Of a stretch of DNA of 64,000 nucleotides, positions 1 to 64,000 are shown one piece after another. How positions within the stretch are numbered: position 1 is the first letter of the stretch; every line of letters begins with the position of its first letter. The translations under genes and the position numbers were made by a program. This DNA comes from Polyangiales bacterium (lineage in GTDB: Bacteria > Myxococcota_A > Polyangia > Polyangiales > Ga0077539), in the NCBI GenBank assembly GCA_046351535.1, contig JAXLYG010000005.1:20163-84162 (forward strand), in the 5' to 3' direction. The notes under the pieces are model-generated. The model made no database searches. It saw nothing but the letters and a program-made list of their open reading frames with translations, and was not told the origin of the DNA.

Positions 1-2
1 TC

Positions 3-374
3 GGAACCGCGGGCGCCACGTCGGGCAACACCCTCGCGTGCCGCACCTACCACGCGGGCGCCGCCGCGACGGGACCGGCCACCCACTGCACGCACGCCGG
101 CCCCGGCGGCGACGGCCCCTGCGGCACCAACTGCGAGGGCTTCTGCACCATCGCGCAGGGCGTCTGCACCGGCGCGAACCAGCAGTTCGCCAGCATGGCC
201 GTGTGCATGACGGCCTGCGCCGGCTTCGCCACGGGCACCCGCTACAACAGCATGCAGACGTCGGGAAACACCTTCGCCTGCCGCCTCTATCACCTCTCGG
301 TCGCCGCCTCGAGCGCAGCCTCGGCCACGACCCACTGCCCGCACATCGTCGCCGCGTCGCCCGTCTGCCGCTGA
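3..374 (+). CDS. Cys/His-rich repeat protein, C-terminal fragment (5' end lies outside the window)
   Basis: Frame 3 is open from the window edge to TGA at 372-374. It is absent from the ORF track because there is no start codon in the window. The translation (...TSGNTLACRTYHAGAAATGPATHCTHAGPGGDGPCG...TSGNTFACRLYHLSVAASSAASATTHCPHIVAASPVCR*) contains a duplicated module TSGNT[LF]ACRxYH-x11-13-THCxH. Third positions are G/C-rich. Confidence 0.6.
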   Translation, partial: GTAGATSGNTLACRTYHAGAAATGPATHCTHAGPGGDGPCGTNCEGFCTIAQGVCTGANQQFASMAVCMTACAGFATGTRYNSMQTSGNTFACRLYHLSVAASSAASATTHCPHIVAASPVCR

Positions 375-419
375 GCGACAGCACCTCAGCCCCCATTCTC
401 GCGGGCTGAGCGCCCCCCT

Positions 420-1037
420 TCACCCGCCGTCGAGACGCTGCGCTTCGAGCGTCGTGATCGTCAGCGAGTACCCCATCCAGCCGTTGCGAAACTCCACCAC
501 GCGCGGGGGCGTGTCGCCCTCCATGCCGCCCTCGTAGCGCACGTCGATGGTGCTCGCGGGAACGCCGTCGAGCCGTCGGAAGTGACGCTCCATGAGCCTC
601 CCCGCGCGCCACACCTCGCGGATCTCTTCACCATCGCGCGTGCCTCTGCGCTCACCGTCGACGGCGGGCGCGGGGCCGAGCCCGATGAAGAGCGTGCGGT
701 GGATGTCGAGCAGCATGTACCGCGGCGGAAAGGGGAGCTCGCCCGGCATGTGCGACGTGAAGCTCACCTCGGTTCCGCGCTGCTGGAGCACGAACGCGCG
801 CGTGCCGAAGGGCGTGAGGCCGAGGAGCGTGAGCGTGTCTCCCTGCTTCTGGAGCACGGCGTCGAAGGACACGTCGCGCCCCGGATAGTGCGCCTCGACG
901 CGCTGCCGAAACATGAACGCGCCGCGGATCTCCGACGTGGGGAGGAGCGTCCCCGGATGCGTCACGACAGGCATCGCGGGCGGCCGTCGCGAGGCGCACG
1001 CGAGCGCGAGACACGCGGCGAGGATCGATCGCTTCAC
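420..1037 (-). CDS. Lipoprotein, last gene of the APE-like operon (position of the DUF3261/ApeN-type protein)
   Basis: GTG start at 1037 is preceded by GGAGG and overlaps the MMPL stop (GTGA). The N-terminus VKRSILAACLALACAS is a signal peptide with a lipobox Cys. 205 aa. Confidence 0.75.
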   Translation of the reverse strand: MKRSILAACLALACASRRPPAMPVVTHPGTLLPTSEIRGAFMFRQRVEAHYPGRDVSFDAVLQKQGDTLTLLGLTPFGTRAFVLQQRGTEVSFTSHMPGELPFPPRYMLLDIHRTLFIGLGPAPAVDGERRGTRDGEEIREVWRAGRLMERHFRRLDGVPASTIDVRYEGGMEGDTPPRVVEFRNGWMGYSLTITTLEAQRLDGG

Positions 1038-3400
1038 GGTGACCTCCGCGCCGAGAGGAGGTGATGCGTGGCGGGCGCGAGCAGCATGCTGAAGGTGAGC
1101 CCGACGCCGGTGGTGAGCCCGATCGCGCGCAGCGACGGGTTCGACGACACCGCGAGGAGTCCGAACGAGAGCAGCGCCGAGGCCCACGCCACGGTCACGC
1201 TGAGCAGCGTCTCGGAGGTCGCCTCGGGGTGTCGCGTGGTCTCGGCCACGAAGATCCCATAGTCGACGCCGGTGCTCAGCACCATGAGCAGGCCGAGCAG
1301 GTGCATGAGGTTGGCGGGGATTCCGAGGAGGCCCACGACGGCGATCGCGGTGGCGCCCGCGAGCACCGATGGGGCGAAGGCCGCGAGCGAGGTGCCGATC
1401 GTACGGTACCGAACGAACAGCATCAGGAGCACCGCGCCGAGCCCCGCGACGATGACCTCCAACGTGCGACGGCGATATCGCCCGTAGGTCTCGCGGAGAA
1501 AGAGCGACTGGTCGAAGTACGCCACGCCGTCGAGGTCGCCGACGCGCGCCGCCACGGCCCTCGCGTCACGCACGCCTTCGAGAAAGGTCAGATACCCCAC
1601 GCGCTCCCCGACGCGCACGCGGAAGGGCCGCGCGAGCTCGATGAGGGGCGTGCGCGCAAGGGTCTCCCAGGTGAGCGCTTCGGGGGCGGGCTCTGCGAGC
1701 GCGCGGGTGAATCCGTCGAGCGCGCCCGCGCGAAATCCCTCGCGCTCGAAGGCCGCGGCGGCTCTCCCGGCGAGGCGAGGCGAGGCGCGCACGAGGTCCT
1801 CGTTGCGGCGTTGCAGATCGCGCGACCACAGCATCGCGTGAAGCGACCGGAAGGCCCGCACGTCACCCGCGGCGCGCGCGTCGGCGAGGCGCATCGCGAC
1901 GCGGTCGTTGCGCTGGAGGGCCTCCTCATCGGTGGCGCCCGTGGCGATCACGAAGCGCCCCTCGTCGAGCCGCGAGACCAGCGCGCGGACCTCGCGCTCC
2001 TCGCGCATCATCGCGGGGTCGACCTCGGTGAGCGCGCGCGCGTCGTCGACCCAGCGCACCCGCGGAATCCCCACGACGCAGAGCAGGAGCGCCGTGAGGG
2101 GGACCACCAGCGCGAGGCCCCTCCGCCGTCGCAGCGCGTCGACCGCGCGCGTCACGGCGTCGGCCAGCGCGCGCTGAAACCTCACCGGGATGGGCTCCTT
2201 CGGGAGCAGCGGCGCCACGAGGTAGCGCGTCGCGAGGAGCGCCCCGCCGACGCCGAAGGTGGCGAACACGGCGATCTCGCGCAGCCCGGGGAAGCTCGTG
2301 TACGCGAGGCCCGCGAGGCCCGCCATCGTCGTGAGCGCGCCGAGCCGCACGGCGGGCCACACGCGCATGAGCGTCGCGTGCGGCCCCTCGGGCGACGGGC
2401 GCAGCGTGTGGTGGTTGATGAGAAACACCGGGTAGTCGAAGCACACGCCGATGAGCGACGCGCCGAACGCGAGCGTGAGCCCGTGCAGCTTGCCGAACAC
2501 CGCGAGGCCCGCGGTCATCGCGACGAGCATCCCCGCGCCGAGCGGGAGCGACGCGAGCACGAGGTACCGCAGCGACCTGTGGATGAGCATGAAGAGCGCG
2601 ACGACGCCCGCGGTCGAGAGGATCGAGATGCGCTCGGTGTCTCCGCGGATCTGCCCTTCTGCAGCGACGGCGATGCGATGCGCGCCGCTCTGTCGCAAGC
2701 GGAGCGCGTGGGCGTGGGCGCCGTTCACGCGCTCGAAGGCGCGGTTGATCGCGGCGATGAACGGGCGCTGTCGCGCGCCATCGAAGGCCGAGTGGCGCGT
2801 CGCGAGAAAGATCACGCCGTCGCGTCCGTCGGCGGAGACGAACTGCCCGTCGCGCAGCGTGAGGGCGCCCGCCTGCGCGCTTCGAAGCCGCGTGAGCTCG
2901 GTGAGAAAGCCGAGGAGAGGGTCGCTCCCCGCGACGCGCGCGACGAGCGTTCCTGCGGGGGAGGCGAGCTGGCGTTTGACCTCGCGCGCGGCGTCGACGA
3001 GGCCCGCGTCGGTGAGCCTCGCGGGGAGTTCCTCTTCGGGTCGATCGGAGAGGAACGCGTGCCTCCGCGGGAACCACACGTCGTGGAAGGCGCGCTCCAT
3101 CGAGGGGTCGACGCCCGCGCGCAGCCACGCCACCTCGGGGTTCGCGCGCAGCGCGTCGGCGAGCTCCCTCGCGGAGGTCGCGGCGGTCTCTGCGTCGGGC
3201 GCTCCGACGGCGAGCACCATCGTGCGAGAGAGCTCGCTCTCGGCCACGGCGCGCGAGACCCACGCGAGGCGCGCGTCCTCGCCCGCGGGGAGAAAGTGGG
3301 TGATCTCGTTGCCGACGCGCATCCGTCGCGCGGAGAAGATCGCCATCGCGGCGAGGAGCGCGAAGCCCGCGATGAGCTGAGTGCGTTCTCGTCGTTGCAT
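1034..3400 (-). CDS. MMPL/RND-superfamily exporter (ApeM-like)
   Basis: 788 aa with an N-terminal TM segment and two multi-TM bundles (..LGAGMLVAMTAGLAVFGKLHGLTLAFGASLIGVCFDYPVF.. and ..LLGLLMVLSTGVDYGIFVAE..) separated by large soluble loops. It sits after the LolA-like gene. Confidence 0.85.
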   Translation of the reverse strand: MQRRERTQLIAGFALLAAMAIFSARRMRVGNEITHFLPAGEDARLAWVSRAVAESELSRTMVLAVGAPDAETAATSARELADALRANPEVAWLRAGVDPSMERAFHDVWFPRRHAFLSDRPEEELPARLTDAGLVDAAREVKRQLASPAGTLVARVAGSDPLLGFLTELTRLRSAQAGALTLRDGQFVSADGRDGVIFLATRHSAFDGARQRPFIAAINRAFERVNGAHAHALRLRQSGAHRIAVAAEGQIRGDTERISILSTAGVVALFMLIHRSLRYLVLASLPLGAGMLVAMTAGLAVFGKLHGLTLAFGASLIGVCFDYPVFLINHHTLRPSPEGPHATLMRVWPAVRLGALTTMAGLAGLAYTSFPGLREIAVFATFGVGGALLATRYLVAPLLPKEPIPVRFQRALADAVTRAVDALRRRRGLALVVPLTALLLCVVGIPRVRWVDDARALTEVDPAMMREEREVRALVSRLDEGRFVIATGATDEEALQRNDRVAMRLADARAAGDVRAFRSLHAMLWSRDLQRRNEDLVRASPRLAGRAAAAFEREGFRAGALDGFTRALAEPAPEALTWETLARTPLIELARPFRVRVGERVGYLTFLEGVRDARAVAARVGDLDGVAYFDQSLFLRETYGRYRRRTLEVIVAGLGAVLLMLFVRYRTIGTSLAAFAPSVLAGATAIAVVGLLGIPANLMHLLGLLMVLSTGVDYGIFVAETTRHPEATSETLLSVTVAWASALLSFGLLAVSSNPSLRAIGLTTGVGLTFSMLLAPATHHLLSARRSP

Positions 3401-3415
3401 CGGGGCGTCGGGGTC

Positions 3416-4141
3416 TCAGGGCGAGAGTCGAAAGACGCGCGCGGCCTCGTCGGGCGCGTATCTGCGCGCGGCGTCGACCTCGGTGAAGCGCGTCGAGGTC
3501 TCGTCTCCGCTCGTCTCTCGCAGGGTCATCGCGTCGAGGATCACGCCCGCGCCTCGGAGCTCGATGTCGCGGAACACGCGCTGAATGGTGGCCACGCGAG
3601 GACGGAGCGTGAGCGTCCACGCCTCGGGACGCTGCGCGTCGGGGACGCGAAAATCGATCTCGTAGCTCCGCTCCAGGGCCGCACGATCGCCCGCGACGAG
3701 CGCGAGAAAGCTGTCGACGAACTGCCGCACCACGGGCGTCGCGTTCATGTCGATCGACTGCTCTCCGCGGCCATCCCCGAAGCGGAGGTGAGAGCCCTCG
3801 ATGAGCACCGTCGAGGGCGCGGGCGTCGCGGTGCGACGCACGAGGCGAGAGGGCGGCGCGTAGTCGAGGGTCCCTTCGCTCACGAGCGGCGCGGCGAGGA
3901 GCTGCACGCGCTTCTCTTCGCGAAACCGCGCGTGGAGACCGGGCACCGCGGCGAAGCGGCGGAGCAGCGCGTCGAGCGTCACGGGCGCGGCCACGGGCGC
4001 CGCGGGCGCGACGGGCGCGGTCACGGGCGTGCGGGTCGGACGGTTGCGCGGAGGGCGACGCGGCTGCGACGACGCGAGCGCCGAGAGGGCCACGAGCGAC
4101 AGCGCGAGCGCGCTACGCGACGATGCGGGAACGGATGGCAT
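3416..4141 (-). CDS. LolA-like lipoprotein-carrier family protein (ApeL-like)
   Basis: 241 aa with a signal peptide (SALALSLVALSALASS). Its size and its position between the thioesterase and MMPL genes match APE clusters. No diagnostic motif was read, so the call rests mainly on context. Confidence 0.6.
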   Translation of the reverse strand: MPSVPASSRSALALSLVALSALASSQPRRPPRNRPTRTPVTAPVAPAAPVAAPVTLDALLRRFAAVPGLHARFREEKRVQLLAAPLVSEGTLDYAPPSRLVRRTATPAPSTVLIEGSHLRFGDGRGEQSIDMNATPVVRQFVDSFLALVAGDRAALERSYEIDFRVPDAQRPEAWTLTLRPRVATIQRVFRDIELRGAGVILDAMTLRETSGDETSTRFTEVDAARRYAPDEAARVFRLSP

Positions 4142-4508
4142 CGGGGGTCTCCATGAGCAGCTCGCCGGCGGGCGTGGTGGTGACGAGGACGGTGCGCGCC
4201 CGCGCGACGCGGCGGTCGTGCGTGACGCTGTGGAGGTCGTAGAAGACCACGATGCGCTGCTCGACGTCGCCGAAGCGCGCCGTCACGCGCACGCGCTCGC
4301 CGTAGCGCAACGGGCGCATGTAGCGGCAGTGCGCGTCGACGACCATCATGTGAAGGCCGAGCTCCATGAGGTCGGGCACGTCGAGGCGGTGGACGCGCAT
4401 GAGCTCGGTGCGCGCGAGCTCGAGGTACTTGAAGTAGTTGCCGTGCCACACGACGCGCAGCCCGTCGACGTCGTGAAAGGGCACGGTGAGCTCGATGGAG
4501 GCGCTCAC
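4113..4508 (-). CDS. Hotdog-fold acyl-CoA/ACP thioesterase (4HBT/YbgC-like, ApeK-like)
   Basis: GTG start at 4508 overlaps the upstream stop (GTGA). 131 aa. The sequence ..IELTVPFHDVDGLRVVWHGNYFKYLE.. is typical of 4HBT thioesterases. Confidence 0.8.
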   Translation of the reverse strand: MSASIELTVPFHDVDGLRVVWHGNYFKYLELARTELMRVHRLDVPDLMELGLHMMVVDAHCRYMRPLRYGERVRVTARFGDVEQRIVVFYDLHSVTHDRRVARARTVLVTTTPAGELLMETPDAIRSRIVA

Positions 4509-5413
4509 GGCGAGGGCCTCCAGAAGTCGTAGAAGTTGAACCAGTTGTCGGGCGCGAGGCGGCAGTAGTGCTCGAGGCGCTCGGCGTAGCGGCGCGCCCA
4601 CGCGGCGAGGGAAGCGTCGCGGTCGCGTCGATCGACCACGAGCGGATCGGCGAAGGGCTCGCAGTAGAGGTCGTAGCGATCGGGCTCGGTGAACACGCCG
4701 AAGGTGAGGAACACCGGGCACCGCAGCGACGACGCGAGCAGGTACGGCCCCACGGGGAAGAGCGCCTTTCCGCCGAGAAAATCGATCTCCGCGGTGCGCG
4801 CGTTGAGGCCCGTGCGGTCGGCGAGGAGCGCGACGAACTCGCCCCTCTCGACGCGCTCCTTGAGCGCGAGGATGTAGTCGAAGCCCTCGGGCTCGATCTC
4901 GACGACGCGCGTCGACGCCTCGGGGTTCACGGCCGCGAGCGCCGCGTTGATCATCTTCGCGTTGCGAAAGTACCCGACGATGTTGACCGCGAAGTCGCGG
5001 CTGCGCCCCTGGGCGCGCATCGCTTCGAAGCTCCCGAGGTGCGCGCCGATGAGCACGGCCCCTCGGCCCGCCTCACGCGCCGCGCGGAGGTGCTCGGTGC
5101 CGTGGCTCTCGATGGTGAAGAGGTCGCGCCGCCCCTTGAGCAGAAAGAACCGATCGAGCGCGCAGTGCGCGAAGGTCAGCACGTGGCGGTACACGTCACC
5201 GAGCGAGGCGCCGCCGCGGACGCGCGTGAGGTAGTCGCGCGAGCACCGCCGCACGCGCCCGTGGAGCCCCACGTAGTACACGCACAGCGCCGCGAGGAAG
5301 AGCCGCGCGGGGCCGCGCCCGAAGGCCGTGCAGAGCCACACGACGAAGCGGATGCCGAGCACCGCGCCCTTCTCGCGCGTCTCGAGCCAGCCCTTCGGCG
5401 CGTCGTCGCTCAC
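4505..5413 (-). CDS. LpxL/HtrB-like lysophospholipid (lauroyl) acyltransferase
   Basis: GTG start at 5413 overlaps the GT2 stop (GTGA). 302 aa with an N-terminal membrane anchor (GIRFVVWLCTAF..LFLAALCVYYV), consistent with a LABLAT-type acyltransferase. Confidence 0.7.
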   Translation of the reverse strand: MSDDAPKGWLETREKGAVLGIRFVVWLCTAFGRGPARLFLAALCVYYVGLHGRVRRCSRDYLTRVRGGASLGDVYRHVLTFAHCALDRFFLLKGRRDLFTIESHGTEHLRAAREAGRGAVLIGAHLGSFEAMRAQGRSRDFAVNIVGYFRNAKMINAALAAVNPEASTRVVEIEPEGFDYILALKERVERGEFVALLADRTGLNARTAEIDFLGGKALFPVGPYLLASSLRCPVFLTFGVFTEPDRYDLYCEPFADPLVVDRRDRDASLAAWARRYAERLEHYCRLAPDNWFNFYDFWRPSP

Positions 5414-6147
5414 GGCGCCGCCTCCCGTCGCGGCGCGAAGAAGCGCGCGATGCGGGTGAGCATGAGCCGCGTGTGCATCCAGCTGATGAGGGCGTTGTCG
5501 CGCACCATGCGAAAGTGCGACACGCCGCCGTCTTCGCGCGAGATGTAGCGCACGCGCGTCGGGAGGTTGATCACCGGGACGCCCGCCCACACCATGCGCA
5601 CGGCGATCTCGGGGTCGAAGTCCATCGCGTCGCCGCGGGTGTTCGACGCGAGGGCCGCGCGCAGCGGGTACACGCGAAAGCCGCACATGGGGTCGGCGAT
5701 CACGGGTCCGCCCGCCTCGACGTTGGTCCAGAAGCGGGTGATCTCGCGCGCGGCGCGCCGTGATTTGGGCGCGCTCTCGTCGAAGACGGGCTGCCCGAGC
5801 ACCAGCGCCTCGGGCCTCTCGCGCGCGGCTTCGAGGAAGCGCGGGATGTCTTCGAAGGTGTGCTGTCCGTCGGCGTCGACCTGGAGCGCGTGCGTGTACC
5901 CGAGCGCGAGCGCGGCGCGGAAGCCGTCCTTCACGGCGGCTCCCTTTCCCCCGTTCTGCGCGCGTCGGTGGAGGTGCGCGAGGCCCTCCGAGGCGATGGC
6001 GTCGAGCACGGCGCGGGCCTCGGGTCCGCTGCCGTCATCGACGACGACGACGTCGCCGAGGTGCTCCCGCGCGCGCTCGACGACGGCGCGCACGGTGGCG
6101 GGGTTGTTGTACGTGGGGATGAGCACGCAGGGCTTGAACTCGCTCAC
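5410..6147 (-). CDS. Family 2 glycosyltransferase (ApeJ-like)
   Basis: 245 aa. Motifs VLIPTYNNPATV, VVVVDDGSGP and LQVDADGQH (DxD). GTG start overlaps the DH stop. Confidence 0.85.
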   Translation of the reverse strand: MSEFKPCVLIPTYNNPATVRAVVERAREHLGDVVVVDDGSGPEARAVLDAIASEGLAHLHRRAQNGGKGAAVKDGFRAALALGYTHALQVDADGQHTFEDIPRFLEAARERPEALVLGQPVFDESAPKSRRAAREITRFWTNVEAGGPVIADPMCGFRVYPLRAALASNTRGDAMDFDPEIAVRMVWAGVPVINLPTRVRYISREDGGVSHFRMVRDNALISWMHTRLMLTRIARFFAPRREAAP

Positions 6148-6515
6148 GGCGAAGCCTCTCCGAAATGGAGGGTCCCCGCCGAGGCGACGCCTCCTCCGAG
6201 CTCGATGACGAAGGCGACGGCGGCGCGCGCGCGGGTGTGTTCGAGGCGCAGCGAGAGGTCGTCGCCGGGCCTGATGGGCTTGTGAAACTTGAGCTTCGTC
6301 GCGCGTCGGAGCGGGGGCATCGCGGGCCAGGCCCGATGAACGAGCGGCAGCACGAGGTTGTTCAACTGCGCGACGGCGGGTAGCACCGGGTCTCCCTCGA
6401 AGTGCCCGAGGAAGTAGCAGAGCCCCGCGGGGACGTGCACCGCAAAGTCCGCGCGCGCCACGCCGTCGGCCTCGCTCTGCGCCTCGCTGCGCACCTCGAA
6501 CGCGCGCTCATCCAT
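6144..6515 (-). CDS. FabA/FabZ-like hotdog dehydratase (ApeI-like)
   Basis: ATG at 6515, 123 aa. The catalytic-type motif YFLGHFEGDPVLPAV (HFxxxPxxP) is present. Confidence 0.8.
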   Translation of the reverse strand: MDERAFEVRSEAQSEADGVARADFAVHVPAGLCYFLGHFEGDPVLPAVAQLNNLVLPLVHRAWPAMPPLRRATKLKFHKPIRPGDDLSLRLEHTRARAAVAFVIELGGGVASAGTLHFGEASP

Positions 6516-7143
6516 CGCGCACCGCCGTCTCGGTGATGGGCGGAAAGAGCCTCGCCATGAGCCTGTCGTGGGGCGCGTTCCCGTAGCGCCTGAAGCGCAT
6601 CGAGCGGAGCACGTACTCCACCGTGAACATCGCGCCGAGGAGCCCATACGAGAGCGCGCCCGTGTAGAGCGCCCACCACGCGACGGGCGCCGCGAGCGCG
6701 AGCACCGCGGAGACAACAGCGTTCACGGCGAAGAACACACACCACGCGACGGTGACCTTGCGACACCACGCTCTCTCGGGCTCCGAGAGGGTCGCGACCT
6801 GCATCCTCGCGAAGCGCTCGATGATCGGGGTGTCTCCGCGGAGCGTCGCGGCGAAGTGAACGAGCATCGCGGCGTTCACGAGCGAGGGCATCGCGAGCAT
6901 GAAGCGCGCGTCGCGGAGCACCGCGGCGCACAGGGCCAGCGCGCCGATCGTGAGAGGGACCCGCAGCGCGTGGGCGAGGTCGTCGCGGCGGGCGTTCTTC
7001 GCGGCGACGAGGGCGCGCGGGACGGCGACGACGAGCACGGCGAGGCCCACGGCGCGCGGACCCCAGCGGGTCACGCCGAGGTACACCGCGAAGGGGTACG
7101 CGAGCGTGGCGAGCACGCGGAGTGCGATCGCGAGCGCGCGCAT
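6508..7143 (-). CDS. Polytopic membrane protein (COG4648/ApeG-like)
   Basis: ATG at 7143, 211 aa, with several hydrophobic helices (MRALAIALRVLATLAYPFAVYLGV.., ..WCVFFAVNAVVSAVLALAAPVAWWALY..). The upstream part of the track ORF 6508..7899 is rejected as an Arg-rich artefact. Confidence 0.7.
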   Translation of the reverse strand: MRALAIALRVLATLAYPFAVYLGVTRWGPRAVGLAVLVVAVPRALVAAKNARRDDLAHALRVPLTIGALALCAAVLRDARFMLAMPSLVNAAMLVHFAATLRGDTPIIERFARMQVATLSEPERAWCRKVTVAWCVFFAVNAVVSAVLALAAPVAWWALYTGALSYGLLGAMFTVEYVLRSMRFRRYGNAPHDRLMARLFPPITETAVRDG

Positions 7144-7163
7144 CTGCGTAGGGCGGAGTCCCT

Positions 7164-8357
7164 TCAGCTCGCGAGAGACGCCGCGCGATGGGCTTCCCAG
7201 GAGCGCACCATCGAGGCGAGCTCGCCCATGCGGTCGGCCATGTCGTGCGGCGAGCGCCGCGTGGTGTTGTACACGTCGCCCGCGAGGAGCGTCACGATCC
7301 CCATGCGCAGGTAGGGCTTCTGGAGCTCGCGCGGCGCGAGCGCGACGGTCATGAAGTCGTCGGCGTACCAGTGGTCGATGACCTTGCGGAACACGCTCGC
7401 GCCGTCGCAGTACTCGCGCTGCCACGCGTCGAGGTCGCCGCCGTCGAGGGCCGCCGCGAGCTGGCGCGCGCCGTAGAGCCCGAGCAGCACGCCGGAGCTG
7501 AACACCGGGTCGATGAAGGTCGCCGCGTCGCCGCAGAGCGCGAAGCCCTCGCCGTGAAACGTCGTCGAGGTCGCGGTGTAGTCCTGCACGCCGCGGAAGG
7601 GGAAGAGCCGCTCGGCCTCGTCGAGCCGCGCCGTCGCGTCGGGCGACATGGCGATGGCGGCCTTGAAGCGCTCCTCCGCGGTGCCCTTGAGCGGACACGA
7701 CGGAGACATCACCACGCCCACCGAGGCCACGCCTCCGCCGAAGGGAATGATCCAGATCCAGCCGCCGGGGATGCAGCAGATCGTGATGTCGCCGGGCTGG
7801 TCGGGCGCGAGCTGCTTGACGCCCTTGCAGCGCGTTCCGATGGCGGCGTTCTTGAGCCGCGCGTCGCCCACGCGCAGGCCGAGCTTGCGAGAGAGCCACA
7901 TCGTGCGACCGCCCGCGTCGATGATCCGCTCGCCCGTGAGCGAGCCCGCGGAGGTGTCGAGCCGCCGCGCGGCCACGTCGGCGTCGCGCGCCTCGCCGTA
8001 CACGATGCGGCAGCCGGCGGCGCGCGCGGCGTCACGCCAGCGGAGGTCGAAGACCTCGCGCTGCACCTGCCACGCCCACTTGTAGCGAACGGCCTCGGCC
8101 TCGGAGAAGTCGAAGCGCACCGACGCGCCGTCGCGGCAGAACACGGCGCCGTGCTTGACGATGAAGCCGCTCATGTCGAGGCCGCACTCTTCGAAGATGA
8201 GCGTCGAGCCGGGGAGCATCGACTCGCCGACGACGCTCTCGGGACGCTCGACGGACTCGACGAGCGTCACCTTCGCGCCGCGCTTCGAGAGGTAGGTGCC
8301 GAGGGCGCACCCCGTGGGGCCTGCGCCGACGATGACGAAATCGCTCGTGAGGGTCAT
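7164..8357 (-). CDS. Flavin-dependent halogenase (tryptophan-halogenase family)
   Basis: 397 aa. It has an FAD-binding motif VIVGAGPTGCALG, GESMLPGS, and the halogenase signature WxWxIP as GGWIWIIPFG. Confidence 0.8.
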   Translation of the reverse strand: MTLTSDFVIVGAGPTGCALGTYLSKRGAKVTLVESVERPESVVGESMLPGSTLIFEECGLDMSGFIVKHGAVFCRDGASVRFDFSEAEAVRYKWAWQVQREVFDLRWRDAARAAGCRIVYGEARDADVAARRLDTSAGSLTGERIIDAGGRTMWLSRKLGLRVGDARLKNAAIGTRCKGVKQLAPDQPGDITICCIPGGWIWIIPFGGGVASVGVVMSPSCPLKGTAEERFKAAIAMSPDATARLDEAERLFPFRGVQDYTATSTTFHGEGFALCGDAATFIDPVFSSGVLLGLYGARQLAAALDGGDLDAWQREYCDGASVFRKVIDHWYADDFMTVALAPRELQKPYLRMGIVTLLAGDVYNTTRRSPHDMADRMGELASMVRSWEAHRAASLAS

Positions 8358-8605
8358 GTCGCTCCTTGGAGGTTCTTCGCGACGAGGTCGACGAGGTCGG
8401 CCACCGTGCGGATCTTTCGGAGCTCGCGCTCCTCGACGCGGCGGCCGGTCATCTCCTTGACCTTGACGGCCATGTCGATGGCGTCGATGGAGTCGAGCTC
8501 GAGGTCTTCGTAGAGCCTCGCGTCGAGGCGCACGGCGTCGGGGTCGACCTCGAAGCGGTCGACGAGCGTGCGGGCCATCTCGGCGAAGATCTGCTCGCGG
8601 TTCAT
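8354..8605 (-). CDS. Acyl carrier protein
   Basis: 83 aa with the phosphopantetheine site LELDSIDAIDM. ATGA overlaps occur on both sides. Confidence 0.9.
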   Translation of the reverse strand: MNREQIFAEMARTLVDRFEVDPDAVRLDARLYEDLELDSIDAIDMAVKVKEMTGRRVEERELRKIRTVADLVDLVAKNLQGAT

Positions 8606-8868
8606 TTGCCAGCCGGACGGTGCGCCGCGACGTGGGCCGCGAGGGCGCGCACCGAGGCGAAGATCGCGCGGTTGTTCTCGTCGTCGGCGCGGAGCTTCAC
8701 GCCGTAGCGCCGCTCGACGGCCATCGCGAGCTCGAGGGCGTCGATGGAGTCGAGGCCGAGGCCGGTGCCGAAGAGGGCTGCGGCGCTGTCGATCTCCTCG
8801 GGACGCACGCTGTCGAGCATGAGTGACTCGACGATCAGCCGCTTCATTTCGAGTTCGAGGTCTTCCAT
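8602..8868 (-). CDS. Acyl carrier protein
   Basis: 88 aa with the phosphopantetheine site LGLDSIDALEL. Confidence 0.9.
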   Translation of the reverse strand: MEDLELEMKRLIVESLMLDSVRPEEIDSAAALFGTGLGLDSIDALELAMAVERRYGVKLRADDENNRAIFASVRALAAHVAAHRPAGK

Positions 8869-8874
8869 GGCGGA

Positions 8875-9708
8875 TCAGGCTTCTACTCCCTCTTTGGGCG
8901 CATCGGAAGGCGCTGCGGGGACGTCCTCCGGGTGCGCCGCCCGCCAGGCGTCGAGGCGCGCGCGGTACATCTCCTGCGCGGCCTTCGCGAGGCGCCGCGC
9001 GTCGCCGTCGAAGTCCTCGGGGCGCAGCGTGGCGATGGGCTCGACCGCGAGCCGCACGAGGCGCTTGGGCAGCGCGTACCAGGGGACGCCCTTCATCAAC
9101 GTGGGCGGCGTACACGTCACGAGCACGAGCGCCACGGGCACGCCGGCCCTGCACGCGACCTCGAAGGCTCCGCGCCTGAAGCGCCTCACCCCGCCGGGCG
9201 GAGAGCGCGTCCCCTCGGGGAAGATCAGCACGCGGAAGCCCGCCTCGATGCGCTCGATCGCGCCCTGAATCACCGCCGCGCCCGACATCGCGGCGCCCTC
9301 TCCCGCGTCGATGTGCCAGCACGCGCGGAGGATCCGTCCGACGAAGGGGTTCTCGAAGAGGTCGCTGCGCACGACGGTGCACGCGCCGCCGAGGGCTGCG
9401 CCGAGGGCCGTCACGTCGACCAGCGTGGGGTGATTCGCCACGACCACGCAGGGTCCCTCGGGGAGGCTCAGCGACACCTCGCGCGGGTCGTACCGCATGA
9501 GCCGCAGGTGGTGCATGAGCGCGTGAAACTGCTTGAATCCACGGCTGATGAGGCTCTGCGCGCGGCGCACGCGCTCGCGCTCGTCGGTGACGCCGCGGCG
9601 CGCGAGCGGCAGGAGCGCGTACGACAGCACCAGCGATCCGACGCCGAAGTACACGAACATCGCGCCGATCAAGACGAGGCGTACGATCCATTCGAGGGGG
9701 CGCAGCAT
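8875..9708 (-). CDS. 1-acyl-sn-glycerol-3-phosphate acyltransferase family (LPLAT, ApeD-like)
   Basis: 277 aa with an N-terminal TM segment, the HX4D motif NHPTLVD, and FPEGTRS. Confidence 0.85.
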   Translation of the reverse strand: MLRPLEWIVRLVLIGAMFVYFGVGSLVLSYALLPLARRGVTDERERVRRAQSLISRGFKQFHALMHHLRLMRYDPREVSLSLPEGPCVVVANHPTLVDVTALGAALGGACTVVRSDLFENPFVGRILRACWHIDAGEGAAMSGAAVIQGAIERIEAGFRVLIFPEGTRSPPGGVRRFRRGAFEVACRAGVPVALVLVTCTPPTLMKGVPWYALPKRLVRLAVEPIATLRPEDFDGDARRLAKAAQEMYRARLDAWRAAHPEDVPAAPSDAPKEGVEA

Positions 9709-9759
9709 CGGCGTGTCGTCCAGCGCGGCGCGAGTGATATCACACGCGCTCCGCGGCCG

Positions 9760-10587
9760 TCAGCGACACAGGCGCAGCGCGCCCAGGCGCCCCGAGGCGC
9801 AGCGGACCTCGTGTTCGAAGCGCGCTTCTCGGGAAGGGTCATCGAGCCACGCGGCGAGCTCCACCGCGCCCGACGCGCCGAGCCAGTCGGGGTGCGCGTC
9901 GTCGCCGCCGTCGTGCGCACGGAGCGAAGCGTGTTCGAGCGTCGCGAGGGGCGCACGGCCGCGCGCGCGTACGGCCTCGACAGGTTCGAGCACGAGCGCG
10001 ACGACGGCCTCCGCGGCAGCGGGTTGCGCGCGTTCGGAGCGCAGCCGCGCGCGGTCGGGGCCGAGGGTGTCTCCCGCGATGACGAGGGCTCCCTCTGCGC
10101 GGCCGAGGGCGATGGCGCGACGGGCCTCGACGAGCGCGGCGACGGCCGACGCGCGCCCTGCCATCACGGTCGTCGCGTGGCCTCTCACGCCGAGCGCGAT
10201 GGCGATCTCGCCCGCGGGCGCCGACGGAATCGTCTGCGCGAAGAGGATCGGGGATGCCCCCTCGGCGCCGCGCTCCACGAGCCCGCGGTGGTATCGCTCG
10301 TTGACCTCGGCACAACCGAGCGCGGTGCCCACCACGACGGCGAGCGACCGCACGCGATCGGCTTCAATCTCCGCGCGAGAGAGCGCCCGCTGCGCCACGA
10401 GGAGCGCGTGGGCGCTCGCGCGATCCATGCGACCCGTGCGCTCGGGCGCGGCGGGCCAGAGCGCGCGAATGGAGGCCGTGATGCGCGAGGTCTTCACGCC
10501 GTCGACCTCGGCCCAGCGCGGCGCGCGCGGAGCCCCTTCGCCTGCGGCCGAGAGCGCGGCCCACGCGGTGATCGCGAGGTCGCTCAC
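9760..10587 (-). CDS. Beta-ketoacyl synthase-like protein lacking the active-site Cys (chain-length-factor-like)
   Basis: GTG at 10587 overlaps the KS stop (GTGA). 275 aa. The stretch TTVMAGRASAVAALVEA aligns with the KS stretch VSTACTSSAAALMQA, placing Arg where the catalytic Cys would be. Confidence 0.75.
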   Translation of the reverse strand: MSDLAITAWAALSAAGEGAPRAPRWAEVDGVKTSRITASIRALWPAAPERTGRMDRASAHALLVAQRALSRAEIEADRVRSLAVVVGTALGCAEVNERYHRGLVERGAEGASPILFAQTIPSAPAGEIAIALGVRGHATTVMAGRASAVAALVEARRAIALGRAEGALVIAGDTLGPDRARLRSERAQPAAAEAVVALVLEPVEAVRARGRAPLATLEHASLRAHDGGDDAHPDWLGASGAVELAAWLDDPSREARFEHEVRCASGRLGALRLCR

Positions 10588-11774
10588 GGGGCACCGATCA
10601 CGAGCGCGGTGTTGTGTCCCGCCATCGCGGCGTTGAGCGAGAGCGCGACGCCCTCTCGCATCGCCGTGGGCGCGGGGTCGACGGTGAGCCACGCGAGCGA
10701 AGGGTCACGCTCCCGCGGCGTGTGCGTCGGCGGACGTACGCGGTGACGCAGCGCCTCGACGCAGAGCGCGACCTCGACGAGCCCCGAGGCGCCGAGGGTG
10801 TGTCCCGTCACGGGCTTCAAGCCGTGTACGGGCGGCGCCGTGTCGCCGAAGACCGCTCGCAGCGCGGCGGCCTCCATCGCGTCGTTGAAGCGCGTCGAGG
10901 TCGCGTGCGCGCTCACCCACGCGACGTCGGCGTTCGATGCGTTCGCCTCGCGCAGCGCGTGTGTGACGGCCCGCGCGAGCCCGGCCCCCGTGCGATCGGG
11001 CGCGGTCATGTGAACGCCGTCGCCCGAGGTTCCGCCGCCGAGGTAGCGCGCCACCGCGGGGCCGTCGCGCGTGAGGAGCACCGCGGCCGCGGCCTCGCCG
11101 AGCCACATGCCCGCGCGATCCACGGCGAAGGGAGCGGGCGGCGCCGTGTCGGGCGTGAGCGCGCAGAGCCGATCGAAGCCCGCGTGGACGAAGCGGCAGA
11201 GCACATCGACGCCGATCACCAGCGCGGCGTCGATCTCGCCGAGCCGCAGCGCGTCGGCGGCCTGCATGAGCGCGGCTGCCGAAGAGGTACACGCGGTGCT
11301 CACGGTGACCACCTCGCCGCGAAGTCCGAGGGCGCGCGCCACGGCGGGCGCGGTGTCGTCGTGGCCCACGCGCGAGGGCGCGACGGGAAGCGCCTCTCCG
11401 CGCGTGAGGGCGCGGTGCCAGGGCTCCCACGCGACGACAGCGCCGAGGCTCGTCCCGACGAAGAGGGCGGTGTCGGGCGAGAGCGCTTGACCGCGGAGCG
11501 CGTCGTCGACGGCGGCGAGCGCGAGCTGCGTGGCGCGGTCGAGGCCGGGCCAGCGCGCGTCGATGGCGGCCCAGATCGACGGCGCGATGAGGGCCGCGTT
11601 GCGCACCGCGAAATCGTGGGTGTCGTAGCGGTCGACGGGGGCGGCGAGGGGCGCGGCGGCGAGGGTGGCGCGCCAGAGGGCGTCGAGGCCCACGCCCGCG
11701 GCGGAGACCGCGCCGACGCGACGGATCGAGAGCGGCGCGCGCGCGTGTGTGGCGTCGGGCTTCTCGTGGGTCAT
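10584..11774 (-). CDS. Beta-ketoacyl-ACP synthase (type II KS)
   Basis: 396 aa. The Cys-His-His triad context is present: VSTACTSS, SAHATSTRFND, VTGHTLGASG. Confidence 0.9.
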   Translation of the reverse strand: MTHEKPDATHARAPLSIRRVGAVSAAGVGLDALWRATLAAAPLAAPVDRYDTHDFAVRNAALIAPSIWAAIDARWPGLDRATQLALAAVDDALRGQALSPDTALFVGTSLGAVVAWEPWHRALTRGEALPVAPSRVGHDDTAPAVARALGLRGEVVTVSTACTSSAAALMQAADALRLGEIDAALVIGVDVLCRFVHAGFDRLCALTPDTAPPAPFAVDRAGMWLGEAAAAVLLTRDGPAVARYLGGGTSGDGVHMTAPDRTGAGLARAVTHALREANASNADVAWVSAHATSTRFNDAMEAAALRAVFGDTAPPVHGLKPVTGHTLGASGLVEVALCVEALRHRVRPPTHTPRERDPSLAWLTVDPAPTAMREGVALSLNAAMAGHNTALVIGAP

Positions 11775-11895
11775 CGGCGGGGTGCCGGCGACGCTACGAC
11801 CGCGCGAAATGCGGCGTCAACGGAGACCCTCGGACGAAGGCCGCCGGGTCGCTGGCGGCGCAGCGAGAAACCGCGCAGAATCCCGGGCTGCGCTT

Positions 11896-12861
11896 ATGAA
11901 CGTACGAACGATCGCGTGGGTAGGCATGGCGGTGGCCTCGCTCGGATGCGCGAGCACCGTCGACGGGACCTGGGGCAGCGCGCGGGACGCCGGTCGCGAC
12001 GTGCCGCCGGGGGTGAACCCCACGGGCGTAGACCCGTTTCGGCCCGTCGACGCGGGGCCGATCCTCGTCGATGGGAGCACCGACACGGGGACGTGGCAGC
12101 TCCCCGACGCGTCGGTCTTCGACCAGCGCTACGCGTACCTCTACGTCGGGAGCTACCTCAACACGGGCCTCGAAGGGGCCTATGCGAGCGCGGAGTTCCG
12201 GTTGTTTCCGAGGCCCGAAGACACGCGCTGCGAGTACGTGAGCGCGGGCAACTGGGACATGCTCACCTGCGACGAGGAGGCCGAGGCCCCGCGCGACACG
12301 CACCCGGAGCCCTTCCCCCAAGCGGGTCCCATCACCGTTCGCGGCGGCACCGAGCCCGTCTCGCTCAACCCCAACCGCAACGGGCAGTACGCGTACTTCT
12401 ACGAGCCGCGCCCCGTGTTTCACGGCCCCGCTCGCATCGAGATCCGCGCCGTCGGCACGGCCTCCGTGCCCGCGTTCTCGGTCATGGTCGACGTGCCGTC
12501 GCCCCTCACGCTCACGTCCCCGGTCATCACCCGCGGCGTGCCCGTCCCCATCTCGACGACCCAGGACCTCACGATCTCGTGGGTGCCCTCCGACGCGCGG
12601 TCGATCTACGTGAACATCTCTGCGATCGGCCGTGTTTCAGGGCGTCGCCACTCGGTGCGCGCGCTCGCGGAGTTCCCCGGCGCGGCGGGTCGAGGCACCA
12701 TCCCCGCCCGCGCGCTGCGGGCCTTCACCACGCTCTCGGCGTTGGAGTCTCAGAACTTCAGCGTGTCGCCGCAGAACCTCAGCACGCAGCGCATCGGCGC
12801 CTGGCCCGTGCAGGTCACCACCTCGGGCCTCGGCGTCAGCGTCGACGCCTCGATCCGCTGA
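11896..12861 (+). CDS. Lipoprotein, function unknown
   Basis: ATG at 11896. The N-terminus MNVRTIAWVGMAVASLGCAS is a signal peptide with a lipobox. 321 aa with high GC3. Confidence 0.75.
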   Translation: MNVRTIAWVGMAVASLGCASTVDGTWGSARDAGRDVPPGVNPTGVDPFRPVDAGPILVDGSTDTGTWQLPDASVFDQRYAYLYVGSYLNTGLEGAYASAEFRLFPRPEDTRCEYVSAGNWDMLTCDEEAEAPRDTHPEPFPQAGPITVRGGTEPVSLNPNRNGQYAYFYEPRPVFHGPARIEIRAVGTASVPAFSVMVDVPSPLTLTSPVITRGVPVPISTTQDLTISWVPSDARSIYVNISAIGRVSGRRHSVRALAEFPGAAGRGTIPARALRAFTTLSALESQNFSVSPQNLSTQRIGAWPVQVTTSGLGVSVDASIR

Positions 12862-12865
12862 ACCT

Positions 12866-14230
12866 TCACCGAAGCGGCGTCTGGCTGGGAGGCGTCGGCG
12901 GCGTGTCGTGCGCGTGCGAGCGCCGACGGAGCGCGCGCGGGACCGTGTCGACCGGGGAATGCGGCGCCGTCGCTTCGACGGGCGCGATGCGCGTGTCGGG
13001 GATGAGCTCCACCGAGGCGTCGACGCGGAGCTCGGGGCCCATGAAGGCCGCCGACGAGGGCGCCACGACGCGCGCCACCGGGACGACCAGCGCCGGCGCG
13101 CCCGACGGAGACGAGCGCCACTGCGCCGCGAGCATCCCCGCGGCGGCGGCCACGACGAGCGAGGCCACGAACGAGCGCTTCGACCGCTGGCTGAGCTTCA
13201 CCGCCGAGGGGCGCGACGAGCGCGTGGTGGGCACGTTGCTCGCGACGCGCTCGGGGATCGCCGCGAGGGCGGCCTCGATCATCGCGGGGGGCACGAGCGG
13301 CGTGGGCATCTCCGAGGGGTGCTGCCCGGCGCGCGGTTCGAAGACGGGCATCCACGCGGCGCGGGTGCGGCGCGGCGCCAGCGGCAGCAGCTCGCGCGCC
13401 ATGTGAGCCACCGTGGGAAAGCGGTCGACGGCCTCGCGCTGGAGCGCACGATCGACGACGCCCACGAACTCGATGGGGACGAGCACCGAGACCGAGCGCA
13501 GCGAGCGCGGCGTGCCCTCGACGATCTCCTTCATGAGCCCGTACATCGACTCGCTTTCGAAGGGCAGGATGCCCGTCACGCATTCGAAGAGGATCACCCC
13601 GAGCGCGAACTGATCGGCGCGCGCGTCGACCTCGCGAGGGTTCGCGATCTGCTCGGGCGACATGTACTCGGGCGTTCCGAAGACGTTGTCGGTGGCCGTG
13701 AGCCGCGCCGTGCGGCCCTGGATGTTGAGCTTCGAAATACCGAAGTCGACCACCTTGGGCACCACCACCCCGTCGCGCGTCGTCGAGAGAAAGATGTTCT
13801 CTGGCTTGAGATCGCGGTGCACGATGTCCTCGTTGTGCGCCGCGTTCACGGCCGCCAGCACGGGGATCATCACCTCGAGCGTGCGGCCCACGCTGAGCCT
13901 CCGCTCGCGGCCGATCATGTCCGCGAGCGACTCGCCTTCGAGGTACTCCATCACGAGGTAGGCGAGGTTGCCGTGGCGCCCCACGTCGAACACGTCGACC
14001 GCGTGGGGGTGGCGGATCTTCGAGGCGGCGATGCCCTCGCGCAGAAAGCGCTCCTTGATCTCGGCGTTCTTCGCGAACTCGGGCTTGAGCGTCTTGATCG
14101 CGACGCGCTTCTTCAGCTCGACGTGCTCGGCCTCGTAGACGGCACCCATGCCTCCGGTGCCGATCATGCGAACGATCTTGAAGTGCCCGATCTTCGTGCC
14201 CGGCAGCAGTCCCAACGTCTCCAGGTCCAT
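12866..14230 (-). CDS. Hanks-type Ser/Thr protein kinase with C-terminal TM anchor
   Basis: ATG at 14230 is preceded by GGAGG; the track start at 14242 is a TTG. Motifs GTGGMGAVY, VAIKTLK, HRDLKPENIF, DFGISK, GTPEYMSPEQ. There is a TM segment FVASLVVAAAAGMLAAQW. Confidence 0.9.
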   Translation of the reverse strand: MDLETLGLLPGTKIGHFKIVRMIGTGGMGAVYEAEHVELKKRVAIKTLKPEFAKNAEIKERFLREGIAASKIRHPHAVDVFDVGRHGNLAYLVMEYLEGESLADMIGRERRLSVGRTLEVMIPVLAAVNAAHNEDIVHRDLKPENIFLSTTRDGVVVPKVVDFGISKLNIQGRTARLTATDNVFGTPEYMSPEQIANPREVDARADQFALGVILFECVTGILPFESESMYGLMKEIVEGTPRSLRSVSVLVPIEFVGVVDRALQREAVDRFPTVAHMARELLPLAPRRTRAAWMPVFEPRAGQHPSEMPTPLVPPAMIEAALAAIPERVASNVPTTRSSRPSAVKLSQRSKRSFVASLVVAAAAGMLAAQWRSSPSGAPALVVPVARVVAPSSAAFMGPELRVDASVELIPDTRIAPVEATAPHSPVDTVPRALRRRSHAHDTPPTPPSQTPLR

Positions 14231-14329
14231 CGGAGCCTCCAAGGGGACAGAACGGCCACCGATGGCGTTTCTTGAACGAGGAACGAACGATTCTCGCGAG
14301 ATGCTGAAATCCCTTGAATTCCAGCGCTC

Positions 14330-15652
14330 CTACTCGGCGAATCGGTAGAGTGCGCCGTCTCTCTGACCGCCCGCGTAGAGGGCGTTCTGGTAGACCGCGA
14401 GGGGCGCCGCGCAGAACACGTCGGTCACGTCGAAGGGCCCCCGACCGCGCGCGTCGACGGGAACCTCGGCCACGCGCGACGGCATCGTGGTGTCGATGCG
14501 CCACAGGCCCCGCGAGGTGAGCACCACGAGCGCGTCGCGGAAGCGCGTCACGTCCGTCGGCACCCCGGCCCCCTCGGGCAGCGCGACGTAGCTCCACCGG
14601 TCGCCGTCCTCGGTGACGCGCAGCGAGACGACGTTGGTGCCGCGCTCGTACGCGAGCCAGTAGAGCCTCCCCCGGTCGGCGTACCAGCGGAGGGTGAGGG
14701 CGCCGCCGTTGGTGGTGACCCTCGCGGGGTGCATGTCCATGCGCGTGAGGTTCGTCGCGCGCGCCGGAGGCTGCGCCCACACGTAGTCGTTCTGCTCCGC
14801 GCCCGCGTAGTCCTGGATGCCCATGAAGAGCCTCCCCCGGAAGCGCACCATGTAGCCCAGGCGCCACACGCCCTGCGGCCAGGGGTAGGGATAATCGACC
14901 TCGTAGGTCCATCGCGCGAGCGTCGCGTCGGCCACGTGGAGCGCCCCCGGCGAGGGCCCGTACCACGCCCGCTCGCGCGGAGGCACGGAGCCCGTCGCGG
15001 CGTAGAGCCGCCCGCGAAAACGGATCACATCGAGGACGTGGTAGGCCCTCGGGAGCACGGCCGCGCCCGCTCTCCCCGCGGCGTCGGGGGCCGCGGGAGG
15101 TCTCAGCCGCGGGCCGCGCGGAGGCGCGAAGACGCCGCTGCGATCGGAGATGAAGACGAAGCCCTCGGTGCCCGGGTCCGAGATCCCGAAGCCGTTGTAG
15201 GGCGGGTCGGCGTCGGGCACGAAGAGTCGCCCGTCGATGGCGTGCACGCGCACGAAGCCCTGGCCGCCACCTCCGCCGTTGGTGGGCTGCCCCGGTCGGT
15301 TCCAATCGAAGGCGATGGAGAACGGCTCTGGCGTACCGGGCGCGTAGCGCGTGAGCGTCGCGCCGTCGGATCCGAGCGGCGCGTTCGCGTGCGCCGCGTA
15401 GAGCGCGCCGCCGAAGGGCGTGAGGTCGCACACCCGCCGCAGCGCCCGCGGCGCCCTGCCGACGCGCTCGAGCCTCAACCTCGCGGGGAGCGCGCCGGTG
15501 CCCGTGTCCTCGGGGTCGTCGTTGCCGTCGACGTCGCCCGCGGCCTCATCCTGCGGGTTGCGCTGCGCCGACGCGGTCGACGCGCCGCCCATGGCGAGGC
15601 AGAACCACGACAACCAAAGAACCGTCGCGCGCGACGCCAGCATGCGGCGCAT
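14330..15652 (-). CDS. Secreted protein, function unknown
   Basis: ATG at 15652. Signal peptide MRRMLASRATVLWLSWFCLAMGGASTASAQ. 440 aa with high GC3 and repeated (R)LY/LF strand-like motifs. Confidence 0.75.
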   Translation of the reverse strand: MRRMLASRATVLWLSWFCLAMGGASTASAQRNPQDEAAGDVDGNDDPEDTGTGALPARLRLERVGRAPRALRRVCDLTPFGGALYAAHANAPLGSDGATLTRYAPGTPEPFSIAFDWNRPGQPTNGGGGGQGFVRVHAIDGRLFVPDADPPYNGFGISDPGTEGFVFISDRSGVFAPPRGPRLRPPAAPDAAGRAGAAVLPRAYHVLDVIRFRGRLYAATGSVPPRERAWYGPSPGALHVADATLARWTYEVDYPYPWPQGVWRLGYMVRFRGRLFMGIQDYAGAEQNDYVWAQPPARATNLTRMDMHPARVTTNGGALTLRWYADRGRLYWLAYERGTNVVSLRVTEDGDRWSYVALPEGAGVPTDVTRFRDALVVLTSRGLWRIDTTMPSRVAEVPVDARGRGPFDVTDVFCAAPLAVYQNALYAGGQRDGALYRFAE

Positions 15653-15770
15653 CGTACCGCGGGCACCCCGATCTCGGCGACGGATCGACGCCGTGTGGCG
15701 TTCGCGCGCGAACGATGCGATCACCCAACGCCCCAACGTCTCCTACACCCCGCTTCAAAGGTCTCACCGA

Positions 15771-17237
15771 ATGCCTGGCGCTCGCAGAGGTCTCGTCGTC
15801 GCTGCGATCCTTCTCTCGATGTTCATGTCGGCGATGGAGGCCACCGTGGTCGCCACGGCGATGCCTACTGTCGTCGCTGACCTCCACGGCATCGAGCTCT
15901 ACGGCTGGGTCGGGTCGATCTACATGCTCTCGTCGACCGTGACGATCCCGCTGTGGGGGAGCCTCGCGGACATCCGCGGCCGCAAGCCCGTGATGCTCGC
16001 GGGCCTCGCGTTCTTTCTCCTCGGCTCGGTGCTGAGCGGCGCCGCGACGTCGATGCCCGCGCTCGTCGTCGCGAGGGCCGTGCAGGGCATCGGCGCGGGC
16101 TCGCTGCAGCCCGTCGCGATCACCATCGTGGGCGACCTCTACACCGTCGAGGAGCGCGGCCGCGTGCAGGGGCTCTTCGGCGCGATCTGGGGCTCGGCGG
16201 GCATCGCGGGGCCGCTGCTCGGGGGGCTCATCGTGAAGGCCCTCTCGTGGCGCTGGGTGTTCTACGTGAACCTCCCCTTCGGGCTCTTCTCGGGCGCGAT
16301 GCTCGTGGCCTTCTTCGAAGAGCGAACGGAGCGGCTCCACAAGGGGCGTCGCCTCGACCTCGCGGGCGCCGCGGCGCTCACGGTCGCCGTGCTCTCGCTC
16401 CTGCTCGGGGTCGGAGGGCGGCACAGCGCCGTGGCGCTCCCGATGGCGGCGCTCGCGTTCGTGGGCTTTCTCGCGATCGAGCGCCGCGCGCCGGAGCCCG
16501 TGGTGCCGCTCTCGCTCTTCGCGAACAAGGCCATCGCCGTGGCGAGCGCCGCGGGGACGCTCATGGGCGTCGCGATGATGTCGTCGCTGATGTTCCTGCC
16601 GCTCTACGCGCAGGCCGCGATGGGCGCGACGCCCACGGCGGCGGGCGCGATGGTGGCCCCGACGCTCATCGGCTGGCCCCTCGCCAGCACCACGAGCGGA
16701 CGGCTCCTCCCGCGCGTCGGCCCGCGGATCCTCGTGCGCTCGGGGCTCGCCCTCGTCGCCGCGGGCACGCTCGCCGTGTGGCTCCTCGTGCGCTCGGGGA
16801 GCGCCGCCTGGTGGCTCCGCGTCGCGATGTTCACCTTCGGCGCGGGGATGGGCTTCGCGAACACGGCCCTGCTCATCGCCGCGCAGGAGAGCGTCGGGTG
16901 GTCGCAGCGCGGCATCGCCACGGCCACGACGATGTTCTCCCGCAGCATCGGCGGCGCGGTGGCCCTCGGCGCCCTCGGCGCGCTGCTCGCGCACCGCCTC
17001 GCGGGCGTCGTCGACGAGCGGATCCTCAACGCCATGCTCGGCCCCGAGCGAGGCCGCGGGCTCGACCCGAGCGTGATCTCCGCGGTGTCGTCGTCCGTGG
17101 GCCACGGGATGCTCCCGATCTTCTCGATCATCGCCGTGGCCGGTGCGCTCAGCCTCGCCGTGGGGATGACCTTCCCCGACGTGCGCTTCTCCCACCGGGC
17201 TTCGAAGCCTCCAGAAGCCCCCGCGGACCCTGGCTGA
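15771..17237 (+). CDS. MFS efflux transporter (DHA2/EmrB-QacA-like)
   Basis: ATG at 15771, 488 aa, many TM helices, and the MFS motif A GSLADIRGRKPVMLAG. Confidence 0.85.
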   Translation: MPGARRGLVVAAILLSMFMSAMEATVVATAMPTVVADLHGIELYGWVGSIYMLSSTVTIPLWGSLADIRGRKPVMLAGLAFFLLGSVLSGAATSMPALVVARAVQGIGAGSLQPVAITIVGDLYTVEERGRVQGLFGAIWGSAGIAGPLLGGLIVKALSWRWVFYVNLPFGLFSGAMLVAFFEERTERLHKGRRLDLAGAAALTVAVLSLLLGVGGRHSAVALPMAALAFVGFLAIERRAPEPVVPLSLFANKAIAVASAAGTLMGVAMMSSLMFLPLYAQAAMGATPTAAGAMVAPTLIGWPLASTTSGRLLPRVGPRILVRSGLALVAAGTLAVWLLVRSGSAAWWLRVAMFTFGAGMGFANTALLIAAQESVGWSQRGIATATTMFSRSIGGAVALGALGALLAHRLAGVVDERILNAMLGPERGRGLDPSVISAVSSSVGHGMLPIFSIIAVAGALSLAVGMTFPDVRFSHRASKPPEAPADPG

Positions 17238-17273
17238 CGTGTATGACACAGGGACCTGCGGCCCCGGCATGCG

Positions 17274-17870
17274 GTGCGTAATCCGCTCTCGAAACGCGGA
17301 CCCGGCCTCACGAAACCGTCAGTTCGTCGATCAACCTTCGATCCCGCTTGCACCCCGGCGGGAGGCTACGCGAAGACTTCAGCGCTCGATGGACTCCGAC
17401 GACGATCCCCGCTCCCTCCTGCGCTCGCGTTCCTCCGCGACATCTGGGCGCTGAACCACGCCATCGAGCAGACCTCGATGCGCATGGAGTCGGCCCTCGG
17501 CGTGACCGCACAGCAGCGAATGATCCTGCGGATCGTGGGGCGCTTCCCAGAGATCACCGCGGGGCGCCTCGCGCGGATGCTCCACGTCGACGCGGGCACG
17601 GTCTCCACCGCCCTGCGACGGATGGAGGCGCGGGGCCTCATCCTCCGCCGCCAGGACCCCAAGGACCGCCGTCGCGTGTCGTTGCGCCTCGCCGCCGCGG
17701 GGCGCCGCCTCGACGTGGCGACGCAGGGCACCGTCGAGAGCGCCGTCGAGACCATGCTCTCGCAGACCGATCCCGCCGCGCTCGAGACCGTCCGCGCCGT
17801 GCTCGCGAACCTCACGAAGGGGCTCTCGACGGGCCCCGACGGCGAGGACCTCGACGCCCCCGTAGGCTGA
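17274..17870 (+). CDS. MarR-family transcriptional regulator (start uncertain)
   Basis: Winged HTH: ..LGVTAQQRMILRIVGRFPEITAGRLARMLHVDAGTVSTALRRMEARGLILRRQDPKDRRRVSLRL... The only canonical in-frame start upstream of helix 1 is GTG at 17274. The first ~45 codons have visibly lower GC3, so the true start may be non-canonical. Confidence 0.7.
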   Translation: MRNPLSKRGPGLTKPSVRRSTFDPACTPAGGYAKTSALDGLRRRSPLPPALAFLRDIWALNHAIEQTSMRMESALGVTAQQRMILRIVGRFPEITAGRLARMLHVDAGTVSTALRRMEARGLILRRQDPKDRRRVSLRLAAAGRRLDVATQGTVESAVETMLSQTDPAALETVRAVLANLTKGLSTGPDGEDLDAPVG

Positions 17871-17873
17871 GCC

Positions 17874-18878
17874 TCAGCTCGCGGCGGTGGCGTAGCGGGC
17901 GAGGGCCTTCGCGTGGGCCGCGTGCACGCGCTCGACGAGCTCCGGGGGCTCGCGCACCACGGCGTTGGCGCCCCAGCGGAGCACCCAGCCCACGACCTCG
18001 GTGATGTTCGTCACGTCGAACTCCACGCGGAGGCTCCCGTCGTCGGTGCGGGTGATGCGCTGCGAGTGGTGCCACTCGCGGGGCTCGATGTACTGCGCCA
18101 CGGCGGCGTCGAAGTCGACCACGACGTGCTTGCGCTCGCCCGTGGTGAAGAGCCCGAAGGCGCCTTCGAAGTTCTTCGACACGTCGATGCTCGGGTCGCG
18201 CTTGAAGGCCGCGTTGGCGAGGGCCCTCACGCGGCGCATGCGCTCGACGGCGAAGGTGCGGAGCTCGCCCTTCTGCACGTCGCGGCCGACCACGTAGAGG
18301 CCGTTCTGGTAGAGCACCAGGGCGTAGGGCTCGACCTTGCGCGCGCCCGGCGTCGTGCCGCCCTCGTACTGGAACTGAAGGGTCAGCGTGCGCAGGATGC
18401 CGTCGTAGATCTCGTAGATCTGGTCCTTGAGCTTGCGGTAGTTCTTCGGCGCCTCGGGGATGTACACGAAGCGCTCGATCATCGCGCCCTCCTCCTCGCC
18501 CGCGGGGAAGAGCTTCGCGAAGAGCTGCGAGAAGTCGTCGTGGAGGGGCGTGCCCGCGAGCACGTCGAAGACGCGCCGCACCGCCGCGAGCGAGTACCGC
18601 TGAAAGCGCGTGAGGCGGATGGGCTCCGTCGTGCGGCCCGTGCGGATGCGCCGGACCCTGCGCTCGCCGTCGACGTCGGCGTGCTCGATCTCGGTGCCCG
18701 AGAGCTCGAGGGCCTTGAGGTCGCGGCGGATCGAGCGCGCGGTCACGCCGAGCTCGCGCGCCGCGTCGTCGATGCGCACGCCCTCGGGCGACGCCTCGAG
18801 GAGCTGGAACAGCCGGAACAGTCGGACCGCTTGCGTGTATTGCCCCGAGGGGCGTCCCGGCGATGGCTTTCGAGGCAT
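17874..18878 (-). CDS. WYL-domain transcriptional regulator (HTH-WYL-WCX architecture)
   Basis: 334 aa. N-terminal HTH RLFRLFQLLEASPEGVRIDDAARELGVTARSIRRDLKAL and a WYL-type core VEPYALVLYQNGLYVVGRD. Confidence 0.8.
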   Translation of the reverse strand: MPRKPSPGRPSGQYTQAVRLFRLFQLLEASPEGVRIDDAARELGVTARSIRRDLKALELSGTEIEHADVDGERRVRRIRTGRTTEPIRLTRFQRYSLAAVRRVFDVLAGTPLHDDFSQLFAKLFPAGEEEGAMIERFVYIPEAPKNYRKLKDQIYEIYDGILRTLTLQFQYEGGTTPGARKVEPYALVLYQNGLYVVGRDVQKGELRTFAVERMRRVRALANAAFKRDPSIDVSKNFEGAFGLFTTGERKHVVVDFDAAVAQYIEPREWHHSQRITRTDDGSLRVEFDVTNITEVVGWVLRWGANAVVREPPELVERVHAAHAKALARYATAAS

Positions 18879-18889
18879 GGACGGTCAAT

Positions 18890-18924
18890 GTCACAGTCTC
18901 TCTCTCGCGTAAAGAGCCTGTGAC
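18890..18924. promoter_or_regulatory. Imperfect 12-bp inverted repeat in the divergent WYL-regulator/moaB promoter region (candidate operator)
   Basis: GTCACAGTCTCT (18890-18901) pairs with AGAGCCTGTGAC (18913-18924) at 11 of 12 positions, with an 11-nt spacer. It lies between the two divergent start codons (18878 and 18957). Confidence 0.35.
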
Positions 18925-18956
18925 GCGCGGGGCTTTGTCGTTACCTTTCGCGCGCC

Positions 18957-19448
18957 ATGGCGCACGCACATCAGGGTTCCGTCACGCCGCGCGTCGCGAC
19001 GCTCACCGTCAGCGACACGCGCACCGAGGCCGACGACAAGAGCGGGCAGACGCTCCGCGCGCTGCTCGCGGAGGCGGGCTTCGAACTCGCCCCCCACGCG
19101 ATCGTCCGCGACGACGTCGAGGCCATTCGAAGCGCCGTGCGCGCGGCCCTCGACGGGGCCGGCACCGACGCGGTGATCGCCACGGGGGGCACCGGGATCG
19201 CGCCGCGAGACCAGACCTTCGAAGCCGTGGCGCCGATGCTGCACAAGACCCTCGACGGCTTCGGCGAGGTGTTTCGACGGCTCTCGTGGGACGAGATCGG
19301 CGCCCGGTCGATCCTCTCGCGCGCCGTGGCGGGCACGGTGGATCGCGCCGTGGTGATCGCCCTGCCCGGGAGCACCGCCGCCGTGAGCCTCGCCGTGACG
19401 AAGATCATCGCGCCGATGCTCCCGCACGCGGTCGCGCTCCTGCGGTAG
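18957..19448 (+). CDS. moaB: Molybdenum cofactor biosynthesis protein B
   Basis: 163 aa MoCF-binding fold with TGGTGIAPRD. Confidence 0.85.
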   Translation: MAHAHQGSVTPRVATLTVSDTRTEADDKSGQTLRALLAEAGFELAPHAIVRDDVEAIRSAVRAALDGAGTDAVIATGGTGIAPRDQTFEAVAPMLHKTLDGFGEVFRRLSWDEIGARSILSRAVAGTVDRAVVIALPGSTAAVSLAVTKIIAPMLPHAVALLR

Positions 19449-19461
19449 TAGTCTCCGCGCG

Positions 19462-20664
19462 ATGCTCACCTACGAAGAAGCCCTCGCGCGCGTGCTCCAC
19501 GACTGCCCCTCGACGGGCGAGGAGCGCGTGCACTTCGCCGACAGCGTGGGCCGCGTGCTCGCCGACGACGTGCGCGCCCGCGCCCCGCAGCCCGCGTTCG
19601 ACTACAGCGCCATGGACGGCTACGCGGTGAAGGCCGACGACCTCGCGAGCGAGCTCCGCGCGCTGATGGTTCACGGCGAGAGCCGCACGGGCGGAGGCGC
19701 GCCGCCCCCCCTCGCCGGGGGGACCGCGTGTCGGATCTTCACGGGCGCGATGATCCCCGACGGGGCCGACGCCGTGGTGATGCAGGAGGAGGTCACGCGC
19801 GAGGGCGACGTCGCCCGCTTCGCGCGCTCCCCCAGGGTCGGAGAGCACATCCGACGGCGCGGCGAAGACGTGGCCGAAGGGTCCGTCGTGCTCGCGAAGG
19901 GCACGCGCGTGACGCCGTTCTCCATCGCGCTCATGGCCTCTGTCGAAGCGCTGCGGGTCACCGTCGCGCGGCGTCCCGTGGTGTCGATCGTGTCGACGGG
20001 CGACGAGCTCCGCGACGCGGGATCGCCCGACCGCCTCGGCAGCGTCGTCGACGCCAACGGCCCTGGGATCGCGGCCCTCGTGGCGATGTGCGGCGGCGCG
20101 CCGAGGGTGCTCCCCTTCGCGCGCGACGACCTCGCGAGCACCGAGGCGACGCTCGTGAGCGCGCTCGCGTCGAGCGACCTGGTGATCACCGTCGGCGGCG
20201 TGAGCGTGGGCGACCACGACGTGGTGCGCGACGCGATGGAGCGCGCGGGCGTCACGCTCGATTTCTGGAAGGTCGCCATCAGGCCCGGCAAGCCCCTCTG
20301 CCTCGGCCGCTCGGGCCGCGCGCGCGTGCTCGGTCTGCCGGGGAACCCCTCGTCGGCGATGCTCACCTTCGTGCTCTTCGGCGCCGCCCTCCTCCGCGCG
20401 ATGCAGGGCGATCGGAGCCCCGTCGCGCCGCGCGTCGAGGCCACGCTCGACGGAGAGATCCGCCACGCGCCGGGCCGCGCCTCGTTCGTGCGCGTGACGC
20501 TCGACGAGCGGGGACCGCGGCTCATCGCGCGCCCGCTGCCGAACCAGGCGTCGGGCGCGGTGACCTCGTTCGCGTGGGCCGACGCGCTCGCGATGATCCC
20601 CATCGAGGACGGCGACGCCGCCTCGGGAACGACCGTTCGCTGCGTGAGGCTGCGCGATGTCTGA
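19462..20664 (+). CDS. moeA: Molybdopterin molybdenumtransferase
   Basis: 400 aa. Motifs DGYAV, STGDEL, GGVSVGDHD, PGNPSSAM. Confidence 0.9.
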   Translation: MLTYEEALARVLHDCPSTGEERVHFADSVGRVLADDVRARAPQPAFDYSAMDGYAVKADDLASELRALMVHGESRTGGGAPPPLAGGTACRIFTGAMIPDGADAVVMQEEVTREGDVARFARSPRVGEHIRRRGEDVAEGSVVLAKGTRVTPFSIALMASVEALRVTVARRPVVSIVSTGDELRDAGSPDRLGSVVDANGPGIAALVAMCGGAPRVLPFARDDLASTEATLVSALASSDLVITVGGVSVGDHDVVRDAMERAGVTLDFWKVAIRPGKPLCLGRSGRARVLGLPGNPSSAMLTFVLFGAALLRAMQGDRSPVAPRVEATLDGEIRHAPGRASFVRVTLDERGPRLIARPLPNQASGAVTSFAWADALAMIPIEDGDAASGTTVRCVRLRDV

Positions 20665-20908
20665 CCGGGTGACGGTGCTTCTCTTCGCGGCCGTGCGCGA
20701 GGTGGTCGGCGCCTCGGAGGTCACCCTCGCGATCGACGGAGCCTCGACGGCGTCGTCGCTGCTTTCGGCGTTGTGTGAGCGCGTTCCTGCGCTCACGCCG
20801 TACGTGCCTTCGCTGAGGGTGGCGGTCAACGGCGCCTACGTGGGCCCTGATGACGCGGTGAAAGCGGGGGACGAGGTCGCGATCATTCCCCCCGTGGCGG
20901 GGGGATAG
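20657..20908 (+). CDS. moaD: Molybdopterin synthase sulfur-carrier subunit
   Basis: 83 aa ending in ..IIPPVAGG (C-terminal Gly-Gly). It overlaps moeA by 8 nt. Confidence 0.85.
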   Translation: MSDRVTVLLFAAVREVVGASEVTLAIDGASTASSLLSALCERVPALTPYVPSLRVAVNGAYVGPDDAVKAGDEVAIIPPVAGG

Positions 20909-20914
20909 CGGTCG

Positions 20915-22075
20915 TTACGACGAGGCGTCGAGCATCTCGCGCACGCCGGCGATCATGGCGCCCACGCTCGTCGCGGGGCTCTGCGCGCCGACGGAGACCC
21001 AGCGCGCGTCGGTGACCTTGAGCGTCTCCGCGACCTTCTCGGCCACGAGCACCGCGCGCTCGTGCTCGCGCACCGCGGGAGACATCCGTTCGAGCGCCTC
21101 GGCGCGCGCCATCTCGGCGTCGCGATCGGCCTCGGCCTGCGCCCTCTGGAGCGCGAGCCGCGCGTCGGACTCCTCGCGCTCTCGGGCGGCGCGCGCGCGG
21201 GCCACGTCGAGCTCCAGCGCTTCGCGGGCCAGCGAGTGTTCGCGTTCGAGCTCCAGCTCCTTCGCGCGGAGGCTGTGCTGCGACGCGGCCTGCGCGAGCC
21301 CGAGGGTGCGCTCACGCTCGATCGCGGCCTCACGCGCGATGCGCTCCTGCTCGGCGCGTTCGGCCTCGGCGCGGGTCGTCGATTCGAGCTCGGCCGACGC
21401 GATGCGGGCGGCCACCTCGCGGCGCACGCGCTCGGACTCCTCGCGGAGGCGCTCGGTCTCGGGCGCCGAGAGCTGCGCCTGCACCACGGGGTCGACGGGA
21501 CGCGTCGCGAGCACCTCGACCTGATCGATGTTCACGCCCATCTCCGAGGTCGCCTCGCGGAGGCGCTCGGTGAGCCCGTCCACGAGGTCGTCCTGTCGGC
21601 CGAGGAGCTTCGCGAGCGACATGGTCGACGCGTGTCGCTGCGCGACGGCCGAGAGGATCTGCTGAAACGCCTTGTGCTGCGGCGAGGTGAGCAGATGCTT
21701 CGGGTGCTTGAGCGCCGGCGGCGGGCGCATGAGGTTGGCGATGCCGAGGCGGCTGTACGCCCGGAAGGGCGCGTCACCCTCGGCGGCCACCGACCAGAAG
21801 ATGAAGCCCTCGACGCGCACGGCGATGCGTTCGAGGCTGAGCGCTTCGACGGCGAAGCCCACGCGCTGCATCGTGCTGCTGAAGCGCACGACCACGTCGC
21901 CTGGTCGACGGAGCATCGAGACGCCGACGCCCGCGTTCACGAGGGCGCCGTTGCGCACGCAGAGGAGCCACTCGTCAGGCTGCGCGCTCACGTAGAGCCG
22001 CCGCGCGGCGCGGGCGATCCACCAGAGCGCGGCGAGGCAGAGGGCTGCGTTGATCCATCGGGGGTCGAAGGTCAT
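20915..22075 (-). CDS. SPFH/band-7 (flotillin-like) membrane protein with a long coiled-coil
   Basis: 386 aa with an N-terminal TM segment (INAALCLAALWWIA), a globular region, then ~150 aa of E/R/A-rich heptad-like sequence. It starts 5 nt after the TetR stop. Confidence 0.6.
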   Translation of the reverse strand: MTFDPRWINAALCLAALWWIARAARRLYVSAQPDEWLLCVRNGALVNAGVGVSMLRRPGDVVVRFSSTMQRVGFAVEALSLERIAVRVEGFIFWSVAAEGDAPFRAYSRLGIANLMRPPPALKHPKHLLTSPQHKAFQQILSAVAQRHASTMSLAKLLGRQDDLVDGLTERLREATSEMGVNIDQVEVLATRPVDPVVQAQLSAPETERLREESERVRREVAARIASAELESTTRAEAERAEQERIAREAAIERERTLGLAQAASQHSLRAKELELEREHSLAREALELDVARARAAREREESDARLALQRAQAEADRDAEMARAEALERMSPAVREHERAVLVAEKVAETLKVTDARWVSVGAQSPATSVGAMIAGVREMLDASS

Positions 22076-22079
22076 GGTG

Positions 22080-22724
22080 CTACCTCTTTCGTGACGTGGG
22101 CGCCCGCGAAGTCTCGGACGCGTCGGGGGGCCATTCGAGGAGCGAGGCGGCGAGGGCGTGGACGGCGGGCGCGGCGCTCCCTCGCGGGATGAGCCCCGGC
22201 GACGCCCCGTGGAGCACGTAGTACCCCTGGATCGCCGCGAAGACCGCGGTCGCCACGGAGCGCGCCCTCTTCGTGTCGAGGGAGCGCTCTTTCAGATCGT
22301 CGCGCGCGACGTCTTCGAGACGCCCCACGAGGGTCTTCACGGCGTCGTCGTGGCCCGCGCGCACCTCGGCGTCGCGGAGGGCCTCGGCGCTGAGGGCGAT
22401 CCAGCAGGCGAGGGCCTCGTGGTCTTCTTCTGCGCCGCGCGCGAGGTGGCAGTCGATGAACGCCCGCACCTTCGCGCGAGGTCCTTCGACGCGCGACATC
22501 CAGCGGTCGATGCGCTCGAGGTGCGAGGCCACGACGAGCTCCTGCATCGCGAGGAGCACGTCGAGCTTGCGGTGAAAGTGGTAGTGCACCAGGCCCTGCG
22601 CGAGCCCCGCCTCGCGGGCGATCTCGTGCACCGAGGCCCGCTCGTAGCCCTCGCGCGCCACCACGCGCACCATCGCCGACGCGATCTGCGCGCGCCGCTC
22701 GTCGCTGTTCGAAGCCCTCGCCAT
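22080..22724 (-). CDS. TetR-family transcriptional regulator
   Basis: ATG at 22724; the track start at 22751 is a TTG lying inside the putative operator. HTH: ERASVHEIAREAGLAQGLVHYHFHRKLDVL. Confidence 0.85.
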   Translation of the reverse strand: MARASNSDERRAQIASAMVRVVAREGYERASVHEIAREAGLAQGLVHYHFHRKLDVLLAMQELVVASHLERIDRWMSRVEGPRAKVRAFIDCHLARGAEEDHEALACWIALSAEALRDAEVRAGHDDAVKTLVGRLEDVARDDLKERSLDTKRARSVATAVFAAIQGYYVLHGASPGLIPRGSAAPAVHALAASLLEWPPDASETSRAPTSRKR

Positions 22725-22742
22725 CTGCGCTCCAGAATCTTG

Positions 22743-22756
22743 GTTGGTCAACCAAC
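22743..22756. promoter_or_regulatory. 14-bp palindrome GTTGGT-CA-ACCAAC, candidate TetR operator
   Basis: Two perfect 6-bp arms with a 2-nt centre. It lies 19-32 nt upstream of the tetR ATG and abuts the putative -10 element. Confidence 0.4.
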
Positions 22757-22785
22757 TTATATGGGAGTGCGTAGGGTGAAGGCAA
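22756..22785 (-). promoter_or_regulatory. Candidate sigma-70-type promoter of the tetR-SPFH operon
   Basis: The minus strand reads TTGCCT-N18-TATAAG (plus-strand coordinates 22780-22785 and 22756-22761) in a locally AT-richer patch. Confidence 0.35.
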
Positions 22786-22850
22786 CAGGAGGCGCGGGCG
22801 ATTCGTGATCGCGGGCGTTTCGGAGGTGGGGCTGTGGGGGGAGTTACGTA

Positions 22851-22877
22851 GCGGAGGCGGAGGGCGGGAGGCGGAGG
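22851..22877. repeat. Four tandem CGGAGG-like units abutting the carD stop codon
   Basis: The plus strand reads GCGGAGG CGGAGGG CGGGAGG CGGAGG directly before TCA (carD stop, minus strand). The carD transcript therefore carries four CCUCC motifs in a C-rich, G-poor tail. Confidence 0.6.
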
Positions 22878-23384
22878 TCAGCCGATGGCGGCGACGCAGA
22901 GCGACTCGATCTGGCGCTCCATGTCGTTCTCGCTGATGTGCTTGGCGAGGGCGAGCTCCTTGAGGAGGAGGGCGCGGGCCTGGTCCATGAGGCGGCGCTC
23001 GCCGTAGGAGAGTTCCTTCTCGTTGAGGAACTTCACGCGGTAGAGGTCACGGAGCACACGGGCGACCTCGGTGGGCGAGCCGCTCTTGAGCATCTCGTTG
23101 TAGGCGCGCTGACGGCGGTTCCAGGGGCCGGCTCCGACGGCCTTCTCCTTCGATTGAAAGACGGCGAGCACCGCGTCGGCGTCGCCGGGAGACATCACAC
23201 CGCGAAGGCCCACAGACACCGCCGCACGCAGCGGGACCATCACCTTCATCCCCGACTCGAGGATCTTCAACACGTAGAAGGACCCTGCGTTCCCCGCGAC
23301 CTCGCGAGACTCGATCGCGGTGACCTCCCCGACGCCGTGCGCGGGGTGGACGGCCTTGTCTCCGACCTGGAAGCTGGACTCCAT
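22878..23384 (-). CDS. carD: CarD/CdnL-family RNA-polymerase-binding transcription factor
   Basis: 168 aa. The N-terminus MESSFQVGDKAVHPAHGVGEVTAIE matches the CarD_TRCF RNAP-interaction domain. An SD-like GGAGAG lies upstream. Confidence 0.9.
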   Translation of the reverse strand: MESSFQVGDKAVHPAHGVGEVTAIESREVAGNAGSFYVLKILESGMKVMVPLRAAVSVGLRGVMSPGDADAVLAVFQSKEKAVGAGPWNRRQRAYNEMLKSGSPTEVARVLRDLYRVKFLNEKELSYGERRLMDQARALLLKELALAKHISENDMERQIESLCVAAIG

Positions 23385-23652
23385 CCGATTCTCTCCTCGA
23401 AGCGCCTGGGCGGCGCATCATCGACAGGAACGATCGACGCGCATCCGGCACAGGGAAACACGAGGTACCGAGCGAAGGATCTTCGCCCGCGACGTTCGCG
23501 TCTCCCCCGTCGGAGCGCTGTGTGTCGCCGTGGATGCGCGACGTCTTCTGGACAGGGAATGCCGTCTCGGTTCGACGGTGATGTCCTCGTTGGTATCACG
23601 CACGACGCAGGGGGTCAAAATACGTGCAGGTTCTTGTCCTCCCCGCGTCACG

Positions 23653-24609
23653 TCAGCGCGTCGGACTTTCGCCCACGCGCCCGCGCAACACGTCGGCCAT
23701 CGCATCGAGCGCGGCCCACGGGATCTCCACGCGCAGCGCCATCCCGCTCTCTCCGCCCGTGATCGCGACGTCGGTCGCGCGGGCCCACCGCGGCGCGCCC
23801 ACGGACTCACCGAGCGGCCCTCGCGCGAACTCGTCGAGCGCGCGTCGCGCCATCACCTCCGCGTCACGCGGCAACCTCCCTTCGAGCGTCGCGTCCACAA
23901 CCAGCCCTCGCTCGCTCGCCCGCGCGCTCACCTCGACGTCGTGAACGCCTTCGAGCAGCGCCGTCGGCGCGTGCTCGTCGAGCTCCGCGGGGATCGTCGT
24001 GTCGTGCCACCGCAGCAGCGCACCCGCTCCGCTCGCGGCGTCGCGCGTCACCCCCGCGGCGTCGCGCGGACGGAGCGCCTGCTCGTTGGCCCGCGCGCTC
24101 GTGGGGCCCTCGCCGTAGGCCGCGAAGGCGCAGTCGCTCCAGAGCGCGAGCGCGACGGGGTCGCGGCCGAGCGTGCCCTCGACGCGCACGACGCCCGCCC
24201 GCTCCATGCGCCCCCGCGGCGGGAGCAGCCGCTCCCAGAGCATCGCCTCGATGCGCCGCGCGTCGAAGGTCCCCACGCCCGCGCTCCACGTGGTGCGCGC
24301 GCTCCACGCGACGACGGCCTCGTCGATCGTGCGCACGTCGTAGCCGACCCGCCTCGCGCGATCGAAGAGGGCCTGGTCTCCCGCGTCGTCGAAGGCCCTC
24401 GCCATGATCCTCCCGAGCCTCGGGTGTTCGAAGAGCGCCCTCGGCCGCGCGATCACCCAGCGCGTCGCGCCGTCGGGCACGATCGCCTCGAGCGAGCTCG
24501 GGCAGCGCGCGGTCGCGGTCGCCGAAACGGGCGCGCGCGCCGTGGTCCCCATCGAGGACCGCGACGCGCACGCGGTGGAGGCAGCGATCAGCAGGAGCGA
24601 GCGGATCAG
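23653..24609 (-). CDS. Putative lipoprotein, function unknown (start codon unresolved)
   Basis: High GC3 throughout. The hydrophobic N-terminus [16 protein letters not shown] is encoded directly after the recA stop. There is no ATG/GTG/TTG in frame between the ATG at 24552 and a point deep inside recA. The start is either CTG at 24609 (CTGA overlap with the recA stop) or ATG at 24552. Confidence 0.65.
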
Positions 24610-25691
24610 GCCTGCGCCTTGGGGCGGTCCTTTTCCTTCGCGGCCTTGGGGGCCTCGGGCTTCTCGTCGGGCTTGCCGTTGAGGTTGCCGGGCTTCTTGA
24701 GGTTGTGCTTCGCGAGCACCTCGGACTCGACCTTGAGCAAGGTCTCGGGGTTCTTGTCGAGGTACGCCTTCGCCGCCTCGCGCCCCTGACCGATGCGCTC
24801 GCCCTTGTACGAGTACCACGCGCCCGACTTCTCGACGATCCCGGCCTCGCTGGCAAGGTCGAGGAGGTCGCCGCACTTCGAGATGCCCTGCCCGTAGAGG
24901 ATGTCGAACTCCACCTCGCGGAAGGGCGCGGCCATCTTGTTCTTCACGACCTTCACGCGCGTGCGGTTGCCCACGACGGCCTCGCCGTCTTTGAGGGCGC
25001 CCACGCGGCGCACGTCGAGGCGCATCGACGAGTAGAACTTCAGCGCGTTGCCGCCCGTGGTGGTCTCGGGGTTGCCGAACATCACGCCGATCTTCATGCG
25101 GATCTGGTTGATGAAGATCATCATGCAGTTCGAGCGGTGCACCGTCGCCGTGAGCTTGCGCAGCGCTTGAGACATCAGCCTCGCCTGGAGGCCCGGGAGC
25201 TGGTCGCCCATCTCTCCCTCGATCTCGGCCTTCGGCACGAGCGCGGCGACCGAGTCGATCACCACGATGTCGACGGCGCCCGAGCGCACGAGCATGTCGG
25301 CGATCTCGAGGGCCTGCTCGCCGTTGTCGGGCTGCGAGATGAGCAGCTCGTCGGTCTTCACCCCGAGCTTCTTCGCGTAGTTCACGTCGAGCGCGTGCTC
25401 GGCGTCGACGAAGGCCGCCACGCCGCCGGCCTTCTGCGCCTCGGCGATCGCGTGCAGCGAGAGCGTCGTCTTGCCCGAGCTCTCAGGCCCGTACACCTCG
25501 ATGATGCGCCCGCGGGGGTAGCCGCCCACGCCGAGCGCGATGTCGAGCGACACGGAGCCCGACGAGATCACCTTCACCTCGTTGGCTGCGTCCTTGGCCT
25601 CGGTGTCGAGGCGCATCACCGCGCCCTTGCCGTACTGCTTCTCGATGCCGAGCAGCGCCAGTTCGAGGGCCTTCTTGCGATTCTCGTCCAT
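24606..25691 (-). CDS. recA: Recombinase A
   Basis: ATG at 25691 ([13 protein letters not shown]..), 361 aa. Walker A motif [10 protein letters not shown] and typical RecA sequence throughout. The C-terminal tail is unusually Lys-rich. Confidence 0.95.
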
Positions 25692-25798
25692 GGTGTTGGT
25701 CTCCGGTGTGTCTTCGCGCACGAGCGCGGTGTGCGGCTGGTGTCGCCATTCCGAGGCGGTGTCCTCAGCGCCTCGACGAACGGTGATGTAGCCCGCCA

Positions 25799-25814
25799 CT
25801 GAACATCCGTAAAG
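25799..25814 (-). promoter_or_regulatory. Candidate LexA (SOS) box upstream of recA
   Basis: The minus strand reads CTTTACGGATGTTCAG(T). This has the exact GTTCAG half and matches 13 of 17 positions of the Myxococcus-type LexA motif CTRHAMRYBYGTTCAGS as I recall it. It lies ~110 nt upstream of the recA ATG, just after the thpR stop. Confidence 0.3.
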
Positions 25815-25817
25815 GAC

Positions 25818-26462
25818 TCATCCTTCGCCCGTGGACATACTCTGTCCCGACTTCTCGGGAGCGGCTTGTTTCACGGGTTCTGCGCGCTTCACGGGCTCCC
25901 CGAGGGGGTGCCGTGAGAGGCAGAGGTGCTCGGCGCCCGCGCGCGTGAGGTCGCTGCGGTAGAGCATCACGTCGTGCACGGTCCCGACGCCGACGTCGAC
26001 GCGCGGGAGGTTGATCTCGGCCAGAGCTCCGGCCTGATGGCGCACGCGGGCCACGGTGACGTGCCCGAGGAACGCGCGATTCTCCCTTGAAAAACCGAGC
26101 TCTACGAGGGCCTCTTCGACGTCGCGGGCGAGCGCCGCGAGGGCCTCGTGCCCCTCGGAGACCCCCACCGCGAGCACCTTCGGAGACTCGCGGTCGGGGA
26201 GGCACACGAGGTCGCGCAGGCCGAGGCGCATGGGGCCGTGACGGCGCACCACCGCCGCGAGCGCGTCGCTGATCGCGGGCGTCGTCCCCGCGTCGATCTC
26301 GCCGAGGAACTTCAGCGTCAGGTGCATGTTGGGCGGCGGCGTCCACGACGCCTTCCAGCCCGCGGCGTCGAGGGACCTGCGGAGCGCGCGCGAGGTGTCC
26401 GCGAGCCTCCGGGTGGTGCCCAGGTCGACGAGGCACCCGACGAACGCGCGCAGGGTCTCCAT
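25818..26462 (-). CDS. thpR: RNA 2',3'-cyclic phosphodiesterase (2H family, LigT/ThpR)
   Basis: 214 aa with two HxT motifs: MHLTLKF and GHVTVAR. Confidence 0.85.
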   Translation of the reverse strand: METLRAFVGCLVDLGTTRRLADTSRALRRSLDAAGWKASWTPPPNMHLTLKFLGEIDAGTTPAISDALAAVVRRHGPMRLGLRDLVCLPDRESPKVLAVGVSEGHEALAALARDVEEALVELGFSRENRAFLGHVTVARVRHQAGALAEINLPRVDVGVGTVHDVMLYRSDLTRAGAEHLCLSRHPLGEPVKRAEPVKQAAPEKSGQSMSTGEG

Positions 26463-26466
26463 CGCG

Positions 26467-27732
26467 TTATCCGCACATCGAGGTCTGCCGCGAGTCGACG
26501 GGGCCCAGACACGCCTTGCGCACCATCGCCAGCGCCACGTACGACGCCTGCCGCTGGATGGCCGTGCGGTCGCCCACGAAGCGCCGCTCGCACACCTCGG
26601 TGCCGCGCGCCGACGAGAGGGCGAAGTACACCGTCCCCACGGGCTTCTCGGGGCTCCCGCCGCTCGGGCCCGCGATGCCGCTCACGGCCACCGCGAGGTC
26701 TGCGCCCGAGATGCGCCGCGCGCCGTCGGCCATCGCGCGCACGCACTCCGACGAGACCGCGCCGTGCCCGAGCAGCACCTCGCCCGGCACGCGCAGCACG
26801 CGCTCCTTGGCGACGTTGGCGTAGACCACCGCGTCGAGGAGGAGGTAATCGCTCGACCCGGGCACCGCCGTGAGCATCGCGCCGATGAGCCCGCCCGTGC
26901 AGCTCTCGGCGACCGCCAGCGTGTAGCTCCTGCTGCGGAGCGCGCGGCCCACGGCGCTCGCGTAGAGGTCGTCGTCGCCGCCGAAGACCGCGTCGCCGAG
27001 GCGCGTCCTCGCGTCGGCCGCGGCGCGCTCGGCGAGGGCCCTGGCGCCGCCCATGTCCTCGCCGCGCGCGAGGATCTTCACGTCGACCTCCGGGGGCCGC
27101 ACCCGATACGCCATGGTGACCCCGGGAAAGGCCGCCTCGACGCCCGCGAGCTTCTCGCCCACGACGCTCTCTCCGAGACCGTAGGTGCGCAGCACGATCT
27201 GGTACGTGCGAGGCGTCGCGAGCGCGCCGATGCGACGCACCACGCAGGCATCGAAGATGCGCTCCATCTCCGCGGGGACGCCGGGCATGAAGAAGCAGTC
27301 GGCCTCGCGGATGCGCATGCGAAACGCCGGGGCCATGCCCGCGGGGTTGCCCAGCACCTCGGCCCCTTCGGGCACCTCGGTCTGCCGCTCGGCCAGGGCC
27401 GTGAGGGGCTTTCCGAGGGTCTGAAAGCGGCGCTTGAGGGCCTCGAGCGCGGCCTCGTCGCGCACCACGCCGACGCCTGCCACCGAGGCCGCCGCGGCCA
27501 CCGTCACGTCGTCGCTCGTGGGACCGAGGCCGCCCGTGACGAGCACCACCTGGCGCGTCGCGCCGAGGCGCTCGAGGACGTCACGGATGCTCTCCGCGCG
27601 GTCCTCGACGCAGGCCGATCCGCACACCTCGAAGCCGAGCGCGGTGAGGCGCTGCGCGAGCCACGGAGCGTTGGTGTCGACGATCTCCCCTCGGGTGAGC
27701 TCGCTGCCGATCGAAAGGATCGAGGCTTTCAT
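26467..27732 (-). CDS. cinA: CinA-family protein (MoCF-binding domain plus nicotinamide-nucleotide amidase domain)
   Basis: 421 aa. The N-terminus MKASILSIGSELTRGEIVDTNAPWLA is typical of CinA. The cinA-thpR-recA order is a common conserved arrangement. Confidence 0.9.
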   Translation of the reverse strand: MKASILSIGSELTRGEIVDTNAPWLAQRLTALGFEVCGSACVEDRAESIRDVLERLGATRQVVLVTGGLGPTSDDVTVAAAASVAGVGVVRDEAALEALKRRFQTLGKPLTALAERQTEVPEGAEVLGNPAGMAPAFRMRIREADCFFMPGVPAEMERIFDACVVRRIGALATPRTYQIVLRTYGLGESVVGEKLAGVEAAFPGVTMAYRVRPPEVDVKILARGEDMGGARALAERAAADARTRLGDAVFGGDDDLYASAVGRALRSRSYTLAVAESCTGGLIGAMLTAVPGSSDYLLLDAVVYANVAKERVLRVPGEVLLGHGAVSSECVRAMADGARRISGADLAVAVSGIAGPSGGSPEKPVGTVYFALSSARGTEVCERRFVGDRTAIQRQASYVALAMVRKACLGPVDSRQTSMCG

Positions 27733-27867
27733 GGTCGGACCGGCGACCGTACGAACGAGCGCGCCCCGCGGTCAAGCACTCCCGAGGCCTCTCTGACGCG
27801 TCGAGCGTGGAATGTCGTGCGGCCCCTTCGAAGCCCTGTGTTAGCGTCGCGAGACGGCTTTTCAGCG

Positions 27868-28620
27868 ATGCCCTCCCCCGACGCGCCGACGCTGGACTAC
27901 GACCCCAGGAGCCTCGAGGCGCTGAGCGGCCTCGCGCGGTACCACGCGTGGATCCGCGAGGCCTTCGGCGAGGTGCTCCGCGGCCGCGTGGCCGAGGTCG
28001 GCGCGGGCACCGGGAACTTCAGCGAGACCTGGGTCGACGGGGCCACCGAGGCGACGCTCGTCGAGCCCGCGCCGCAGCTCCATACGATCCTCGCGAAACG
28101 CTTTGAAAATAGGGCTCACGTGAGGGTCGTGGGGGCCACGCTCGAAGGCGCCATCGAGTCCGGCGCGATCGCGCGGGAGAGCCTCGACGCGCTCGTCATG
28201 GTCAACGTGCTCGAGCACGTCGCCGACGACCTCGGGGAGCTTCAACGCGTGCGCTCGACGCTGCGTCCGGGTGGCGCGGTGGCGCTGTTCGTCCCGGCGA
28301 TCCAGGCGATCTACGGCTCCCTCGACGCGCTCGTGGGGCATCACCGACGCTACGGGCGCGAGGGCCTCGCCGCGGTGGTGCGCGACGCGGGCTTCGTCGT
28401 CGAGGAGCTCAAATGGTTCGACGTGGCGGGCGTGGTGCCCTGGTGGATCGTCGGAAAGGTGCTGCGCGCGAAGTCCTTCGGCGGCCCGCTCGGGCCGATC
28501 TATGACCGCGTCGTGGTGCCGGTGATGTCCCGCGTCGAGCGCGCGGTGACGCCGCCTCTCGGAAAGAACCTCCTGTGCGTCGCGCGGGCTCCGGCCTCGC
28601 GCGGCGCCACCAAGACATGA
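27868..28620 (+). CDS. Class I SAM-dependent methyltransferase
   Basis: ATG at 27868, 250 aa. Motif [13 protein letters not shown] and motif post-[15 protein letters not shown]. Confidence 0.8.
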
Positions 28621-28634
28621 CAGAGGGAAGCGCG

Positions 28635-29327
28635 ATGAAGCTGTCGGTGGTGATGCCCTGCTTCAACGAGCGGGCGACGGTGCGCGAGATCGTCGGGCGC
28701 GTGCTCGTTCAGCCCTACGACATCGAGCTCATCATCGTCGATGACGGGAGCACCGACGGCACGCGCGAGATCCTCGCCGAGCTCGCCGCGGGAGACCCCC
28801 GCGTGAAGCCCTACCTCCAGCCGCAGAACCGCGGCAAGGGGGCGGCGCTGCACCGCGGCTTCGCCGAGGCCACGGGCGACCTGGTGCTCATTCAAGACGC
28901 CGACCTCGAGTACGACCCCGACGACTACGCCGAGCTCCTCAAGCCCATCTTCGACGGCAAGGCCGACGTGGTCTACGGCTCGCGCTTCCTCCACGGGCCG
29001 AGGCGCGTGCTCTATTACTGGCACTCCATCGCGAACCACGCGCTCACCACGATGAGCAACGTGGTGAGCAACCTCAACCTCACCGACATGGAGACCTGTT
29101 ACAAGGTCTTCCGCCGCGAGGTCCTCTCGCAGATCAACCTTCAAGAAGAGCGCTTCGGCTTCGAGCCCGAGGTGACCGTGAAGGTCTCTCGCATCCCCGG
29201 CGTGCGCATCTGGGAGGTGCCCATCTCGTACAACGGCCGCACCTACGCCGAGGGCAAGAAGATCGGCCTCAAGGACGCCGTGCGCGCCGTGTGGGTGCTC
29301 GCGCGTCACAGCGTCCCGAGGCTCTGA
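28635..29327 (+). CDS. Family 2 glycosyltransferase (Dpm1/polyprenol-phosphate sugar transferase-like)
   Basis: Motifs [40 protein letters not shown] lies 4 nt upstream of the ATG at 28635. An alternative ATG at 28617 would overlap the methyltransferase stop (ATGA). Confidence 0.85.
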
Positions 29328-29334
29328 GCGGTCG

Positions 29335-31635
29335 CTACTTCTTCAAGAGCCGCTCGAACGCGTTGTTCTTGAACTGCGCCTGCGGTGCGGGCTTCGGCGG
29401 TTGTTGAGGTCCGCGGTTGCCGCGGCGGTCGTCGCGCTGCGAGGGCTGCTGCGGCTGCGGTCGACCCGAGGCGCCCGCGACGTTGCCCGTGGCGCCGCCG
29501 CCCGACTTCGCCGTGAGGCTGATGCGCTTGCGCGCGAGGTCGACCTCGAGCACGCGGACCTTGATGCGATCGCCCGGCCGCACGACCTCGGCGGGGTCTT
29601 TCACGAAGCGGTCTGCGAGCTGCGAGACGTGCACGAGGCCGTCTTGATGGACCCCGATGTCGACGAAGGCCCCGAAGGCCGTGACGTTGGTCACCACGCC
29701 TTCGAGCTGCATCCCGGGCTTGAGGTCCTCCATCGAGCGCACGTCGTCGCGGAACTTCGGCGCTTCGAACTCGGCGCGGGGGTCCGCCGCGGGGCGCTTG
29801 AGCTCCTCGACGATGTCGCGCAGGGTGAACTCTCCGACGTCGCCCTGGACGTACTTCTGCCACTGCACCCGCGACGCGAGCGAGGCGTTGCCCACGAGGG
29901 TCGCCAGCTCGACGCCGAGGTCCTTCGCGATGTGCTCGACGACGGCGTACCGCTCGGGGTGCACGGCGGACCTGTCGAGGGGGTGCTCGCCGTCACGGAT
30001 GCGAAGGAATCCCGCGGCCTGTTCGAAGGTCTTGGGCCCGAGGCCCGACACGTCGAGCACCTGCCTGCGCGAGCGGAAGGGGCCGTTGGCGTCGCGGTGC
30101 TGCACGATGCGCTTCGCGAGCGTGGGGCCGATGCCCGCGACGTATCCGAGCAGCGACGCGCTCGCGGTGTTGAGCTCGACGCCCACGGAGTTCACGCAGC
30201 TCTCGACCACCTCGTCGAGCTTCTTGGCGAGGAGCGGCTGAAACACGTCGTGCTGGTACTGCCCCACGCCGATGGACTTGGGGTCGACCTTCACCAGCTC
30301 GGCCAGCGGGTCTTGAAGCCTCCGCGCGATCGAGATGGCCCCGCGCACCGTGAGGTCGAGGTCGGGGAACTCCTCGCGCGCCACCTCCGACGCCGAGTAC
30401 ACGCTCGCGCCCGCCTCGTTGACCATCACCGTGAGCACGGCGCTGTCTTTACCGAGCGCCTCGCGCACGAAGGCCTCGGTCTCGCGCCCGTGCGTGCCGT
30501 TGCCGACGGCCACGGCCGAGGGCTTGTAGCGCTCGACGAGCTTCTGAAGCGTCTGACGGCTGCGCTCGAGGGCGCCGTCGCCCTGCACGAGCATCAGCAC
30601 CGTGTGTTCGAGCATGCGCCCCGTGGCGTCGACGACGGCGAGCTTGCAGCCCGTGCGCTGCCCCGGGTCGATGCCGATGACGGGCTTTCCGCCGAGCGGC
30701 GCGGCGAGGAGCAGCGCGCGGAGGTTCTGCGCGAAGACGTCGACGGCGTCGCGGTCTGCGTGGAGCTTCATCTCGACGCGCACCTCGCTCTCGACGGAGG
30801 GGGCGAGGAGGCGCTTCCACGCGTCGCTGATGGCCGCGTCGAGCTCGTGGGCCCACGGCGATGAAGACCTGCGGCCCGCCATCGCGGCGACCTCGCGGAG
30901 CGCGTTCTCGACGTCGACCTCGACCTCGGCGCGGAGCACGTTCTCGGCCTCTCCGCGGCGCACGGCGAGGTAGCGGTGCGAGGGGATCTGCGCGCAGCCC
31001 TCGCGGAAGTCGTAGTACATCTCGAACTTGGTGGGGCCGCTCACCTCGGGGGCCTTCGTCACCACGAGCGTCCCCTGCTTGAGGAAGAGCTCGCGCGCGT
31101 AGCCGCGCACCTCGGCGCGCTCGGCCACGGCCTCGGCGACGATGTCACGCGCGCCCTGGAGCGCTTCTTTGATCGTGGCGACGCCCTTGTCGACGCTCAC
31201 GAACGCGTTGGCCTCCGCGGTGGGATCGCCGTCGAGGGGTTGCGCGAGGATGCGCTGCGCGAGGGGGTCGAGGCCCTTCTCGCGGGCGATCATGGCGCGC
31301 GTGCGGCGCTTGGGCTTGTAGGGCAGGTAGATGTCTTCGAGGTCGCTCTTGACGAGGCACTGCTCGATCTTCGCGCGGAGCTCGGGGGTGAGCTTGCCCT
31401 GCTTTTCGATCTCTTCGAGGATGGTCTTCTTGCGCTCCTCGAGCTCGCGGAGGTAGCCGTGGCGCTCCTCGATGGCGCGGATCTGCACCTCGTCGAGGCC
31501 GCCGGTGGCCTCCTTGCGGTAGCGCGCGATGAAGGGGACCGTCGCGCCGCCCGTGAGGAGCTCGACGACGGCGCGCACGCCGTGGCCGGGGATCGAGAGT
31601 TCCTGTGCGATGACTGCGTTGAGGTCGAGGGACAT
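29335..31635 (-). CDS. tex: Tex-family transcription accessory protein (S1 RNA-binding)
   Basis: 766 aa. The N-terminus ..VPFIARYRKEATGGLDEVQIR is typical of Tex. A C-terminal S1 domain (GVVTNVTAFGAFVDIGVHQDGLVHVSQL) is present. Confidence 0.9.
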   Translation of the reverse strand: MSLDLNAVIAQELSIPGHGVRAVVELLTGGATVPFIARYRKEATGGLDEVQIRAIEERHGYLRELEERKKTILEEIEKQGKLTPELRAKIEQCLVKSDLEDIYLPYKPKRRTRAMIAREKGLDPLAQRILAQPLDGDPTAEANAFVSVDKGVATIKEALQGARDIVAEAVAERAEVRGYARELFLKQGTLVVTKAPEVSGPTKFEMYYDFREGCAQIPSHRYLAVRRGEAENVLRAEVEVDVENALREVAAMAGRRSSSPWAHELDAAISDAWKRLLAPSVESEVRVEMKLHADRDAVDVFAQNLRALLLAAPLGGKPVIGIDPGQRTGCKLAVVDATGRMLEHTVLMLVQGDGALERSRQTLQKLVERYKPSAVAVGNGTHGRETEAFVREALGKDSAVLTVMVNEAGASVYSASEVAREEFPDLDLTVRGAISIARRLQDPLAELVKVDPKSIGVGQYQHDVFQPLLAKKLDEVVESCVNSVGVELNTASASLLGYVAGIGPTLAKRIVQHRDANGPFRSRRQVLDVSGLGPKTFEQAAGFLRIRDGEHPLDRSAVHPERYAVVEHIAKDLGVELATLVGNASLASRVQWQKYVQGDVGEFTLRDIVEELKRPAADPRAEFEAPKFRDDVRSMEDLKPGMQLEGVVTNVTAFGAFVDIGVHQDGLVHVSQLADRFVKDPAEVVRPGDRIKVRVLEVDLARKRISLTAKSGGGATGNVAGASGRPQPQQPSQRDDRRGNRGPQQPPKPAPQAQFKNNAFERLLKK

Positions 31636-31831
31636 TGCGCGTGCGAGCTCCGTCGTTCGAGGGGCGGTAACGGTCCGAAGGGGGGGCGGAACCTATAGAG
31701 AACTCACCCCGTGCTGTGCAACCGCCGTCGTCGCCCCCGGGACGTAGCCTGACGCCCATCGTTTGATTGCCCGCGCGGAGATCGCCCGTGGCATCGTCGC
31801 GCCCGTGAGTTCCACGGCCTCGCACCGCGAC

Positions 31832-33178
31832 ATGGCGCTGCTCTACGTCGACGACGAGCCGATGAACCTCGAGCTCTTCAGGCTCAACTTCAGCGACGAC
31901 TTCAAGGTGCTCACCGCGAACGGCGGCAAGGAGGCCCTCGCGGTGCTCGAGCGCGAAGACGTGGGGCTGCTCCTCTCCGACGAGCGCATGCCCGACCTGT
32001 CGGGCGCCGAGCTCCTCGCGCGCGTGTCGGAGCGCTGGCCCGACGTGATGCGCGTGATCGTGTCGGCCTACAGCGACTCGGCGCGGCTGCTCCGCGCGAT
32101 GAACCTCGGCCACGCCCACGAGTACGTGCTCAAGCCCTGGGACCGCGACGAGCTCGCGGGCTGCATCGACCGCGCCCTCGCGATGGCCGCGCGGCGCAGG
32201 CAGCTCCAGCGCCGCGCCTCGATGGCCGACGCCCTCGCAGAAGACCTCCGCGCGCCCGCCGCGCCCGACGGGATCGTCGGGAGTTCTCCGTCGTTCAGGG
32301 CCGTGCTCGCCTCCGCGCGCAGGGCCGCCGCGAGCGACGCCACGGTGCTCCTCCGCGGCGAGACGGGCACGGGCAAGGAGCTCGTGGCGAGGCTCGTCCA
32401 CGAGTCGAGCGGTCGCGCGTCGGGGCCCTTCATCCGCGTGAACTGCGCGTCGCTCGCGGAGGGCGTGCTCCAGAGCGAGCTCTTCGGCCACGAGCAGGGG
32501 GCCTTCACGGGCGCCGTGAAGACGCGCCGCGGGCGCTTCGAACTGGCCCACGGGGGGACGATCTTCCTCGACGAGATCGGCGACATCCCCGCGCTCACGC
32601 AGGTGAGCCTCCTGCGCGTGTTGCAGGAGCGCGAGGTCGAGCGCGTGGGCGGGAGCCGCCCCGTGAGCGTCGACGTGCGCGTCGTGGCCGCGACGCACCG
32701 CGACCTCGAGAAGATGGTCGCCGAGGGGCAGTTTCGCGCGGACCTCTTCTACCGCCTCAACGTCGTCCCGCTGCGCCTCCCGCCGCTCCGGGAGCGGCCC
32801 GATGACGTTCCCGCGCTCGTGGAGTCGTTCGTCGCGCGTCACGCGAAGCGCGCGGGGCGCGACACCCCGAGGGTCACCGCCGACGCGATGGAGGCCCTCT
32901 CGCGCTACTCGTGGCCCGGCAACGTGCGCGAGCTCGAGAACGCCGTCGAGCGCGCCCTCGTGCTCTCGCAGGGCCCCGAGCTCACGCTCGAAGACTTCTC
33001 GTTCGACCTCGGCGCGCGCTTCGTCGACTCGGCCCGCGAGCAGGCGCAGCAGTCCGAGGCCTCGGAGCTGCGCGCGCTGCTCCTCGCCCACGGCGGCAAC
33101 GTCGCCCGCGCCGCGCGGGAGCTCAACATCGCGCGCACCACGCTCATCAGCCGCGCGAAGAAGCACGGGCTGCTGTGA
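31832..33178 (+). CDS. Sigma-54-dependent response regulator (NtrC family: REC-AAA+-HTH)
   Basis: ATG at 31832 (MALLYVDDEP). REC domain with LLLSDERMPD, Walker A GETGTGKE, the GAFTGA loop, and a C-terminal Fis-type HTH NVARAARELNIARTTLISRAKKHGL. Confidence 0.9.
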   Translation: MALLYVDDEPMNLELFRLNFSDDFKVLTANGGKEALAVLEREDVGLLLSDERMPDLSGAELLARVSERWPDVMRVIVSAYSDSARLLRAMNLGHAHEYVLKPWDRDELAGCIDRALAMAARRRQLQRRASMADALAEDLRAPAAPDGIVGSSPSFRAVLASARRAAASDATVLLRGETGTGKELVARLVHESSGRASGPFIRVNCASLAEGVLQSELFGHEQGAFTGAVKTRRGRFELAHGGTIFLDEIGDIPALTQVSLLRVLQEREVERVGGSRPVSVDVRVVAATHRDLEKMVAEGQFRADLFYRLNVVPLRLPPLRERPDDVPALVESFVARHAKRAGRDTPRVTADAMEALSRYSWPGNVRELENAVERALVLSQGPELTLEDFSFDLGARFVDSAREQAQQSEASELRALLLAHGGNVARAARELNIARTTLISRAKKHGLL

Positions 33179-35220
33179 GCCTCCGCGGGGCGGCCCTCGC
33201 CCTCGCCCTCGCGGTCGCGCCCTCGCTCGTCGGCGCCGATCCCCTCGCGCTCTCGGACAACACCGCGGGCGCAGCCCTCGCGCCGCACTGCGAGCTCCTC
33301 CGCGACCCGCGCGGAACGCTCGACGCGCGCGCCGTGCTCGCGCACCGGGGCGCCGTTCCGGTGCGCGGCGACGGCGTCGAGATCGGCTTCACGGGTGACA
33401 CGGTCTGGCTCCGCTGCCGCGTGCGAAACCGCGGGCGCGCGCGGGGCGAGTGGCTCGTCGACGTGGGGGGCCAGCTCGACCGCGTCGACGTGATCACCGA
33501 GCGCGACGGTGCGCTGCGCGTCGAGCGCGGAGGCCGGCTGCGCCCCCGCGTCGACGTCGAGGTGTCGTACACGTCGTTCGTGTCGCGCGCGCTCGTCGAC
33601 GGCGGCGCCGAGGCGCCGGTCTTGATCCGCGTGCGCAGCGACGCGCCGGTGGTGCTCCGGCCGCGCGTGTGGAGCGCCCACGCCTTCGTCGACCACGCGC
33701 TGCGCGAGGTCTTCGTGATGGGGCTCTTCTACGGGCTCCTGCTCGTGGTGCTGGCCTACAACGTGAGCCTCTACGCCTCGACGCGGCAGCGCATCTACCG
33801 CCTCTACACGGCCTTCGTGGGGACCCTGCTGCTCTTCGCGCTCGTGGTCGACCAGCTCGTGGTGACCTTCGTCACGCCGCGCGACGCCGCGTGGCAGGCG
33901 ACGTCGGGCGTGCGCTTCGGGACCCTCGCGGCGCTCGCGTCCATCGCGTTCACGCGCGCGTACCTCGACACGCCGCGGCTGCTCCCTCGCGCCGACCGCG
34001 CGGCGGGCGCCGTCGACGCGGCGCTCGTGGCGCTCTTCGCGTCGACGTTCGCGTCGAACTCGGTGCTCTTCAAGAAGGCCGCGATGGCCGTGTCGGCGCC
34101 GGCCCTCGTCGCGCTCTTCGTCGCGGCGATCCTCTGCTGGCGAAAGGGGAGCCGCGAGGCGCCGTGGTTCCTCCTCGGGTGGACGGTGTCGACGGGGGGC
34201 TTCCTCGTGCGGGGCGCGGTGCAGGTGGGCGCCGTGCCGATGAGCACGGTCACCGAGAACGCGTGGCGCGCGGGGCTGATCTTCAACGTGGCGCTCCTCT
34301 CGCTCGGCCTCGCGGCCCGCGTGCGCGCCCTCCACGACGAGAAGGAGCGCGCGCAGTCGGACCTCCTCGCGGACCGCGAGGCCATGACCGCGCGCCTCGA
34401 GTCGCTCGTGGCCGTGCGCACCCGCGAGCTCGAGGCCGCGATGCGAGACCTCACCGAGGCGCAGCGCGCGATGTCGCACCAGAAGCGCGCGGCCTCGCTC
34501 GGGCAGCTCGCCGCCGCGCTCGCGCACGAGGTCGCCAACCCGCTGAACTTCACCGCGGGCGGCGCCGCCGAGCTGGCGCGGCGCGTCGAGGCGCTCAAGG
34601 TCGCCCTCGAAGGGCTCGACGCGAGGCACCCCGACGACCCCGACCTCGGCAGGGCCCGCATCGCCCTCGCGGGCGCGCGCAAATCGCTGGAGCTCGTGCA
34701 GGGCGGCAACGCGCGCATCCGGTCGGTGGTCGACAGCCTCCGCGCGTACATGCGCTCGGGGGCCGCGGAGCCCGAGGCCGTCGACGTGATGGAGGCCGTG
34801 CGCTCGACGCTGCGGCTCATGGAGTCGAAGCTCGCCGCGCAGCGCGTCGAGGTGACGGTGACGGGCGACGACCTCCCGCGCGTGCGGGGGCGCACGGGCG
34901 AGCTCTGTCAGGTGTTCATGAACCTCATGCTCAACGCCGCGCAGGCGATGCCCGACGGGGGCGCGATCACGGTCACGGGCGTCGCGTCGGGCGCGCGCGT
35001 CGAGGTGGTGATCGCAGACACGGGGCCGGGGATTCCCCCCGAGCGGAGGAGCGCGGTGTTCGATCCGTTCTTCACGACGCGGGGCGACGAGGGAGGGACG
35101 GGGCTCGGGCTCTCGATCAGCCACGAGATCGTGCGGCGCCTCGGGGGTGAGCTCAGCCTCGCGGAGAGCGAGGTGGGCGCGACCTTCGTGGTGAGGCTCC
35201 AGCCGTGGGAGGAGGCGTGA
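33175..35220 (+). CDS. Sensor histidine kinase with periplasmic domain plus 7 TM helices (7TMR-DISM-like)
   Basis: GTG at 33175 overlaps the regulator stop (GTGA). A signal peptide is followed by a ~170-aa extracytoplasmic domain and seven hydrophobic helices. The H-box is LAHEVANPLN, the N box is NLMLNAAQAM, and the G boxes are DTGPGIP and GTGLGLS. Confidence 0.85.
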   Translation: MSLRGAALALALAVAPSLVGADPLALSDNTAGAALAPHCELLRDPRGTLDARAVLAHRGAVPVRGDGVEIGFTGDTVWLRCRVRNRGRARGEWLVDVGGQLDRVDVITERDGALRVERGGRLRPRVDVEVSYTSFVSRALVDGGAEAPVLIRVRSDAPVVLRPRVWSAHAFVDHALREVFVMGLFYGLLLVVLAYNVSLYASTRQRIYRLYTAFVGTLLLFALVVDQLVVTFVTPRDAAWQATSGVRFGTLAALASIAFTRAYLDTPRLLPRADRAAGAVDAALVALFASTFASNSVLFKKAAMAVSAPALVALFVAAILCWRKGSREAPWFLLGWTVSTGGFLVRGAVQVGAVPMSTVTENAWRAGLIFNVALLSLGLAARVRALHDEKERAQSDLLADREAMTARLESLVAVRTRELEAAMRDLTEAQRAMSHQKRAASLGQLAAALAHEVANPLNFTAGGAAELARRVEALKVALEGLDARHPDDPDLGRARIALAGARKSLELVQGGNARIRSVVDSLRAYMRSGAAEPEAVDVMEAVRSTLRLMESKLAAQRVEVTVTGDDLPRVRGRTGELCQVFMNLMLNAAQAMPDGGAITVTGVASGARVEVVIADTGPGIPPERRSAVFDPFFTTRGDEGGTGLGLSISHEIVRRLGGELSLAESEVGATFVVRLQPWEEA

Positions 35221-35221
35221 G

Positions 35222-35830
35222 CTACGCGCCGACGGCGATGCGCTCGCGGGGGGCGCTCTTCATCGGAGGCGCGGCGTTGTCGTTGGTGGCGTCTTCGAGG
35301 CGCAGCGAGATCCCGCTGGCCGACGAGGGGCGGGGCGGACGGCTCGCGCGGGCGTCGCGGTCGAGGCGCGTGGAGAGGGACTCGGTGGCCTCGTCGAGCG
35401 CCGCGAGGGCGTCTTCGATGCCCACGAGCGCGGCGTCGAAGCAGAGCGGGCGCTGCCTCGCGAGGCACACCATCACCCTGCCGTACGAGACCTTGCGGCG
35501 CGGCGAGCGCTCCGACGCGTGCGCGTCACGGAGCAGCGCCCTGCGCGCGCGGGCCGCCGACGACGACACGGCGGGCTCCTCGTCGAGCGACGCGGCGGCG
35601 ATGAGGGCCTCGATGCGGTCGTGGGCGCGGCTCCACGCGGCGCTGAGCTCGTCGGCCGTGGGGCCTTCGCCGATGAGCGTCGTCACGGGCCAGCGCACCT
35701 CGCATTGAACCACCCGACGGCCGCGCGCCTCGTCGAGGGGAACGCCCGTCCACGCCGCGGGCGTCGAGGCGGTCTCGGCGACGGTGTTGCTCTTCAGCGA
35801 GGCGAGCGAGAGGTCGAAGGCGATCAACAT
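35222..35830 (-). CDS. Hypothetical protein
   Basis: 202 aa with an ATG start. GC3 is very high across the frame. No recognisable domain. Confidence 0.6.
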   Translation of the reverse strand: MLIAFDLSLASLKSNTVAETASTPAAWTGVPLDEARGRRVVQCEVRWPVTTLIGEGPTADELSAAWSRAHDRIEALIAAASLDEEPAVSSSAARARRALLRDAHASERSPRRKVSYGRVMVCLARQRPLCFDAALVGIEDALAALDEATESLSTRLDRDARASRPPRPSSASGISLRLEDATNDNAAPPMKSAPRERIAVGA

Positions 35831-35892
35831 AGAGATACGTGCTCCGGTTCAGCGCCCCCGGTTTCGTCAACCGTGTGGCGCGACGCTCCTTA

Positions 35893-35908
35893 TGCGGAAC
35901 ACGTGCCG
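35893..35908 (-). promoter_or_regulatory. Weak candidate sigma-54 (-24/-12) promoter upstream of the hypothetical gene 35222..35830
   Basis: The minus strand reads cGGCACGtgttccGCA. GG and GC are at the correct 10-nt spacing and GGCACG is exact, but the T of TGG and the TT of TTGC are missing. It lies ~62 nt upstream of the ATG and close to the bEBP/kinase pair. Confidence 0.2.
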
Positions 35909-36034
35909 TGCCGAGGACGAACGCGATGCCCCGTGAAGTGCGTAGAAATCTCGAAGAAGCGGAGAAAACGGGGTGAGTTGAGTCATGAATTTGACGCCCC
36001 CCCTGTGACGCATGACGGTTTCATGACACCGCGT

Positions 36035-36048
36035 CGGCAGCGCTGCCG
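36035..36048. promoter_or_regulatory. Perfect 14-bp palindrome CGGCAGCGCTGCCG upstream of glnD
   Basis: Read directly from the sequence, 28 nt upstream of the glnD ATG. Function unknown. Confidence 0.25.
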
Positions 36049-36075
36049 CAGCCCACGCCGGGAGCCACCCAACCG

Positions 36076-38742
36076 ATGTCACCGAACGACCGTTCTCTCG
36101 ATGCGCTCCGCGCGGAGCGTGACCTCGTGCGCGCCGAGGCCCTCGCGGGTCACGGCGGCGTCGCCCTCGCGGCCAGGCTCGCGCGCGCCTTCGACGCGCT
36201 GCTCGTCGACCGCTTCGAAGCGGCGAGGGCCGTCGCCGATCCGGGTCGCGCCGCGCTCATCGCCGTCGGCGGCTACGGCCGCGGAACGCTCGCGTACGGC
36301 AGCGACCTCGACCTCGTGCTGCTCGTCGACGACCCCGAGGCGCCCGCGGTGGCCCCCTTCACCGAGGCCCTCTTGCACCCGCTCTGGGACGCGGGCATCG
36401 CCGTCGGTCACGCCGTGCGCTCGGTGGACGACTTCGTGGCCCTCGCGCGCACCGACATCCGCACGGCCACGACGGTGCTCGACGCGCGCTGCGTGGCGGG
36501 CGACGAGGCCTTCGCGCGCGATGCGGCGACCCGTTGCGCGGGCGCGCTCTTCGACGGAGACCTCGGGCGCTTTCTCGACGGGCTCACCGAGGAGATGTCG
36601 TCGCGGCACCGCCGCTTCGGCGCCACGGTGTACCTCCTCGAGCCCGACGTGAAGCACAGCCGCGGCGGGCTCCGCGACGTCGACATCGCGCGCTGGGCGC
36701 TGCGCGCGCGCTTCGGCGCGGCGGGCTTCGACGAGGCCCTCGCCGCGGGCGCCCTCTCGACCTCGGAGCGAGACGCGCTCGTCGAGGCGCAGGAGTTCCT
36801 CTGGCGCGTGCGCGCGCTGCTGCACGGGCGCTCGCGGCGTCGCAGCGACCGCCTCGCGTTCGACGAGCAGGAGGAGGCCGCGTCGAGGCTCATCGCCGTC
36901 GACCCCGAGACCCGCGAGCGCGACCCCGTGCGCGCGCTCGGAGAGGCCACCGAGCGGCTCATGTCGTCGTGGTATCGCCACGCGCGCGCCGTCGCCACGA
37001 CCGTCGAGCACGTCATCGCGCGCTGCCGTCCGACGGCCCTCAGCGCCAACGAGCGCCACCCCGCCGACCGCGTCGCCGAGGGGATCTCTCTCCGCGACGA
37101 CGCCCTGTGCTTCACGTCGCCCGACGCGCTGCGCGTGACCCCGTCGCTCGCGCTGCGGGTCCTCGAGCTCGCCGTGGCGCGCGACCTCCCGCTCTCGGCC
37201 GCGACGCGCGACGCCATCGCGGCGCGCGCGAACGACCCCGCGTGGTGCGAGGCCCTGCGCGCCGACGAGCACGCGGCGAGCGCGTTCCGACGGCTCCTCA
37301 CGACCTCCGCGCGGCCGGGTCTGCGCGGCGATCGCACGACGCCCGTGTCGGGCACCGAGACGAACGAAGACAGCGTCCTCGCCGAGATGCACGACCTGGG
37401 GCTGCTGCTCGCGATGGTGCCCGAGTTCGCGCACGTCACGGGCCGCGTGCAGCACGACGTCTATCACGTGTACACCGTCGACGTTCACTCCGTGGCCGCC
37501 GTCGACAGGCTCCACGCCATCGCGCGCGGAGACCTCGCCGAGGAGTTTCCGACGCCCGCCCACGTGCTCGCGGACACCGACCGCATCGAGATCCTCTGCA
37601 TCGCGACGCTCCTGCACGACATCGGCAAGAGCCGCGGCGGCTCTCACGCCCGCGTGGGCGCCGACATGGTCCCCCCCATCGCGGCGCGGCTCGGCTTCGG
37701 CCCCGACGACGGGCAGACCATCGCGTGGCTCGTGGCCGAGCACCTCACGCTCTATCACGCCGCCACGCGCAGAGACCTCGGCGACCCGGCCACCCTCGCG
37801 GGCCTCGTCGACGCCGTGCGAGACCCGTGGCGGCTCCGCGCGCTCTACCTCCTCACGGTGGCCGACCTCTCGACCACGTCGCCCACCGCGATGACCTCGT
37901 GGAAGGCGCGCATGCTCGACGAGCTCTTTCGCCGCGTCGACGACGCCCTCTCCGACGGCCCCTCGGGCGCCGACCGCGTCGAGGCCCTGCGCGCGCAGTC
38001 GCTCTCGCTCGCGCCCGACGGAGACCGCGACGCCGTGGCGCGGCTCCTCGCGCGCATGCCCGACCGCTACGTGCTCGCCACGTCGCCCGACGCCATCGCG
38101 CGCCACGCCCGCGCCCTCGACGCGCACGCCGCGGTGCAGCGCCACGTTGATGTGTCTCCGCTCGACGACGACCCGACGGGCGAGCTCTTCGAAGTGCTCT
38201 TCGTGGCGCCCGATCGGCCGGGGCTCCTCTCGCTCTTCGCGGCGCTGCTCTACGTGAACCGCCTCGACGTGCAGAGCGCGCAGATCTACTCGTCGCGCGG
38301 CGGCGCCGTCGACGTGTTCGTGGTGCGCTCATCACGCGCCGATCCCGCGGAGATCGCGCGCATCAGGGCGAAGCTCCCGCGGCAGCTCGACGACCTGCTC
38401 GACGGGCGCGCGGACCCCGACGCGCTCGTCGCCGCCGCGCGCGGAGGCGCGGGCATCGCGAGGCCCGAGCCCGCGGTGCGCGCGGAGGTCCAGCTCGACG
38501 ACGACGCGAGCCACACGGCCACGGTGGTCGAGGTCTTCGGCCGCGACCGACCGGGCTTTCTCTACGGGGTCACGCGCGCGCTGCACCGCGAGGGCGTGAG
38601 CATCTCGCTCGCGAAGGTGAACACCGAGGGACGCCGCGCCGCGGACACGTTCTACGTGACCGAGGCCGACGGCGCGAAGCTCTCGGCCGAGCGCGCGGAG
38701 GGGCTGCGAGAGGCGCTGCTCGCGGTGGTGCGCGGCGGGTGA
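36076..38742 (+). CDS. glnD: Bifunctional [protein-PII] uridylyltransferase/uridylyl-removing enzyme
   Basis: 888 aa. Nucleotidyltransferase motif GGYGRGTLAYGSDLDLVLL, HD domain LLHDIGK, and two C-terminal ACT-like regions. Confidence 0.9.
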   Translation: MSPNDRSLDALRAERDLVRAEALAGHGGVALAARLARAFDALLVDRFEAARAVADPGRAALIAVGGYGRGTLAYGSDLDLVLLVDDPEAPAVAPFTEALLHPLWDAGIAVGHAVRSVDDFVALARTDIRTATTVLDARCVAGDEAFARDAATRCAGALFDGDLGRFLDGLTEEMSSRHRRFGATVYLLEPDVKHSRGGLRDVDIARWALRARFGAAGFDEALAAGALSTSERDALVEAQEFLWRVRALLHGRSRRRSDRLAFDEQEEAASRLIAVDPETRERDPVRALGEATERLMSSWYRHARAVATTVEHVIARCRPTALSANERHPADRVAEGISLRDDALCFTSPDALRVTPSLALRVLELAVARDLPLSAATRDAIAARANDPAWCEALRADEHAASAFRRLLTTSARPGLRGDRTTPVSGTETNEDSVLAEMHDLGLLLAMVPEFAHVTGRVQHDVYHVYTVDVHSVAAVDRLHAIARGDLAEEFPTPAHVLADTDRIEILCIATLLHDIGKSRGGSHARVGADMVPPIAARLGFGPDDGQTIAWLVAEHLTLYHAATRRDLGDPATLAGLVDAVRDPWRLRALYLLTVADLSTTSPTAMTSWKARMLDELFRRVDDALSDGPSGADRVEALRAQSLSLAPDGDRDAVARLLARMPDRYVLATSPDAIARHARALDAHAAVQRHVDVSPLDDDPTGELFEVLFVAPDRPGLLSLFAALLYVNRLDVQSAQIYSSRGGAVDVFVVRSSRADPAEIARIRAKLPRQLDDLLDGRADPDALVAAARGGAGIARPEPAVRAEVQLDDDASHTATVVEVFGRDRPGFLYGVTRALHREGVSISLAKVNTEGRRAADTFYVTEADGAKLSAERAEGLREALLAVVRGG

Positions 38743-38800
38743 CGGATGCGCCCGCACGGTCTGGACACGGCCCTCACCGCGGGGCTACACCCGACCGCGT

Positions 38801-39841
38801 ATGAAGGCCCTCGCGCTCGCGCTCGCGCTCGTCGCGCTCCCCGTCACGTCGCTCGCGCAGCCCGGGAGGTTCCCCATCCCGATGCCGGGCAGGCTCGGCG
38901 GAGGCGCGGCGCCGACGGCCGCGGAGCGAGAGTTCTCCGCGGGAGAAGCGCTCCTGCGGCAGGGCGACACCGCGGGCGCCACGGCGCGCTTCGAAGCCGC
39001 GCGACGCCTCGATCCGCGCGATCCCCGACCGCCCTACTACCTCGGTGAGGTGAGCCGCCGCGCCGAGCGATGGACCGAGGCCGAGGCCCTCTTTCGCGAG
39101 GCCGTGCGGCTGCGCGCGACGATGGCCGAGGCCCACGCGAGCCTCGGCGCGGTGCTGCGCGAAGAGGGACGACTCCCCGACGCGATCGCGTCGCTCGAAG
39201 CGGCCCTGCGGCTCTCGTCGACGCTCGGCGAGGCGCACTACAACCTCGGGCTCTGCCTCGAAGATCAGGGCGACCTCCCGCGCGCCATCAACGAGTACCG
39301 CCGCGCGATGCAGCAGCTCGCGAGCGATCCGATGCCCGCGCTCAACCTCGCGCTCGCCCTCGCGTCGCAGCCCGCGCCGTCGCCCGCGCAGCGCAGCCAA
39401 GCGCTCGACGCGCTCCGTGAGGCCGTGCGACGGGGGAGCGCCTCGCGCGACGTGCTCGCCACCGCGGGGCCCGCGTTCAGGCAGCTCGGCGAGGCGCGCA
39501 CGGCGGCCGAGACGCTCGAGCGCGCGAGGGCGATGGGCGCGCCCACCGCGGCCATTCTCGGTGAGCTCGCGCAGGCGCTCTGGGTCACGGGCGACCGCGC
39601 CACGGCGGAGCGGCGGATGGGCGAGGCCATCGCGCTCGATGCCCGCGACGCGACGCTGAGGTATCTCTACGGGCTCATGCTCGCAGACGCGGGACGGCGC
39701 GATCGAGCCGTGGAAGAGTTCCGTCAGGCGGCGATCCTCGGCGCGAGGACGCCCATCGCAGAGAGAGCGCGGCAGAGGCTGCGGGCGATGCGCGCGCCGG
39801 TCCCCGAGGAGCGCCCCGCGCCTGGCGCCCGAGTTCCCTAA
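38801..39841 (+). CDS. Secreted TPR-repeat protein
   Basis: Signal peptide MKALALALALVALPVTSLAQ. Repeated A-x-x-Y/F-x-x-A TPR-like units (..EAEALFREAVRL.., ..GEAHYNLGLCLE..). Confidence 0.8.
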   Translation: MKALALALALVALPVTSLAQPGRFPIPMPGRLGGGAAPTAAEREFSAGEALLRQGDTAGATARFEAARRLDPRDPRPPYYLGEVSRRAERWTEAEALFREAVRLRATMAEAHASLGAVLREEGRLPDAIASLEAALRLSSTLGEAHYNLGLCLEDQGDLPRAINEYRRAMQQLASDPMPALNLALALASQPAPSPAQRSQALDALREAVRRGSASRDVLATAGPAFRQLGEARTAAETLERARAMGAPTAAILGELAQALWVTGDRATAERRMGEAIALDARDATLRYLYGLMLADAGRRDRAVEEFRQAAILGARTPIAERARQRLRAMRAPVPEERPAPGARVP

Positions 39842-39902
39842 CGAAGACGAAGCGCCCGTGAAGCTTGTCAGGGCTACTGGAACGCGGTAACCAAAGAGGA
39901 AC

Positions 39903-39924
39903 CGCGATCTCCCGGGGGATCGCG
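39903..39924. promoter_or_regulatory. 22-bp near-perfect palindrome upstream of the PEGA kinase gene
   Basis: CGCGATCTCCCGGGGGATCGCG is self-complementary at 20 of 22 positions. It ends 18 nt before the ATG at 39942. It has no loop, so it looks more like a protein-binding site than an RNA hairpin. Confidence 0.3.
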
Positions 39925-39941
39925 CAGCGACGAAACTTGCG

Positions 39942-41966
39942 ATGCGAGAGTGCCCGAAGTGCCACAAGCGGTTCCTTGAGAGCAACGCGCGCGTCTGCGA
40001 CACAGACGGCGCGGTGCTCGACCTCGTGGTCGTGGCCTCCGATCGCGACCGCCTGGTGGGCACCACCATTCTCAACCGCTACGCCGTCGACAAGGTGCTC
40101 GGCGACGGCGGCATGGGCGTGGTCTACCGCGCCATCGACACCGAGACCCGACGCCCGTACGCGGTGAAGGTCCTCCGCGCGGAGTACAGCGAAGAAGAAG
40201 ACCTGGTCATCCGCTTCGAGCAGGAGGCGCGCGCCGCCGCCTCGGTGCGCAACCCCCACATCGTCGAGATCTTCGACTGGGGCTCGCTCCCCGACGGCTC
40301 GCGCTTCTTCGTGATGGAGTACCTCGAAGGCCGCTCCCTCGGGGACCTCCTCGCGCGCATGCCCAAGGCCCCCGGCGCCGACCGCCGTCAGCCCCTGCCC
40401 GAGGACTTCGCCCTGCACATCTCGATGCAGATCGCCGAGGGCCTCAAGGCCGCCCACGAGATCGGCATCGTTCACAGGGACATCAAGCCCGACAACTTTC
40501 ACATCGTCCGCAAGCCCGAAGACCCCTACTTCGTGAAGATCCTCGATTTCGGCATCGCCAAGGTGCAGAACTCGAAGGCCGCGAGGACGCGCACGGGGTC
40601 GGTCTTCGGCACGCCGCACTACATGTCCCCCGAGCAGGCCTCGGGCGACAAGAACATCGACGCCACGACCGACATCTACGGCCTCGGCGTGATGATGTAC
40701 GAGATGGTCGTCGGCAAGATCCCCTTCGACGCCGACAACCTCATGGGCATCCTGACGGCGCACCTCTATCACACGCCCACGCCGCCGAGCATCTACCCCG
40801 AGTGCGAGAAGCTCTCTCGCTCGTTCGAAGCGATCATTCTCAAGTGCCTCGCGAAGGACCGCGAGGCCCGCTACCTCTCGATGGGCGAGCTCCACGACGA
40901 CCTCGCGCGGTGCCGCCGCGGAGAGACCTCGCTCGCGCTCGAAGACCAGGAGGTGAGCACGCGCCGCTTCGACCGCTCGGACTTCGTCTCCGAGGCCGCG
41001 ACGGTGATCCGTCAGCTCCCGGCCGAGCTCCTCCAGCCCGCGAGCCCCGAGGAGCTCAACGCCGCCCTCGGCTTTCAAACAGGCTCTCCGCAGGCTCACC
41101 CGCCCACGTCGGGTCCGCCGTCGGGCCCCTCGCAGGCAGCGCCCGCCGCGCACTCGATGTCGCTCCCATCGCCGCCGCCGTCGTCGCAGCCGTCGCCGAT
41201 GATGAACTCCCTCGCGCCGCCCGCGATGGCGTCTCCGCTGCAGCAGCAACAGCCCCCTTCGCCCTTCGATCAGGTGGGCAAGATCCGCTTCGCGGACCCC
41301 AACGCGGCGCCGCCCGAGCTCGTGACCCACGCGTCGCTGCCACCGGGCACCGAGGTGCCGCGGCCGCGGTCGAAGACGGGGCTCATCGTGGGCGCCATCA
41401 TCGGCTTCGGGGTCTTCATCGCCATCGGGATCATCGCCTTCGCGAGCGCGCTCCAGTCGCCGCCCGCGCAGCCTCCGCACGAGGACCTCGCGCTCACGCA
41501 GCAGCAGCTCCAGCCCGGCCGCGTCGCGGCCACGAACCAGCAGCCCGCCGCGCCCGCCACACCGCAGCCCGCCGTCGACGCGCAGGCGCCCGCGGTGCCG
41601 CACGGCGTCCCGCAGGCGCAGGCCGAGCCCGTGCTCATCGTGTCGAACGTCGCGGGCGCGAGGGTGTTCCGCGGCGGCGTGCAGGTCGGGACGGCGCCCC
41701 ACACGGTCGCGCGCCCCGCGGTCGGAGAAGAGACCTACACGGTCAGCGCCGAGGGCTTTCAAGACCAGGTGGTGATCGTCACCCCCGCGACGCAGTCGCC
41801 CGTCTCGGTCACGCTCCCCGCCGCCGCCGCGCCCGAGCCGAGGGACCGCCACGGCCGCGTGCGCCCGCACCGCGAGCGCCCGCCGCTGACGAACGCGCAC
41901 CCGCCCCGCACCGGTCAGCCCCCGACGCGTCGCACGGGCGACCTCCAGGACCCCTGGAACCAGTGA
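39942..41966 (+). CDS. Hanks-type Ser/Thr protein kinase with TM segment and extracytoplasmic PEGA domain
   Basis: 674 aa. A Cys-containing N-terminus MRECPKCHKRF..VCDTDG is followed by kinase motifs GDGGMGVVY, AVKVLR, HRDIKPDNF, DFGIAKV, GTPHYMSPEQ. Then come a Pro/Ser-rich linker, a TM segment GLIVGAIIGFGVFIAIGIIAFA, and a PEGA-like region VLIVSNVAGARVFRGGVQVGTAPH. Confidence 0.9.
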   Translation: MRECPKCHKRFLESNARVCDTDGAVLDLVVVASDRDRLVGTTILNRYAVDKVLGDGGMGVVYRAIDTETRRPYAVKVLRAEYSEEEDLVIRFEQEARAAASVRNPHIVEIFDWGSLPDGSRFFVMEYLEGRSLGDLLARMPKAPGADRRQPLPEDFALHISMQIAEGLKAAHEIGIVHRDIKPDNFHIVRKPEDPYFVKILDFGIAKVQNSKAARTRTGSVFGTPHYMSPEQASGDKNIDATTDIYGLGVMMYEMVVGKIPFDADNLMGILTAHLYHTPTPPSIYPECEKLSRSFEAIILKCLAKDREARYLSMGELHDDLARCRRGETSLALEDQEVSTRRFDRSDFVSEAATVIRQLPAELLQPASPEELNAALGFQTGSPQAHPPTSGPPSGPSQAAPAAHSMSLPSPPPSSQPSPMMNSLAPPAMASPLQQQQPPSPFDQVGKIRFADPNAAPPELVTHASLPPGTEVPRPRSKTGLIVGAIIGFGVFIAIGIIAFASALQSPPAQPPHEDLALTQQQLQPGRVAATNQQPAAPATPQPAVDAQAPAVPHGVPQAQAEPVLIVSNVAGARVFRGGVQVGTAPHTVARPAVGEETYTVSAEGFQDQVVIVTPATQSPVSVTLPAAAAPEPRDRHGRVRPHRERPPLTNAHPPRTGQPPTRRTGDLQDPWNQ

Positions 41967-42032
41967 TCGGTCGTCTCGCCGTGGGTGTCCTTGCGTTGGC
42001 GGTCATGTAGCGACTAGCCTCCGCGCGCTTTC

Positions 42033-43499
42033 ATGCGCAGACCGCTCACACGCCTCGCAATCACCGCCGCGCTCGCTGCCTCTCTCGGGGCCTGCTCCGA
42101 GAACAACGGCACCGATCCCCCGACGGATCGCTTCTTCTTCCCCACCGCGCTCGCGCTTCATCGCCCGACCGCGGGCGCGAGGGCCGACTACCTCTACGTC
42201 ACCAACTCCGACTTCGACCTCGCCTACAACGGCAGCACCGTCGTGCAGGTCGCGCTCTCGCCGGTCGACCAGCTCCGCACGCAGCTCGCCGCCGTCAACG
42301 ACGCGTGCCGCATGACGCCGAGCGCGTGCAGCGACACGGCGACCGCGAGCCTCCAGGTGCGCAGCGGCATGCCCGCCGTCACCGTGCGCTGCACCCGCGA
42401 CTTCGAAGCGCGCGACGCGTGGCTCTGCCCCGACGCGCCGCTCATCCTCAGCGACCGCACGCGCAAGCTCAACCCCTACGCCGTCGAGGCCTCGCTCGCG
42501 ACCTACCGCAACGGCGCGCAGCGGCTCTACGTGATCGTCCGCGGGGGCAACTCGCTCGCGTGGTTCGACGTGCAGCCCGACGGCACCCTCGACTGCGGAC
42601 CCGCCGACGAGCGGGGCTACTGCTCGGCCACGCACTACGCGGGCAACGACCCCGCGCAGAGCCCCGGCGGCCTCGTGCTCCCGCAGGAGTCGTCGCAGCT
42701 CTCGGTCGACCCCGACCGCGGCTGGATCGTGATGACCCACCAGAGCTTCACGCTCGACGTCGCCCACGCGTCGCTCCTGCGAGACCCCATCGCGGAGTCC
42801 GCCACCACGCAGTCACCAGGGCCCGCGCTCGTGAGCACCCTCGGCGGAATCTCCGCGGGGCTGAGCTCCCTGGTGCTCCTCCCGCGCGCCGCGATGGGCG
42901 ACCGCAGCACGTGGCTCGCCACGAGCCGCGCCGAGTCGGTCTTCACACTGCTGCAGGCCTACGAGGGCACCGCGTCGCTCGGCGACAACAGGGCCTTCCT
43001 CTACCGCGCCGCCGCCGCGCCCGTGACGGGGCTCAACACCGGCACCAACAACCGCGCGATCGCGCTCGACCCCGCGCCGGGCGCCGCCTCGCGCAGGGCC
43101 TACGTCGTCAGCCGCAGCCCCGAGGCCCTCCTCACCGTCGACATCTCGAACCCCTCGGCGCCGTCGGTCATCGACGCCACGGCCATCCCGCAGGGACCCT
43201 CGCGCCTCGTCGCCGTGTGGCACCTGTCGATCGGCCACACGTACGTGTACGCCGTCTCGTACGACACCCGCTGGATCTACGTCGTCGACCCGTCGGAGCA
43301 CCGCGTGGTCGCGCAGATCGCCACGCTCCGCGGGCCGCACAACCTCGCCTACGACGAGGTCGACGGGATGCTCTACGTCATCGACTTCCTCGACTCGGCC
43401 ATCGAGGTGATCGACCTGCGCCCCGAGCTCAACGGCGCGGCCAACCCCTCGTTCAACCGACGCGTGCTCACCTTCGGGCGCCCGGGACGCGGAGCCTGA
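42033..43499 (+). CDS. Lipoprotein, probable beta-propeller (YVTN/YncE-like repeats)
   Basis: Signal/lipobox MRRPLTRLAITAALAASLGAC. Recurrent (L)YV-x-(N/S/D) strand motifs: DYLYVTNSDFD, RLYVIVRGGNS, AYVVSRSPEA, TYVYAVSYDT, MLYVIDFLDS. Confidence 0.75.
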   Translation: MRRPLTRLAITAALAASLGACSENNGTDPPTDRFFFPTALALHRPTAGARADYLYVTNSDFDLAYNGSTVVQVALSPVDQLRTQLAAVNDACRMTPSACSDTATASLQVRSGMPAVTVRCTRDFEARDAWLCPDAPLILSDRTRKLNPYAVEASLATYRNGAQRLYVIVRGGNSLAWFDVQPDGTLDCGPADERGYCSATHYAGNDPAQSPGGLVLPQESSQLSVDPDRGWIVMTHQSFTLDVAHASLLRDPIAESATTQSPGPALVSTLGGISAGLSSLVLLPRAAMGDRSTWLATSRAESVFTLLQAYEGTASLGDNRAFLYRAAAAPVTGLNTGTNNRAIALDPAPGAASRRAYVVSRSPEALLTVDISNPSAPSVIDATAIPQGPSRLVAVWHLSIGHTYVYAVSYDTRWIYVVDPSEHRVVAQIATLRGPHNLAYDEVDGMLYVIDFLDSAIEVIDLRPELNGAANPSFNRRVLTFGRPGRGA

Positions 43500-43502
43500 T
43501 CG

Positions 43503-46085
43503 ATGAAGCGTCCGCTCCTCGGCCTCACGGCCCTGGCCCTCTCGTGCTCGACGGCCACGGTGGTCAACACCACCTACAACTTCGACCGCGCCACCGACGT
43601 CGACTTCCTCTGCCTCCGCTCGGAGAACGGGACCGTCACCGCGCTTCCGCTCGAGACCTGCGGCCTCAACACCAGCGACAACACCTCGGCCTCGGGCAGC
43701 GCCCACCTCTACGCCGTGGTGACCCAGAGCGAGCGCGGTGAGCTCGCCGTCGTCGACCTCGCCGCCGCGTCGGGCACGTCGCTCATCGACAACAGCCCCG
43801 AGCTCCCGGGCTACTCGTTCATCCCCATCGGCGCGCTCCCCTCGGCCGTCGTCAGCGACCCGCGCACCGGCGGCGCGCCGAGCTCCGTGTGGGTCGCCAG
43901 CGCGGGCGCGCACGCCATCGAGCGCGTCGACGCCGCGACGGTGCTCTTCAACCCGCGGCGGGTGAACCCCGGCCACGAGGTCGTGCGCGCCACGACCCCC
44001 ATCGCGATGAACGGCGCCCCGCGCGACCTCGCGATCGACACCGTGGGCACCCGGACGCTCCTCTACGCCACGGTGCCCGACCGCTCCGCCGTGGCCGTCT
44101 TCGACGTCACCGACCCGCTCCACCCCGCGGACCTGGGCTTCACGCCCATCACCGCGCCGAGCGGCGCCGACGCGGGCCTCGACGGCGGGACCTCCTCGCC
44201 CGCGCACCCGCTCGCCCTCTCCGTCGACAAGGACACGCACCGGGTCTACGTCTCCGACGACCAGTCGAACTATGTCCACGTGCTCGCGGAGACGCCCCTC
44301 CGCGAGATCGCCCGCGTCGACGTGGGCGCCCCCACGCGCGCGCTCGCCATCTCGGGCTGGGCCCGTCGGCTCACGTGCGCCGCGGAGGCCACCGACCCCG
44401 ACCACTACGCCAGCGCGCGCTACCTCTACGCCGCCCACGCCACCACGGGCGCGCTCCTCGTGTACGACCTCGCGCGCAACGCGAGGGTGAGGCCCAACCT
44501 CCTCCCCGCGCCCAATCCGCAGCGCAGGACGCTCGACCCCTCGCTCACCGTCGATCAGGTCGCCATCTCGACGCCCGTCGTCGCGCTCGTGCCCATCAAC
44601 ACGACGGACTACAAGGGCCAGAACGTGCCCCCGTCGGCCGCGTGCCTCTCGCTCAACGGCTGCGCGGGCGCGGCGGCCGTCGGACCGGGGTACCTCCACG
44701 GGGTCTTCATGGGCGCCGTGCTGCGCGACGGGCGCATCACCGTGATCGACATCGACGACTACGACGCCCCCGCGCGCGCGCAGTCGCTCAACGTCGTCGA
44801 CGGCACCAACGGCTACCGCTTCGTGCGCCACGCGCCGCGCGCCTCCATCGCGCTCACCGCCGCGGGCCTCGTCGTGTCGTCGCCCATCTTCTCGACCATC
44901 GTGCGAGGGACGCAGCGCATCCAGGTCGCCGAGGCTCCCACGACGCCGGCCCTCGGGTGCGTGCGGCCTCGCTCGGCCAACGACAGCACGTCGTGCCTCG
45001 TGGGCGGCGACGCGGGCGTCACGAACTACGGCGTCGAGCTCGCCCCGAGGCCGCCGGTGCCGACGAGCTTCGTGCCCGACGGCGGCGTGAGCGACGGCGG
45101 CGCCGACGGATCGACGGAGCCCTCGTGCGGACCGTCGGACGCGAGCGTCGACGTCGCGGAGCTCGACGCGTCGAGCGGCGTGGCCGCGCTGCCCGCGGAC
45201 CCCTACGCCCTGCGAAACGAGGTCTGGACGCTCACCTACGAGGGCGTCATCCCGGGCCTCGACCTCTACGGCGTGGGCTTCTCCGAGGGGACGGGCGGGC
45301 GCCTCGTGCTCGACTCGCCCGCGGCGAACTTCTGCACCCGCGGCGCGCTCGCCGAGGGACCGCTCCCGAGCGCCACCGACCCCTTCGACGTGATGCACGA
45401 CGAGGTCACGCTCGTGGGCGACCCGACGCCGCTCGCGGCGTACTCCGTCGCGTGCAACCAGCGCTTCGGCACGACCACGCCCGTCAACCGCGACTTCACC
45501 ATCGTCGAGGCCTGGCAGGATCACCTCGTGCTCGACGTCCCGAGCGGCGTGACCGTCGAGGAGGTGCGGCGCTGCTTCCCCCTCGCGGCGCACGCGCAGG
45601 TTCGCACGCGGAACCAGTGGCTCGTCACGGGCACGCGCAACGGCTACCTCGGCGCGGTGCGCGCGGACTCCACGGGCCGCTGCGTCATCGACGAGGCGAA
45701 GCAGTCGGCCGTCGAGGCGCTCTCGACCGCGTGCCTCACGTCGCGCGTCCCGGTGGCGAGCCGCACGGGCCGCCGCTGCCTCGCGGGCCGCGCGTGCACG
45801 GGGGCGCTCCAGGGCGCGGTCTCGCTCGAGGCGACGCCCGTGTTCGCGAATCCCTACTTCTGCTTCCAGGTGTTCCCCTCGCCGGTGGGCGAGACCTCGC
45901 GCGACTCGCAGTTCACGTTCTCGATCGCGGGCGCGTGGGAGCCGCTGCGCCTCGAGGCGGGCTCGTTCCCCGTGTCCGCGCGCTTCCTCCCGAAGGAGAA
46001 CCGGCTCTTCGTGGTCGACACGCAGTCGTCGGGCCTCATCGAGTACCGCATCGACCCCCTCGCGCGCTCTCGCGTCTTCAACTGA
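43503..46085 (+). CDS. Large lipoprotein, probable beta-propeller-containing, function unknown
   Basis: Signal/lipobox MKRPLLGLTALALSCS. 860 aa. Repeats include HLYAVVTQSERGELAVVD, LLYATVPDRSAVAVFD, RVYVSDDQSNYVHVL, YLYAAHATTGALLVYD. Confidence 0.75.
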   Translation: MKRPLLGLTALALSCSTATVVNTTYNFDRATDVDFLCLRSENGTVTALPLETCGLNTSDNTSASGSAHLYAVVTQSERGELAVVDLAAASGTSLIDNSPELPGYSFIPIGALPSAVVSDPRTGGAPSSVWVASAGAHAIERVDAATVLFNPRRVNPGHEVVRATTPIAMNGAPRDLAIDTVGTRTLLYATVPDRSAVAVFDVTDPLHPADLGFTPITAPSGADAGLDGGTSSPAHPLALSVDKDTHRVYVSDDQSNYVHVLAETPLREIARVDVGAPTRALAISGWARRLTCAAEATDPDHYASARYLYAAHATTGALLVYDLARNARVRPNLLPAPNPQRRTLDPSLTVDQVAISTPVVALVPINTTDYKGQNVPPSAACLSLNGCAGAAAVGPGYLHGVFMGAVLRDGRITVIDIDDYDAPARAQSLNVVDGTNGYRFVRHAPRASIALTAAGLVVSSPIFSTIVRGTQRIQVAEAPTTPALGCVRPRSANDSTSCLVGGDAGVTNYGVELAPRPPVPTSFVPDGGVSDGGADGSTEPSCGPSDASVDVAELDASSGVAALPADPYALRNEVWTLTYEGVIPGLDLYGVGFSEGTGGRLVLDSPAANFCTRGALAEGPLPSATDPFDVMHDEVTLVGDPTPLAAYSVACNQRFGTTTPVNRDFTIVEAWQDHLVLDVPSGVTVEEVRRCFPLAAHAQVRTRNQWLVTGTRNGYLGAVRADSTGRCVIDEAKQSAVEALSTACLTSRVPVASRTGRRCLAGRACTGALQGAVSLEATPVFANPYFCFQVFPSPVGETSRDSQFTFSIAGAWEPLRLEAGSFPVSARFLPKENRLFVVDTQSSGLIEYRIDPLARSRVFN

Positions 46086-46116
46086 CCGATCGCCCACAAC
46101 CTCCTCGCGTCGCACG

Positions 46117-47847
46117 ATGGTCGACGACGACAACGACAGCTTCGAAGCTCCGCCCAACCACGGCCCCCGCAACGCGGTGATCGCCGGCGTCGCGCTCGTC
46201 GTCGCCTCCGTCGGCGCGTGGGTCGCCAACGATCACTTCGACGGCGAGCGAAAGACGCGCGAGCTCCAGCGCGCCGCCGACGCGTGGAGCGACCTCTCGC
46301 GCTGCCTCGCGGGCGACCACCAGCGCGTCGGAGAGATCGCCCGCAACGCGCGCCGCGCCGAGCTCCGCGTGCCCGCCTCCGTGCGCGGAATGACCCGCGA
46401 CGAGCGCGCGAGAGAGTGGCCCTGGCGCTGCGCGCCCCCCGCGCGGATCATGACCCGCGCGCTCTTCGAATCGCGCTCCGACGATCCCGCCCACAGGATC
46501 CTCAACCAGTACGCCTCGCTCGCCGCCACGGAGCTCGGCCGCGGGTCGCTCCGCACCGGACGCGACGATCCCCGGCGCTACCTCGACGAGCTCTTCGCCG
46601 CCGCGTCGCGCGCCAACCTCCCGCGAGGGCGCGCCTCCGCCGTCGCCCCGCCGCCCGAGCCCATGCGCGTGCTCGACCCCGCCCGCGTGCGACCGCTCTT
46701 TCGCGGCGCGGGATCCGCGGTGCTGGCCTCCGACGAGCCCTTCGACGCGGGCGCCCTGCGCGTGCTCGTGGGGCGCGCCGAGCGGAGGCTCTGCGACTTC
46801 GATCGCACGCTGGAGTGGCCCGACTGCGTGCGCGTCGCCGAGCTCGACCACCGCGCGAGCGTGCGCCTCACGAGCGCCCGCTACCCCGCGATGCCCGGCT
46901 ACCTCGCGGACCCCGACGCACACGGAATCGGCGCGCTCCTGCACCCGGCCACGCCCGGCGGCGCCGCGATCGAAGCGCGCGCCTCTGACGCGTGGCGCGC
47001 GTCACGCGACCAGTGGATCACGGCCGTCGCCCCCGACGCGACGCGCTTCGAAGTCCGCGACGGATCGCTCTCGCTCCCGCCCGGCGCGTTCGCGGCGCCC
47101 TTCGCCGCGGGGCCTCGGATGATGGGCGAGGTCTTCGTCGCGGCCCTCTCGGCGCCGCCTCCGCCCGCGACGCCCGACGGAGGCGTCACGCTCTTCGACG
47201 AGCCGCTCATCGCGGGCGCGGTGTCGTCCGAAGGTCCGCGGCGGTGGGTGTCTGCGCCGTCGCAGCGCGCGACGGTGCGTGTGAGCGCCGCGGGCCTGAC
47301 CGTGCGGGGCTGCGCGCTCGACGACGCCCGCGCGGTGGTGGCGTGGGGCGACGACGCGCACGGCGTGGTGCTGTGGTTCCGCAACGGGAGCTTCGTGTCC
47401 GCGCGCACCATCGACGCGGGCCACGGAACGCTCTCGTGTCACGGCGGAACGCTGCGCCTCGCGTGGTACTCGCCGCTGCCGTTTCCGAAGGCCCACGTCA
47501 CGACCTGCACCGAGGCGCGCTGCACGCACGCCGAGGCGACCGCCCCGATGCTCGACGCGCCGCCGCGCGTGGTCGCGATGGGAGAGCGCGTGCTGCTGGT
47601 CTACACGGGCGACGACCTCGGCGGACTGCGCTACCGCTACGGCCCCCTCGCGACCATCGCCGACGCGCGCGAGACGGTGATCTTCGACGACGCGGCGCAC
47701 GACGGCGTCGACCTCGAAGCGCCGCCGACGGTGCTCGCCCACGACGACCTCGCGGCGATCCTCGTCACGCGAAAGGGCGCGCCGTACGAGACCTGGGGGC
47801 TGCGCGTCGACGCCGACGGCTACCGCGCCATGCGCCAGCGGGAGTGA
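46117..47847 (+). CDS. Membrane-anchored protein, function unknown
   Basis: 576 aa with one N-terminal TM segment (AVIAGVALVVASVGAWVA). High GC3 and no recognisable domain. Confidence 0.7.
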   Translation: MVDDDNDSFEAPPNHGPRNAVIAGVALVVASVGAWVANDHFDGERKTRELQRAADAWSDLSRCLAGDHQRVGEIARNARRAELRVPASVRGMTRDERAREWPWRCAPPARIMTRALFESRSDDPAHRILNQYASLAATELGRGSLRTGRDDPRRYLDELFAAASRANLPRGRASAVAPPPEPMRVLDPARVRPLFRGAGSAVLASDEPFDAGALRVLVGRAERRLCDFDRTLEWPDCVRVAELDHRASVRLTSARYPAMPGYLADPDAHGIGALLHPATPGGAAIEARASDAWRASRDQWITAVAPDATRFEVRDGSLSLPPGAFAAPFAAGPRMMGEVFVAALSAPPPPATPDGGVTLFDEPLIAGAVSSEGPRRWVSAPSQRATVRVSAAGLTVRGCALDDARAVVAWGDDAHGVVLWFRNGSFVSARTIDAGHGTLSCHGGTLRLAWYSPLPFPKAHVTTCTEARCTHAEATAPMLDAPPRVVAMGERVLLVYTGDDLGGLRYRYGPLATIADARETVIFDDAAHDGVDLEAPPTVLAHDDLAAILVTRKGAPYETWGLRVDADGYRAMRQRE

Positions 47848-47899
47848 ATCCCGAGCGCGTCGGGGCTCTTCTTCCGGCGCGCCACCGCGGCGCTCGGGG

Positions 47900-48100
47900 C
47901 TGATCCATCGACACGCGCCCGACGCCGGCGCCCGCGTCCAGCGCGTCGTGCGCGGCGGATCGTGGTGGTGCGGGCAGGGGACCTGCGACGGCTTCGGGCG
48001 CTGGTACCGCGGCCACGACGACCCCGCGTCGGCGTTCTCGAACCTCGGGTTTCGCTGCGCGTACGACGGTCGCGCGCCTCGGGTAGACTCCGCGCGATGA
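47900..48100 (+). pseudogene. Relic of the C-terminal end of an FGE/SUMF1 (formylglycine-generating-enzyme-like) domain
   Basis: The frame ending at TGA 48098-48100 reads ..RVQRVVRGGSWWCGQGTCDGFGRWYRGHDDPASAFSNLGFRCAYDGRAPRVDSAR*. The pattern RGGSW...R...P...GFRCA is the canonical C-terminus of FGE-sulfatase domains. The ~250 aa that normally precede it are absent. The only in-frame start nearby is GTG at 47948 (50 aa). Confidence 0.55.
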
Positions 48101-48834
48101 CCGCGCGCACACGCAGATCGCCCGACGCGAACGACGACGTACGGAAGCAGTGGCTCCTCCGCGTCGAGGCCGAGTACCGCTCGGCGACGCTCACGCAGGA
48201 GCTCACCCTCTGGCTCATGCAGGCCGGCGTCTCGCCCGACCTCATTCGCGACGGGCTGCGCATCGTCGAAGACGAGATCGTCCACGCGGAGCTCAGCATG
48301 GAGACCTACGTCGCCGCGGGCGGAGTGGGCGGACCCACCATCGCGCGCGAGACGCTCTCGCACGCGAGGCACCACGGAGAGAGCCTCGAAGCGGAGATCA
48401 CGCGCGTCGCCGTCGATGCGTTCTGCCTCGGTGAGACCGTGGCCGTTCCGCTCTTCAAGAACCTCCGCGAGGGCTGCACCGTGCCCGTGGCGCGACGAGC
48501 GCTCGACCGCATCCTGCGCGACGAGGTGAGGCACCGCGCGTTCGGGTGGACCCTCCTCGAATGGATGCTCGAGACACCCCACGGACCGGCGCTGCGCGCG
48601 CTCATCGCGCGAGAGCTCGGCACATGGTTCACGCGCATCCGACGGTGCTACGCGCCGGCCTACGCGGAACGCATGGAGTCCATCGGCGAGGTCGACCGCG
48701 CCTGGGGGCTCATGGCGCCCGCGCGCTACGGCGCCGTCGTCGAGCGGACGTGGTCGCGTGACTGGAAGCCCCGCTTCGAAAAGCTCCAGATCGACGCGAC
48801 GCCCGCGTGGGAGGCCGCGAAGCGAGGGCCCTGA
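48097..48834 (+). CDS. Ferritin-like di-iron carboxylate protein, function unknown
   Basis: ATG at 48097 overlaps the relic-frame stop (ATGA). 245 aa. Two ExxH motifs (EDEIVHAE, RDEVRHRA) are each preceded by a helix carrying Glu (VEAEYRS, LGETVAV). Confidence 0.7.
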   Translation: MTARTRRSPDANDDVRKQWLLRVEAEYRSATLTQELTLWLMQAGVSPDLIRDGLRIVEDEIVHAELSMETYVAAGGVGGPTIARETLSHARHHGESLEAEITRVAVDAFCLGETVAVPLFKNLREGCTVPVARRALDRILRDEVRHRAFGWTLLEWMLETPHGPALRALIARELGTWFTRIRRCYAPAYAERMESIGEVDRAWGLMAPARYGAVVERTWSRDWKPRFEKLQIDATPAWEAAKRGP

Positions 48835-48901
48835 GGCCGTGCGAAATGGCCTCCGCGCGCGCTTCACAGAACGCCGCTGCGGTCTGTAGAGTCCGCGCCC
48901 C

Positions 48902-51900
48902 GTGACGAAGACCTCCGCCTCCTCCGCGTCAGAGGGCAACGCGTCGCCGCTCCAGGCGCTGCTCGTGCCCTTCCTCTGCTTCTTTCTGTCGGGCGCATCG
49001 GGCCTCGTGTTCGAGGTCATCTGGACGCGCATGCTCACGCTGGTGTTCGGCGCCTCGACGCCCGCCATCAGCACCGTGCTCAGCGCCTTCATGGGCGGGC
49101 TCGCGCTCGGCTCGTTCCTCTTCGGGCGCTTCGCCGACAGGCTGAAGTTCCCGATCCTCACGTACGCCGCGATGGAGGCGGGCGTCGGGGTCTTCTCGCT
49201 GCTCATCCCCGTCGTCGTGCGCGGCGTGTATCCGCCCGTCTCGCACTGGATCACCAACCACGGCGGCAACCGCTTCGACGTCTTCACGCTCCTGCGCTTC
49301 GTCGTCGTGGCGCTCGTACTTCTGCCTCCGACGACGCTCATGGGCGCGACGCTGCCCCTCCTCGCGCGACACTTCGTGCGACAGGGCGGACGCCTCGGTC
49401 AGCGCGTCGGCGCCCTCTACGCGGTCAACACCTTCGGCGCCGTGGCGGGGACCTTCCTCGCGGGCTTCTTCCTCCTCCCCGGCGTCGGCCTCGCGTGGAC
49501 CAACGCCATCGCGGGCTGCACCAACCTCACGCTCGCCGCGCTGATCGTGCTGTTCCGAAAGCCCCTCCTCAACGGCGAGTGGCCCGCCACGTGGAGAGAC
49601 CTCCTCCCGTCGCGCACGGCCGAGGCGCTCCCGGTGAAGGCCCCCGCCGCCGATGAGCCCGCCGCCGAAGACGAGCGCGACGACATCCTCGAAGACAACG
49701 GCTCACGCGCGGTGCGCACGGCGACGCTCATGGCCGCCGCGGGCTCGGGCTTCGCGGCGCTCGCCTACGAGGTGATCCTCACGCGCGCGCTCGACATGGT
49801 GATCGGCTCGTCGGTCTACTCGTTCTCGATCATCCTCATCGGCTTTCTCGTGGGCATCGGCGGAGGCAGCGCGCTCGCGTCGGCCATTCTCAAAGCGCGC
49901 CCCACGCCCCTCGCCACCGTGGCCGTCGCGGGCTCCATCGAGGGCCTCGCGCTGCTCCAGTACGTGATCTATCAGACGAACCTCTCGCGGCTCGTGTGGG
50001 CCGTGACCACGGTGATCGTGCTGCTCGCGACCTCCATCGCGGCGACGTGGCGGAGGCCCGTGCTCGCGCTCGGCGTGACGCAGCTCCTCATCGCGGCGGG
50101 CGCGATCGTCACGTACTTCTTTCAAGACCGCATCCCGCGGATGTTCGTGTACCTCGCGATGAGCGCGACGACGAACTGCGACCCCCACGAGGCGATCCAC
50201 TTCTCGCAGCACGTGGGGACCATCCAGGCGCTCTCGTTCGTGGTCGCCCTCGCGTGCGCGCTCCCCGCCGCGGTGGGGATGGGCGCGGCGTTTCCGCTCG
50301 GCGTGCGGGCCTACTCGCGCGGTCTCTCGAAGATCGGCAGCGACACGGGCGCCGTGTACTCGGTGAACACCCTGGGCTCCATCGCGGGGTCGTTCCTCAT
50401 GGGCTTCATCATCATGCCCGCGGTGGGCATGGAGACGGCGATGTACGTGGCCGTCGCGGTGAACCTCGCGCTCGCGCTGATGCTCTTCCTCGCGTCGCCC
50501 GGCGAGGAGCCCGTGAAGTACGTGCTCGTCCCCATGGCCGCGGTGCTGCTCGCGGTGACGGGAACAGGCGCCGCCCTCGGACGCGACGGACGCATCGCCC
50601 GCTCGCAGGGCGCGCTCAAGCTCTTTCCGCGCGCGTGGGACCAGGCCGAGATGACCACCGGCGTGTTCCGCCTCTCGCTCGCCGACGGCATGGTTCGCCG
50701 CCGTGACGGTCACTGCATCGAAGACGCGCCGAGCGATCGGTCGCGCAGCATCTCGGGTGACAATCCCATCTACTACCGAGACGGCGTGACGACGACGGTG
50801 ACCGTCGAGCGCTGGGCCCTCGGCGGCGAGAAGGTTCACTTCGCGCTGAAGAACAACGGCAAGGTCGACGCTTCGAACGGCGACGACATGCCCACGCAGG
50901 TGCTCGTGGCAGGCTATCCGCTGCTGCTCCACCCGCGCCCCGCGCGCGAGCTCGACGTGGCCGTGGTGGGCTTCGGCTCGGGCGTCACCATCGGGACGAC
51001 GCTCCAGTTCCCCGTGCGCAGGGTCGACGTGATCGAGCTCGAGCGCTGGATCCCCGACGCCGCGCGCTACTTCGCCGACGTGAACCACCTCACGTTCACG
51101 CCGCGCAGGGAGTTCCCCTTCGTCACGGCCGACCGCCTCACGCTGCTCAACAACGACGGCAGGAACTTTCTCGCCGCCACCGACCGCCGCTACCACGTCG
51201 TGATCTCGGAGCCCTCGAACCCGTGGATCACCGGCGTCTCGAACCTCTTCACCGCGGACCACTTCCGCGCGGCGACGCAGGCGCTCACCCCCGACGGGAT
51301 CTTCGTCCAGTGGGTGCAGCTCTACGAGATGTCGCCCGACAACATCAAGACGATCTACCGCACCTTCGCGTCGGTCTTTCCGCACGTGCGCGTCTTCGCC
51401 GCCGACGCGTACAGCTCCGACACGATCATGCTCGGGAGCTTCAACCCCATCGCCCTCAACCCCGCGGAGATCGACCGCCGCCTCGGTGATCCGACCATCC
51501 GCGCCGCCGTCGAGCCCGCGCACGCCAACGGGAGCACCGACCTCCTCGCCCGCATGCTCTTCGCCTCGCGCGATGAGGTGAACCGCTTCGCCGTGATCGA
51601 GGAGCGCCTGGAGCGCGGCGAGTGGCGTTCGAACCTCCGCGCCACGGGCCTCGGCGAGTGCTCGGCCCCCACGTGCCGTCGCCGCGACGCGCCGATCAAC
51701 ACCGACGACAACGCGCTCATCGAGTTCGCCGCGCCGCGCGACCTCATCGGCTTCGACGCGTTCTCGGGCTACGTCGAGACGATGTACTCCGACGACTGGC
51801 GCTACGGACGCGTCGAGCAGCAGGTCGCGATCCCCACGGACCCCACCGAGCGCATGCGCCTGATGGCGCGGCTGGGCGTGTCGCTCCTCGCGGCGGGCAG

Positions 51901-52552
51901 GCCCTCTCGCGCGGGCGAGGTGCTCGACGCGGCGGCCTCGATCCGCGGCCCCGGCAACGCCGAGATCCGCACGCCCGAGATGATCCGCGCCGCGAGCATC
52001 TGGAACTCCATCACCACGCCGCGCGAGCCCACGATCCGCCTGGAGCCTCCGGTGGCGAGCGCGTCGATGAGCGTCGAGGGCGCGCGTCTTCTGTCCGAGA
52101 CCTTTGATCGCGCGCGCACGGCGATCGACAACGGGTCGTACAACACGGCGCTCGAGACGTTGACCTCGCTCCCCGCGAACGTGCGCGAGCAGTCGGGTCC
52201 CGGCATGCGCTTGATGTACGGCTTCCTCCTCTACCGCGCGTCGCTGGCGGAGAACGCCGATCCGCGCTTCGCAGAGGCCGCCGAGACGCTGGAGGCGCTC
52301 GCCCACGACGAGCCCGCGTGGTCGGAGCAGCACCCCGAGGTGCAGTACCTCATCGGCCGCGCGCGCTTCCGCAACGGAGATTTCGCGCTGTCGGTGAACG
52401 CGATGGGCCGCTTCGTCGACGCGTCGCGCACGCCCGTCCGCGGAGAGCACGAGCTCCCCGCGGTGCCGCGCGACCTCGACGAGCCCGCGGCGACGGCTCC
52501 CCCCGTGACCGACGCGCCCGGCGAGAGCCCCAAAGACAGCCGCGCGAGCTGA
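48902..52552 (+). CDS. Fused polytopic membrane / spermidine-synthase-like (class I MTase fold) / TPR protein
   Basis: GTG start, 1216 aa. About 12 or more TM helices at the N-terminus (FLSGASGLVFEVIWTRML..), then VAVVGFGSGVTIG, VIELE, VISEPSNPWITGVSNLFT, and a helical-repeat C-terminus. Confidence 0.85.
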   Translation: MTKTSASSASEGNASPLQALLVPFLCFFLSGASGLVFEVIWTRMLTLVFGASTPAISTVLSAFMGGLALGSFLFGRFADRLKFPILTYAAMEAGVGVFSLLIPVVVRGVYPPVSHWITNHGGNRFDVFTLLRFVVVALVLLPPTTLMGATLPLLARHFVRQGGRLGQRVGALYAVNTFGAVAGTFLAGFFLLPGVGLAWTNAIAGCTNLTLAALIVLFRKPLLNGEWPATWRDLLPSRTAEALPVKAPAADEPAAEDERDDILEDNGSRAVRTATLMAAAGSGFAALAYEVILTRALDMVIGSSVYSFSIILIGFLVGIGGGSALASAILKARPTPLATVAVAGSIEGLALLQYVIYQTNLSRLVWAVTTVIVLLATSIAATWRRPVLALGVTQLLIAAGAIVTYFFQDRIPRMFVYLAMSATTNCDPHEAIHFSQHVGTIQALSFVVALACALPAAVGMGAAFPLGVRAYSRGLSKIGSDTGAVYSVNTLGSIAGSFLMGFIIMPAVGMETAMYVAVAVNLALALMLFLASPGEEPVKYVLVPMAAVLLAVTGTGAALGRDGRIARSQGALKLFPRAWDQAEMTTGVFRLSLADGMVRRRDGHCIEDAPSDRSRSISGDNPIYYRDGVTTTVTVERWALGGEKVHFALKNNGKVDASNGDDMPTQVLVAGYPLLLHPRPARELDVAVVGFGSGVTIGTTLQFPVRRVDVIELERWIPDAARYFADVNHLTFTPRREFPFVTADRLTLLNNDGRNFLAATDRRYHVVISEPSNPWITGVSNLFTADHFRAATQALTPDGIFVQWVQLYEMSPDNIKTIYRTFASVFPHVRVFAADAYSSDTIMLGSFNPIALNPAEIDRRLGDPTIRAAVEPAHANGSTDLLARMLFASRDEVNRFAVIEERLERGEWRSNLRATGLGECSAPTCRRRDAPINTDDNALIEFAAPRDLIGFDAFSGYVETMYSDDWRYGRVEQQVAIPTDPTERMRLMARLGVSLLAAGRPSRAGEVLDAAASIRGPGNAEIRTPEMIRAASIWNSITTPREPTIRLEPPVASASMSVEGARLLSETFDRARTAIDNGSYNTALETLTSLPANVREQSGPGMRLMYGFLLYRASLAENADPRFAEAAETLEALAHDEPAWSEQHPEVQYLIGRARFRNGDFALSVNAMGRFVDASRTPVRGEHELPAVPRDLDEPAATAPPVTDAPGESPKDSRAS

Positions 52553-52558
52553 ACGCCG

Positions 52559-53113
52559 CTACCGCGCGCCCACCACGCGCTGCCCCGTCGGACGGCGGTT
52601 CCGCGACAACACTCGCGCGCCGTCACGCACCACCACGTCATCGCCTTCGCGCGACATCACCAGCGTCGTCGAGCCGCACGTCGCCCGCGCGAGCTCCGCC
52701 CCCTGTGTCCGCTGCACGCGGCACGGACCTGCGATGCGCGTGACCTCGCCCGTCTCCGAGCCCACCGTGACGATCACCACCACGCGGCCCGTGCGACCGC
52801 CGCTCGCGCGACGCTCATCGGTGAACTCGAAGCGCGCCGTCACCTCGCACGCCCCGCGGAAGCGATACCGAACGCCCGACGGCGGCGCCATGCTCCACGA
52901 CTGCGCCGTGCGACCGTCGCAGCCGCACCACTCGGAGCCCGCGGGGAGCGACGCGCCTCCGTCGCACACCAGACGCGCGGGGCCGTCGCAGCCCTGTGCG
53001 AAGACCTGCGCCTCGTGGGGCTGACAGGTCGGCGCGGTCTGCGCGAACGCAGGGACCGCGGCGAAGATCGAGGCGAGCGTGAACGCGCCGAGCGCGCTGC
53101 GAGAGAGCGTCAT
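52559..53113 (-). CDS. Secreted Cys-rich protein, function unknown
   Basis: ATG at 53113 is preceded by GGAGG. Signal peptide MTLSRSALGAFTLASIFAAVPAFAQ. 184 aa with 9 Cys residues in the mature part. Confidence 0.7.
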   Translation of the reverse strand: MTLSRSALGAFTLASIFAAVPAFAQTAPTCQPHEAQVFAQGCDGPARLVCDGGASLPAGSEWCGCDGRTAQSWSMAPPSGVRYRFRGACEVTARFEFTDERRASGGRTGRVVVIVTVGSETGEVTRIAGPCRVQRTQGAELARATCGSTTLVMSREGDDVVVRDGARVLSRNRRPTGQRVVGAR

Positions 53114-53217
53114 CGTGAACCTCCGTGGCGCCTGTTGGTACTCGACCGCGCGACGCATTCTTGGGCGAGAGACCCCGTTGCCTCGACGACGCGCCGACCC
53201 CACGATCGCAGGCTGAG

Positions 53218-53619
53218 ATGCAAGACAAGGAACTCAAGAACCGTCTCACCGCCCTCGTGAAGGAGGGCGTCGAGAGCCCCTACATCGACCGCCTCCGCGC
53301 GCGCGTCGACCCCTCGCAGGTGGTGACCGACATCCAGCGCGAGATCGTCTCGGAGATGGCCCAGGCCCTCGGGCACTCCGAGGAGAAGCTCGAACGCGCG
53401 CTCCTCGAGCTCGACGTGATCGCGCATCGCATCAAGGCCCTCGGCCCTACGCCCAATCCCGCGGCGCTCACGGAGCTCGAGGCGCGCTTCGACGAGCAGC
53501 GCGAGCGATGCCTCAAGCGACGGTGGGAGCTCGAGGTGCACCGCGAAGCCGTCGGGTTCCGAAACCACGAGGCGCTCAACAGGCTGCACCCCATTCCGCC
53601 GCGACGACGGAGGGCGTGA
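53218..53619 (+). CDS. Hypothetical helical protein
   Basis: ATG at 53218, 133 aa, high GC3, charged helical sequence. No domain recognised. Confidence 0.55.
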   Translation: MQDKELKNRLTALVKEGVESPYIDRLRARVDPSQVVTDIQREIVSEMAQALGHSEEKLERALLELDVIAHRIKALGPTPNPAALTELEARFDEQRERCLKRRWELEVHREAVGFRNHEALNRLHPIPPRRRRA

Positions 53620-53679
53620 CGAGCGCGAGGCTGTGACGGGGGGAATCGCGGAGGCTGCGGAGAGAACCGCGAAGGCGGA

Positions 53680-54246
53680 TCAGCGCGGAGGCGCGGTGCC
53701 CTGGGGCATGGGCTGGCCGTTGGCGCCGCGCTCGGGCGTCATGCCGACGACGCACTGGCCGTTGACCACCGTGGCCGCTTCGTAGCGGCTCGGGCACTTG
53801 GCGATGATCTCGTCGGCGTTGAACGTGCCGCTCTCGGTGAGCTCTCCGCGCACGGTCACGCCCGCGCAGTCGCGGAACGTGTCGGGCACGATCCCGCGGT
53901 AGTGCACGGGCATCTCCGCGTGGTTGCGCGCCACGCGGAAGCGGTACTCGCTCGTGCCCGGTCGGCTCTCGATGGAGCCCGGCGCGACGAGCCCCTCGAC
54001 GCGGAGCGTGCGACCGACCCAGTGGCGCGCCTCGCCCGGGGCCATCACCTCGTCGACGTACTTCGAGTACTGCACGGCCGTACCGCGGAGCGTCGAGCCG
54101 ATGAGCGCGATGGCGACCACGAGCAGGCCGAGCGCCGCCCAGCGGCCGTAGGAGGGCTTCTTCTCACGCTTCCGCGCGGAGCGTACGGGGGTCTCGACGC
54201 CGGCGGGCGCGTCGTCATGCGGATCGATCTCGGGTTCGTTGCTCAT
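53680..54246 (-). CDS. ccmE: Cytochrome c-type biogenesis haem chaperone CcmE, Cys (CXXXY) variant
   Basis: ATG at 54246, 188 aa, with an N-terminal TM anchor. It aligns by eye with E. coli CcmE (RLRVGGMVMPGSV.. with RTLRVEGLVAPGSI..; ILPDLFREGQGVVVQGEL with IVPDTFRDCAGVTVRGEL). The haem-binding LAKHDENY is replaced by IAKCPSRY. Confidence 0.85.
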   Translation of the reverse strand: MSNEPEIDPHDDAPAGVETPVRSARKREKKPSYGRWAALGLLVVAIALIGSTLRGTAVQYSKYVDEVMAPGEARHWVGRTLRVEGLVAPGSIESRPGTSEYRFRVARNHAEMPVHYRGIVPDTFRDCAGVTVRGELTESGTFNADEIIAKCPSRYEAATVVNGQCVVGMTPERGANGQPMPQGTAPPR

Positions 54247-54334
54247 GGGGAGAAAGTGAGTCGGACCGTAGTATCCCGACGTTTTCGTGTCCACCCCGCA
54301 GACCGCGTGAATCTGGCACCATCGGCGTCCCGCC

Positions 54335-57118
54335 ATGCGACTTATCAGTGCCTCCGCGGTCCTCACGCTCGCGCTCTCGCCCTTCGGTTGCACAGACACA
54401 TCGACGGGTACGCCCGCGGACTCGGGCCTCGACGCGCCGCGCGACACCCTCGACGAACGCCCCACGCTGCCTCCGTACGTCGACCCCTACGCGTGCCCGA
54501 GCACCCGCGACGAGCTGCCCGCCCTCGATGATCCGCTCGACGCGGCGGAGGCGCGCGCGGGGACCATCCGCAACGAGGCCGAGCTCATCGGCGGAGAGGG
54601 CGCAGCGGGCCGCGTCGGTCACCTCAAGATCTACAACAGCCGCGTGCGCTTCGTGGTGCAGGGCCGCGTCGGCACGACGGGGTCATCGCGCGCCATCGGA
54701 TACAGCCTCTACGGCGGCAACGTGATCGACGCCGACCGCGCGAGGCCCCGCGGCGCGCAGGGTCAAGACGTGTTCCGCGAGACCTTTCCTGCGTTCGCGT
54801 TCCGCGTGTCGACGGTCGACGAGGTGGCCGTCGCGTGCGACGGATCGAACGGACGCCCCGCGGCGATCCGCGTGGTGGGCGTCGACGCGCCGAGCCGCAT
54901 CCTCGGGATCCTCGACAACCTCTCGCGCGAGCAGGGTGTGCGGATGGTCACCCACTACGTGCTCCGCCCCGACAGCGACGTGCTCGAGATCATCACCGAG
55001 GCGCAGTCGCTCGACGGCTGGTCGATCAGCAACTCGGCCGCGGGAGACTTCCTCGGCTTCGGCTCGGCGCTCTCGCTCTTCAACGGCGAGACGGGCTTCG
55101 GCAACATCGCGCGCGCCTCGATGCCGCTCACCTGGCTCGCCGCCGTGAGCGACCCCGGCGAGGGAGACCGCCACGTCTCCTACGCCATCGCGCCCTCCGA
55201 GGGACCCATGAGCGTCCCCGTCGTCGACGCGTCGGGCACCGTGGGCCTCTACAACGCCGTCAACGCCGCGAAGGGAGCGCCCGCGCGCTTCACCCGCTAC
55301 CTCTCCGTCGGCGGCGGCGACGTGGCCTCCGCCGTCGAGCCCATCCTCCGCGCGCGCCACGAGCCCTTCGGCGTCGTCACCGGACGCACCACTTCGAACG
55401 CCCTCGTCTACGCCTACCGCGACGCGTACACCGTCGGCGCCAACGCGCGCTCCATCGCCCGCGCGCAGATGGACGGCTCGTATCGCATGGCGCTCCCGCC
55501 GGGCACCTACGCGATCACCGCCGTCGACGAGGGCGTCACGCGCGCCGCGCCCGTGATGGTCACCGTGACCGCCGACGGGATGGCCACGGCGAATCCCACC
55601 ACCGGGTCGTCGGGCACGATCGCGCTCGACCTCGGCGTGCTCGACGCGATGGGAGCCCGCGTGCGCGCGCCCGTGAAGGTCAGCCTCCGCGGCGTCGACG
55701 TCGAGGCCCCCGACGACGCGATGGGCGAGCTCGAAGGCGAGCGCGAGTCCTTCGGTCTGCACCGCGCGATCTTCAGCCTCACGGGGCAGGAGCGCTACGC
55801 CGTGAAGCCCGGCCGCTACCGCGCGACCGTCTCACGCGGCGACGAGTACGACGTGGCCACCGCCGAGGTGACCGTGGCCGCGGGCGGAGAGGCCACGCTG
55901 CGCGCCGACGTGCGACGCGTGGTCGACACCGCGGGGATGATCTCCGTCGACCTGCACCAGCACACGGTGGGCAGCATCGACTCGCCGCGCGCCCTCTGCG
56001 GACGCGTGCTCGAGAACGTCGCCGAGGGGCTCGAGTTCGCGGCCACGACCGACCACGACAACGTCACCGACTTCGCGCCGTGCATCCGGTCGCAGAACCT
56101 CGGCGCGTGGTTCAACGCGATGCGCGGCAACGAGATCTCCGTCGTGGGCCTCGGCCACTTCAACGCGTACCCGCTCGTGGTCGACCCCGCCGATCCCTTC
56201 GCGCTCATCGGCGCGCAGTACTGGGCGGGCCTCGACGCGCAGCAGCTCTTCGACAAGGTGCGCCGCGAGGCGGGCGGTCCGCTCCTCCACGTGTCGCACC
56301 CGCGCTCCAACGGCTTCAAGGGGTACTTCACGTCGATCAACCTCGACCCCGTGAACCTCACGGGCCGCGTCGCCCTCGCGCGCAACTGGGAGGCGATGGA
56401 GGTCAACGAGTCCTTCGGCACGCCCGAGCAGTACACCGCGGCGTCTGACGCGACGCTCTCGGCGCTCGCGCGGAGAGACGCCTCGGCGATCCCGACGCTG
56501 CGCGACTTCTTCTCGTTCATCTCGCGCGGCGATCACGTCTGCGCGCTCGGCAACAGCGACACGCACGGCCGCAACAACGGCTCGGGGTGGCCGCACAACC
56601 TGGTGATGGTCGGCGAAGACCGCCCCGATCAGGTGACGCCCGCGGCGATCACCACGGCGATCCGCGCGCAGCGGGTGCTCGTCTCGAACGGCATCGTGGT
56701 GCGCATCCGGTCGGGCGGCGCGGTGCACATGGGCGCGGGCGACGTCGTGCGCGCCACGGGCGGAACCGTCGACCTCGAGCTCGACGTGCAGGCCGCGCCG
56801 TGGGTCGACGTGCGCTCGCTGGTGCTCTTCGAAAACGGCCGTCCGCTCGCGCTCACGAGCGACGGACGCGGCGGCCTCGACGCTTCGAACACGGTCGGCG
56901 CCGCGGGCTGGGGCATCGCGCTCGACGCGACGTCACCGGGTCGCTCGGGCGTCACGCGGCTGCGCGCCACGGTGCATCTGCGACCGACGCGCGACAGCCA
57001 CTACCTCGCGCTCGCGCGCGGCGGATCGCTCGCGCCCGTCGGGGCAGGGGACGCCTTCGGTTACACCAACCCCGTCTACGTCGACGTCGACGGGAACGGC
57101 TGGCAGCCCGCGATGTGA
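54335..57118 (+). CDS. Lipoprotein with carboxypeptidase-regulatory-like domains and a PHP (CehA/McbA-type) metallohydrolase domain
   Basis: Signal/lipobox MRLISASAVLTLALSPFGC. 927 aa. PHP motifs SVDLHQHTVGSIDS, ATTDHDNV, GNEIS, GNSDTHG. Confidence 0.75.
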   Translation: MRLISASAVLTLALSPFGCTDTSTGTPADSGLDAPRDTLDERPTLPPYVDPYACPSTRDELPALDDPLDAAEARAGTIRNEAELIGGEGAAGRVGHLKIYNSRVRFVVQGRVGTTGSSRAIGYSLYGGNVIDADRARPRGAQGQDVFRETFPAFAFRVSTVDEVAVACDGSNGRPAAIRVVGVDAPSRILGILDNLSREQGVRMVTHYVLRPDSDVLEIITEAQSLDGWSISNSAAGDFLGFGSALSLFNGETGFGNIARASMPLTWLAAVSDPGEGDRHVSYAIAPSEGPMSVPVVDASGTVGLYNAVNAAKGAPARFTRYLSVGGGDVASAVEPILRARHEPFGVVTGRTTSNALVYAYRDAYTVGANARSIARAQMDGSYRMALPPGTYAITAVDEGVTRAAPVMVTVTADGMATANPTTGSSGTIALDLGVLDAMGARVRAPVKVSLRGVDVEAPDDAMGELEGERESFGLHRAIFSLTGQERYAVKPGRYRATVSRGDEYDVATAEVTVAAGGEATLRADVRRVVDTAGMISVDLHQHTVGSIDSPRALCGRVLENVAEGLEFAATTDHDNVTDFAPCIRSQNLGAWFNAMRGNEISVVGLGHFNAYPLVVDPADPFALIGAQYWAGLDAQQLFDKVRREAGGPLLHVSHPRSNGFKGYFTSINLDPVNLTGRVALARNWEAMEVNESFGTPEQYTAASDATLSALARRDASAIPTLRDFFSFISRGDHVCALGNSDTHGRNNGSGWPHNLVMVGEDRPDQVTPAAITTAIRAQRVLVSNGIVVRIRSGGAVHMGAGDVVRATGGTVDLELDVQAAPWVDVRSLVLFENGRPLALTSDGRGGLDASNTVGAAGWGIALDATSPGRSGVTRLRATVHLRPTRDSHYLALARGGSLAPVGAGDAFGYTNPVYVDVDGNGWQPAM

Positions 57119-57125
57119 GCGCGTC

Positions 57126-57440
57126 TCACGCGGGATACGCTTGCACGATCTCGAGGCGCGGTCGCTCGATGTGCTGCACGCGCGAGGTCACGAGGTCGCG
57201 CTCGCCGTGGCGAAAGTAGATCGCGTCGCCCACGCGCGGCTCGTCGAGCACCGGGAGCACGCCCGAGTCTTGATAGCGCAGCGCGCCTTCGAGCGTGCGC
57301 CCGAGCGCGGGATGCACCTCGCACCACGCGTCGTTGCGGCGGTCTCGCACGCCCACGCAGACGCCCGCGCGGACGTGGTACTCGGTGTTGCGGGTCACAT
57401 ACACGCGATGGATGCGGCGCTCGGTCCCCTTGTATCCCAT
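57126..57440 (-). CDS. Small hypothetical protein (104 aa)
   Basis: ATG at 57440 is preceded by AGGAGAG. The protein begins MGYKGTERRIHRVYVTRNTEYHV... It has an RRxxxR-like motif, but I could not find the second PilZ motif, so no family call is made. Confidence 0.6.
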   Translation of the reverse strand: MGYKGTERRIHRVYVTRNTEYHVRAGVCVGVRDRRNDAWCEVHPALGRTLEGALRYQDSGVLPVLDEPRVGDAIYFRHGERDLVTSRVQHIERPRLEIVQAYPA

Positions 57441-57517
57441 TGGACGCTCTCCTGTACGGGAGACACTGTCGGGCGAGGGGTTCGGGGGCGTCCACTTTCG
57501 GGCGGCGATTAGGCTAC

Positions 57518-57747
57518 CTCTACTGTCCCGGACGAGCGCTGCGTTTCTCATCGCCGCGCGAAACACGCGGCAGGGAAGGCAGTTCGAGATCGATTCGAAT
57601 GAAGTCCCCGCCCGCGGACTCGCGCACGAGGCTCCGATTGGGAGTCCTGCGAAGCGGGACTTTTCGCAGGATGCTCACAAAATGCTTTCCCTGCCGCGTG
57701 TTTCAACACGCGGCGTGAAGGCCCAGGCTTCATCCGGGACAGTAGAG
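57518..57747. repeat. 230-bp near-perfect palindromic element (MITE-like, or a rod-shaped structured RNA)
   Basis: Perfect 15-bp terminal inverted repeats: CTCTACTGTCCCGGA at 57518-57532 and TCCGGGACAGTAGAG at 57733-57747. A second helix pairs 57560-57581 with 57683-57704 (22 bp, one G-T). A 10-bp helix pairs 57548-57558 with 57709-57718. A bulged apical helix pairs 57601-57621 with 57642-57665. CTAC occurs immediately outside both ends (57514-57517 and 57748-57751). Confidence 0.5.
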
Positions 57748-58554
57748 CTACGGAGCGGGCGGCGGCTCCGCGGGCGGCGGCTCCGCGGCGTTCTCTTCGA
57801 CCTCGGTGGTGAGCGCGGCCTCGAGCCACCGGGCGAGGCGCGCGCTCTGCTGCGCGTGCAGCGTGGCGCGGGCGCGGATGCTCTGCACGTAGCGCCGCGC
57901 GGCGGCGAACTCGGCGGCGTACGCGGGCGCCTCGGCGCGGGCCTCGCCGTCGTCGCTCAACACCGGCGGGAGCTCCCTCACGAGGAGCGACGCGCAGCGC
58001 TGCGTGGCCTCGGCGTCGCGGAGCACGCGGTCGATCACGGCGAGGAGCGGCGCGAGCCCCGGGGCCTCGGCGTTGGGGGTGAGCGTGAGCGACACGTCGC
58101 GCTCGACGTCGTGAAAGCGGTCGTCGATGGCGGACAGCGCGGCGCGCTCGCTGGCCGCGGGCGCGAGCACGGCGGCGAGCCACGCGCGCTCCTTCTCCTC
58201 GTCGGGGGGAGCGCCCTCGGGGCCGCGGTCGAAGTGGACCCGCACGCGCGTCACGCCGGCGCCGCGGAGCGCGTCCCGCAGCGCGTTCTCGAGGTCGGGC
58301 GCCTCCGCGTTGGGGAGGCGACCGAGCGCGCGAGAGAGGTCGGCCATGAGGTCCGCGCGGCGGAGGTCGACGTCGGCGAAGGCGTGCTGACACCCGCGAA
58401 CGGCTGAGAAATACGAGTCCGCGTGGGGTCGCTGCGTCACCACGAGCTGCTCGCGGTTCACGCGCGTGACGCGCGAGCCCGCGAAGGGATCAGAGCTGCA
58501 ACTGCACAGCGCAGCGGCGCACGCAAGCGCTGAGAATGCGTCGCGGAGGTTCAT
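57748..58554 (-). CDS. Lipoprotein, function unknown
   Basis: ATG at 58554. Signal/lipobox MNLRDAFSALACAAALCSCSS. 268 aa. The TAG stop lies inside the right-hand CTAC flanking the palindromic element. Confidence 0.7.
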   Translation of the reverse strand: MNLRDAFSALACAAALCSCSSDPFAGSRVTRVNREQLVVTQRPHADSYFSAVRGCQHAFADVDLRRADLMADLSRALGRLPNAEAPDLENALRDALRGAGVTRVRVHFDRGPEGAPPDEEKERAWLAAVLAPAASERAALSAIDDRFHDVERDVSLTLTPNAEAPGLAPLLAVIDRVLRDAEATQRCASLLVRELPPVLSDDGEARAEAPAYAAEFAAARRYVQSIRARATLHAQQSARLARWLEAALTTEVEENAAEPPPAEPPPAP

Positions 58555-58742
58555 CGTGCGTGACGGGGAGTACACGCGCGACGACATCCGCGGACAACAA
58601 AATACAAGTTGGCGACAACTTCGACAGAGCCCGAAGGCTATTGAATCCAGCGGAAATCGCGAGGTGTCGGAAAGGTGCATCACACGCCCGAGCGGCGGTA
58701 GAGACGCGCCACGAACCGATCCCAGAGGACGCTGAGGAACTG

Positions 58743-60263
58743 ATGACCACGCTGCTGATCGCCGTCCCGTACCTGACCGTGCTCCTGCTGCTGGTGCTCT
58801 ATGGTCTGCACCGCAGCCAGCTCGTGTGGCTGTTGTGGAAGCACCGCACCGAGCTCCCGCCGGCTCCGCCCTGTCAGCTCCCCGAGGCCGAGCTCCCGCA
58901 CGTGACCGTTCAGCTCCCGCTCTTCAACGAGCCCGACGTGCTCGAGCGCCTGCTCGAGTGTGTCGCTCGCATCGACTACCCCCGCGACAAGTTCGAGATC
59001 CAGGTCCTCGACGACAGCACCGACGACACGCGCGAGCGCTCCAAGGCCAAGGTCGCCGACCTCGTGCGCCGCGGCATCGACGCGGTGTACATCCACCGCA
59101 CCGACCGCACGGGCTACAAGGCCGGCGCGCTCGACAACGGGCTCAAGTACGCCAAGGGCTCGCTCGTCGCGGTCTTCGACGCCGACTTCCTCCCGCAGCC
59201 GTCGTTCCTCCGCACGGTGGTGCACCACTTCGCGGACCCGAAGGTGGGCTGCGTGCAGGCGCGCTGGGGCCACCTCAACCGCGAGACCTCGATCCTCACG
59301 CGCGTGCAGGCGCTCATGCTCGACGGTCACCACATGGTCGAGAACCGCGCGCGCTTCGCGGCGGGTCGCTTCTTCAACTTCTCGGGCACCGGCGGCATCT
59401 GGCGCCGCGAGGCCATCGGCGACGCGGGCGGCTGGCAGCACGACACGCTCACCGAAGACCTCGACCTCTCGTACCGCGCGCAGACCGCGGGCTGGCGCTT
59501 CGTCTACCGCGAGGATCACGTCACCCCCGCCGAGCTCCCCGAGGAGATGGAGGCGTTCCGCGCGCAGCAGTTCCGCTGGGCCAAGGGCACCGTGCAGACC
59601 GCGCGCAAGCTCCTCTCGAAGGTGTGGAGCGCGAAGCACCTCAACCGCAACATCCGCCTCGAGGCGGTGTTCCACATGACGCCGCACTTCGCGTACCCGC
59701 TGATGATGCTGCTCGCGGTGTTCCTCCTCCCGATGCTGCTCATCATGCCCGTGAGCGATCCGGTCTCGCTGCTCCTCGTCGACATCCCCCTCATGGTCGG
59801 CTCGACGGGCTCGCTCGCGACCTTCTACATGGTCGCCGAGCGCGCGCAGGGCCGCACCGCCCTCGGCGCCCTCCGCCGCCTCCCCTGGCTCCTCGCCATC
59901 GGCGCGGGCATGTCTCCGTACCTCACGCGCGCCGTGTGGGAGGGCCTCCAGGCCGAGACCGGCGAGTTCGTCCGCACGCCCAAGAAGGGCCAGAGCGCGC
60001 GCTCGGGCCGCTACCGCGCCCGCACGATCCTCCCCGTCATCGAGATCGTGCTCCTCCTCGAGAGCATCGTGTCGGTGTACACCGCGCTCACGACGGGCCA
60101 CTACATCGCCGCGCCCTTCGCGCTCCTCTACGTGATGGGCTTCGGCTACGTCTCGTACTCGGTGATCACCGAGCGCATGGCCGCCGTCGCCGCCGCCGAA
60201 GCGCGCCGCCCGCAGCCCGTCGCCGCCACCGCCGAAGAGGCGACCGAGTCCGTCGCGGCCTGA
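58743..60263 (+). CDS. Processive family 2 glycosyltransferase (cellulose-synthase/CslA-like beta-glycan synthase)
   Basis: ATG at 58743, 506 aa, with an N-terminal TM segment and 4 or more C-terminal TM segments. Motifs VLDDSTDDT, VFDADF, TEDLDLS and QQFRWAKG (QxxRW). Confidence 0.85.
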   Translation: MTTLLIAVPYLTVLLLLVLYGLHRSQLVWLLWKHRTELPPAPPCQLPEAELPHVTVQLPLFNEPDVLERLLECVARIDYPRDKFEIQVLDDSTDDTRERSKAKVADLVRRGIDAVYIHRTDRTGYKAGALDNGLKYAKGSLVAVFDADFLPQPSFLRTVVHHFADPKVGCVQARWGHLNRETSILTRVQALMLDGHHMVENRARFAAGRFFNFSGTGGIWRREAIGDAGGWQHDTLTEDLDLSYRAQTAGWRFVYREDHVTPAELPEEMEAFRAQQFRWAKGTVQTARKLLSKVWSAKHLNRNIRLEAVFHMTPHFAYPLMMLLAVFLLPMLLIMPVSDPVSLLLVDIPLMVGSTGSLATFYMVAERAQGRTALGALRRLPWLLAIGAGMSPYLTRAVWEGLQAETGEFVRTPKKGQSARSGRYRARTILPVIEIVLLLESIVSVYTALTTGHYIAAPFALLYVMGFGYVSYSVITERMAAVAAAEARRPQPVAATAEEATESVAA

Positions 60264-60319
60264 TCGCCGCTCCTCTCCTCCCGCCTCGTCCGCCTCCCAG
60301 CACTCCCCCACCACCAGCC

Positions 60320-60343
60320 CCTACGCAGACGACGGCGCGTAGG
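60320..60343. terminator. Hairpin between convergent genes
   Basis: CCTACGC-N10-GCGTAGG (7-bp stem). No U tract follows. Confidence 0.3.
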
Positions 60344-60400
60344 CGCCGCACGCGCACGCGTTCGCCCGCAGCGTCGACACACCCGCGCGCGCGCATGTAC

Positions 60401-60430
60401 GGACGTCGGTACGCCCACGTACCGACATCC
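60401..60430. terminator. Strong hairpin between convergent genes (candidate bidirectional terminator)
   Basis: GTCGGTACG-ccca-CGTACCGAC is a 9-bp stem with a 4-nt loop. It extends by 3 further pairs after one mismatch. No U tract on either strand. Confidence 0.35.
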
Positions 60431-60458
60431 GCACACGGCGCGGACCGCTGACAGACTG

Positions 60459-61685
60459 TTACGCGACGGCTTCGGCGAGCGCTGCGACGAGCGCGGGGAC
60501 ATCGGCCTGCGCGACGCCGCACAGCGCCACGCGCAGCGCGCCCGACTGGGGAACGGTGAACACCCCGCGGGCCTTGAGCTTCTCCGCGGCGGACTTCACG
60601 TCGCGCGCGAACACGGTGACGAAGAAGCCTCCGTCGTAGCGCGGATAGCGCAGCCCCGTCCCCTCGGCGGCGCGGTTGAACGCGTCGACGCGCGCCGCGA
60701 GGAGCGCCACGAGGCGCGCGCGCTCGGCGTCGACCTGCGCGCGCAGCGTCGCGTCCGAGAGGCAGCGCGCGACGGCGTACTGACCCGCGGCGTTGCAGTT
60801 GCTCCACGTGCCGCGGCAGGCCCACGAGAGCGCGCGGCCGATGGCGTTGCGCGTGTCGGCGTCGGCGGTGCAGGCCACGAGCGCGCCGATGCGCTGGCCG
60901 TACTGCGTGAACGACTTGCTGCCCGACCACGCGAAGAGCACCGCGGCCCGCTCCGTGAGGGGCTCGAGGTGCTTGAGGAACGAGCGCTGATCCTTCGCGT
61001 ACGCGAGGTAGGCCACGTCGGCGAGCACCGCCGTCGGCACCTTCGCGGATTGCTCGCGCACGATGCCCGCGACGGCGGTCCACTCGTCGCGGGTCATCGA
61101 GTAGCCCGTGGGGTTGTGACAGGGGTCGTTGAGAAAGACGAGCAGCCGGCCCTGCTTCGCCGCGGTCTCGGCGAGCGTGCGTTCGAAGGCCGCGAGGTCG
61201 ATGCCGCCGCGCTCGGAGAAGTTGTTGAACGTCACGACGCCGCGCTCGTGCTCGTCGGCCAGCGTCGCGTACGGCCCCCAGTAGAACGACGACGTCACCA
61301 TCGACTGCTTGTGCTCGAGGAACACCGACAGCGCGTGGCGCAGCGCGCCCGTTCCGCCCGGCGTCGAGCAGGCCACGGCCTGGTCCGCGAGCGACGTTCC
61401 GCCGAGGAGATCCTTCGTCACCGCGGAGAGGAACTCCGGCGCGCCCGCGATGGGCGCGTAGGCCGCGGCCTTGAGCGCGGGCACCTCGCGCAGCGCGGTC
61501 ACCACCGAGGGGAGCACCGCGAGCGTGCCGTCGTCTTCGAGGAGCGCGCCGACCGTCGCGTTGATGACCTTCTCCCCCGTCGCGCGGCGCTGCGTGGCCT
61601 CGCGGTTGAGGGCGAAGATGGGGTCGTCTCCAGGGCGGCTCGCGTTGCGTTCAGGGAGGAGGTTCACGGCCGAATTGATTGCCAC
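60459..61685 (-). CDS. Class I aspartate/aromatic-amino-acid aminotransferase (AspC/TyrB-like)
   Basis: GTG at 61685 (alternative GTG at 61667). The PLP-Lys context SGSKSFTQYGQRIGAL matches E. coli AspC SYSKNFGLYNERVG. The N-terminus ..GDDPIFALNREA is also typical. Confidence 0.85.
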   Translation of the reverse strand: MAINSAVNLLPERNASRPGDDPIFALNREATQRRATGEKVINATVGALLEDDGTLAVLPSVVTALREVPALKAAAYAPIAGAPEFLSAVTKDLLGGTSLADQAVACSTPGGTGALRHALSVFLEHKQSMVTSSFYWGPYATLADEHERGVVTFNNFSERGGIDLAAFERTLAETAAKQGRLLVFLNDPCHNPTGYSMTRDEWTAVAGIVREQSAKVPTAVLADVAYLAYAKDQRSFLKHLEPLTERAAVLFAWSGSKSFTQYGQRIGALVACTADADTRNAIGRALSWACRGTWSNCNAAGQYAVARCLSDATLRAQVDAERARLVALLAARVDAFNRAAEGTGLRYPRYDGGFFVTVFARDVKSAAEKLKARGVFTVPQSGALRVALCGVAQADVPALVAALAEAVA

Positions 61686-61722
61686 AGAACGCGCGAGCCT
61701 GTCACTACGCGCGATGCGGCGA

Positions 61723-63906
61723 TCAGTGCGCCAATCCTGCGCGCAGCGTCTCCAGGGCGCTCCGCCGCGCACCGGATGGCATCTGCGAGATGGCGCGGTC
61801 GAGCTCCTCGACGGCCTGCGAGGGCGCGCCGAGCATCGCCAGCGTCTCGGCCATGCGCACGTGGAGCTCGGGGGCTTCTTCCCCCGTCTCGCGCGCCACG
61901 GAGAGCGCCTCGGTGTAGCGCGAGAGGGCCCTGCGTCCGTCGCGCCGCCGGGCCGCGAGGTCGCCGAGCTTCACGAGCGCGCGAAAGCGCTCGGCCACGG
62001 GCGGAGAGAGCTCGAGGGCCGCAGTGAGGTCCGCCTCGGCGCTCCCCGGATCGCGCTGCGACGCGAGCATCGCGCGCGTGAGATAGAGCCTCGCGAGGAG
62101 CGTGCGCGGCGTCGGATCGCGGGGGTCGAAGCCCACGGCGAGCTCGCCCTCACGGAGCGCGCGGGCGCGGTCTCCCTGCCGCTCCGCGAGCACCATGGCG
62201 CGCGTGTGGGTCACGGCCTCGCGGCGCGACTCGCTCTCGTCGAGGAGGCGCATCCACGCGCCCCCCTGCGAGCTGTCGCGCACGAGCCCCGCGAGCGGCA
62301 GATCATCGACGCGCGCGAGGAGCGCGAACACGTCGTCCGTCGCGTCGCGGTAGAGCAGCGAGGGCGCGCGGAACTCCAGCGAGAGGTCCGACGCGCGCAG
62401 CAGCGGAGCGTCTCCTGCCACGGCGCGCACGCCGCCGACGCCCGCGACGAAGCGCGCGAAGAGGGCGGCCTGGTCGTTCACGCCCGCGACGCGCAGGAGC
62501 CGCGACACCGTGGGGTCCTCCGCGCGACGGAGGAACGTGTCGAGGTCCAACGATCCGTCGCGCAGCCCCACGAGGAGGTAGTCCTGCCCCGGCGTGATCT
62601 CGACCATCGTCGCGCGCGGAAACACCTCGCGGAACGTCGCCACGATCGACGCCACCACCTCGGCGCTCGTGCTGTACGCGTGGAACCACTGCCCGAACGC
62701 GCCCCCCGGTCGCAGCCTCCGCCTCGCCGCTTCGAAGGCCTCGCGCGTGAAGAGGTCGCTCATGCCCGCGACCCACGGGTTCGACGGCTCGCTCACGATC
62801 GCGTCGTACGTGCGAGATGTTCCGCGGAGGTAGTGCGCCGCGTCGGCCCTCACCACGCGCACCCGCGCATCGTCGAGCACGTGGTGGTTGGCGCGCGCGA
62901 AGTCCGTCCTCGCGGCGTCGACAACCGCACCCACGAGCTCCGCCACTTCGACCGAGCGAACCCCCGGAACCGAGCGCGCGGCGTCGGCGGTCATCCCGCT
63001 GCCGAGCCCCACCACGAGCACGTCGCCCGTCGCGCGGGCCATCGCCACGGGGAGGATCCCCACGAGCGTCTGCGTCGTCGCGTCTCCGAGGCTCGTCGCG
63101 TCGACCTTGCCGTTGATCTGCAACAGCACGTTGCCCTCGTCGTCGCGCCGCAGCGCCACGGTGGCCTCGGGGTCGTCGCGTCGCCACGCCAGCCGCCCGA
63201 GCTCCACGTCGCGCGAACCCGCGTACAGAAAGGGCCCGCGCAGCATCGCGGCGGCGTCGCCCCGCAGCGTCACGCGCCCCGCGACGAGCGCCACCACGGC
63301 CGCCGCCACGACCGCCATCGGACGCGAGCGCACCAGCGCCACGGCCACCGCGAGCACCACGCCGACCGAGAGCGCCGCGCGTTCGAAGCCGAGGCCCGGC
63401 ATCACCGCGAAGGTCATCGCGAGCGCACCCGCGACGTTGCCCGCGGCCATCGCGCCGAGCGTGCGCCCGTTGGCCTCTCCGTCGCTCGCGCCCGGCGTCA
63501 GCGCGCGCGCAGCGAACGCCATCGCGGCGCCCACGCACGCGACCACGGGCAGGGCCACCACCACGAGCGCCCCATACGCCGAGAGCCACAGCACGCGCTG
63601 CGACGGAGCACCGTGCGCGAGCAGCCGCTCGGCGAACTCGGGCATCGCCGCGACGAGCGGCGTCGAGAGCACCACGGCGACGACGGCCGCCACCGTGAGC
63701 CATCCGAGGATCACGCGCGCGCCCTTCGCGTCGCAGCGCGAGACGCGACGCAGCGAGGCGAGCTCTCCGATCGCGAGGGCCGTGACGTGCGCCGCGAGGG
63801 CCGCCGCGAAGGCGAACGCGCTCGGACCGAAGGCCAGCGACGACGACCGCGCGAGCAGCACCTGCCACGCCGTCGAGGCCACGCCGAGGCACGCGAGCGC
63901 CACCAC
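61723..63906 (-). CDS. Fused membrane / spermidine-synthase-like / TPR protein (paralogue of 48902..52552)
   Basis: 727 aa from GTG at 63906. The frame stays open to the window edge, but GC3 drops upstream of ~63930. TM-rich N-terminus, then VLVVGLGSGMTA, VEVAELV, IVSEPSNPWVAGMSDLFT, and a C-terminal TPR-like region. Confidence 0.8.
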   Translation of the reverse strand: MVALACLGVASTAWQVLLARSSSLAFGPSAFAFAAALAAHVTALAIGELASLRRVSRCDAKGARVILGWLTVAAVVAVVLSTPLVAAMPEFAERLLAHGAPSQRVLWLSAYGALVVVALPVVACVGAAMAFAARALTPGASDGEANGRTLGAMAAGNVAGALAMTFAVMPGLGFERAALSVGVVLAVAVALVRSRPMAVVAAAVVALVAGRVTLRGDAAAMLRGPFLYAGSRDVELGRLAWRRDDPEATVALRRDDEGNVLLQINGKVDATSLGDATTQTLVGILPVAMARATGDVLVVGLGSGMTADAARSVPGVRSVEVAELVGAVVDAARTDFARANHHVLDDARVRVVRADAAHYLRGTSRTYDAIVSEPSNPWVAGMSDLFTREAFEAARRRLRPGGAFGQWFHAYSTSAEVVASIVATFREVFPRATMVEITPGQDYLLVGLRDGSLDLDTFLRRAEDPTVSRLLRVAGVNDQAALFARFVAGVGGVRAVAGDAPLLRASDLSLEFRAPSLLYRDATDDVFALLARVDDLPLAGLVRDSSQGGAWMRLLDESESRREAVTHTRAMVLAERQGDRARALREGELAVGFDPRDPTPRTLLARLYLTRAMLASQRDPGSAEADLTAALELSPPVAERFRALVKLGDLAARRRDGRRALSRYTEALSVARETGEEAPELHVRMAETLAMLGAPSQAVEELDRAISQMPSGARRSALETLRAGLAH

Positions 63907-64000
63907 GACGGCGAGGTCTTCGCGGCCACCATCGGCCTGTTTTTCAGCGCTTTCGAGAGCCTTCGAGACCTGCGCCTCCGCTGCGAAGCGCGACGCCGCG

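Follow-up and report, generated by a model that had tools for sequence, protein, structure and literature searches.

A halogenase-bearing 14-gene operon that may be the carrier, anchoring and export half of a split aryl-polyene-type pathway

The 14-gene operon at positions 420–11774 of the window (the whole 64-kb stretch of DNA analysed here) is a rearranged variant of the known aryl-polyene (APE) pathway and not a new kind of system. On balance we favour the reading that a pathway to a halogenated APE-type lipid is divided between two operons, of which this one covers carriers, anchoring and export and the other, the reductive core, would lie elsewhere in the genome. We favour it because gene content and order match those of halogenase-bearing proteobacterial APE clusters, because solved ApeE and ApeF are by a wide margin the best ACP matches of its two carrier proteins, because the order and sequence of the operon are conserved in three relatives (L088, L089 and L091), because the missing core exists as a separate canonical unit in two others (L172 and L174), because the ApeI-like dehydratase subunit would probably need a partner with a Glu, and because a ketoreductase (KR) is needed in the characterised systems of A. 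baumannii, Lysobacter and E. coli. The product would be halogenated since the hallmarks of a halogenase are present.

All genes run on the minus strand, from 11774 to 420, and third-position GC frame analysis together with ORF calls finds every one of them intact, with no internal stops or frameshifts and with the catalytic motifs in place. Seven start/stop junctions are 4-nt overlaps, five of them GTGA (KS/KS′, DH/GT2, GT2/LpxL-like, LpxL-like/thioesterase and MMPL/DUF3261) and two ATGA (ACP1/ACP2 and ACP2/halogenase), while one further junction overlaps by 8 nt and another possibly by 29 nt. The initial annotation, made from the sequence alone, had described a single minus-strand operon of 14 genes with seven such overlaps, flanked by a convergent gene on one side and a divergent lipoprotein gene on the other; GC3 frames, ORFs and junctions bear this out, both flanking genes are found, and Pfam and NCBIfam agree with each of its gene annotations. 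The features are:

1–372, plus: boundary, 3′ end of the convergent gene, Cys-rich protein (frame +3 GC3 0.92, stop at 370–372)
420–1037, minus: DUF3261 protein, ApeN/LolB-like, 205 aa, N-terminal hydrophobic segment and Cys, closing the operon (Pfam DUF3261 3e-16)
1034–3400, minus: MMPL/RND-family exporter, ApeM-like, 788 aa, two clusters of hydrophobic segments (Pfam MMPL 3e-6; HpnN and HAE3 partial)
3416–4141, minus: LolA-like periplasmic carrier, ApeL-like, 241 aa, N-terminal signal-like segment (Pfam LolA_3 8e-16)
4113–4508, minus: 4HBT/YbgC-type thioesterase, ApeK-like, 131 aa (Pfam 4HBT_2 4.6e-13, 4HBT 5e-12; TIGR00051 1e-16)
4505–5413, minus: LpxL/HtrB-family acyltransferase, 302 aa, equivalent to the acyltransferase half of ApeJ (Pfam Lip_A_acyltrans 3.6e-10)
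5410–6147, minus: GT2 glycosyltransferase, 245 aa, equivalent to the glycosyltransferase half of ApeJ (Pfam Glycos_transf_2 1.3e-18)
6144–6515, minus: ApeI-type hotdog dehydratase (DH) subunit, 123 aa (Pfam FabA 1.2e-6; ApeI-like 4e-4, under the model cut-off)
6508–7143, minus: polytopic membrane protein in the ApeG position, 211 aa, about five hydrophobic segments (hydropathy scan; weak sub-threshold IspA and VC0807-family matches)
7164–8357, minus: flavin-dependent halogenase-family protein, 397 aa (Pfam Trp_halogenase 5e-18)
8354–8605, minus: ACP2, ApeF-type (malonyl-shuttling), serine motif LELDSID (NF003757 100.8 bits, cut-off 65)
8602–8868, minus: ACP1, ApeE-type (chain-carrying), serine motif LGLDSID (NF006617 113.5 bits, cut-off 70)
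8875–9708, minus: LPLAT/PlsC-type acyltransferase, ApeD-like, 277 aa, HX4D motif NHPTLVD (Pfam Acyltransferase 4.4e-20; TIGR00530 domain 4e-17)
9760–10587, minus: truncated KS-like partner (KS′), 275 aa, N-terminal KS half only (Pfam ketoacyl-synt 4e-15, Ketoacyl-synt_2 1.6e-6)
10584–11774, minus: KS, 396 aa, Cys-His-His triad intact (Pfam ketoacyl-synt N and C domains)
11896–12861, plus: boundary, divergent lipoprotein-like gene, 321 aa (no Pfam family)

The operon follows the published apeD–apeN order, overlapping reading frames included, except that a halogenase is inserted and apeH is absent. In common with the ape clusters (apeA-R) of E. coli CFT073, Xenorhabdus doucetiae and Acinetobacter baumannii it has tandem ApeE/ApeF-type ACPs, an ApeI-type hotdog protein, an ApeD-type LPLAT, the glycosyltransferase and acyltransferase of ApeJ, an ApeK-type thioesterase, a membrane protein in the ApeG position (held likewise in L055, L070 and L074), a LolA-like protein, an RND/MMPL exporter and a DUF3261 protein. 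It differs from them in lacking, in both operon and window, the ApeH ligase, ApeB methyltransferase, ApeO/ApeC, ApeP, ApeQ and ApeR, in carrying an extra, non-orthologous KS/KS′(Arg) pair at its head and a halogenase directly after the ACPs, and in having ApeJ, a glycosyl/acyltransferase (preprint on the X. doucetiae APELs), split over two genes; in L001 the GT2 and LpxL-like domains are fused into one 600-aa protein. The LpxL/HtrB-family protein is also matched by PIM acyltransferase and LpxL models under their cut-offs, as is the LolA-like protein by the flexirubin LolA2 model (2e-10). The APE/xanthomonadin-type gene set and order recognised earlier has its counterpart in Stenotrophomonas, Duganella and Shewanella loci: LPLAT-ACP-ACP-membrane-DH-GT2-LpxL-TE-LolA-MMPL recurs in the first two and, without the LpxL-like gene, in Shewanella. 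This order (with DH not always present) is accompanied by a Trp_halogenase-family gene in Stenotrophomonas maltophilia (L055) and in the Xanthomonas pig cluster. In L055, however, the halogenase follows MMPL and is only ~30–33% identical to that of the window, and the cluster goes further in encoding an aromatic amino-acid lyase, an AMP-ligase fused to ApeI and, in colinear order, the genes KS-ApeP-KR-KS.

The best PDB match of ACP1, far ahead of all other ACPs, is 9LS6 (1.4e-17), the ApeE of A. baumannii (PMC12624758), and that of ACP2, whose gene has ATGA overlaps at both ends, is 9L1V (8e-20), the ApeF of the same species. The ApeI-like subunit keeps the catalytic His (GHFEG) and has an Asn where FabZ has the catalytic Glu. 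It matches 3ESI (1e-6) and 6QSR_A (119 aa, 1.2e-4), the latter of which we take to be X. doucetiae ApeI, and its orthologues carry a precomputed ApeI-like Pfam match. In the ApeP-like proteins of L055, L172 and L174 the alignment shows the reverse, the His being absent and the Glu kept. This residue pattern fits the ApeI/ApeP heterodimer with its single active site (PMC8041823), and the window protein would probably need an ApeP partner.

No such partner is found nearby. Pfam scans of the called ORFs (~12–59 kb) revealed no SDR ketoreductase, AMP-binding ligase, ApeP-like dehydratase, aromatic lyase or methyltransferase, and phmmer with the KR, ligase, lyase and ApeP proteins of L055 and L172 as references found none of these four in six-frame ORFs of the whole 64-kb window, the methyltransferase being judged by the Pfam scans alone. 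The ligase, KR, second dehydratase and methyltransferase noted earlier as missing are thus absent from the locus and from the entire window. The initial annotation had counted the KS and its Cys-less partner in a gene set matching the APE core; PDB matches and KS identities show that they are not ApeO/ApeC orthologues, and so the entire canonical PKS core is missing, not only KR, DH and ligase; nowhere in the 64 kb is the five-gene core found.

What is the KS/KS′ pair then? The KS motifs TACTSS, HATST and GHTLG line up with FabF, and the protein matches ApeO (6QSP_A, 2.5e-43) about as well as FabF (1J3N, 1.3e-41). It is 42% identical to the ApeO-position KS of L055, 37% to the ApeO-type KS1 of L174 and 32–34% to ApeR-type KSs, which marks it, as judged from sequence, as a third KS type, orthologous to neither ApeO nor ApeR. 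In KS′, whose GTGA start overlaps the KS stop, alignment to FabF 1J3N shows the active-site Cys replaced by an Arg that is invariant in seven orthologues, and none of the solved ApeC chains is matched at E≤0.01. An ApeO/ApeC role for the pair was rejected, the true orthologues being found in a separate sub-cluster; the predicted identity of the two is that of a lineage-specific extra pair heading the operon. The pair recurs in a stand-alone five-gene module (KS, KS′, LPLAT, ApeE-like ACP, halogenase) in L005, L007 and L173, where neither a KR nor a DH is in view; this suggests that the short module is able to work without a reductive core.

The host belongs to an uncultured lineage of Myxococcota. 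Synteny across related Myxococcota, a comparison that the initial annotation had proposed, shows that the operon is common to the relatives. In L088, L089 and L091 the halogenase is 84–91% identical to that of the window and the operon proteins are 65–95% identical; these are partial contigs, with the same gene order over the covered parts, that jointly span all 14 genes. Each gene has dN/dS of 0.16–0.49, the DH gene evolving fastest, and all 14 are under purifying selection. L172 and L174, two metagenome contigs, have the same operon at greater distance (halogenase 73–75%, proteins 46–75% identical), and there, in contrast to the window, five genes encoding KS, Ketoacyl-synt_2, ApeP-like, adh_short KR and KS lie directly downstream of DUF3261 in convergent orientation. 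The first KS matches solved ApeO at 7e-76 and 1.5e-72, compared with 1.5e-51 for FabF, the KS-like protein matches solved ApeC chains only, and the last KS is 50–52% identical to the ApeR-position KS of Stenotrophomonas. By these matches the unit is identified as the canonical core KS(ApeO)–ApeC–ApeP–KR–KS(ApeR). L175 (GCA_023248955.1), a MAG that is presumably from Myxococcota, differs from the window in that this five-gene core belongs to a canonical cluster, where it is colinear with an aromatic lyase and the export genes and a halogenase comes last. L174 differs further in an extra O-methyltransferase and L172 in an upstream polysaccharide deacetylase.

In the two-operon pathway that we favour, the reductive core would be a separable five-gene operon (ApeO-type KS, ApeC, ApeP, KR and ApeR-type KS) elsewhere in this genome, supplying the KR and the Glu-bearing ApeP partner for the ApeI-like subunit. 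ACP1 would hold the chain during its assembly and also during halogenation, the glycosyltransferase and both acyltransferases would join the chain to a glycerolipid/sugar anchor like that of the X. doucetiae APELs, and the MMPL/LolA-like/DUF3261 system would carry the lipid to the outer membrane; for the steps of lipid assembly and export we follow the work on X. doucetiae. Halogenation, its substrate and the product are what we infer from this gene set. Instead of an ApeH ligase, it may be the extra KS/KS′ pair that supplies the starter or lengthens it. The initial annotation had offered either supply of the missing steps in trans or a different starter and product. The first gains direct support from the convergent core behind DUF3261 in L172 and L174. 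Starter or product may also differ from those of known APEs, as no ApeH-type ligase or aromatic lyase was seen in or beside the locus in these two relatives, which leaves an aryl starter hypothetical.

A rather less probable view is that the operon is autonomous, with KS/KS′, the ApeE-like ACP, the halogenase and the LPLAT making a halogenated non-aryl acyl chain without dedicated KR or ApeP (for example a beta-ketoacyl chain halogenated at the alpha position, a phenolic chain of poly-beta-keto origin or one that housekeeping FabG/FabZ reduce), which would be put on a lysolipid and exported, the canonical core having been lost or replaced in the lineage. It draws on two observations that also speak against the two-operon pathway, namely that the core is missing both from the window and from beside the operon in L089, the closest of the relatives in which the downstream flank can be seen, and that the KS-KS′-LPLAT-ACP-halogenase module stands alone in L005, L007 and L173; selection on 14/14 genes and the ligase-free loci of L172 and L174 also agree with it. 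So does the presence among the closest characterised halogenases of CmlS, for which an activated acyl substrate of beta-keto or enolisable type has been proposed. Finally, the APELs of X. doucetiae already include a conjugated fatty acyl chain that is not an aryl one and that is believed to be assembled on ApeF (preprint). However, selection on an ApeI-like subunit without the acidic catalytic residue, ApeP-paired elsewhere, makes little sense without its partner, and the full core adjoins this same operon in L172 and L174. Housekeeping reduction is also disfavoured, as A. baumannii FabG was unable to replace ApeQ in vitro. The two-operon pathway is further supported by Lysobacter, where KR deletion abolishes the pigment, and by E. 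coli, where pigmentation is lost in most core-gene mutants.

The halogenase itself best matches, among NCBIfam models, CmlS (1e-41, under its cut-off) and, in the PDB, 3NIX (a Cytophaga hutchinsonii flavoprotein; 4.5e-43), CmlS 3I3L (1.5e-34), PltA, Mpy16/Bmp2-type enzymes and CndH. It shares with these proteins GxGxxG, the catalytic Lys, WxWxIP and the N-terminal fold region (E 1e-28 to 1e-43), but is shorter (397 aa) and forms its own clade, with members at least 56% identical, a few proteins at 40–44% and the next band of relatives at ~30–35%. In a 34-sequence alignment of the clade GxGxxG, K68, W200xW202xxP205 and GDAAxFxDPxFSSG are conserved, and all but part of GxGxxG are invariant; dN/dS is 0.17–0.29. 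Its gene is translationally coupled to ACP2 (ATGA), and the genes of carrier-protein-dependent halogenases likewise adjoin a carrier-protein gene. We therefore predict a flavin-dependent halogenase of the carrier-protein class. It is improbable that this flavoprotein has another role on the ACP-bound chain (hydroxylation, reduction/desaturation) and that the product is halogen-free, as might be read from two models that match below threshold, one of the geranylgeranyl reductase family and one of the QhpG monooxygenase, and from the naming of 3NIX as an uncharacterised 'flavoprotein/dehydrogenase', since the Lys, WxWxIP and FAD motifs of flavin-dependent halogenases are those that the clade keeps, the other significant solved homologues are nearly all halogenases, and pigment bromination, compared between Xanthomonas and Lysobacter, tracks the presence of the homologous gene.

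Least credible is a decaying APE remnant, deprived of its PKS core and by now without a product. Core, ligase and KR are indeed absent from the 64-kb window, and DH is the fastest-evolving gene, but all reading frames are free of frameshifts and internal stops, catalytic motifs and translational coupling are kept, and gene order over the covered parts of L088, L089 and L091 and dN/dS in every gene are those of a maintained operon. At the boundaries, the gene at 1–372 occupies the position held by the ApeR-type KS of the five-gene core in L172 and L174, and its product shows no similarity to any KS; the lipoprotein-like gene at 11896–12861 is found in the same position in L088 and L091.

The window has a G+C content of about 72%, so that raw ORF lists are full of false frames; third-position GC analysis together with inspection of start codons gives a single minus-strand array of 14 genes, running from 11774 down to 420. 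The seven 4-nt overlaps reported in the initial annotation are all found at the junctions, five as GTGA and two as ATGA, along with one 8-nt overlap and one possible 29-nt overlap. Pfam and NCBIfam uphold every gene assignment made there: a KS, a truncated KS-like partner (KS'), a PlsC-type LPLAT, two ACPs (ACP1 and ACP2), a Trp_halogenase-family flavoprotein, a membrane protein, a FabA/ApeI-like hotdog protein, a GT2 enzyme, an LpxL-family acyltransferase, a 4HBT thioesterase, and LolA_3, MMPL and DUF3261 proteins. The operon is also bounded on both sides as described, by a convergent plus-strand gene ending at 372 and a divergent lipoprotein-like gene starting at 11896:

1-372, plus strand: 3' end of a gene whose Cys-rich product carries the duplicated motif GNT(L/F)ACR(T/L)YH...(T)THC(T/P)H
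11896-12861, plus strand: divergent lipoprotein-like gene, 321 aa, without a Pfam or NCBIfam family

The lipoprotein gene, separated from the operon by 121 bp, is strongly conserved at the same site upstream of the KS in two of the closest relatives (L088 and L091), and may have a functional tie to the operon or share a common promoter region with it; a scan for promoter and terminator consensus sequences was uninformative in this 72% GC DNA. The convergent gene directly beyond the operon end is not a KS; the window shows only 420 nt downstream, and a core operon might lie a few kilobases past coordinate 1.

The KS carries the Cys-His-His triad, both ACPs the serine motif (DSL-type) and the LPLAT the HX4D motif. 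The lipid-attachment set (ApeD LPLAT, ApeJ GT/acyltransferase and ApeK thioesterase) is present by Pfam domains and HX4D, with functions that are predicted, and its gene order is identical to that of proteobacterial clusters. Matches to LolA_3, MMPL and DUF3261, the equivalents of ApeL, ApeM and ApeN, exceed the Pfam cut-offs, while the ApeG equivalent is assigned to the membrane protein from position and hydropathy only. The tandem dedicated ACPs of ape-type clusters (ApeE as starter/chain carrier and ApeF as malonyl shuttle) are found as well: ACP1 is above the cut-off for NF006617 and has A. baumannii ApeE as its best PDB match (9LS6, 1.4e-17), ACP2 is above that for NF003757 with A. baumannii ApeF as its best match (9L1V, 8e-20), and these solved proteins match the two carriers far better than any other ACP does.

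For comparison with known clusters, loci from reference genomes whose halogenase is about 30% identical to that of the window were annotated with the window proteins. Loci of Stenotrophomonas and Duganella have the order LPLAT-ACP-ACP-membrane protein-DH-GT2-LpxL-TE-LolA-MMPL in common with the window, and those of Shewanella have it minus the LpxL-like gene. Placement in the APE/xanthomonadin family, as originally proposed, is therefore correct, but the canonical PKS core does not come with it, and the window represents a reduced form of such clusters. The halogenase follows MMPL in all three genera, its Stenotrophomonas homologues being only about 30–33% identical to the window enzyme, and the Stenotrophomonas locus (L055) additionally has an AMP-ligase::ApeI fusion, an aromatic amino-acid lyase and a colinear KS-ApeP-KR-KS block that comes behind the halogenase and DUF3261 genes. 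The Xanthomonas pig type likewise combines a XanB2-type chorismatase and a XanA2-type ligase with a colinear KS-DH-KR-KS block, whereas the window lacks ligase, KR and second DH, and scans of it returned no Pfam family indicating a chorismatase. Nor does the window contain the ApeO:ApeC heterodimer, ApeQ, ApeH or ApeR of ape-type clusters.

The reported absence of an SDR ketoreductase, an AMP-binding ligase, an ApeP-type dehydratase and a methyltransferase holds not only for the operon but for the whole 64 kb. Pfam scans of called ORFs found none of these and no aromatic lyase, and phmmer searches with KR, ligase, lyase and ApeP references, run on the window's ORFs in all six frames, were also negative; for methyltransferases, for which no phmmer reference was used, the negative comes from the Pfam scans of called ORFs, and the last three large ORFs (~58.5–64 kb) were screened by phmmer with the reference proteins only, without Pfam. 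In particular, no adh_short/KR match to an ApeQ ketoreductase appeared in Pfam, nor any phmmer match with the KRs of L055 and L172, and no AMP-binding domain indicating an ApeH ligase lies within the window, where the L055 ligase::ApeI fusion matches the ApeI-like ORF alone, via its C-terminal domain. The sole match to an ApeP-type subunit (14 bits, E 0.001) was taken as noise. A KR or ligase hidden elsewhere in the window is thus excluded by the Pfam scans and phmmer. The ApeR-type KSs of L055 and L172, corresponding to the initiating KS, match just the single window KS at 100–104 bits, below the 140 bits between that KS and the L055 KS at the ApeO position. No gene for synthesis or loading of an aryl starter is in view.

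The KS and its partner had been read as the APE core pair, and this assignment fails. The partner is a 275-aa N-terminal half with Arg at the position of the active-site Cys, invariant in seven orthologues, and it has no match to solved ApeC; the KS scores about equally against ApeO (2.5e-43) and FabF (1.3e-41). The core that is missing here is seen next to the operon in two relatives (L172 and L174). There the first KS matches solved ApeO at 7e-76 (7F28_B) and 1.5e-72 (6QSP_A), with FabF far weaker at 1.5e-51, the KS-like protein matches solved ApeC chains and nothing else, and the last KS is 50–52% identical to the Stenotrophomonas KS at the ApeR position. A MAG which we take to be from Myxococcota, L175 (GCA_023248955.1), has the same five genes in one colinear cluster that also includes lyase, LolA, MMPL and DUF3261 genes and ends in a halogenase. 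On these matches, the five-gene sub-cluster beside the L172/L174 operon is the canonical APE PKS core, and it is this separate unit that encodes the true ApeO/ApeC orthologues of L172, L174 and L175. Since the window KS and KS' score as they do, they are a third, extra pair that accompanies the genes for LPLAT, ApeE-like ACP and halogenase; ApeO and ApeC as their identities are ruled out by the solved-structure scores and by the orthologues in the separate sub-cluster. It follows that the window is without ApeH and without every gene of the canonical core (ApeO, ApeC, ApeP, ApeQ and ApeR). In the DH and KS alignments, FabZ and FabF of E. coli served purely as guides for locating motifs.

Synteny in related Myxococcota, which the initial annotation had suggested comparing, was analysed through the loci of the halogenase clade members, which define four contexts. 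In type (a) (L088, L089 and L091; halogenase 84–91% identical) the contigs are partial, with the operon order the same over the covered parts and all 14 genes spanned jointly; no PKS genes lie downstream of the operon end in L089. In type (b) (L172 and L174; 73–75%) the same operon has, within ~20 nt, a convergent operon of KS, Ketoacyl-synt_2, ApeP-like, adh_short KR and KS genes, the ApeR-type KS taking the place held in the window by the Cys-rich gene. Type (c) (L005, L007 and L173; 77–82%) has only KS, KS', LPLAT, ApeE-like ACP and halogenase, followed by unrelated genes, and type (d) (L001, L003 and L008; 71–74%) has a different cluster:

L005 2299-8163, L007 4403-10312 and L173 1849-5992: five-gene module of type (c), with a GH5-like gene next
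L001 9732-19680: type (d) cluster of ACP, halogenase, DUF2062, polysaccharide deacetylase, 540-aa KS, FabZ-like DH, amine-oxidase-family flavoprotein, KS and ACP
L174 11250-12332, minus strand: O-methyltransferase (Methyltransf_2 with dimerisation domain), appended after DUF3261
L091 7415-7792: gene after GT2, apparently the counterpart of the window thioesterase (82% identity) and not of the LpxL-like protein; the contig ends there

The type (d) cluster has a FabZ-like DH carrying both His and Glu, a fused GT2-LpxL gene on the opposite strand and no KR in view. The O-methyltransferase, absent from the window and L089, hints at a phenolic substrate in L174. As the gene after GT2 in the L091 MAG (GCA_039809605.1) seems to match the thioesterase, the LpxL-like gene may be missing or moved there. 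In L005 and L007, two EutN/CcmL genes for microcompartment vertices and a class II aldolase gene come immediately upstream of the module. The L008 record (CAMAWH010000006.1; halogenase 74% identical) is titled as a Klebsiella pneumoniae MAG, and the bin is probably mislabelled or contaminated, since it carries a Myxococcota-type ACP-halogenase-KS cluster.

What does the operon make, then, and with which partners? The hotdog protein matches PDB 3ESI and 6QSR_A, the latter presumably X. doucetiae ApeI. It and its orthologues keep the His of FabZ but have Asn (His in L174) in place of the catalytic Glu; ApeP-like proteins, as seen in L055, L172 and L174, show the reverse, with the Glu kept and the His absent. 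ApeI and ApeP are known to form a heterodimer with a single active site (PMC8041823), and the split seen in the alignment is the pattern expected for such a predicted pair. The ApeI-like gene is under purifying selection, which argues that a partner exists somewhere. Published work also reports that FabG of A. baumannii is unable to replace ApeQ in vitro, that KR deletion abolishes the Lysobacter pigment and that pigmentation of E. coli is lost in most core-gene mutants.

We lean, without strong conviction, towards a pathway divided between two operons, a reading inferred from the genomic contexts and from the APEL work on X. doucetiae, taken as an analogue. ACP1 would carry the growing chain and ACP2 would supply the malonyl units, and the reductive steps would need a separate KS-ApeC-ApeP-KR-KS operon encoded elsewhere in the genome. 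The halogenase would modify an ACP1-tethered intermediate, the LPLAT, GT2 and LpxL-like enzymes would assemble a glycerolipid- or sugar-anchored product, and the MMPL, LolA-like and DUF3261 proteins would carry it to the outer membrane.

Alternatively, the operon could be autonomous and make a halogenated non-aryl lipid. The five-gene modules of type (c) stand alone, no ApeH-type ligase or lyase is seen around L172 and L174, and a non-aryl conjugated fatty acyl chain is known in APELs; with the selected ApeI-like subunit on the other side, we consider this reading rather unlikely. A more specific proposal, which we put forward as speculative and somewhat less probable still, is that KS, KS', LPLAT, ApeE-like ACP and halogenase form an autonomous and hitherto undescribed module that builds and halogenates an acyl chain without a dedicated reductase and loads a lysolipid directly. 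The canonical aryl-polyene PKS would then have been replaced in the window lineage, and what the Ape machinery for lipid assembly and export brings to the outer membrane would be a halogenated, non-aryl lipid.

In the halogenase, the FAD-binding GxGxxG motif is GAGPTG (residues 11–16), the WxWxIP motif is carried by GGWIWIIPF, with W200, W202 and P205 invariant in 34 sequences, and the GDAAxFxDPxFSSG motif is GDAATFIDPVFSSG, its key positions invariant in the clade alignment. K68, also invariant in the clade, aligns with the Lys of CmlS and of 3NIX; we take the catalytic lysine to be K79 in PrnA and K71 in CmlS. All four elements are invariant in the 34-sequence alignment save part of GxGxxG. 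Among solved structures the window enzyme is closest to 3NIX, a Cytophaga flavoprotein, and to the halogenases CmlS, PltA, Mpy16/Bmp2-type and CndH, which are of the subclass acting on substrates tethered to carriers. The gene lies directly 3' of an ACP gene in all four contexts, abutting or with a 4-nt overlap, and in the window it is translationally coupled to the ACPs. From this context the window enzyme is a candidate for halide- and FADH2-dependent halogenation of a carrier-tethered substrate; that the flavoprotein, with 3NIX among its nearest solved relatives, is not a halogenase seems improbable. At 56% identity or more, the clade comprises only metagenome sequences and MAGs labelled Myxococcota or Myxococcales; outside it are a few sequences at 40–44% and then a band at ~30–35%. 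Among the matches listed in genome and metagenome contig scans with the halogenase alignment, L008 is the one close locus, and the others are ~30% identical and mostly from Bacteroidota and Proteobacteria.

All 14 window proteins are 65–95% identical to their type (a) counterparts and 46–75% to those of L172, and dN/dS against L088 and L089 is 0.16–0.49 for every gene. These values mark the operon as a maintained, functional unit and make it extremely unlikely that it is a pseudogenised remnant without its core.

Clusters called 'aryl polyene' are already on record for uncultured Myxococcota from surveys of the antiSMASH type (PMC11821767). We found no description in the literature of the split architecture, of the extra KS/KS'(Arg) pair, of the ACP-adjacent halogenase clade or of an APE-type cluster without an ApeH-type loader, and nothing on DUF3261, LolA and MMPL jointly with a halogenase. 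Among uncultured Myxococcota the pathway is modular: one operon covers carriers, anchoring and export, another the reductive PKS core, and the two can be neighbours, colinear or unlinked. Prediction tools that work locus by locus may label such clusters 'incomplete' or give the KS pair a wrong identity. The locus also exposes a distinct halogenase clade, always beside an ApeE-type ACP, and an extra KS/KS' pair as candidates for new halogenated membrane lipids and, if the module is autonomous, for a new route to halogenated lipids. For genome mining we regard it as a useful lead, and for cluster calling from single loci as a caution; a categorically new system is not indicated on present evidence.

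Further along the window, four co-directional ORFs with high third-position GC match no Pfam family; the third is probably really ~560 aa, because the second ORF overlaps it. A long fusion ORF follows:

42018-48834, plus strand: four co-directional ORFs, stop-to-stop ~490, 860, 760 and 330 aa
48890-52552, plus strand: 1220-aa ORF combining an MFS transporter, a spermidine/spermine-synthase-like region and C-terminal TPR

Follow-up and report, generated by a model that had tools for sequence, protein, structure and literature searches.

In the 64-kb window analysed here—the whole 64,000-nucleotide stretch of Polyangiales DNA—a strongly palindromic segment of 230 bp separates a lipoprotein-like gene from a widely conserved 104-aa gene of unassigned function. 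This arrangement raises the question of whether the segment is a mobile element that landed between the two genes or the template of a structured RNA. A preliminary description of the locus had held both readings to fit equally well; in our analysis, the former is strongly supported and the latter is unsupported.

Every structural feature in that description, including the 15-bp perfect inverted repeats at the termini, was found at the positions given for it (Table 1). The 22-bp inner helix contains a single G-T pair on the plus strand and is otherwise fully complementary (21/22), an asymmetric internal loop lies inward of it, and the 10-bp helix, the bulged apical helix and a competing 8-bp hairpin formed by CCTGCGAA and TTCGCAGG can all be recognised in the sequence itself and in the folding predictions. 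The label of a near-perfect palindrome, however, was overstated: the terminal and internal blocks are essentially perfect (15/15 and 21/22), but the arms are only ~73% alike overall, with 91/124 identical columns in a global alignment of the left arm against the reverse complement of the right (score 59, vs -75 +/- 12 for shuffles). Between terminal repeat and internal block, the 28 nt of the two arms are only ~43% alike (~12/28). Such uneven divergence fits constraint on two putative binding blocks, and the 22-bp internal block is a candidate second protein-binding site. The right arm further contains a local perfect palindrome, whose left-arm counterpart (57553-57571) is imperfect.

This structure is well beyond chance. 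Folded as RNA, the element reached -141.6 kcal/mol on the plus strand (z = -8.6) and -147.7 kcal/mol on the minus strand (z = -10.1); as single-stranded DNA, it reached -77.3 kcal/mol (z = -9.5)—and in all three cases none of 200 shuffles equalled the real sequence. The element is also the sole case of long nested inverted repeats in the window. Its interior, described earlier as AT-richer than the neighbouring DNA, is indeed so, with 61.7% G+C for the element vs 72.0% for the window; a value 10 points under that of the surroundings is expected of DNA with its own history.

Table 1. Coordinates of the palindromic element, its parts and its surroundings (positions in the 64-kb window)
Feature	Position	Strand	Remark
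Inserted element, foldback (MITE-like), 230 bp	57518..57747	.	61.7% G+C, no credible ORF
Left terminal inverted repeat CTCTACTGTCCCGGA	57518..57532	+	15 bp, perfect; fits IS701 end consensus in register
Right terminal inverted repeat	57733..57747	-	exact reverse complement of CTCTACTGTCCCGGA
Internal repeat block, left copy GAAACACGCGGCAGGGAAGGCA	57560..57581	+	28 nt inward of terminal repeat
Internal repeat block, right copy	57683..57704	-	21/22 match to inverted left copy
Local perfect palindrome GCCGCGTGTT-tc-AACACGCGGC, right arm	57693..57714	.	
10-bp helix	57548-57558 / 57709-57718		one bulge
Asymmetric internal loop	57582-57600 / 57666-57682		
Competing 8-bp hairpin	57646-57653 / 57663-57670		
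Target-site duplication, left copy CTAC	57514..57517	.	5-nt reading GCTAC 57513-57517
Target-site duplication, right copy CTAC	57748..57751	.	contains TAG stop of minus-strand gene; 5-nt reading 57747-57751
Insertion point, TAG stop of lipoprotein-like gene (about 57748..58554)	57748..57750	-	
Original 73-nt spacer upstream of 104-aa gene	57441..57513	-	kept intact by insertion
Conserved motif GAAAGTGGAC in the 73-nt spacer	57490-57499	+	from alignments with relatives
104-aa gene	57126..57440	-	

The history of the site was read from its relatives. A metagenome contig (L025) that aligned to both sides of the element in megablast—its positions 1-1387 to window 59133-57747 at 99.6% nucleotide identity, and its positions 1383-4018 to window 57517-54883 at 99.0%—lacks exactly the 230 bp and carries once the flanking GTAG(C) that occurs twice in the window. 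The two HSPs overlap by 5 nt of L025 (1383-1387), GTAGC, a stretch common to both junctions. Moreover, all orthologous loci examined that are more distant than L025 (~84-94% nucleotide identity) are without the element, among them L026-L028 (~94% nucleotide identity) and L029, L001, L002 and L003 (75-92% amino acid identity of the flanking proteins). At these loci, conservation extends to the flanking genes and the upstream motif but not to the element. The spacer between the two genes measures 307 nt in the window vs 74 nt in L025-L028; it is 75-76 nt long in L001, L002 and L029-L035 and 63 nt in L003-L006. Because all relatives are empty, parsimony makes an insertion likelier than repeated precise loss. 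From these comparisons, the 230 bp evidently came in recently and in this lineage alone, and the target-site duplication is genuine; the insertion is by all appearances younger than the ~1% divergence between the strains.

That the site is empty both in a 99%-identical strain and throughout the farther relatives examined thus lends strong support to the MITE-like insertion proposed in the preliminary description. The CTAC outside both ends, for which a chance match had been considered, proved to be a true duplication, since the empty site carries the tetranucleotide once, and its right copy does hold the stop codon of the gene at 57748..58554; the direct repeat as it stands, however, is 5 nt long (GCTAC), and its right copy shares one base, the last, with the right terminal repeat. 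It is hardly credible that this configuration arose as an error of sequencing or assembly in the source MAG, for instance through a chimeric or foldback read. Palindromic artefacts are known in long-read data, and the filled allele was seen in the window only, with exact look-ups of the flanking proteins returning no other contig that carries identical ones; yet foldback artefacts duplicate adjacent sequence in inverted form, whereas the element is unrelated to its flanks, and a clean target duplication combined with diverged arms containing indels is not expected of an artefact.

The junctions also bear on a one-off insertion made without a transposase, in which palindromic filler DNA at a repaired double-strand break, or a template-switch product, would be flanked by chance microhomology. 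We consider such an event very unlikely, even though 4-5 nt of microhomology are typical of end-joining, a single copy is known, and a further small change, CCACAATCG to CCTAATCG, lies 2 nt away from the junction and might be a scar left by repair. The fragment copies no nearby sequence, whereas template switching would give an inverted local copy; its ends fit a known transposon end consensus; and its 15-bp repeats are perfect exactly at the junctions while the arms are otherwise 27% diverged, which argues for selection on the ends. One candidate trace of a local template switch, a flank (57496-57512) complementary at 15/17 positions to 57547-57563, was rejected as a chance match, as it has no extension and such matches are common in a G+C-rich region.

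The same relatives weigh on the RNA reading, according to which the locus would encode a discrete, functional RNA of ~230 nt—either a structured RNA gene, rod-shaped like 6S RNA and with a bubble at its centre, or a cis-regulatory leader of the 104-aa gene. In favour of this reading, both strands are predicted to fold into a very stable rod interrupted by an internal loop, and the locus lies between genes, ahead of a small conserved one. 6S RNA (Rfam RF00013 and relatives) shares the rod-like fold, the internal loop and a length of roughly 200 nt. In contrast to 6S RNA, the element yielded no Rfam match (the region 56500-58800 was searched at E<=1 and the entire window at the gathering score), lacks conservation even at the level of strains, and has transposon-type ends with a duplication; terminal inverted repeats and a verified duplication are features of transposition rather than of an RNA gene. 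No homologue was found in any collection searched, and there is therefore no covariation. No promoter-like or terminator-like site was detected in or at the element, neither end carries a terminator (G+C-rich hairpin followed by a U-tract), and the only terminator-like site in 57300-57900 lies inside the coding region (57768-57788, plus strand). No tRNA was found in the window. Above all, neither a 99%-identical strain nor any of the orthologous loci examined carries the segment, although the flanks are conserved—the presence/absence polymorphism between strains that the preliminary description had itself named as evidence against an RNA. A discrete functional RNA is on these grounds extremely improbable, and the 6S-like or leader version put forward earlier, as a conserved RNA, is largely refuted by the empty sites.

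The explanation we favour, and regard as very probable, is that the element is a non-autonomous foldback MITE, recently inserted by a DDE-type transposase acting in trans. Judged by the end sequence and the 4-bp duplication, the transposase most likely to have mobilised it is one of the IS701 family. Mobilisation of the MITE by a different family is possible, if on the unlikely side; it could involve a TA-duplicating IS630/Tc1-like enzyme, in which case the element would measure 232 bp with a mismatched outermost pair, or a family that duplicates 5 bp. The length of the duplication is central here: the empty site shows only GTAGC, once, and TA, TAG, GTAG or GTAGC could be the true duplication, making 2, 3, 4 or 5 nt all compatible with it. 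A duplication of 4 bp would be the most parsimonious and is preferred because only under that reading do both ends coincide with the limits of the perfect repeats. Many fully palindromic bacterial MITEs, including Correia, ERIC and RUP, duplicate TA. Other families with 3-5-bp repeats have ends in the ISfinder tables that do not agree with CTCTAC, namely TG for IS3, IS21 and IS481, CC for IS1380, GG for IS5 and GGGG for Tn3.

With the 4-bp boundary, the element end CTCTACTGTCCCG (CTC-TACT-G-T-CC-CG) fits the published IS701 consensus NNNYACTNYNNYR at 7/7 specified positions, this consensus being that of the main end-signature group and covering part of the family. The pattern occurs at 39 of 128,000 window positions (3e-4), two of which are the termini of the element. 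As published, IS701 ends read '---YACT-Y--YR-------' and the accompanying direct repeats measure exactly 4 bp (De Palmenaer et al. 2008, PMC2266710, Table 1), the repeat length also preferred for the element. By the authors' own note, the consensus does not represent the whole family (PMC2266710), which leaves room for a mobiliser from another family; ISDge5, a member of the IS701 family, carries another end sequence, CTCAGGAGTTGCACCT, with repeats of 5 nt (PMC6843628). ISH3 (CRGT) and IS1634 (C-----YT) ends do not fit, however, and neither do the IS4 subgroups, which make repeats of 7-13 bp (PMC2266710). IS701 members are 1400-1550 bp long and encode a DDE transposase without the YREK motif (PMC2266710), whereas the element encodes nothing. 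The IS701 link is best treated as a lead, not as proof. An IS200/IS605-type element, suggested by the hairpins in each arm, was also considered and is ruled out by the perfect terminal repeats and the target duplication.

We also searched for further copies and for an autonomous parent. Mismatch pattern search, blastn with word size 7 and nhmmer revealed no second copy in the window, and none was found in ~75 kb of related Polyangiales loci. Among 185,579 species-representative genomes from GTDB (the source genome not among them), the paired-end pattern CTACTGTCCCGG-N185-215-CCGGGACAGTAG gave 0 matches, and the 18-nt end pattern CTCTACTGTCCCGGAYGA gave 7 chance matches in unrelated taxa (Ramlibacter, Bacteroides, an archaeon and others), all devoid of extended similarity and of a partner end. 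In viral contigs, the 15-nt end returned 10 chance matches only, the inner 18-mer and a paired pattern with shorter spacing returned none, and blastn against plasmids and phages gave only insignificant short matches. These collection scans required exact words, and the source genome is not in the collections (no self-match). The sole paired-pattern match in the JGI metagenomes (L007) was rejected as a relative: it is an AT-rich, otherwise unrelated long palindrome with nothing in common beyond the 12-mer searched for, which is internal to its longer arms, and it has no direct repeat at the boundary. A six-frame protein query of the element, designed to catch spurious ORFs in other copies, had no match at E<=10 among 5.8 billion proteins, and its fully open frame matched only two unrelated repeat proteins among 1.84 billion representatives.

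No parent IS or cognate autonomous IS with the same ends was found in the collections searched, to which the source genome does not belong. The earlier statement that the window holds no transposase stood for the compositionally atypical ORFs, in which no transposase domain was detected and to which the check applied; nine other window proteins are named in the source record, seven as housekeeping-type proteins and two as 'hypothetical protein'. Two 50-kb stretches of Thermus pTT27 contained no IS701, and a literature search for the end sequence of the element returned unrelated primers only.

For the favoured foldback MITE, the insertion could have proceeded as follows. The transposase would recognise the two 15-bp terminal inverted repeats, possibly using the 22-bp internal repeat of each arm as a second binding site, and would make a staggered cut at CTAC, within the stop codon of the lipoprotein-like gene, where the element was joined in; repair of the stagger would then have duplicated CTAC. 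The donor would have to be another copy elsewhere in the same genome, or one on incoming DNA. The element itself is probably old, because its arms are ~27% diverged. The lipoprotein-like coding sequence is unchanged, as its stop was regenerated by the duplication. Minus-strand read-through from this gene would now bear a hairpin of about -148 kcal/mol before the conserved motif of the 104-aa gene, a structure that might hinder such transcripts or make them more stable; no function need be assumed for the insertion. A more far-reaching proposal, and one we think unlikely to hold, is that the element is the founding member of an undescribed Polyangiales family of foldback MITEs with bipartite arms (a 15-bp repeat plus a 22-bp subterminal block with an operator-like palindrome), acting as a portable RNA/DNA hairpin that would alter expression of the downstream 104-aa gene.

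Several known systems offer points of comparison. ERIC/IRU of enterobacteria, Correia elements of Neisseria and RUP of Streptococcus pneumoniae are palindromic intergenic repeats that form RNA hairpins when co-transcribed. In ERIC, Correia and RUP, as in the element studied here, the whole unit and not the ends alone is an imperfect palindrome; the element likewise sits between co-oriented genes just past a stop codon, where read-through would form a long hairpin. They differ in their tens to hundreds of copies, their TA duplication and their documented effects on mRNA processing, and share no sequence with the element. Bacterial MITEs such as MaeMITEs and MITEAba12, non-autonomous elements derived from ISs, offer another comparison: like them, the element is small, has no transposase, ends in terminal repeats, is flanked by a short and here verified target-site duplication, is intergenic and strain-polymorphic in its presence, and has a G+C content below that of its host. 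At 230 bp, it falls within the range of the MaeMITEs of Microcystis (176-429 bp; PMC2779907). MITE families, in contrast, have many copies and, where known, a parent IS, whereas one copy of the element is known. The element is of an ordinary kind, from a family not yet described; no paper describing MITEs in myxobacteria was found in the literature searched.

The case shows that DNA transposons are moving, or were until recently, in an uncultured lineage of activated-sludge Polyangiales. It also advises caution in RNA-structure screens, in which an extreme folding z-score such as that seen here may reflect a mobile palindrome and not a functional RNA. A further outcome is a clean pair of filled and empty sites whose junctions are pinned down to within the repeated 5 nt—a pair that may be of use as a strain marker and as an entry point in the search for the cognate transposase.

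The 230-bp element (57518-57747) had been proposed to be a MITE-like insertion, and our analysis strongly supports this identity: the element is small, carries terminal inverted repeats adjoining a verified short target duplication, and is present or absent between strains. Each structural feature listed in the preliminary description was recovered in place (see table), including the AT-richer interior, as the G+C content of the element lies 10 points below that of its host (72% in the window). The claim of a near-perfect palindrome, in turn, holds in part: the arms are homologous along their full length but not near-identical, with 91/124 identical columns and several indels in a global alignment. 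Their divergence is patchy—15/15 positions are identical at the tips, about 12/28 in the following stretch and 21/22 in the internal block. No other long nested inverted repeat occurs in the 64-kb window. Moreover, searching the translations of the element for homologues gave no sign of coding capacity, and a partial check, covering the compositionally atypical ORFs and the recorded names of nine other proteins, found no transposase in the window, as previously described.

Structural features of the element and its flanking genes (window positions)
Feature	Position	Strand	Remarks
Terminal inverted repeats	57518-57532 / 57733-57747		perfect, 15 bp
Flanking tetranucleotide CTAC	both sides of element		
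22-bp helix			one G-T pair
10-bp helix			bulged
Apical helix and rival 8-bp hairpin			both present
Internal block	57560-57581 / 57683-57704		21/22 between arms
Local palindrome in each arm	57693-57714		perfect here; overlaps internal block
Lipoprotein-like gene	~57748..58554	minus	TAG stop 57750-57748
104-aa protein gene	57126..57440	minus	no name; function unassigned

Orthologous loci on related metagenome contigs and MAGs were reached through homologues of both flanking proteins. All of them keep the same gene order—a divergent family-2 glycosyltransferase, the lipoprotein-like gene and the 104-aa gene—with a spacer of 63-76 nt between the latter two, versus 307 nt in the window, where the element sits between the upstream lipoprotein-like gene and the downstream 104-aa gene. 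The closest locus, L025 (ENA ERZ937806; an activated-sludge metagenome contig of 4,018 bp), matches the window in two blocks: positions 1-1387 correspond to 59133-57747 (99.6% identity) and positions 1383-4018 to 57517-54883 (99.0%), the segment missing between them being the element. Aligned at the junctions (A3, minus strand), the empty allele of L025 reads ...GCTCCGTAGCCACAATCGCCGCCCGAAAGTGGACG... and the filled allele of the window ...GCTCCGTAG[CTCTACTG...CAGTAGAG]GTAGCCTAATCGCCGCCCGAAAGTGGACG.... The 5 nt common to both blocks, GTAGC (minus strand), occur once in L025 and twice in the window, so the flanking repeat is a true target-site duplication, and the CTAC match noted earlier is real rather than a 1-in-256 coincidence. 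Only a 4-bp duplication (CTAC, plus strand) makes both element ends coincide with the limit of the perfect repeat; lengths of 2, 3 or 5 nt are formally compatible with the empty site as well. The insertion regenerated the stop codon of the lipoprotein-like gene and left the original 73-nt spacer (57441-57513) intact. Two nucleotides past the duplicated GTAG, positions 57506-57513 read CCTAATCG (minus strand) in the window and CCACAATCG in L025 and L027, a 1-nt deletion plus a substitution, which may have arisen independently or may be a scar left when the insertion was repaired.

The site is likewise empty in L026-L028 (about 94% nucleotide identity), in L029 and L001 (BLAST segments about 84-89% identical) and in L002 and L003 (flanking proteins 75-84% identical to those of the window). 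The simplest history is one insertion in the window lineage, within the time corresponding to at most 1% divergence. Given that the arms are about a quarter diverged while the insertion is very young, the element must predate its arrival at this site, and we therefore infer that a donor copy exists, or existed, elsewhere.

Compared with shuffled sequence, the element folds into a rod-shaped RNA with z-scores of -8.6 (plus strand) and -10.1 (minus strand), and of -9.5 as single-stranded DNA; a 6S-like or leader RNA had been considered. A conserved RNA gene or leader of this or any other kind is not tenable, as the element is missing from a 99%-identical strain and from all relatives despite conserved neighbours, and has no Rfam match even with the cut-off at E<=1. 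No homologues that could show covariation were found, nor was an intrinsic terminator at either end. An assembly artefact or template-switch product would repeat the adjacent DNA in inverted form; because the element resembles neither its flanks nor any other part of the window, this explanation was rejected. Just outside the element, positions 57496-57512 are complementary to 57547-57563 in the left arm at 15/17 positions, probably by chance in a G+C-rich region.

No second copy or parent IS was found in the window, in about 75 kb of related Polyangiales loci, in 185,579 species-representative genomes (source genome not included) or JGI metagenomes (both exact-word scans), in viral contigs, or in plasmids and phages; a protein-space search with the element translations also found no further copies. 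These negatives carry little weight, because the large scans detect only exact words, short-read assemblies are often interrupted at repeats this long, and the source genome gave no self-hit, which shows it to be absent from the DNA collections. According to our literature search, MITEs appear not to have been described before in this lineage.

As to the enzyme that may have mobilised the element, a survey of IS4-related families gives IS701 ends of the form ---YACT-Y--YR------- and direct repeats exactly 4 bp long (PMC2266710, Table 1). The element matches none of the other families tabulated there. Read from the boundary that the duplication fixes independently, the element end, CTC-TACT-G-T-CC-CG, fits 7/7 specified positions, so that both repeat length and end agree with IS701 in a comparison with the published consensus alone. 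The pattern has a frequency of 3e-4 in the window, where two of its 39 occurrences are the element termini. To our knowledge, the end rules of other families making 3-5-bp duplications (ISfinder) do not fit either. The element is probably related to IS701-type transposons. This fit is a good lead rather than proof of membership, because the consensus represents only one of three end signatures according to its authors (PMC2266710), and ISDge5, which belongs to IS701, differs in its ends and has repeats of 5 nt (PMC6843628). A paired-end pattern search also matched an AT-rich metagenome contig, L007 (Ga0209100_1012516), with a long palindromic element at 1380-1730. Its arms, of at least 70 nt, carry internally CTACTGTCCCGG, a sequence that likewise agrees with the IS701 end pattern; this palindrome is otherwise unrelated to the window element and has no match among plasmids.

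Minus-strand read-through past the lipoprotein-like gene would yield a predicted hairpin of about -148 kcal/mol, directly following the stop codon and preceding a conserved motif upstream of the 104-aa gene. Judging from other palindromic intergenic repeats, this hairpin could block, process or stabilise the read-through RNA; no function need be invoked to account for the element. The 10-nt motif, GAAAGTGGAC (57490-57499, minus strand), lies in the intact spacer, 14 nt from the insertion junction and about 55 nt upstream of the 104-aa gene ATG, and every orthologous locus retains it, including those at only about 75% protein identity; some 25 nt downstream lies another conserved patch, GACAGTG. 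The motif could act as promoter or operator for the 104-aa gene. This gene is widely conserved: its product matches 888 homologues (E<=0.001) in Myxococcota/Polyangiales MAGs and belongs to no Pfam family.

At the 3' end of the lipoprotein-like gene, a 15-bp tandem repeat (57756-57794), also present in L025, encodes AEPPP-AEPPP. Additionally, a secondary BLAST match showed a 45-nt stretch at 34311-34353 to be about 87% identical to part of the lipoprotein-like gene in the relatives L026-L028 and L001; this stretch is probably a coding repeat of low complexity. Finally, ORFs at 3400-10700 have a third-position G+C of 0.72-0.85, versus about 0.9 elsewhere in the window; with LolA-like, lipid A acyltransferase-like, family-2 glycosyltransferase, halogenase-like flavoprotein and carrier-protein domain products, this region is possibly a lipid or secondary-metabolite island.
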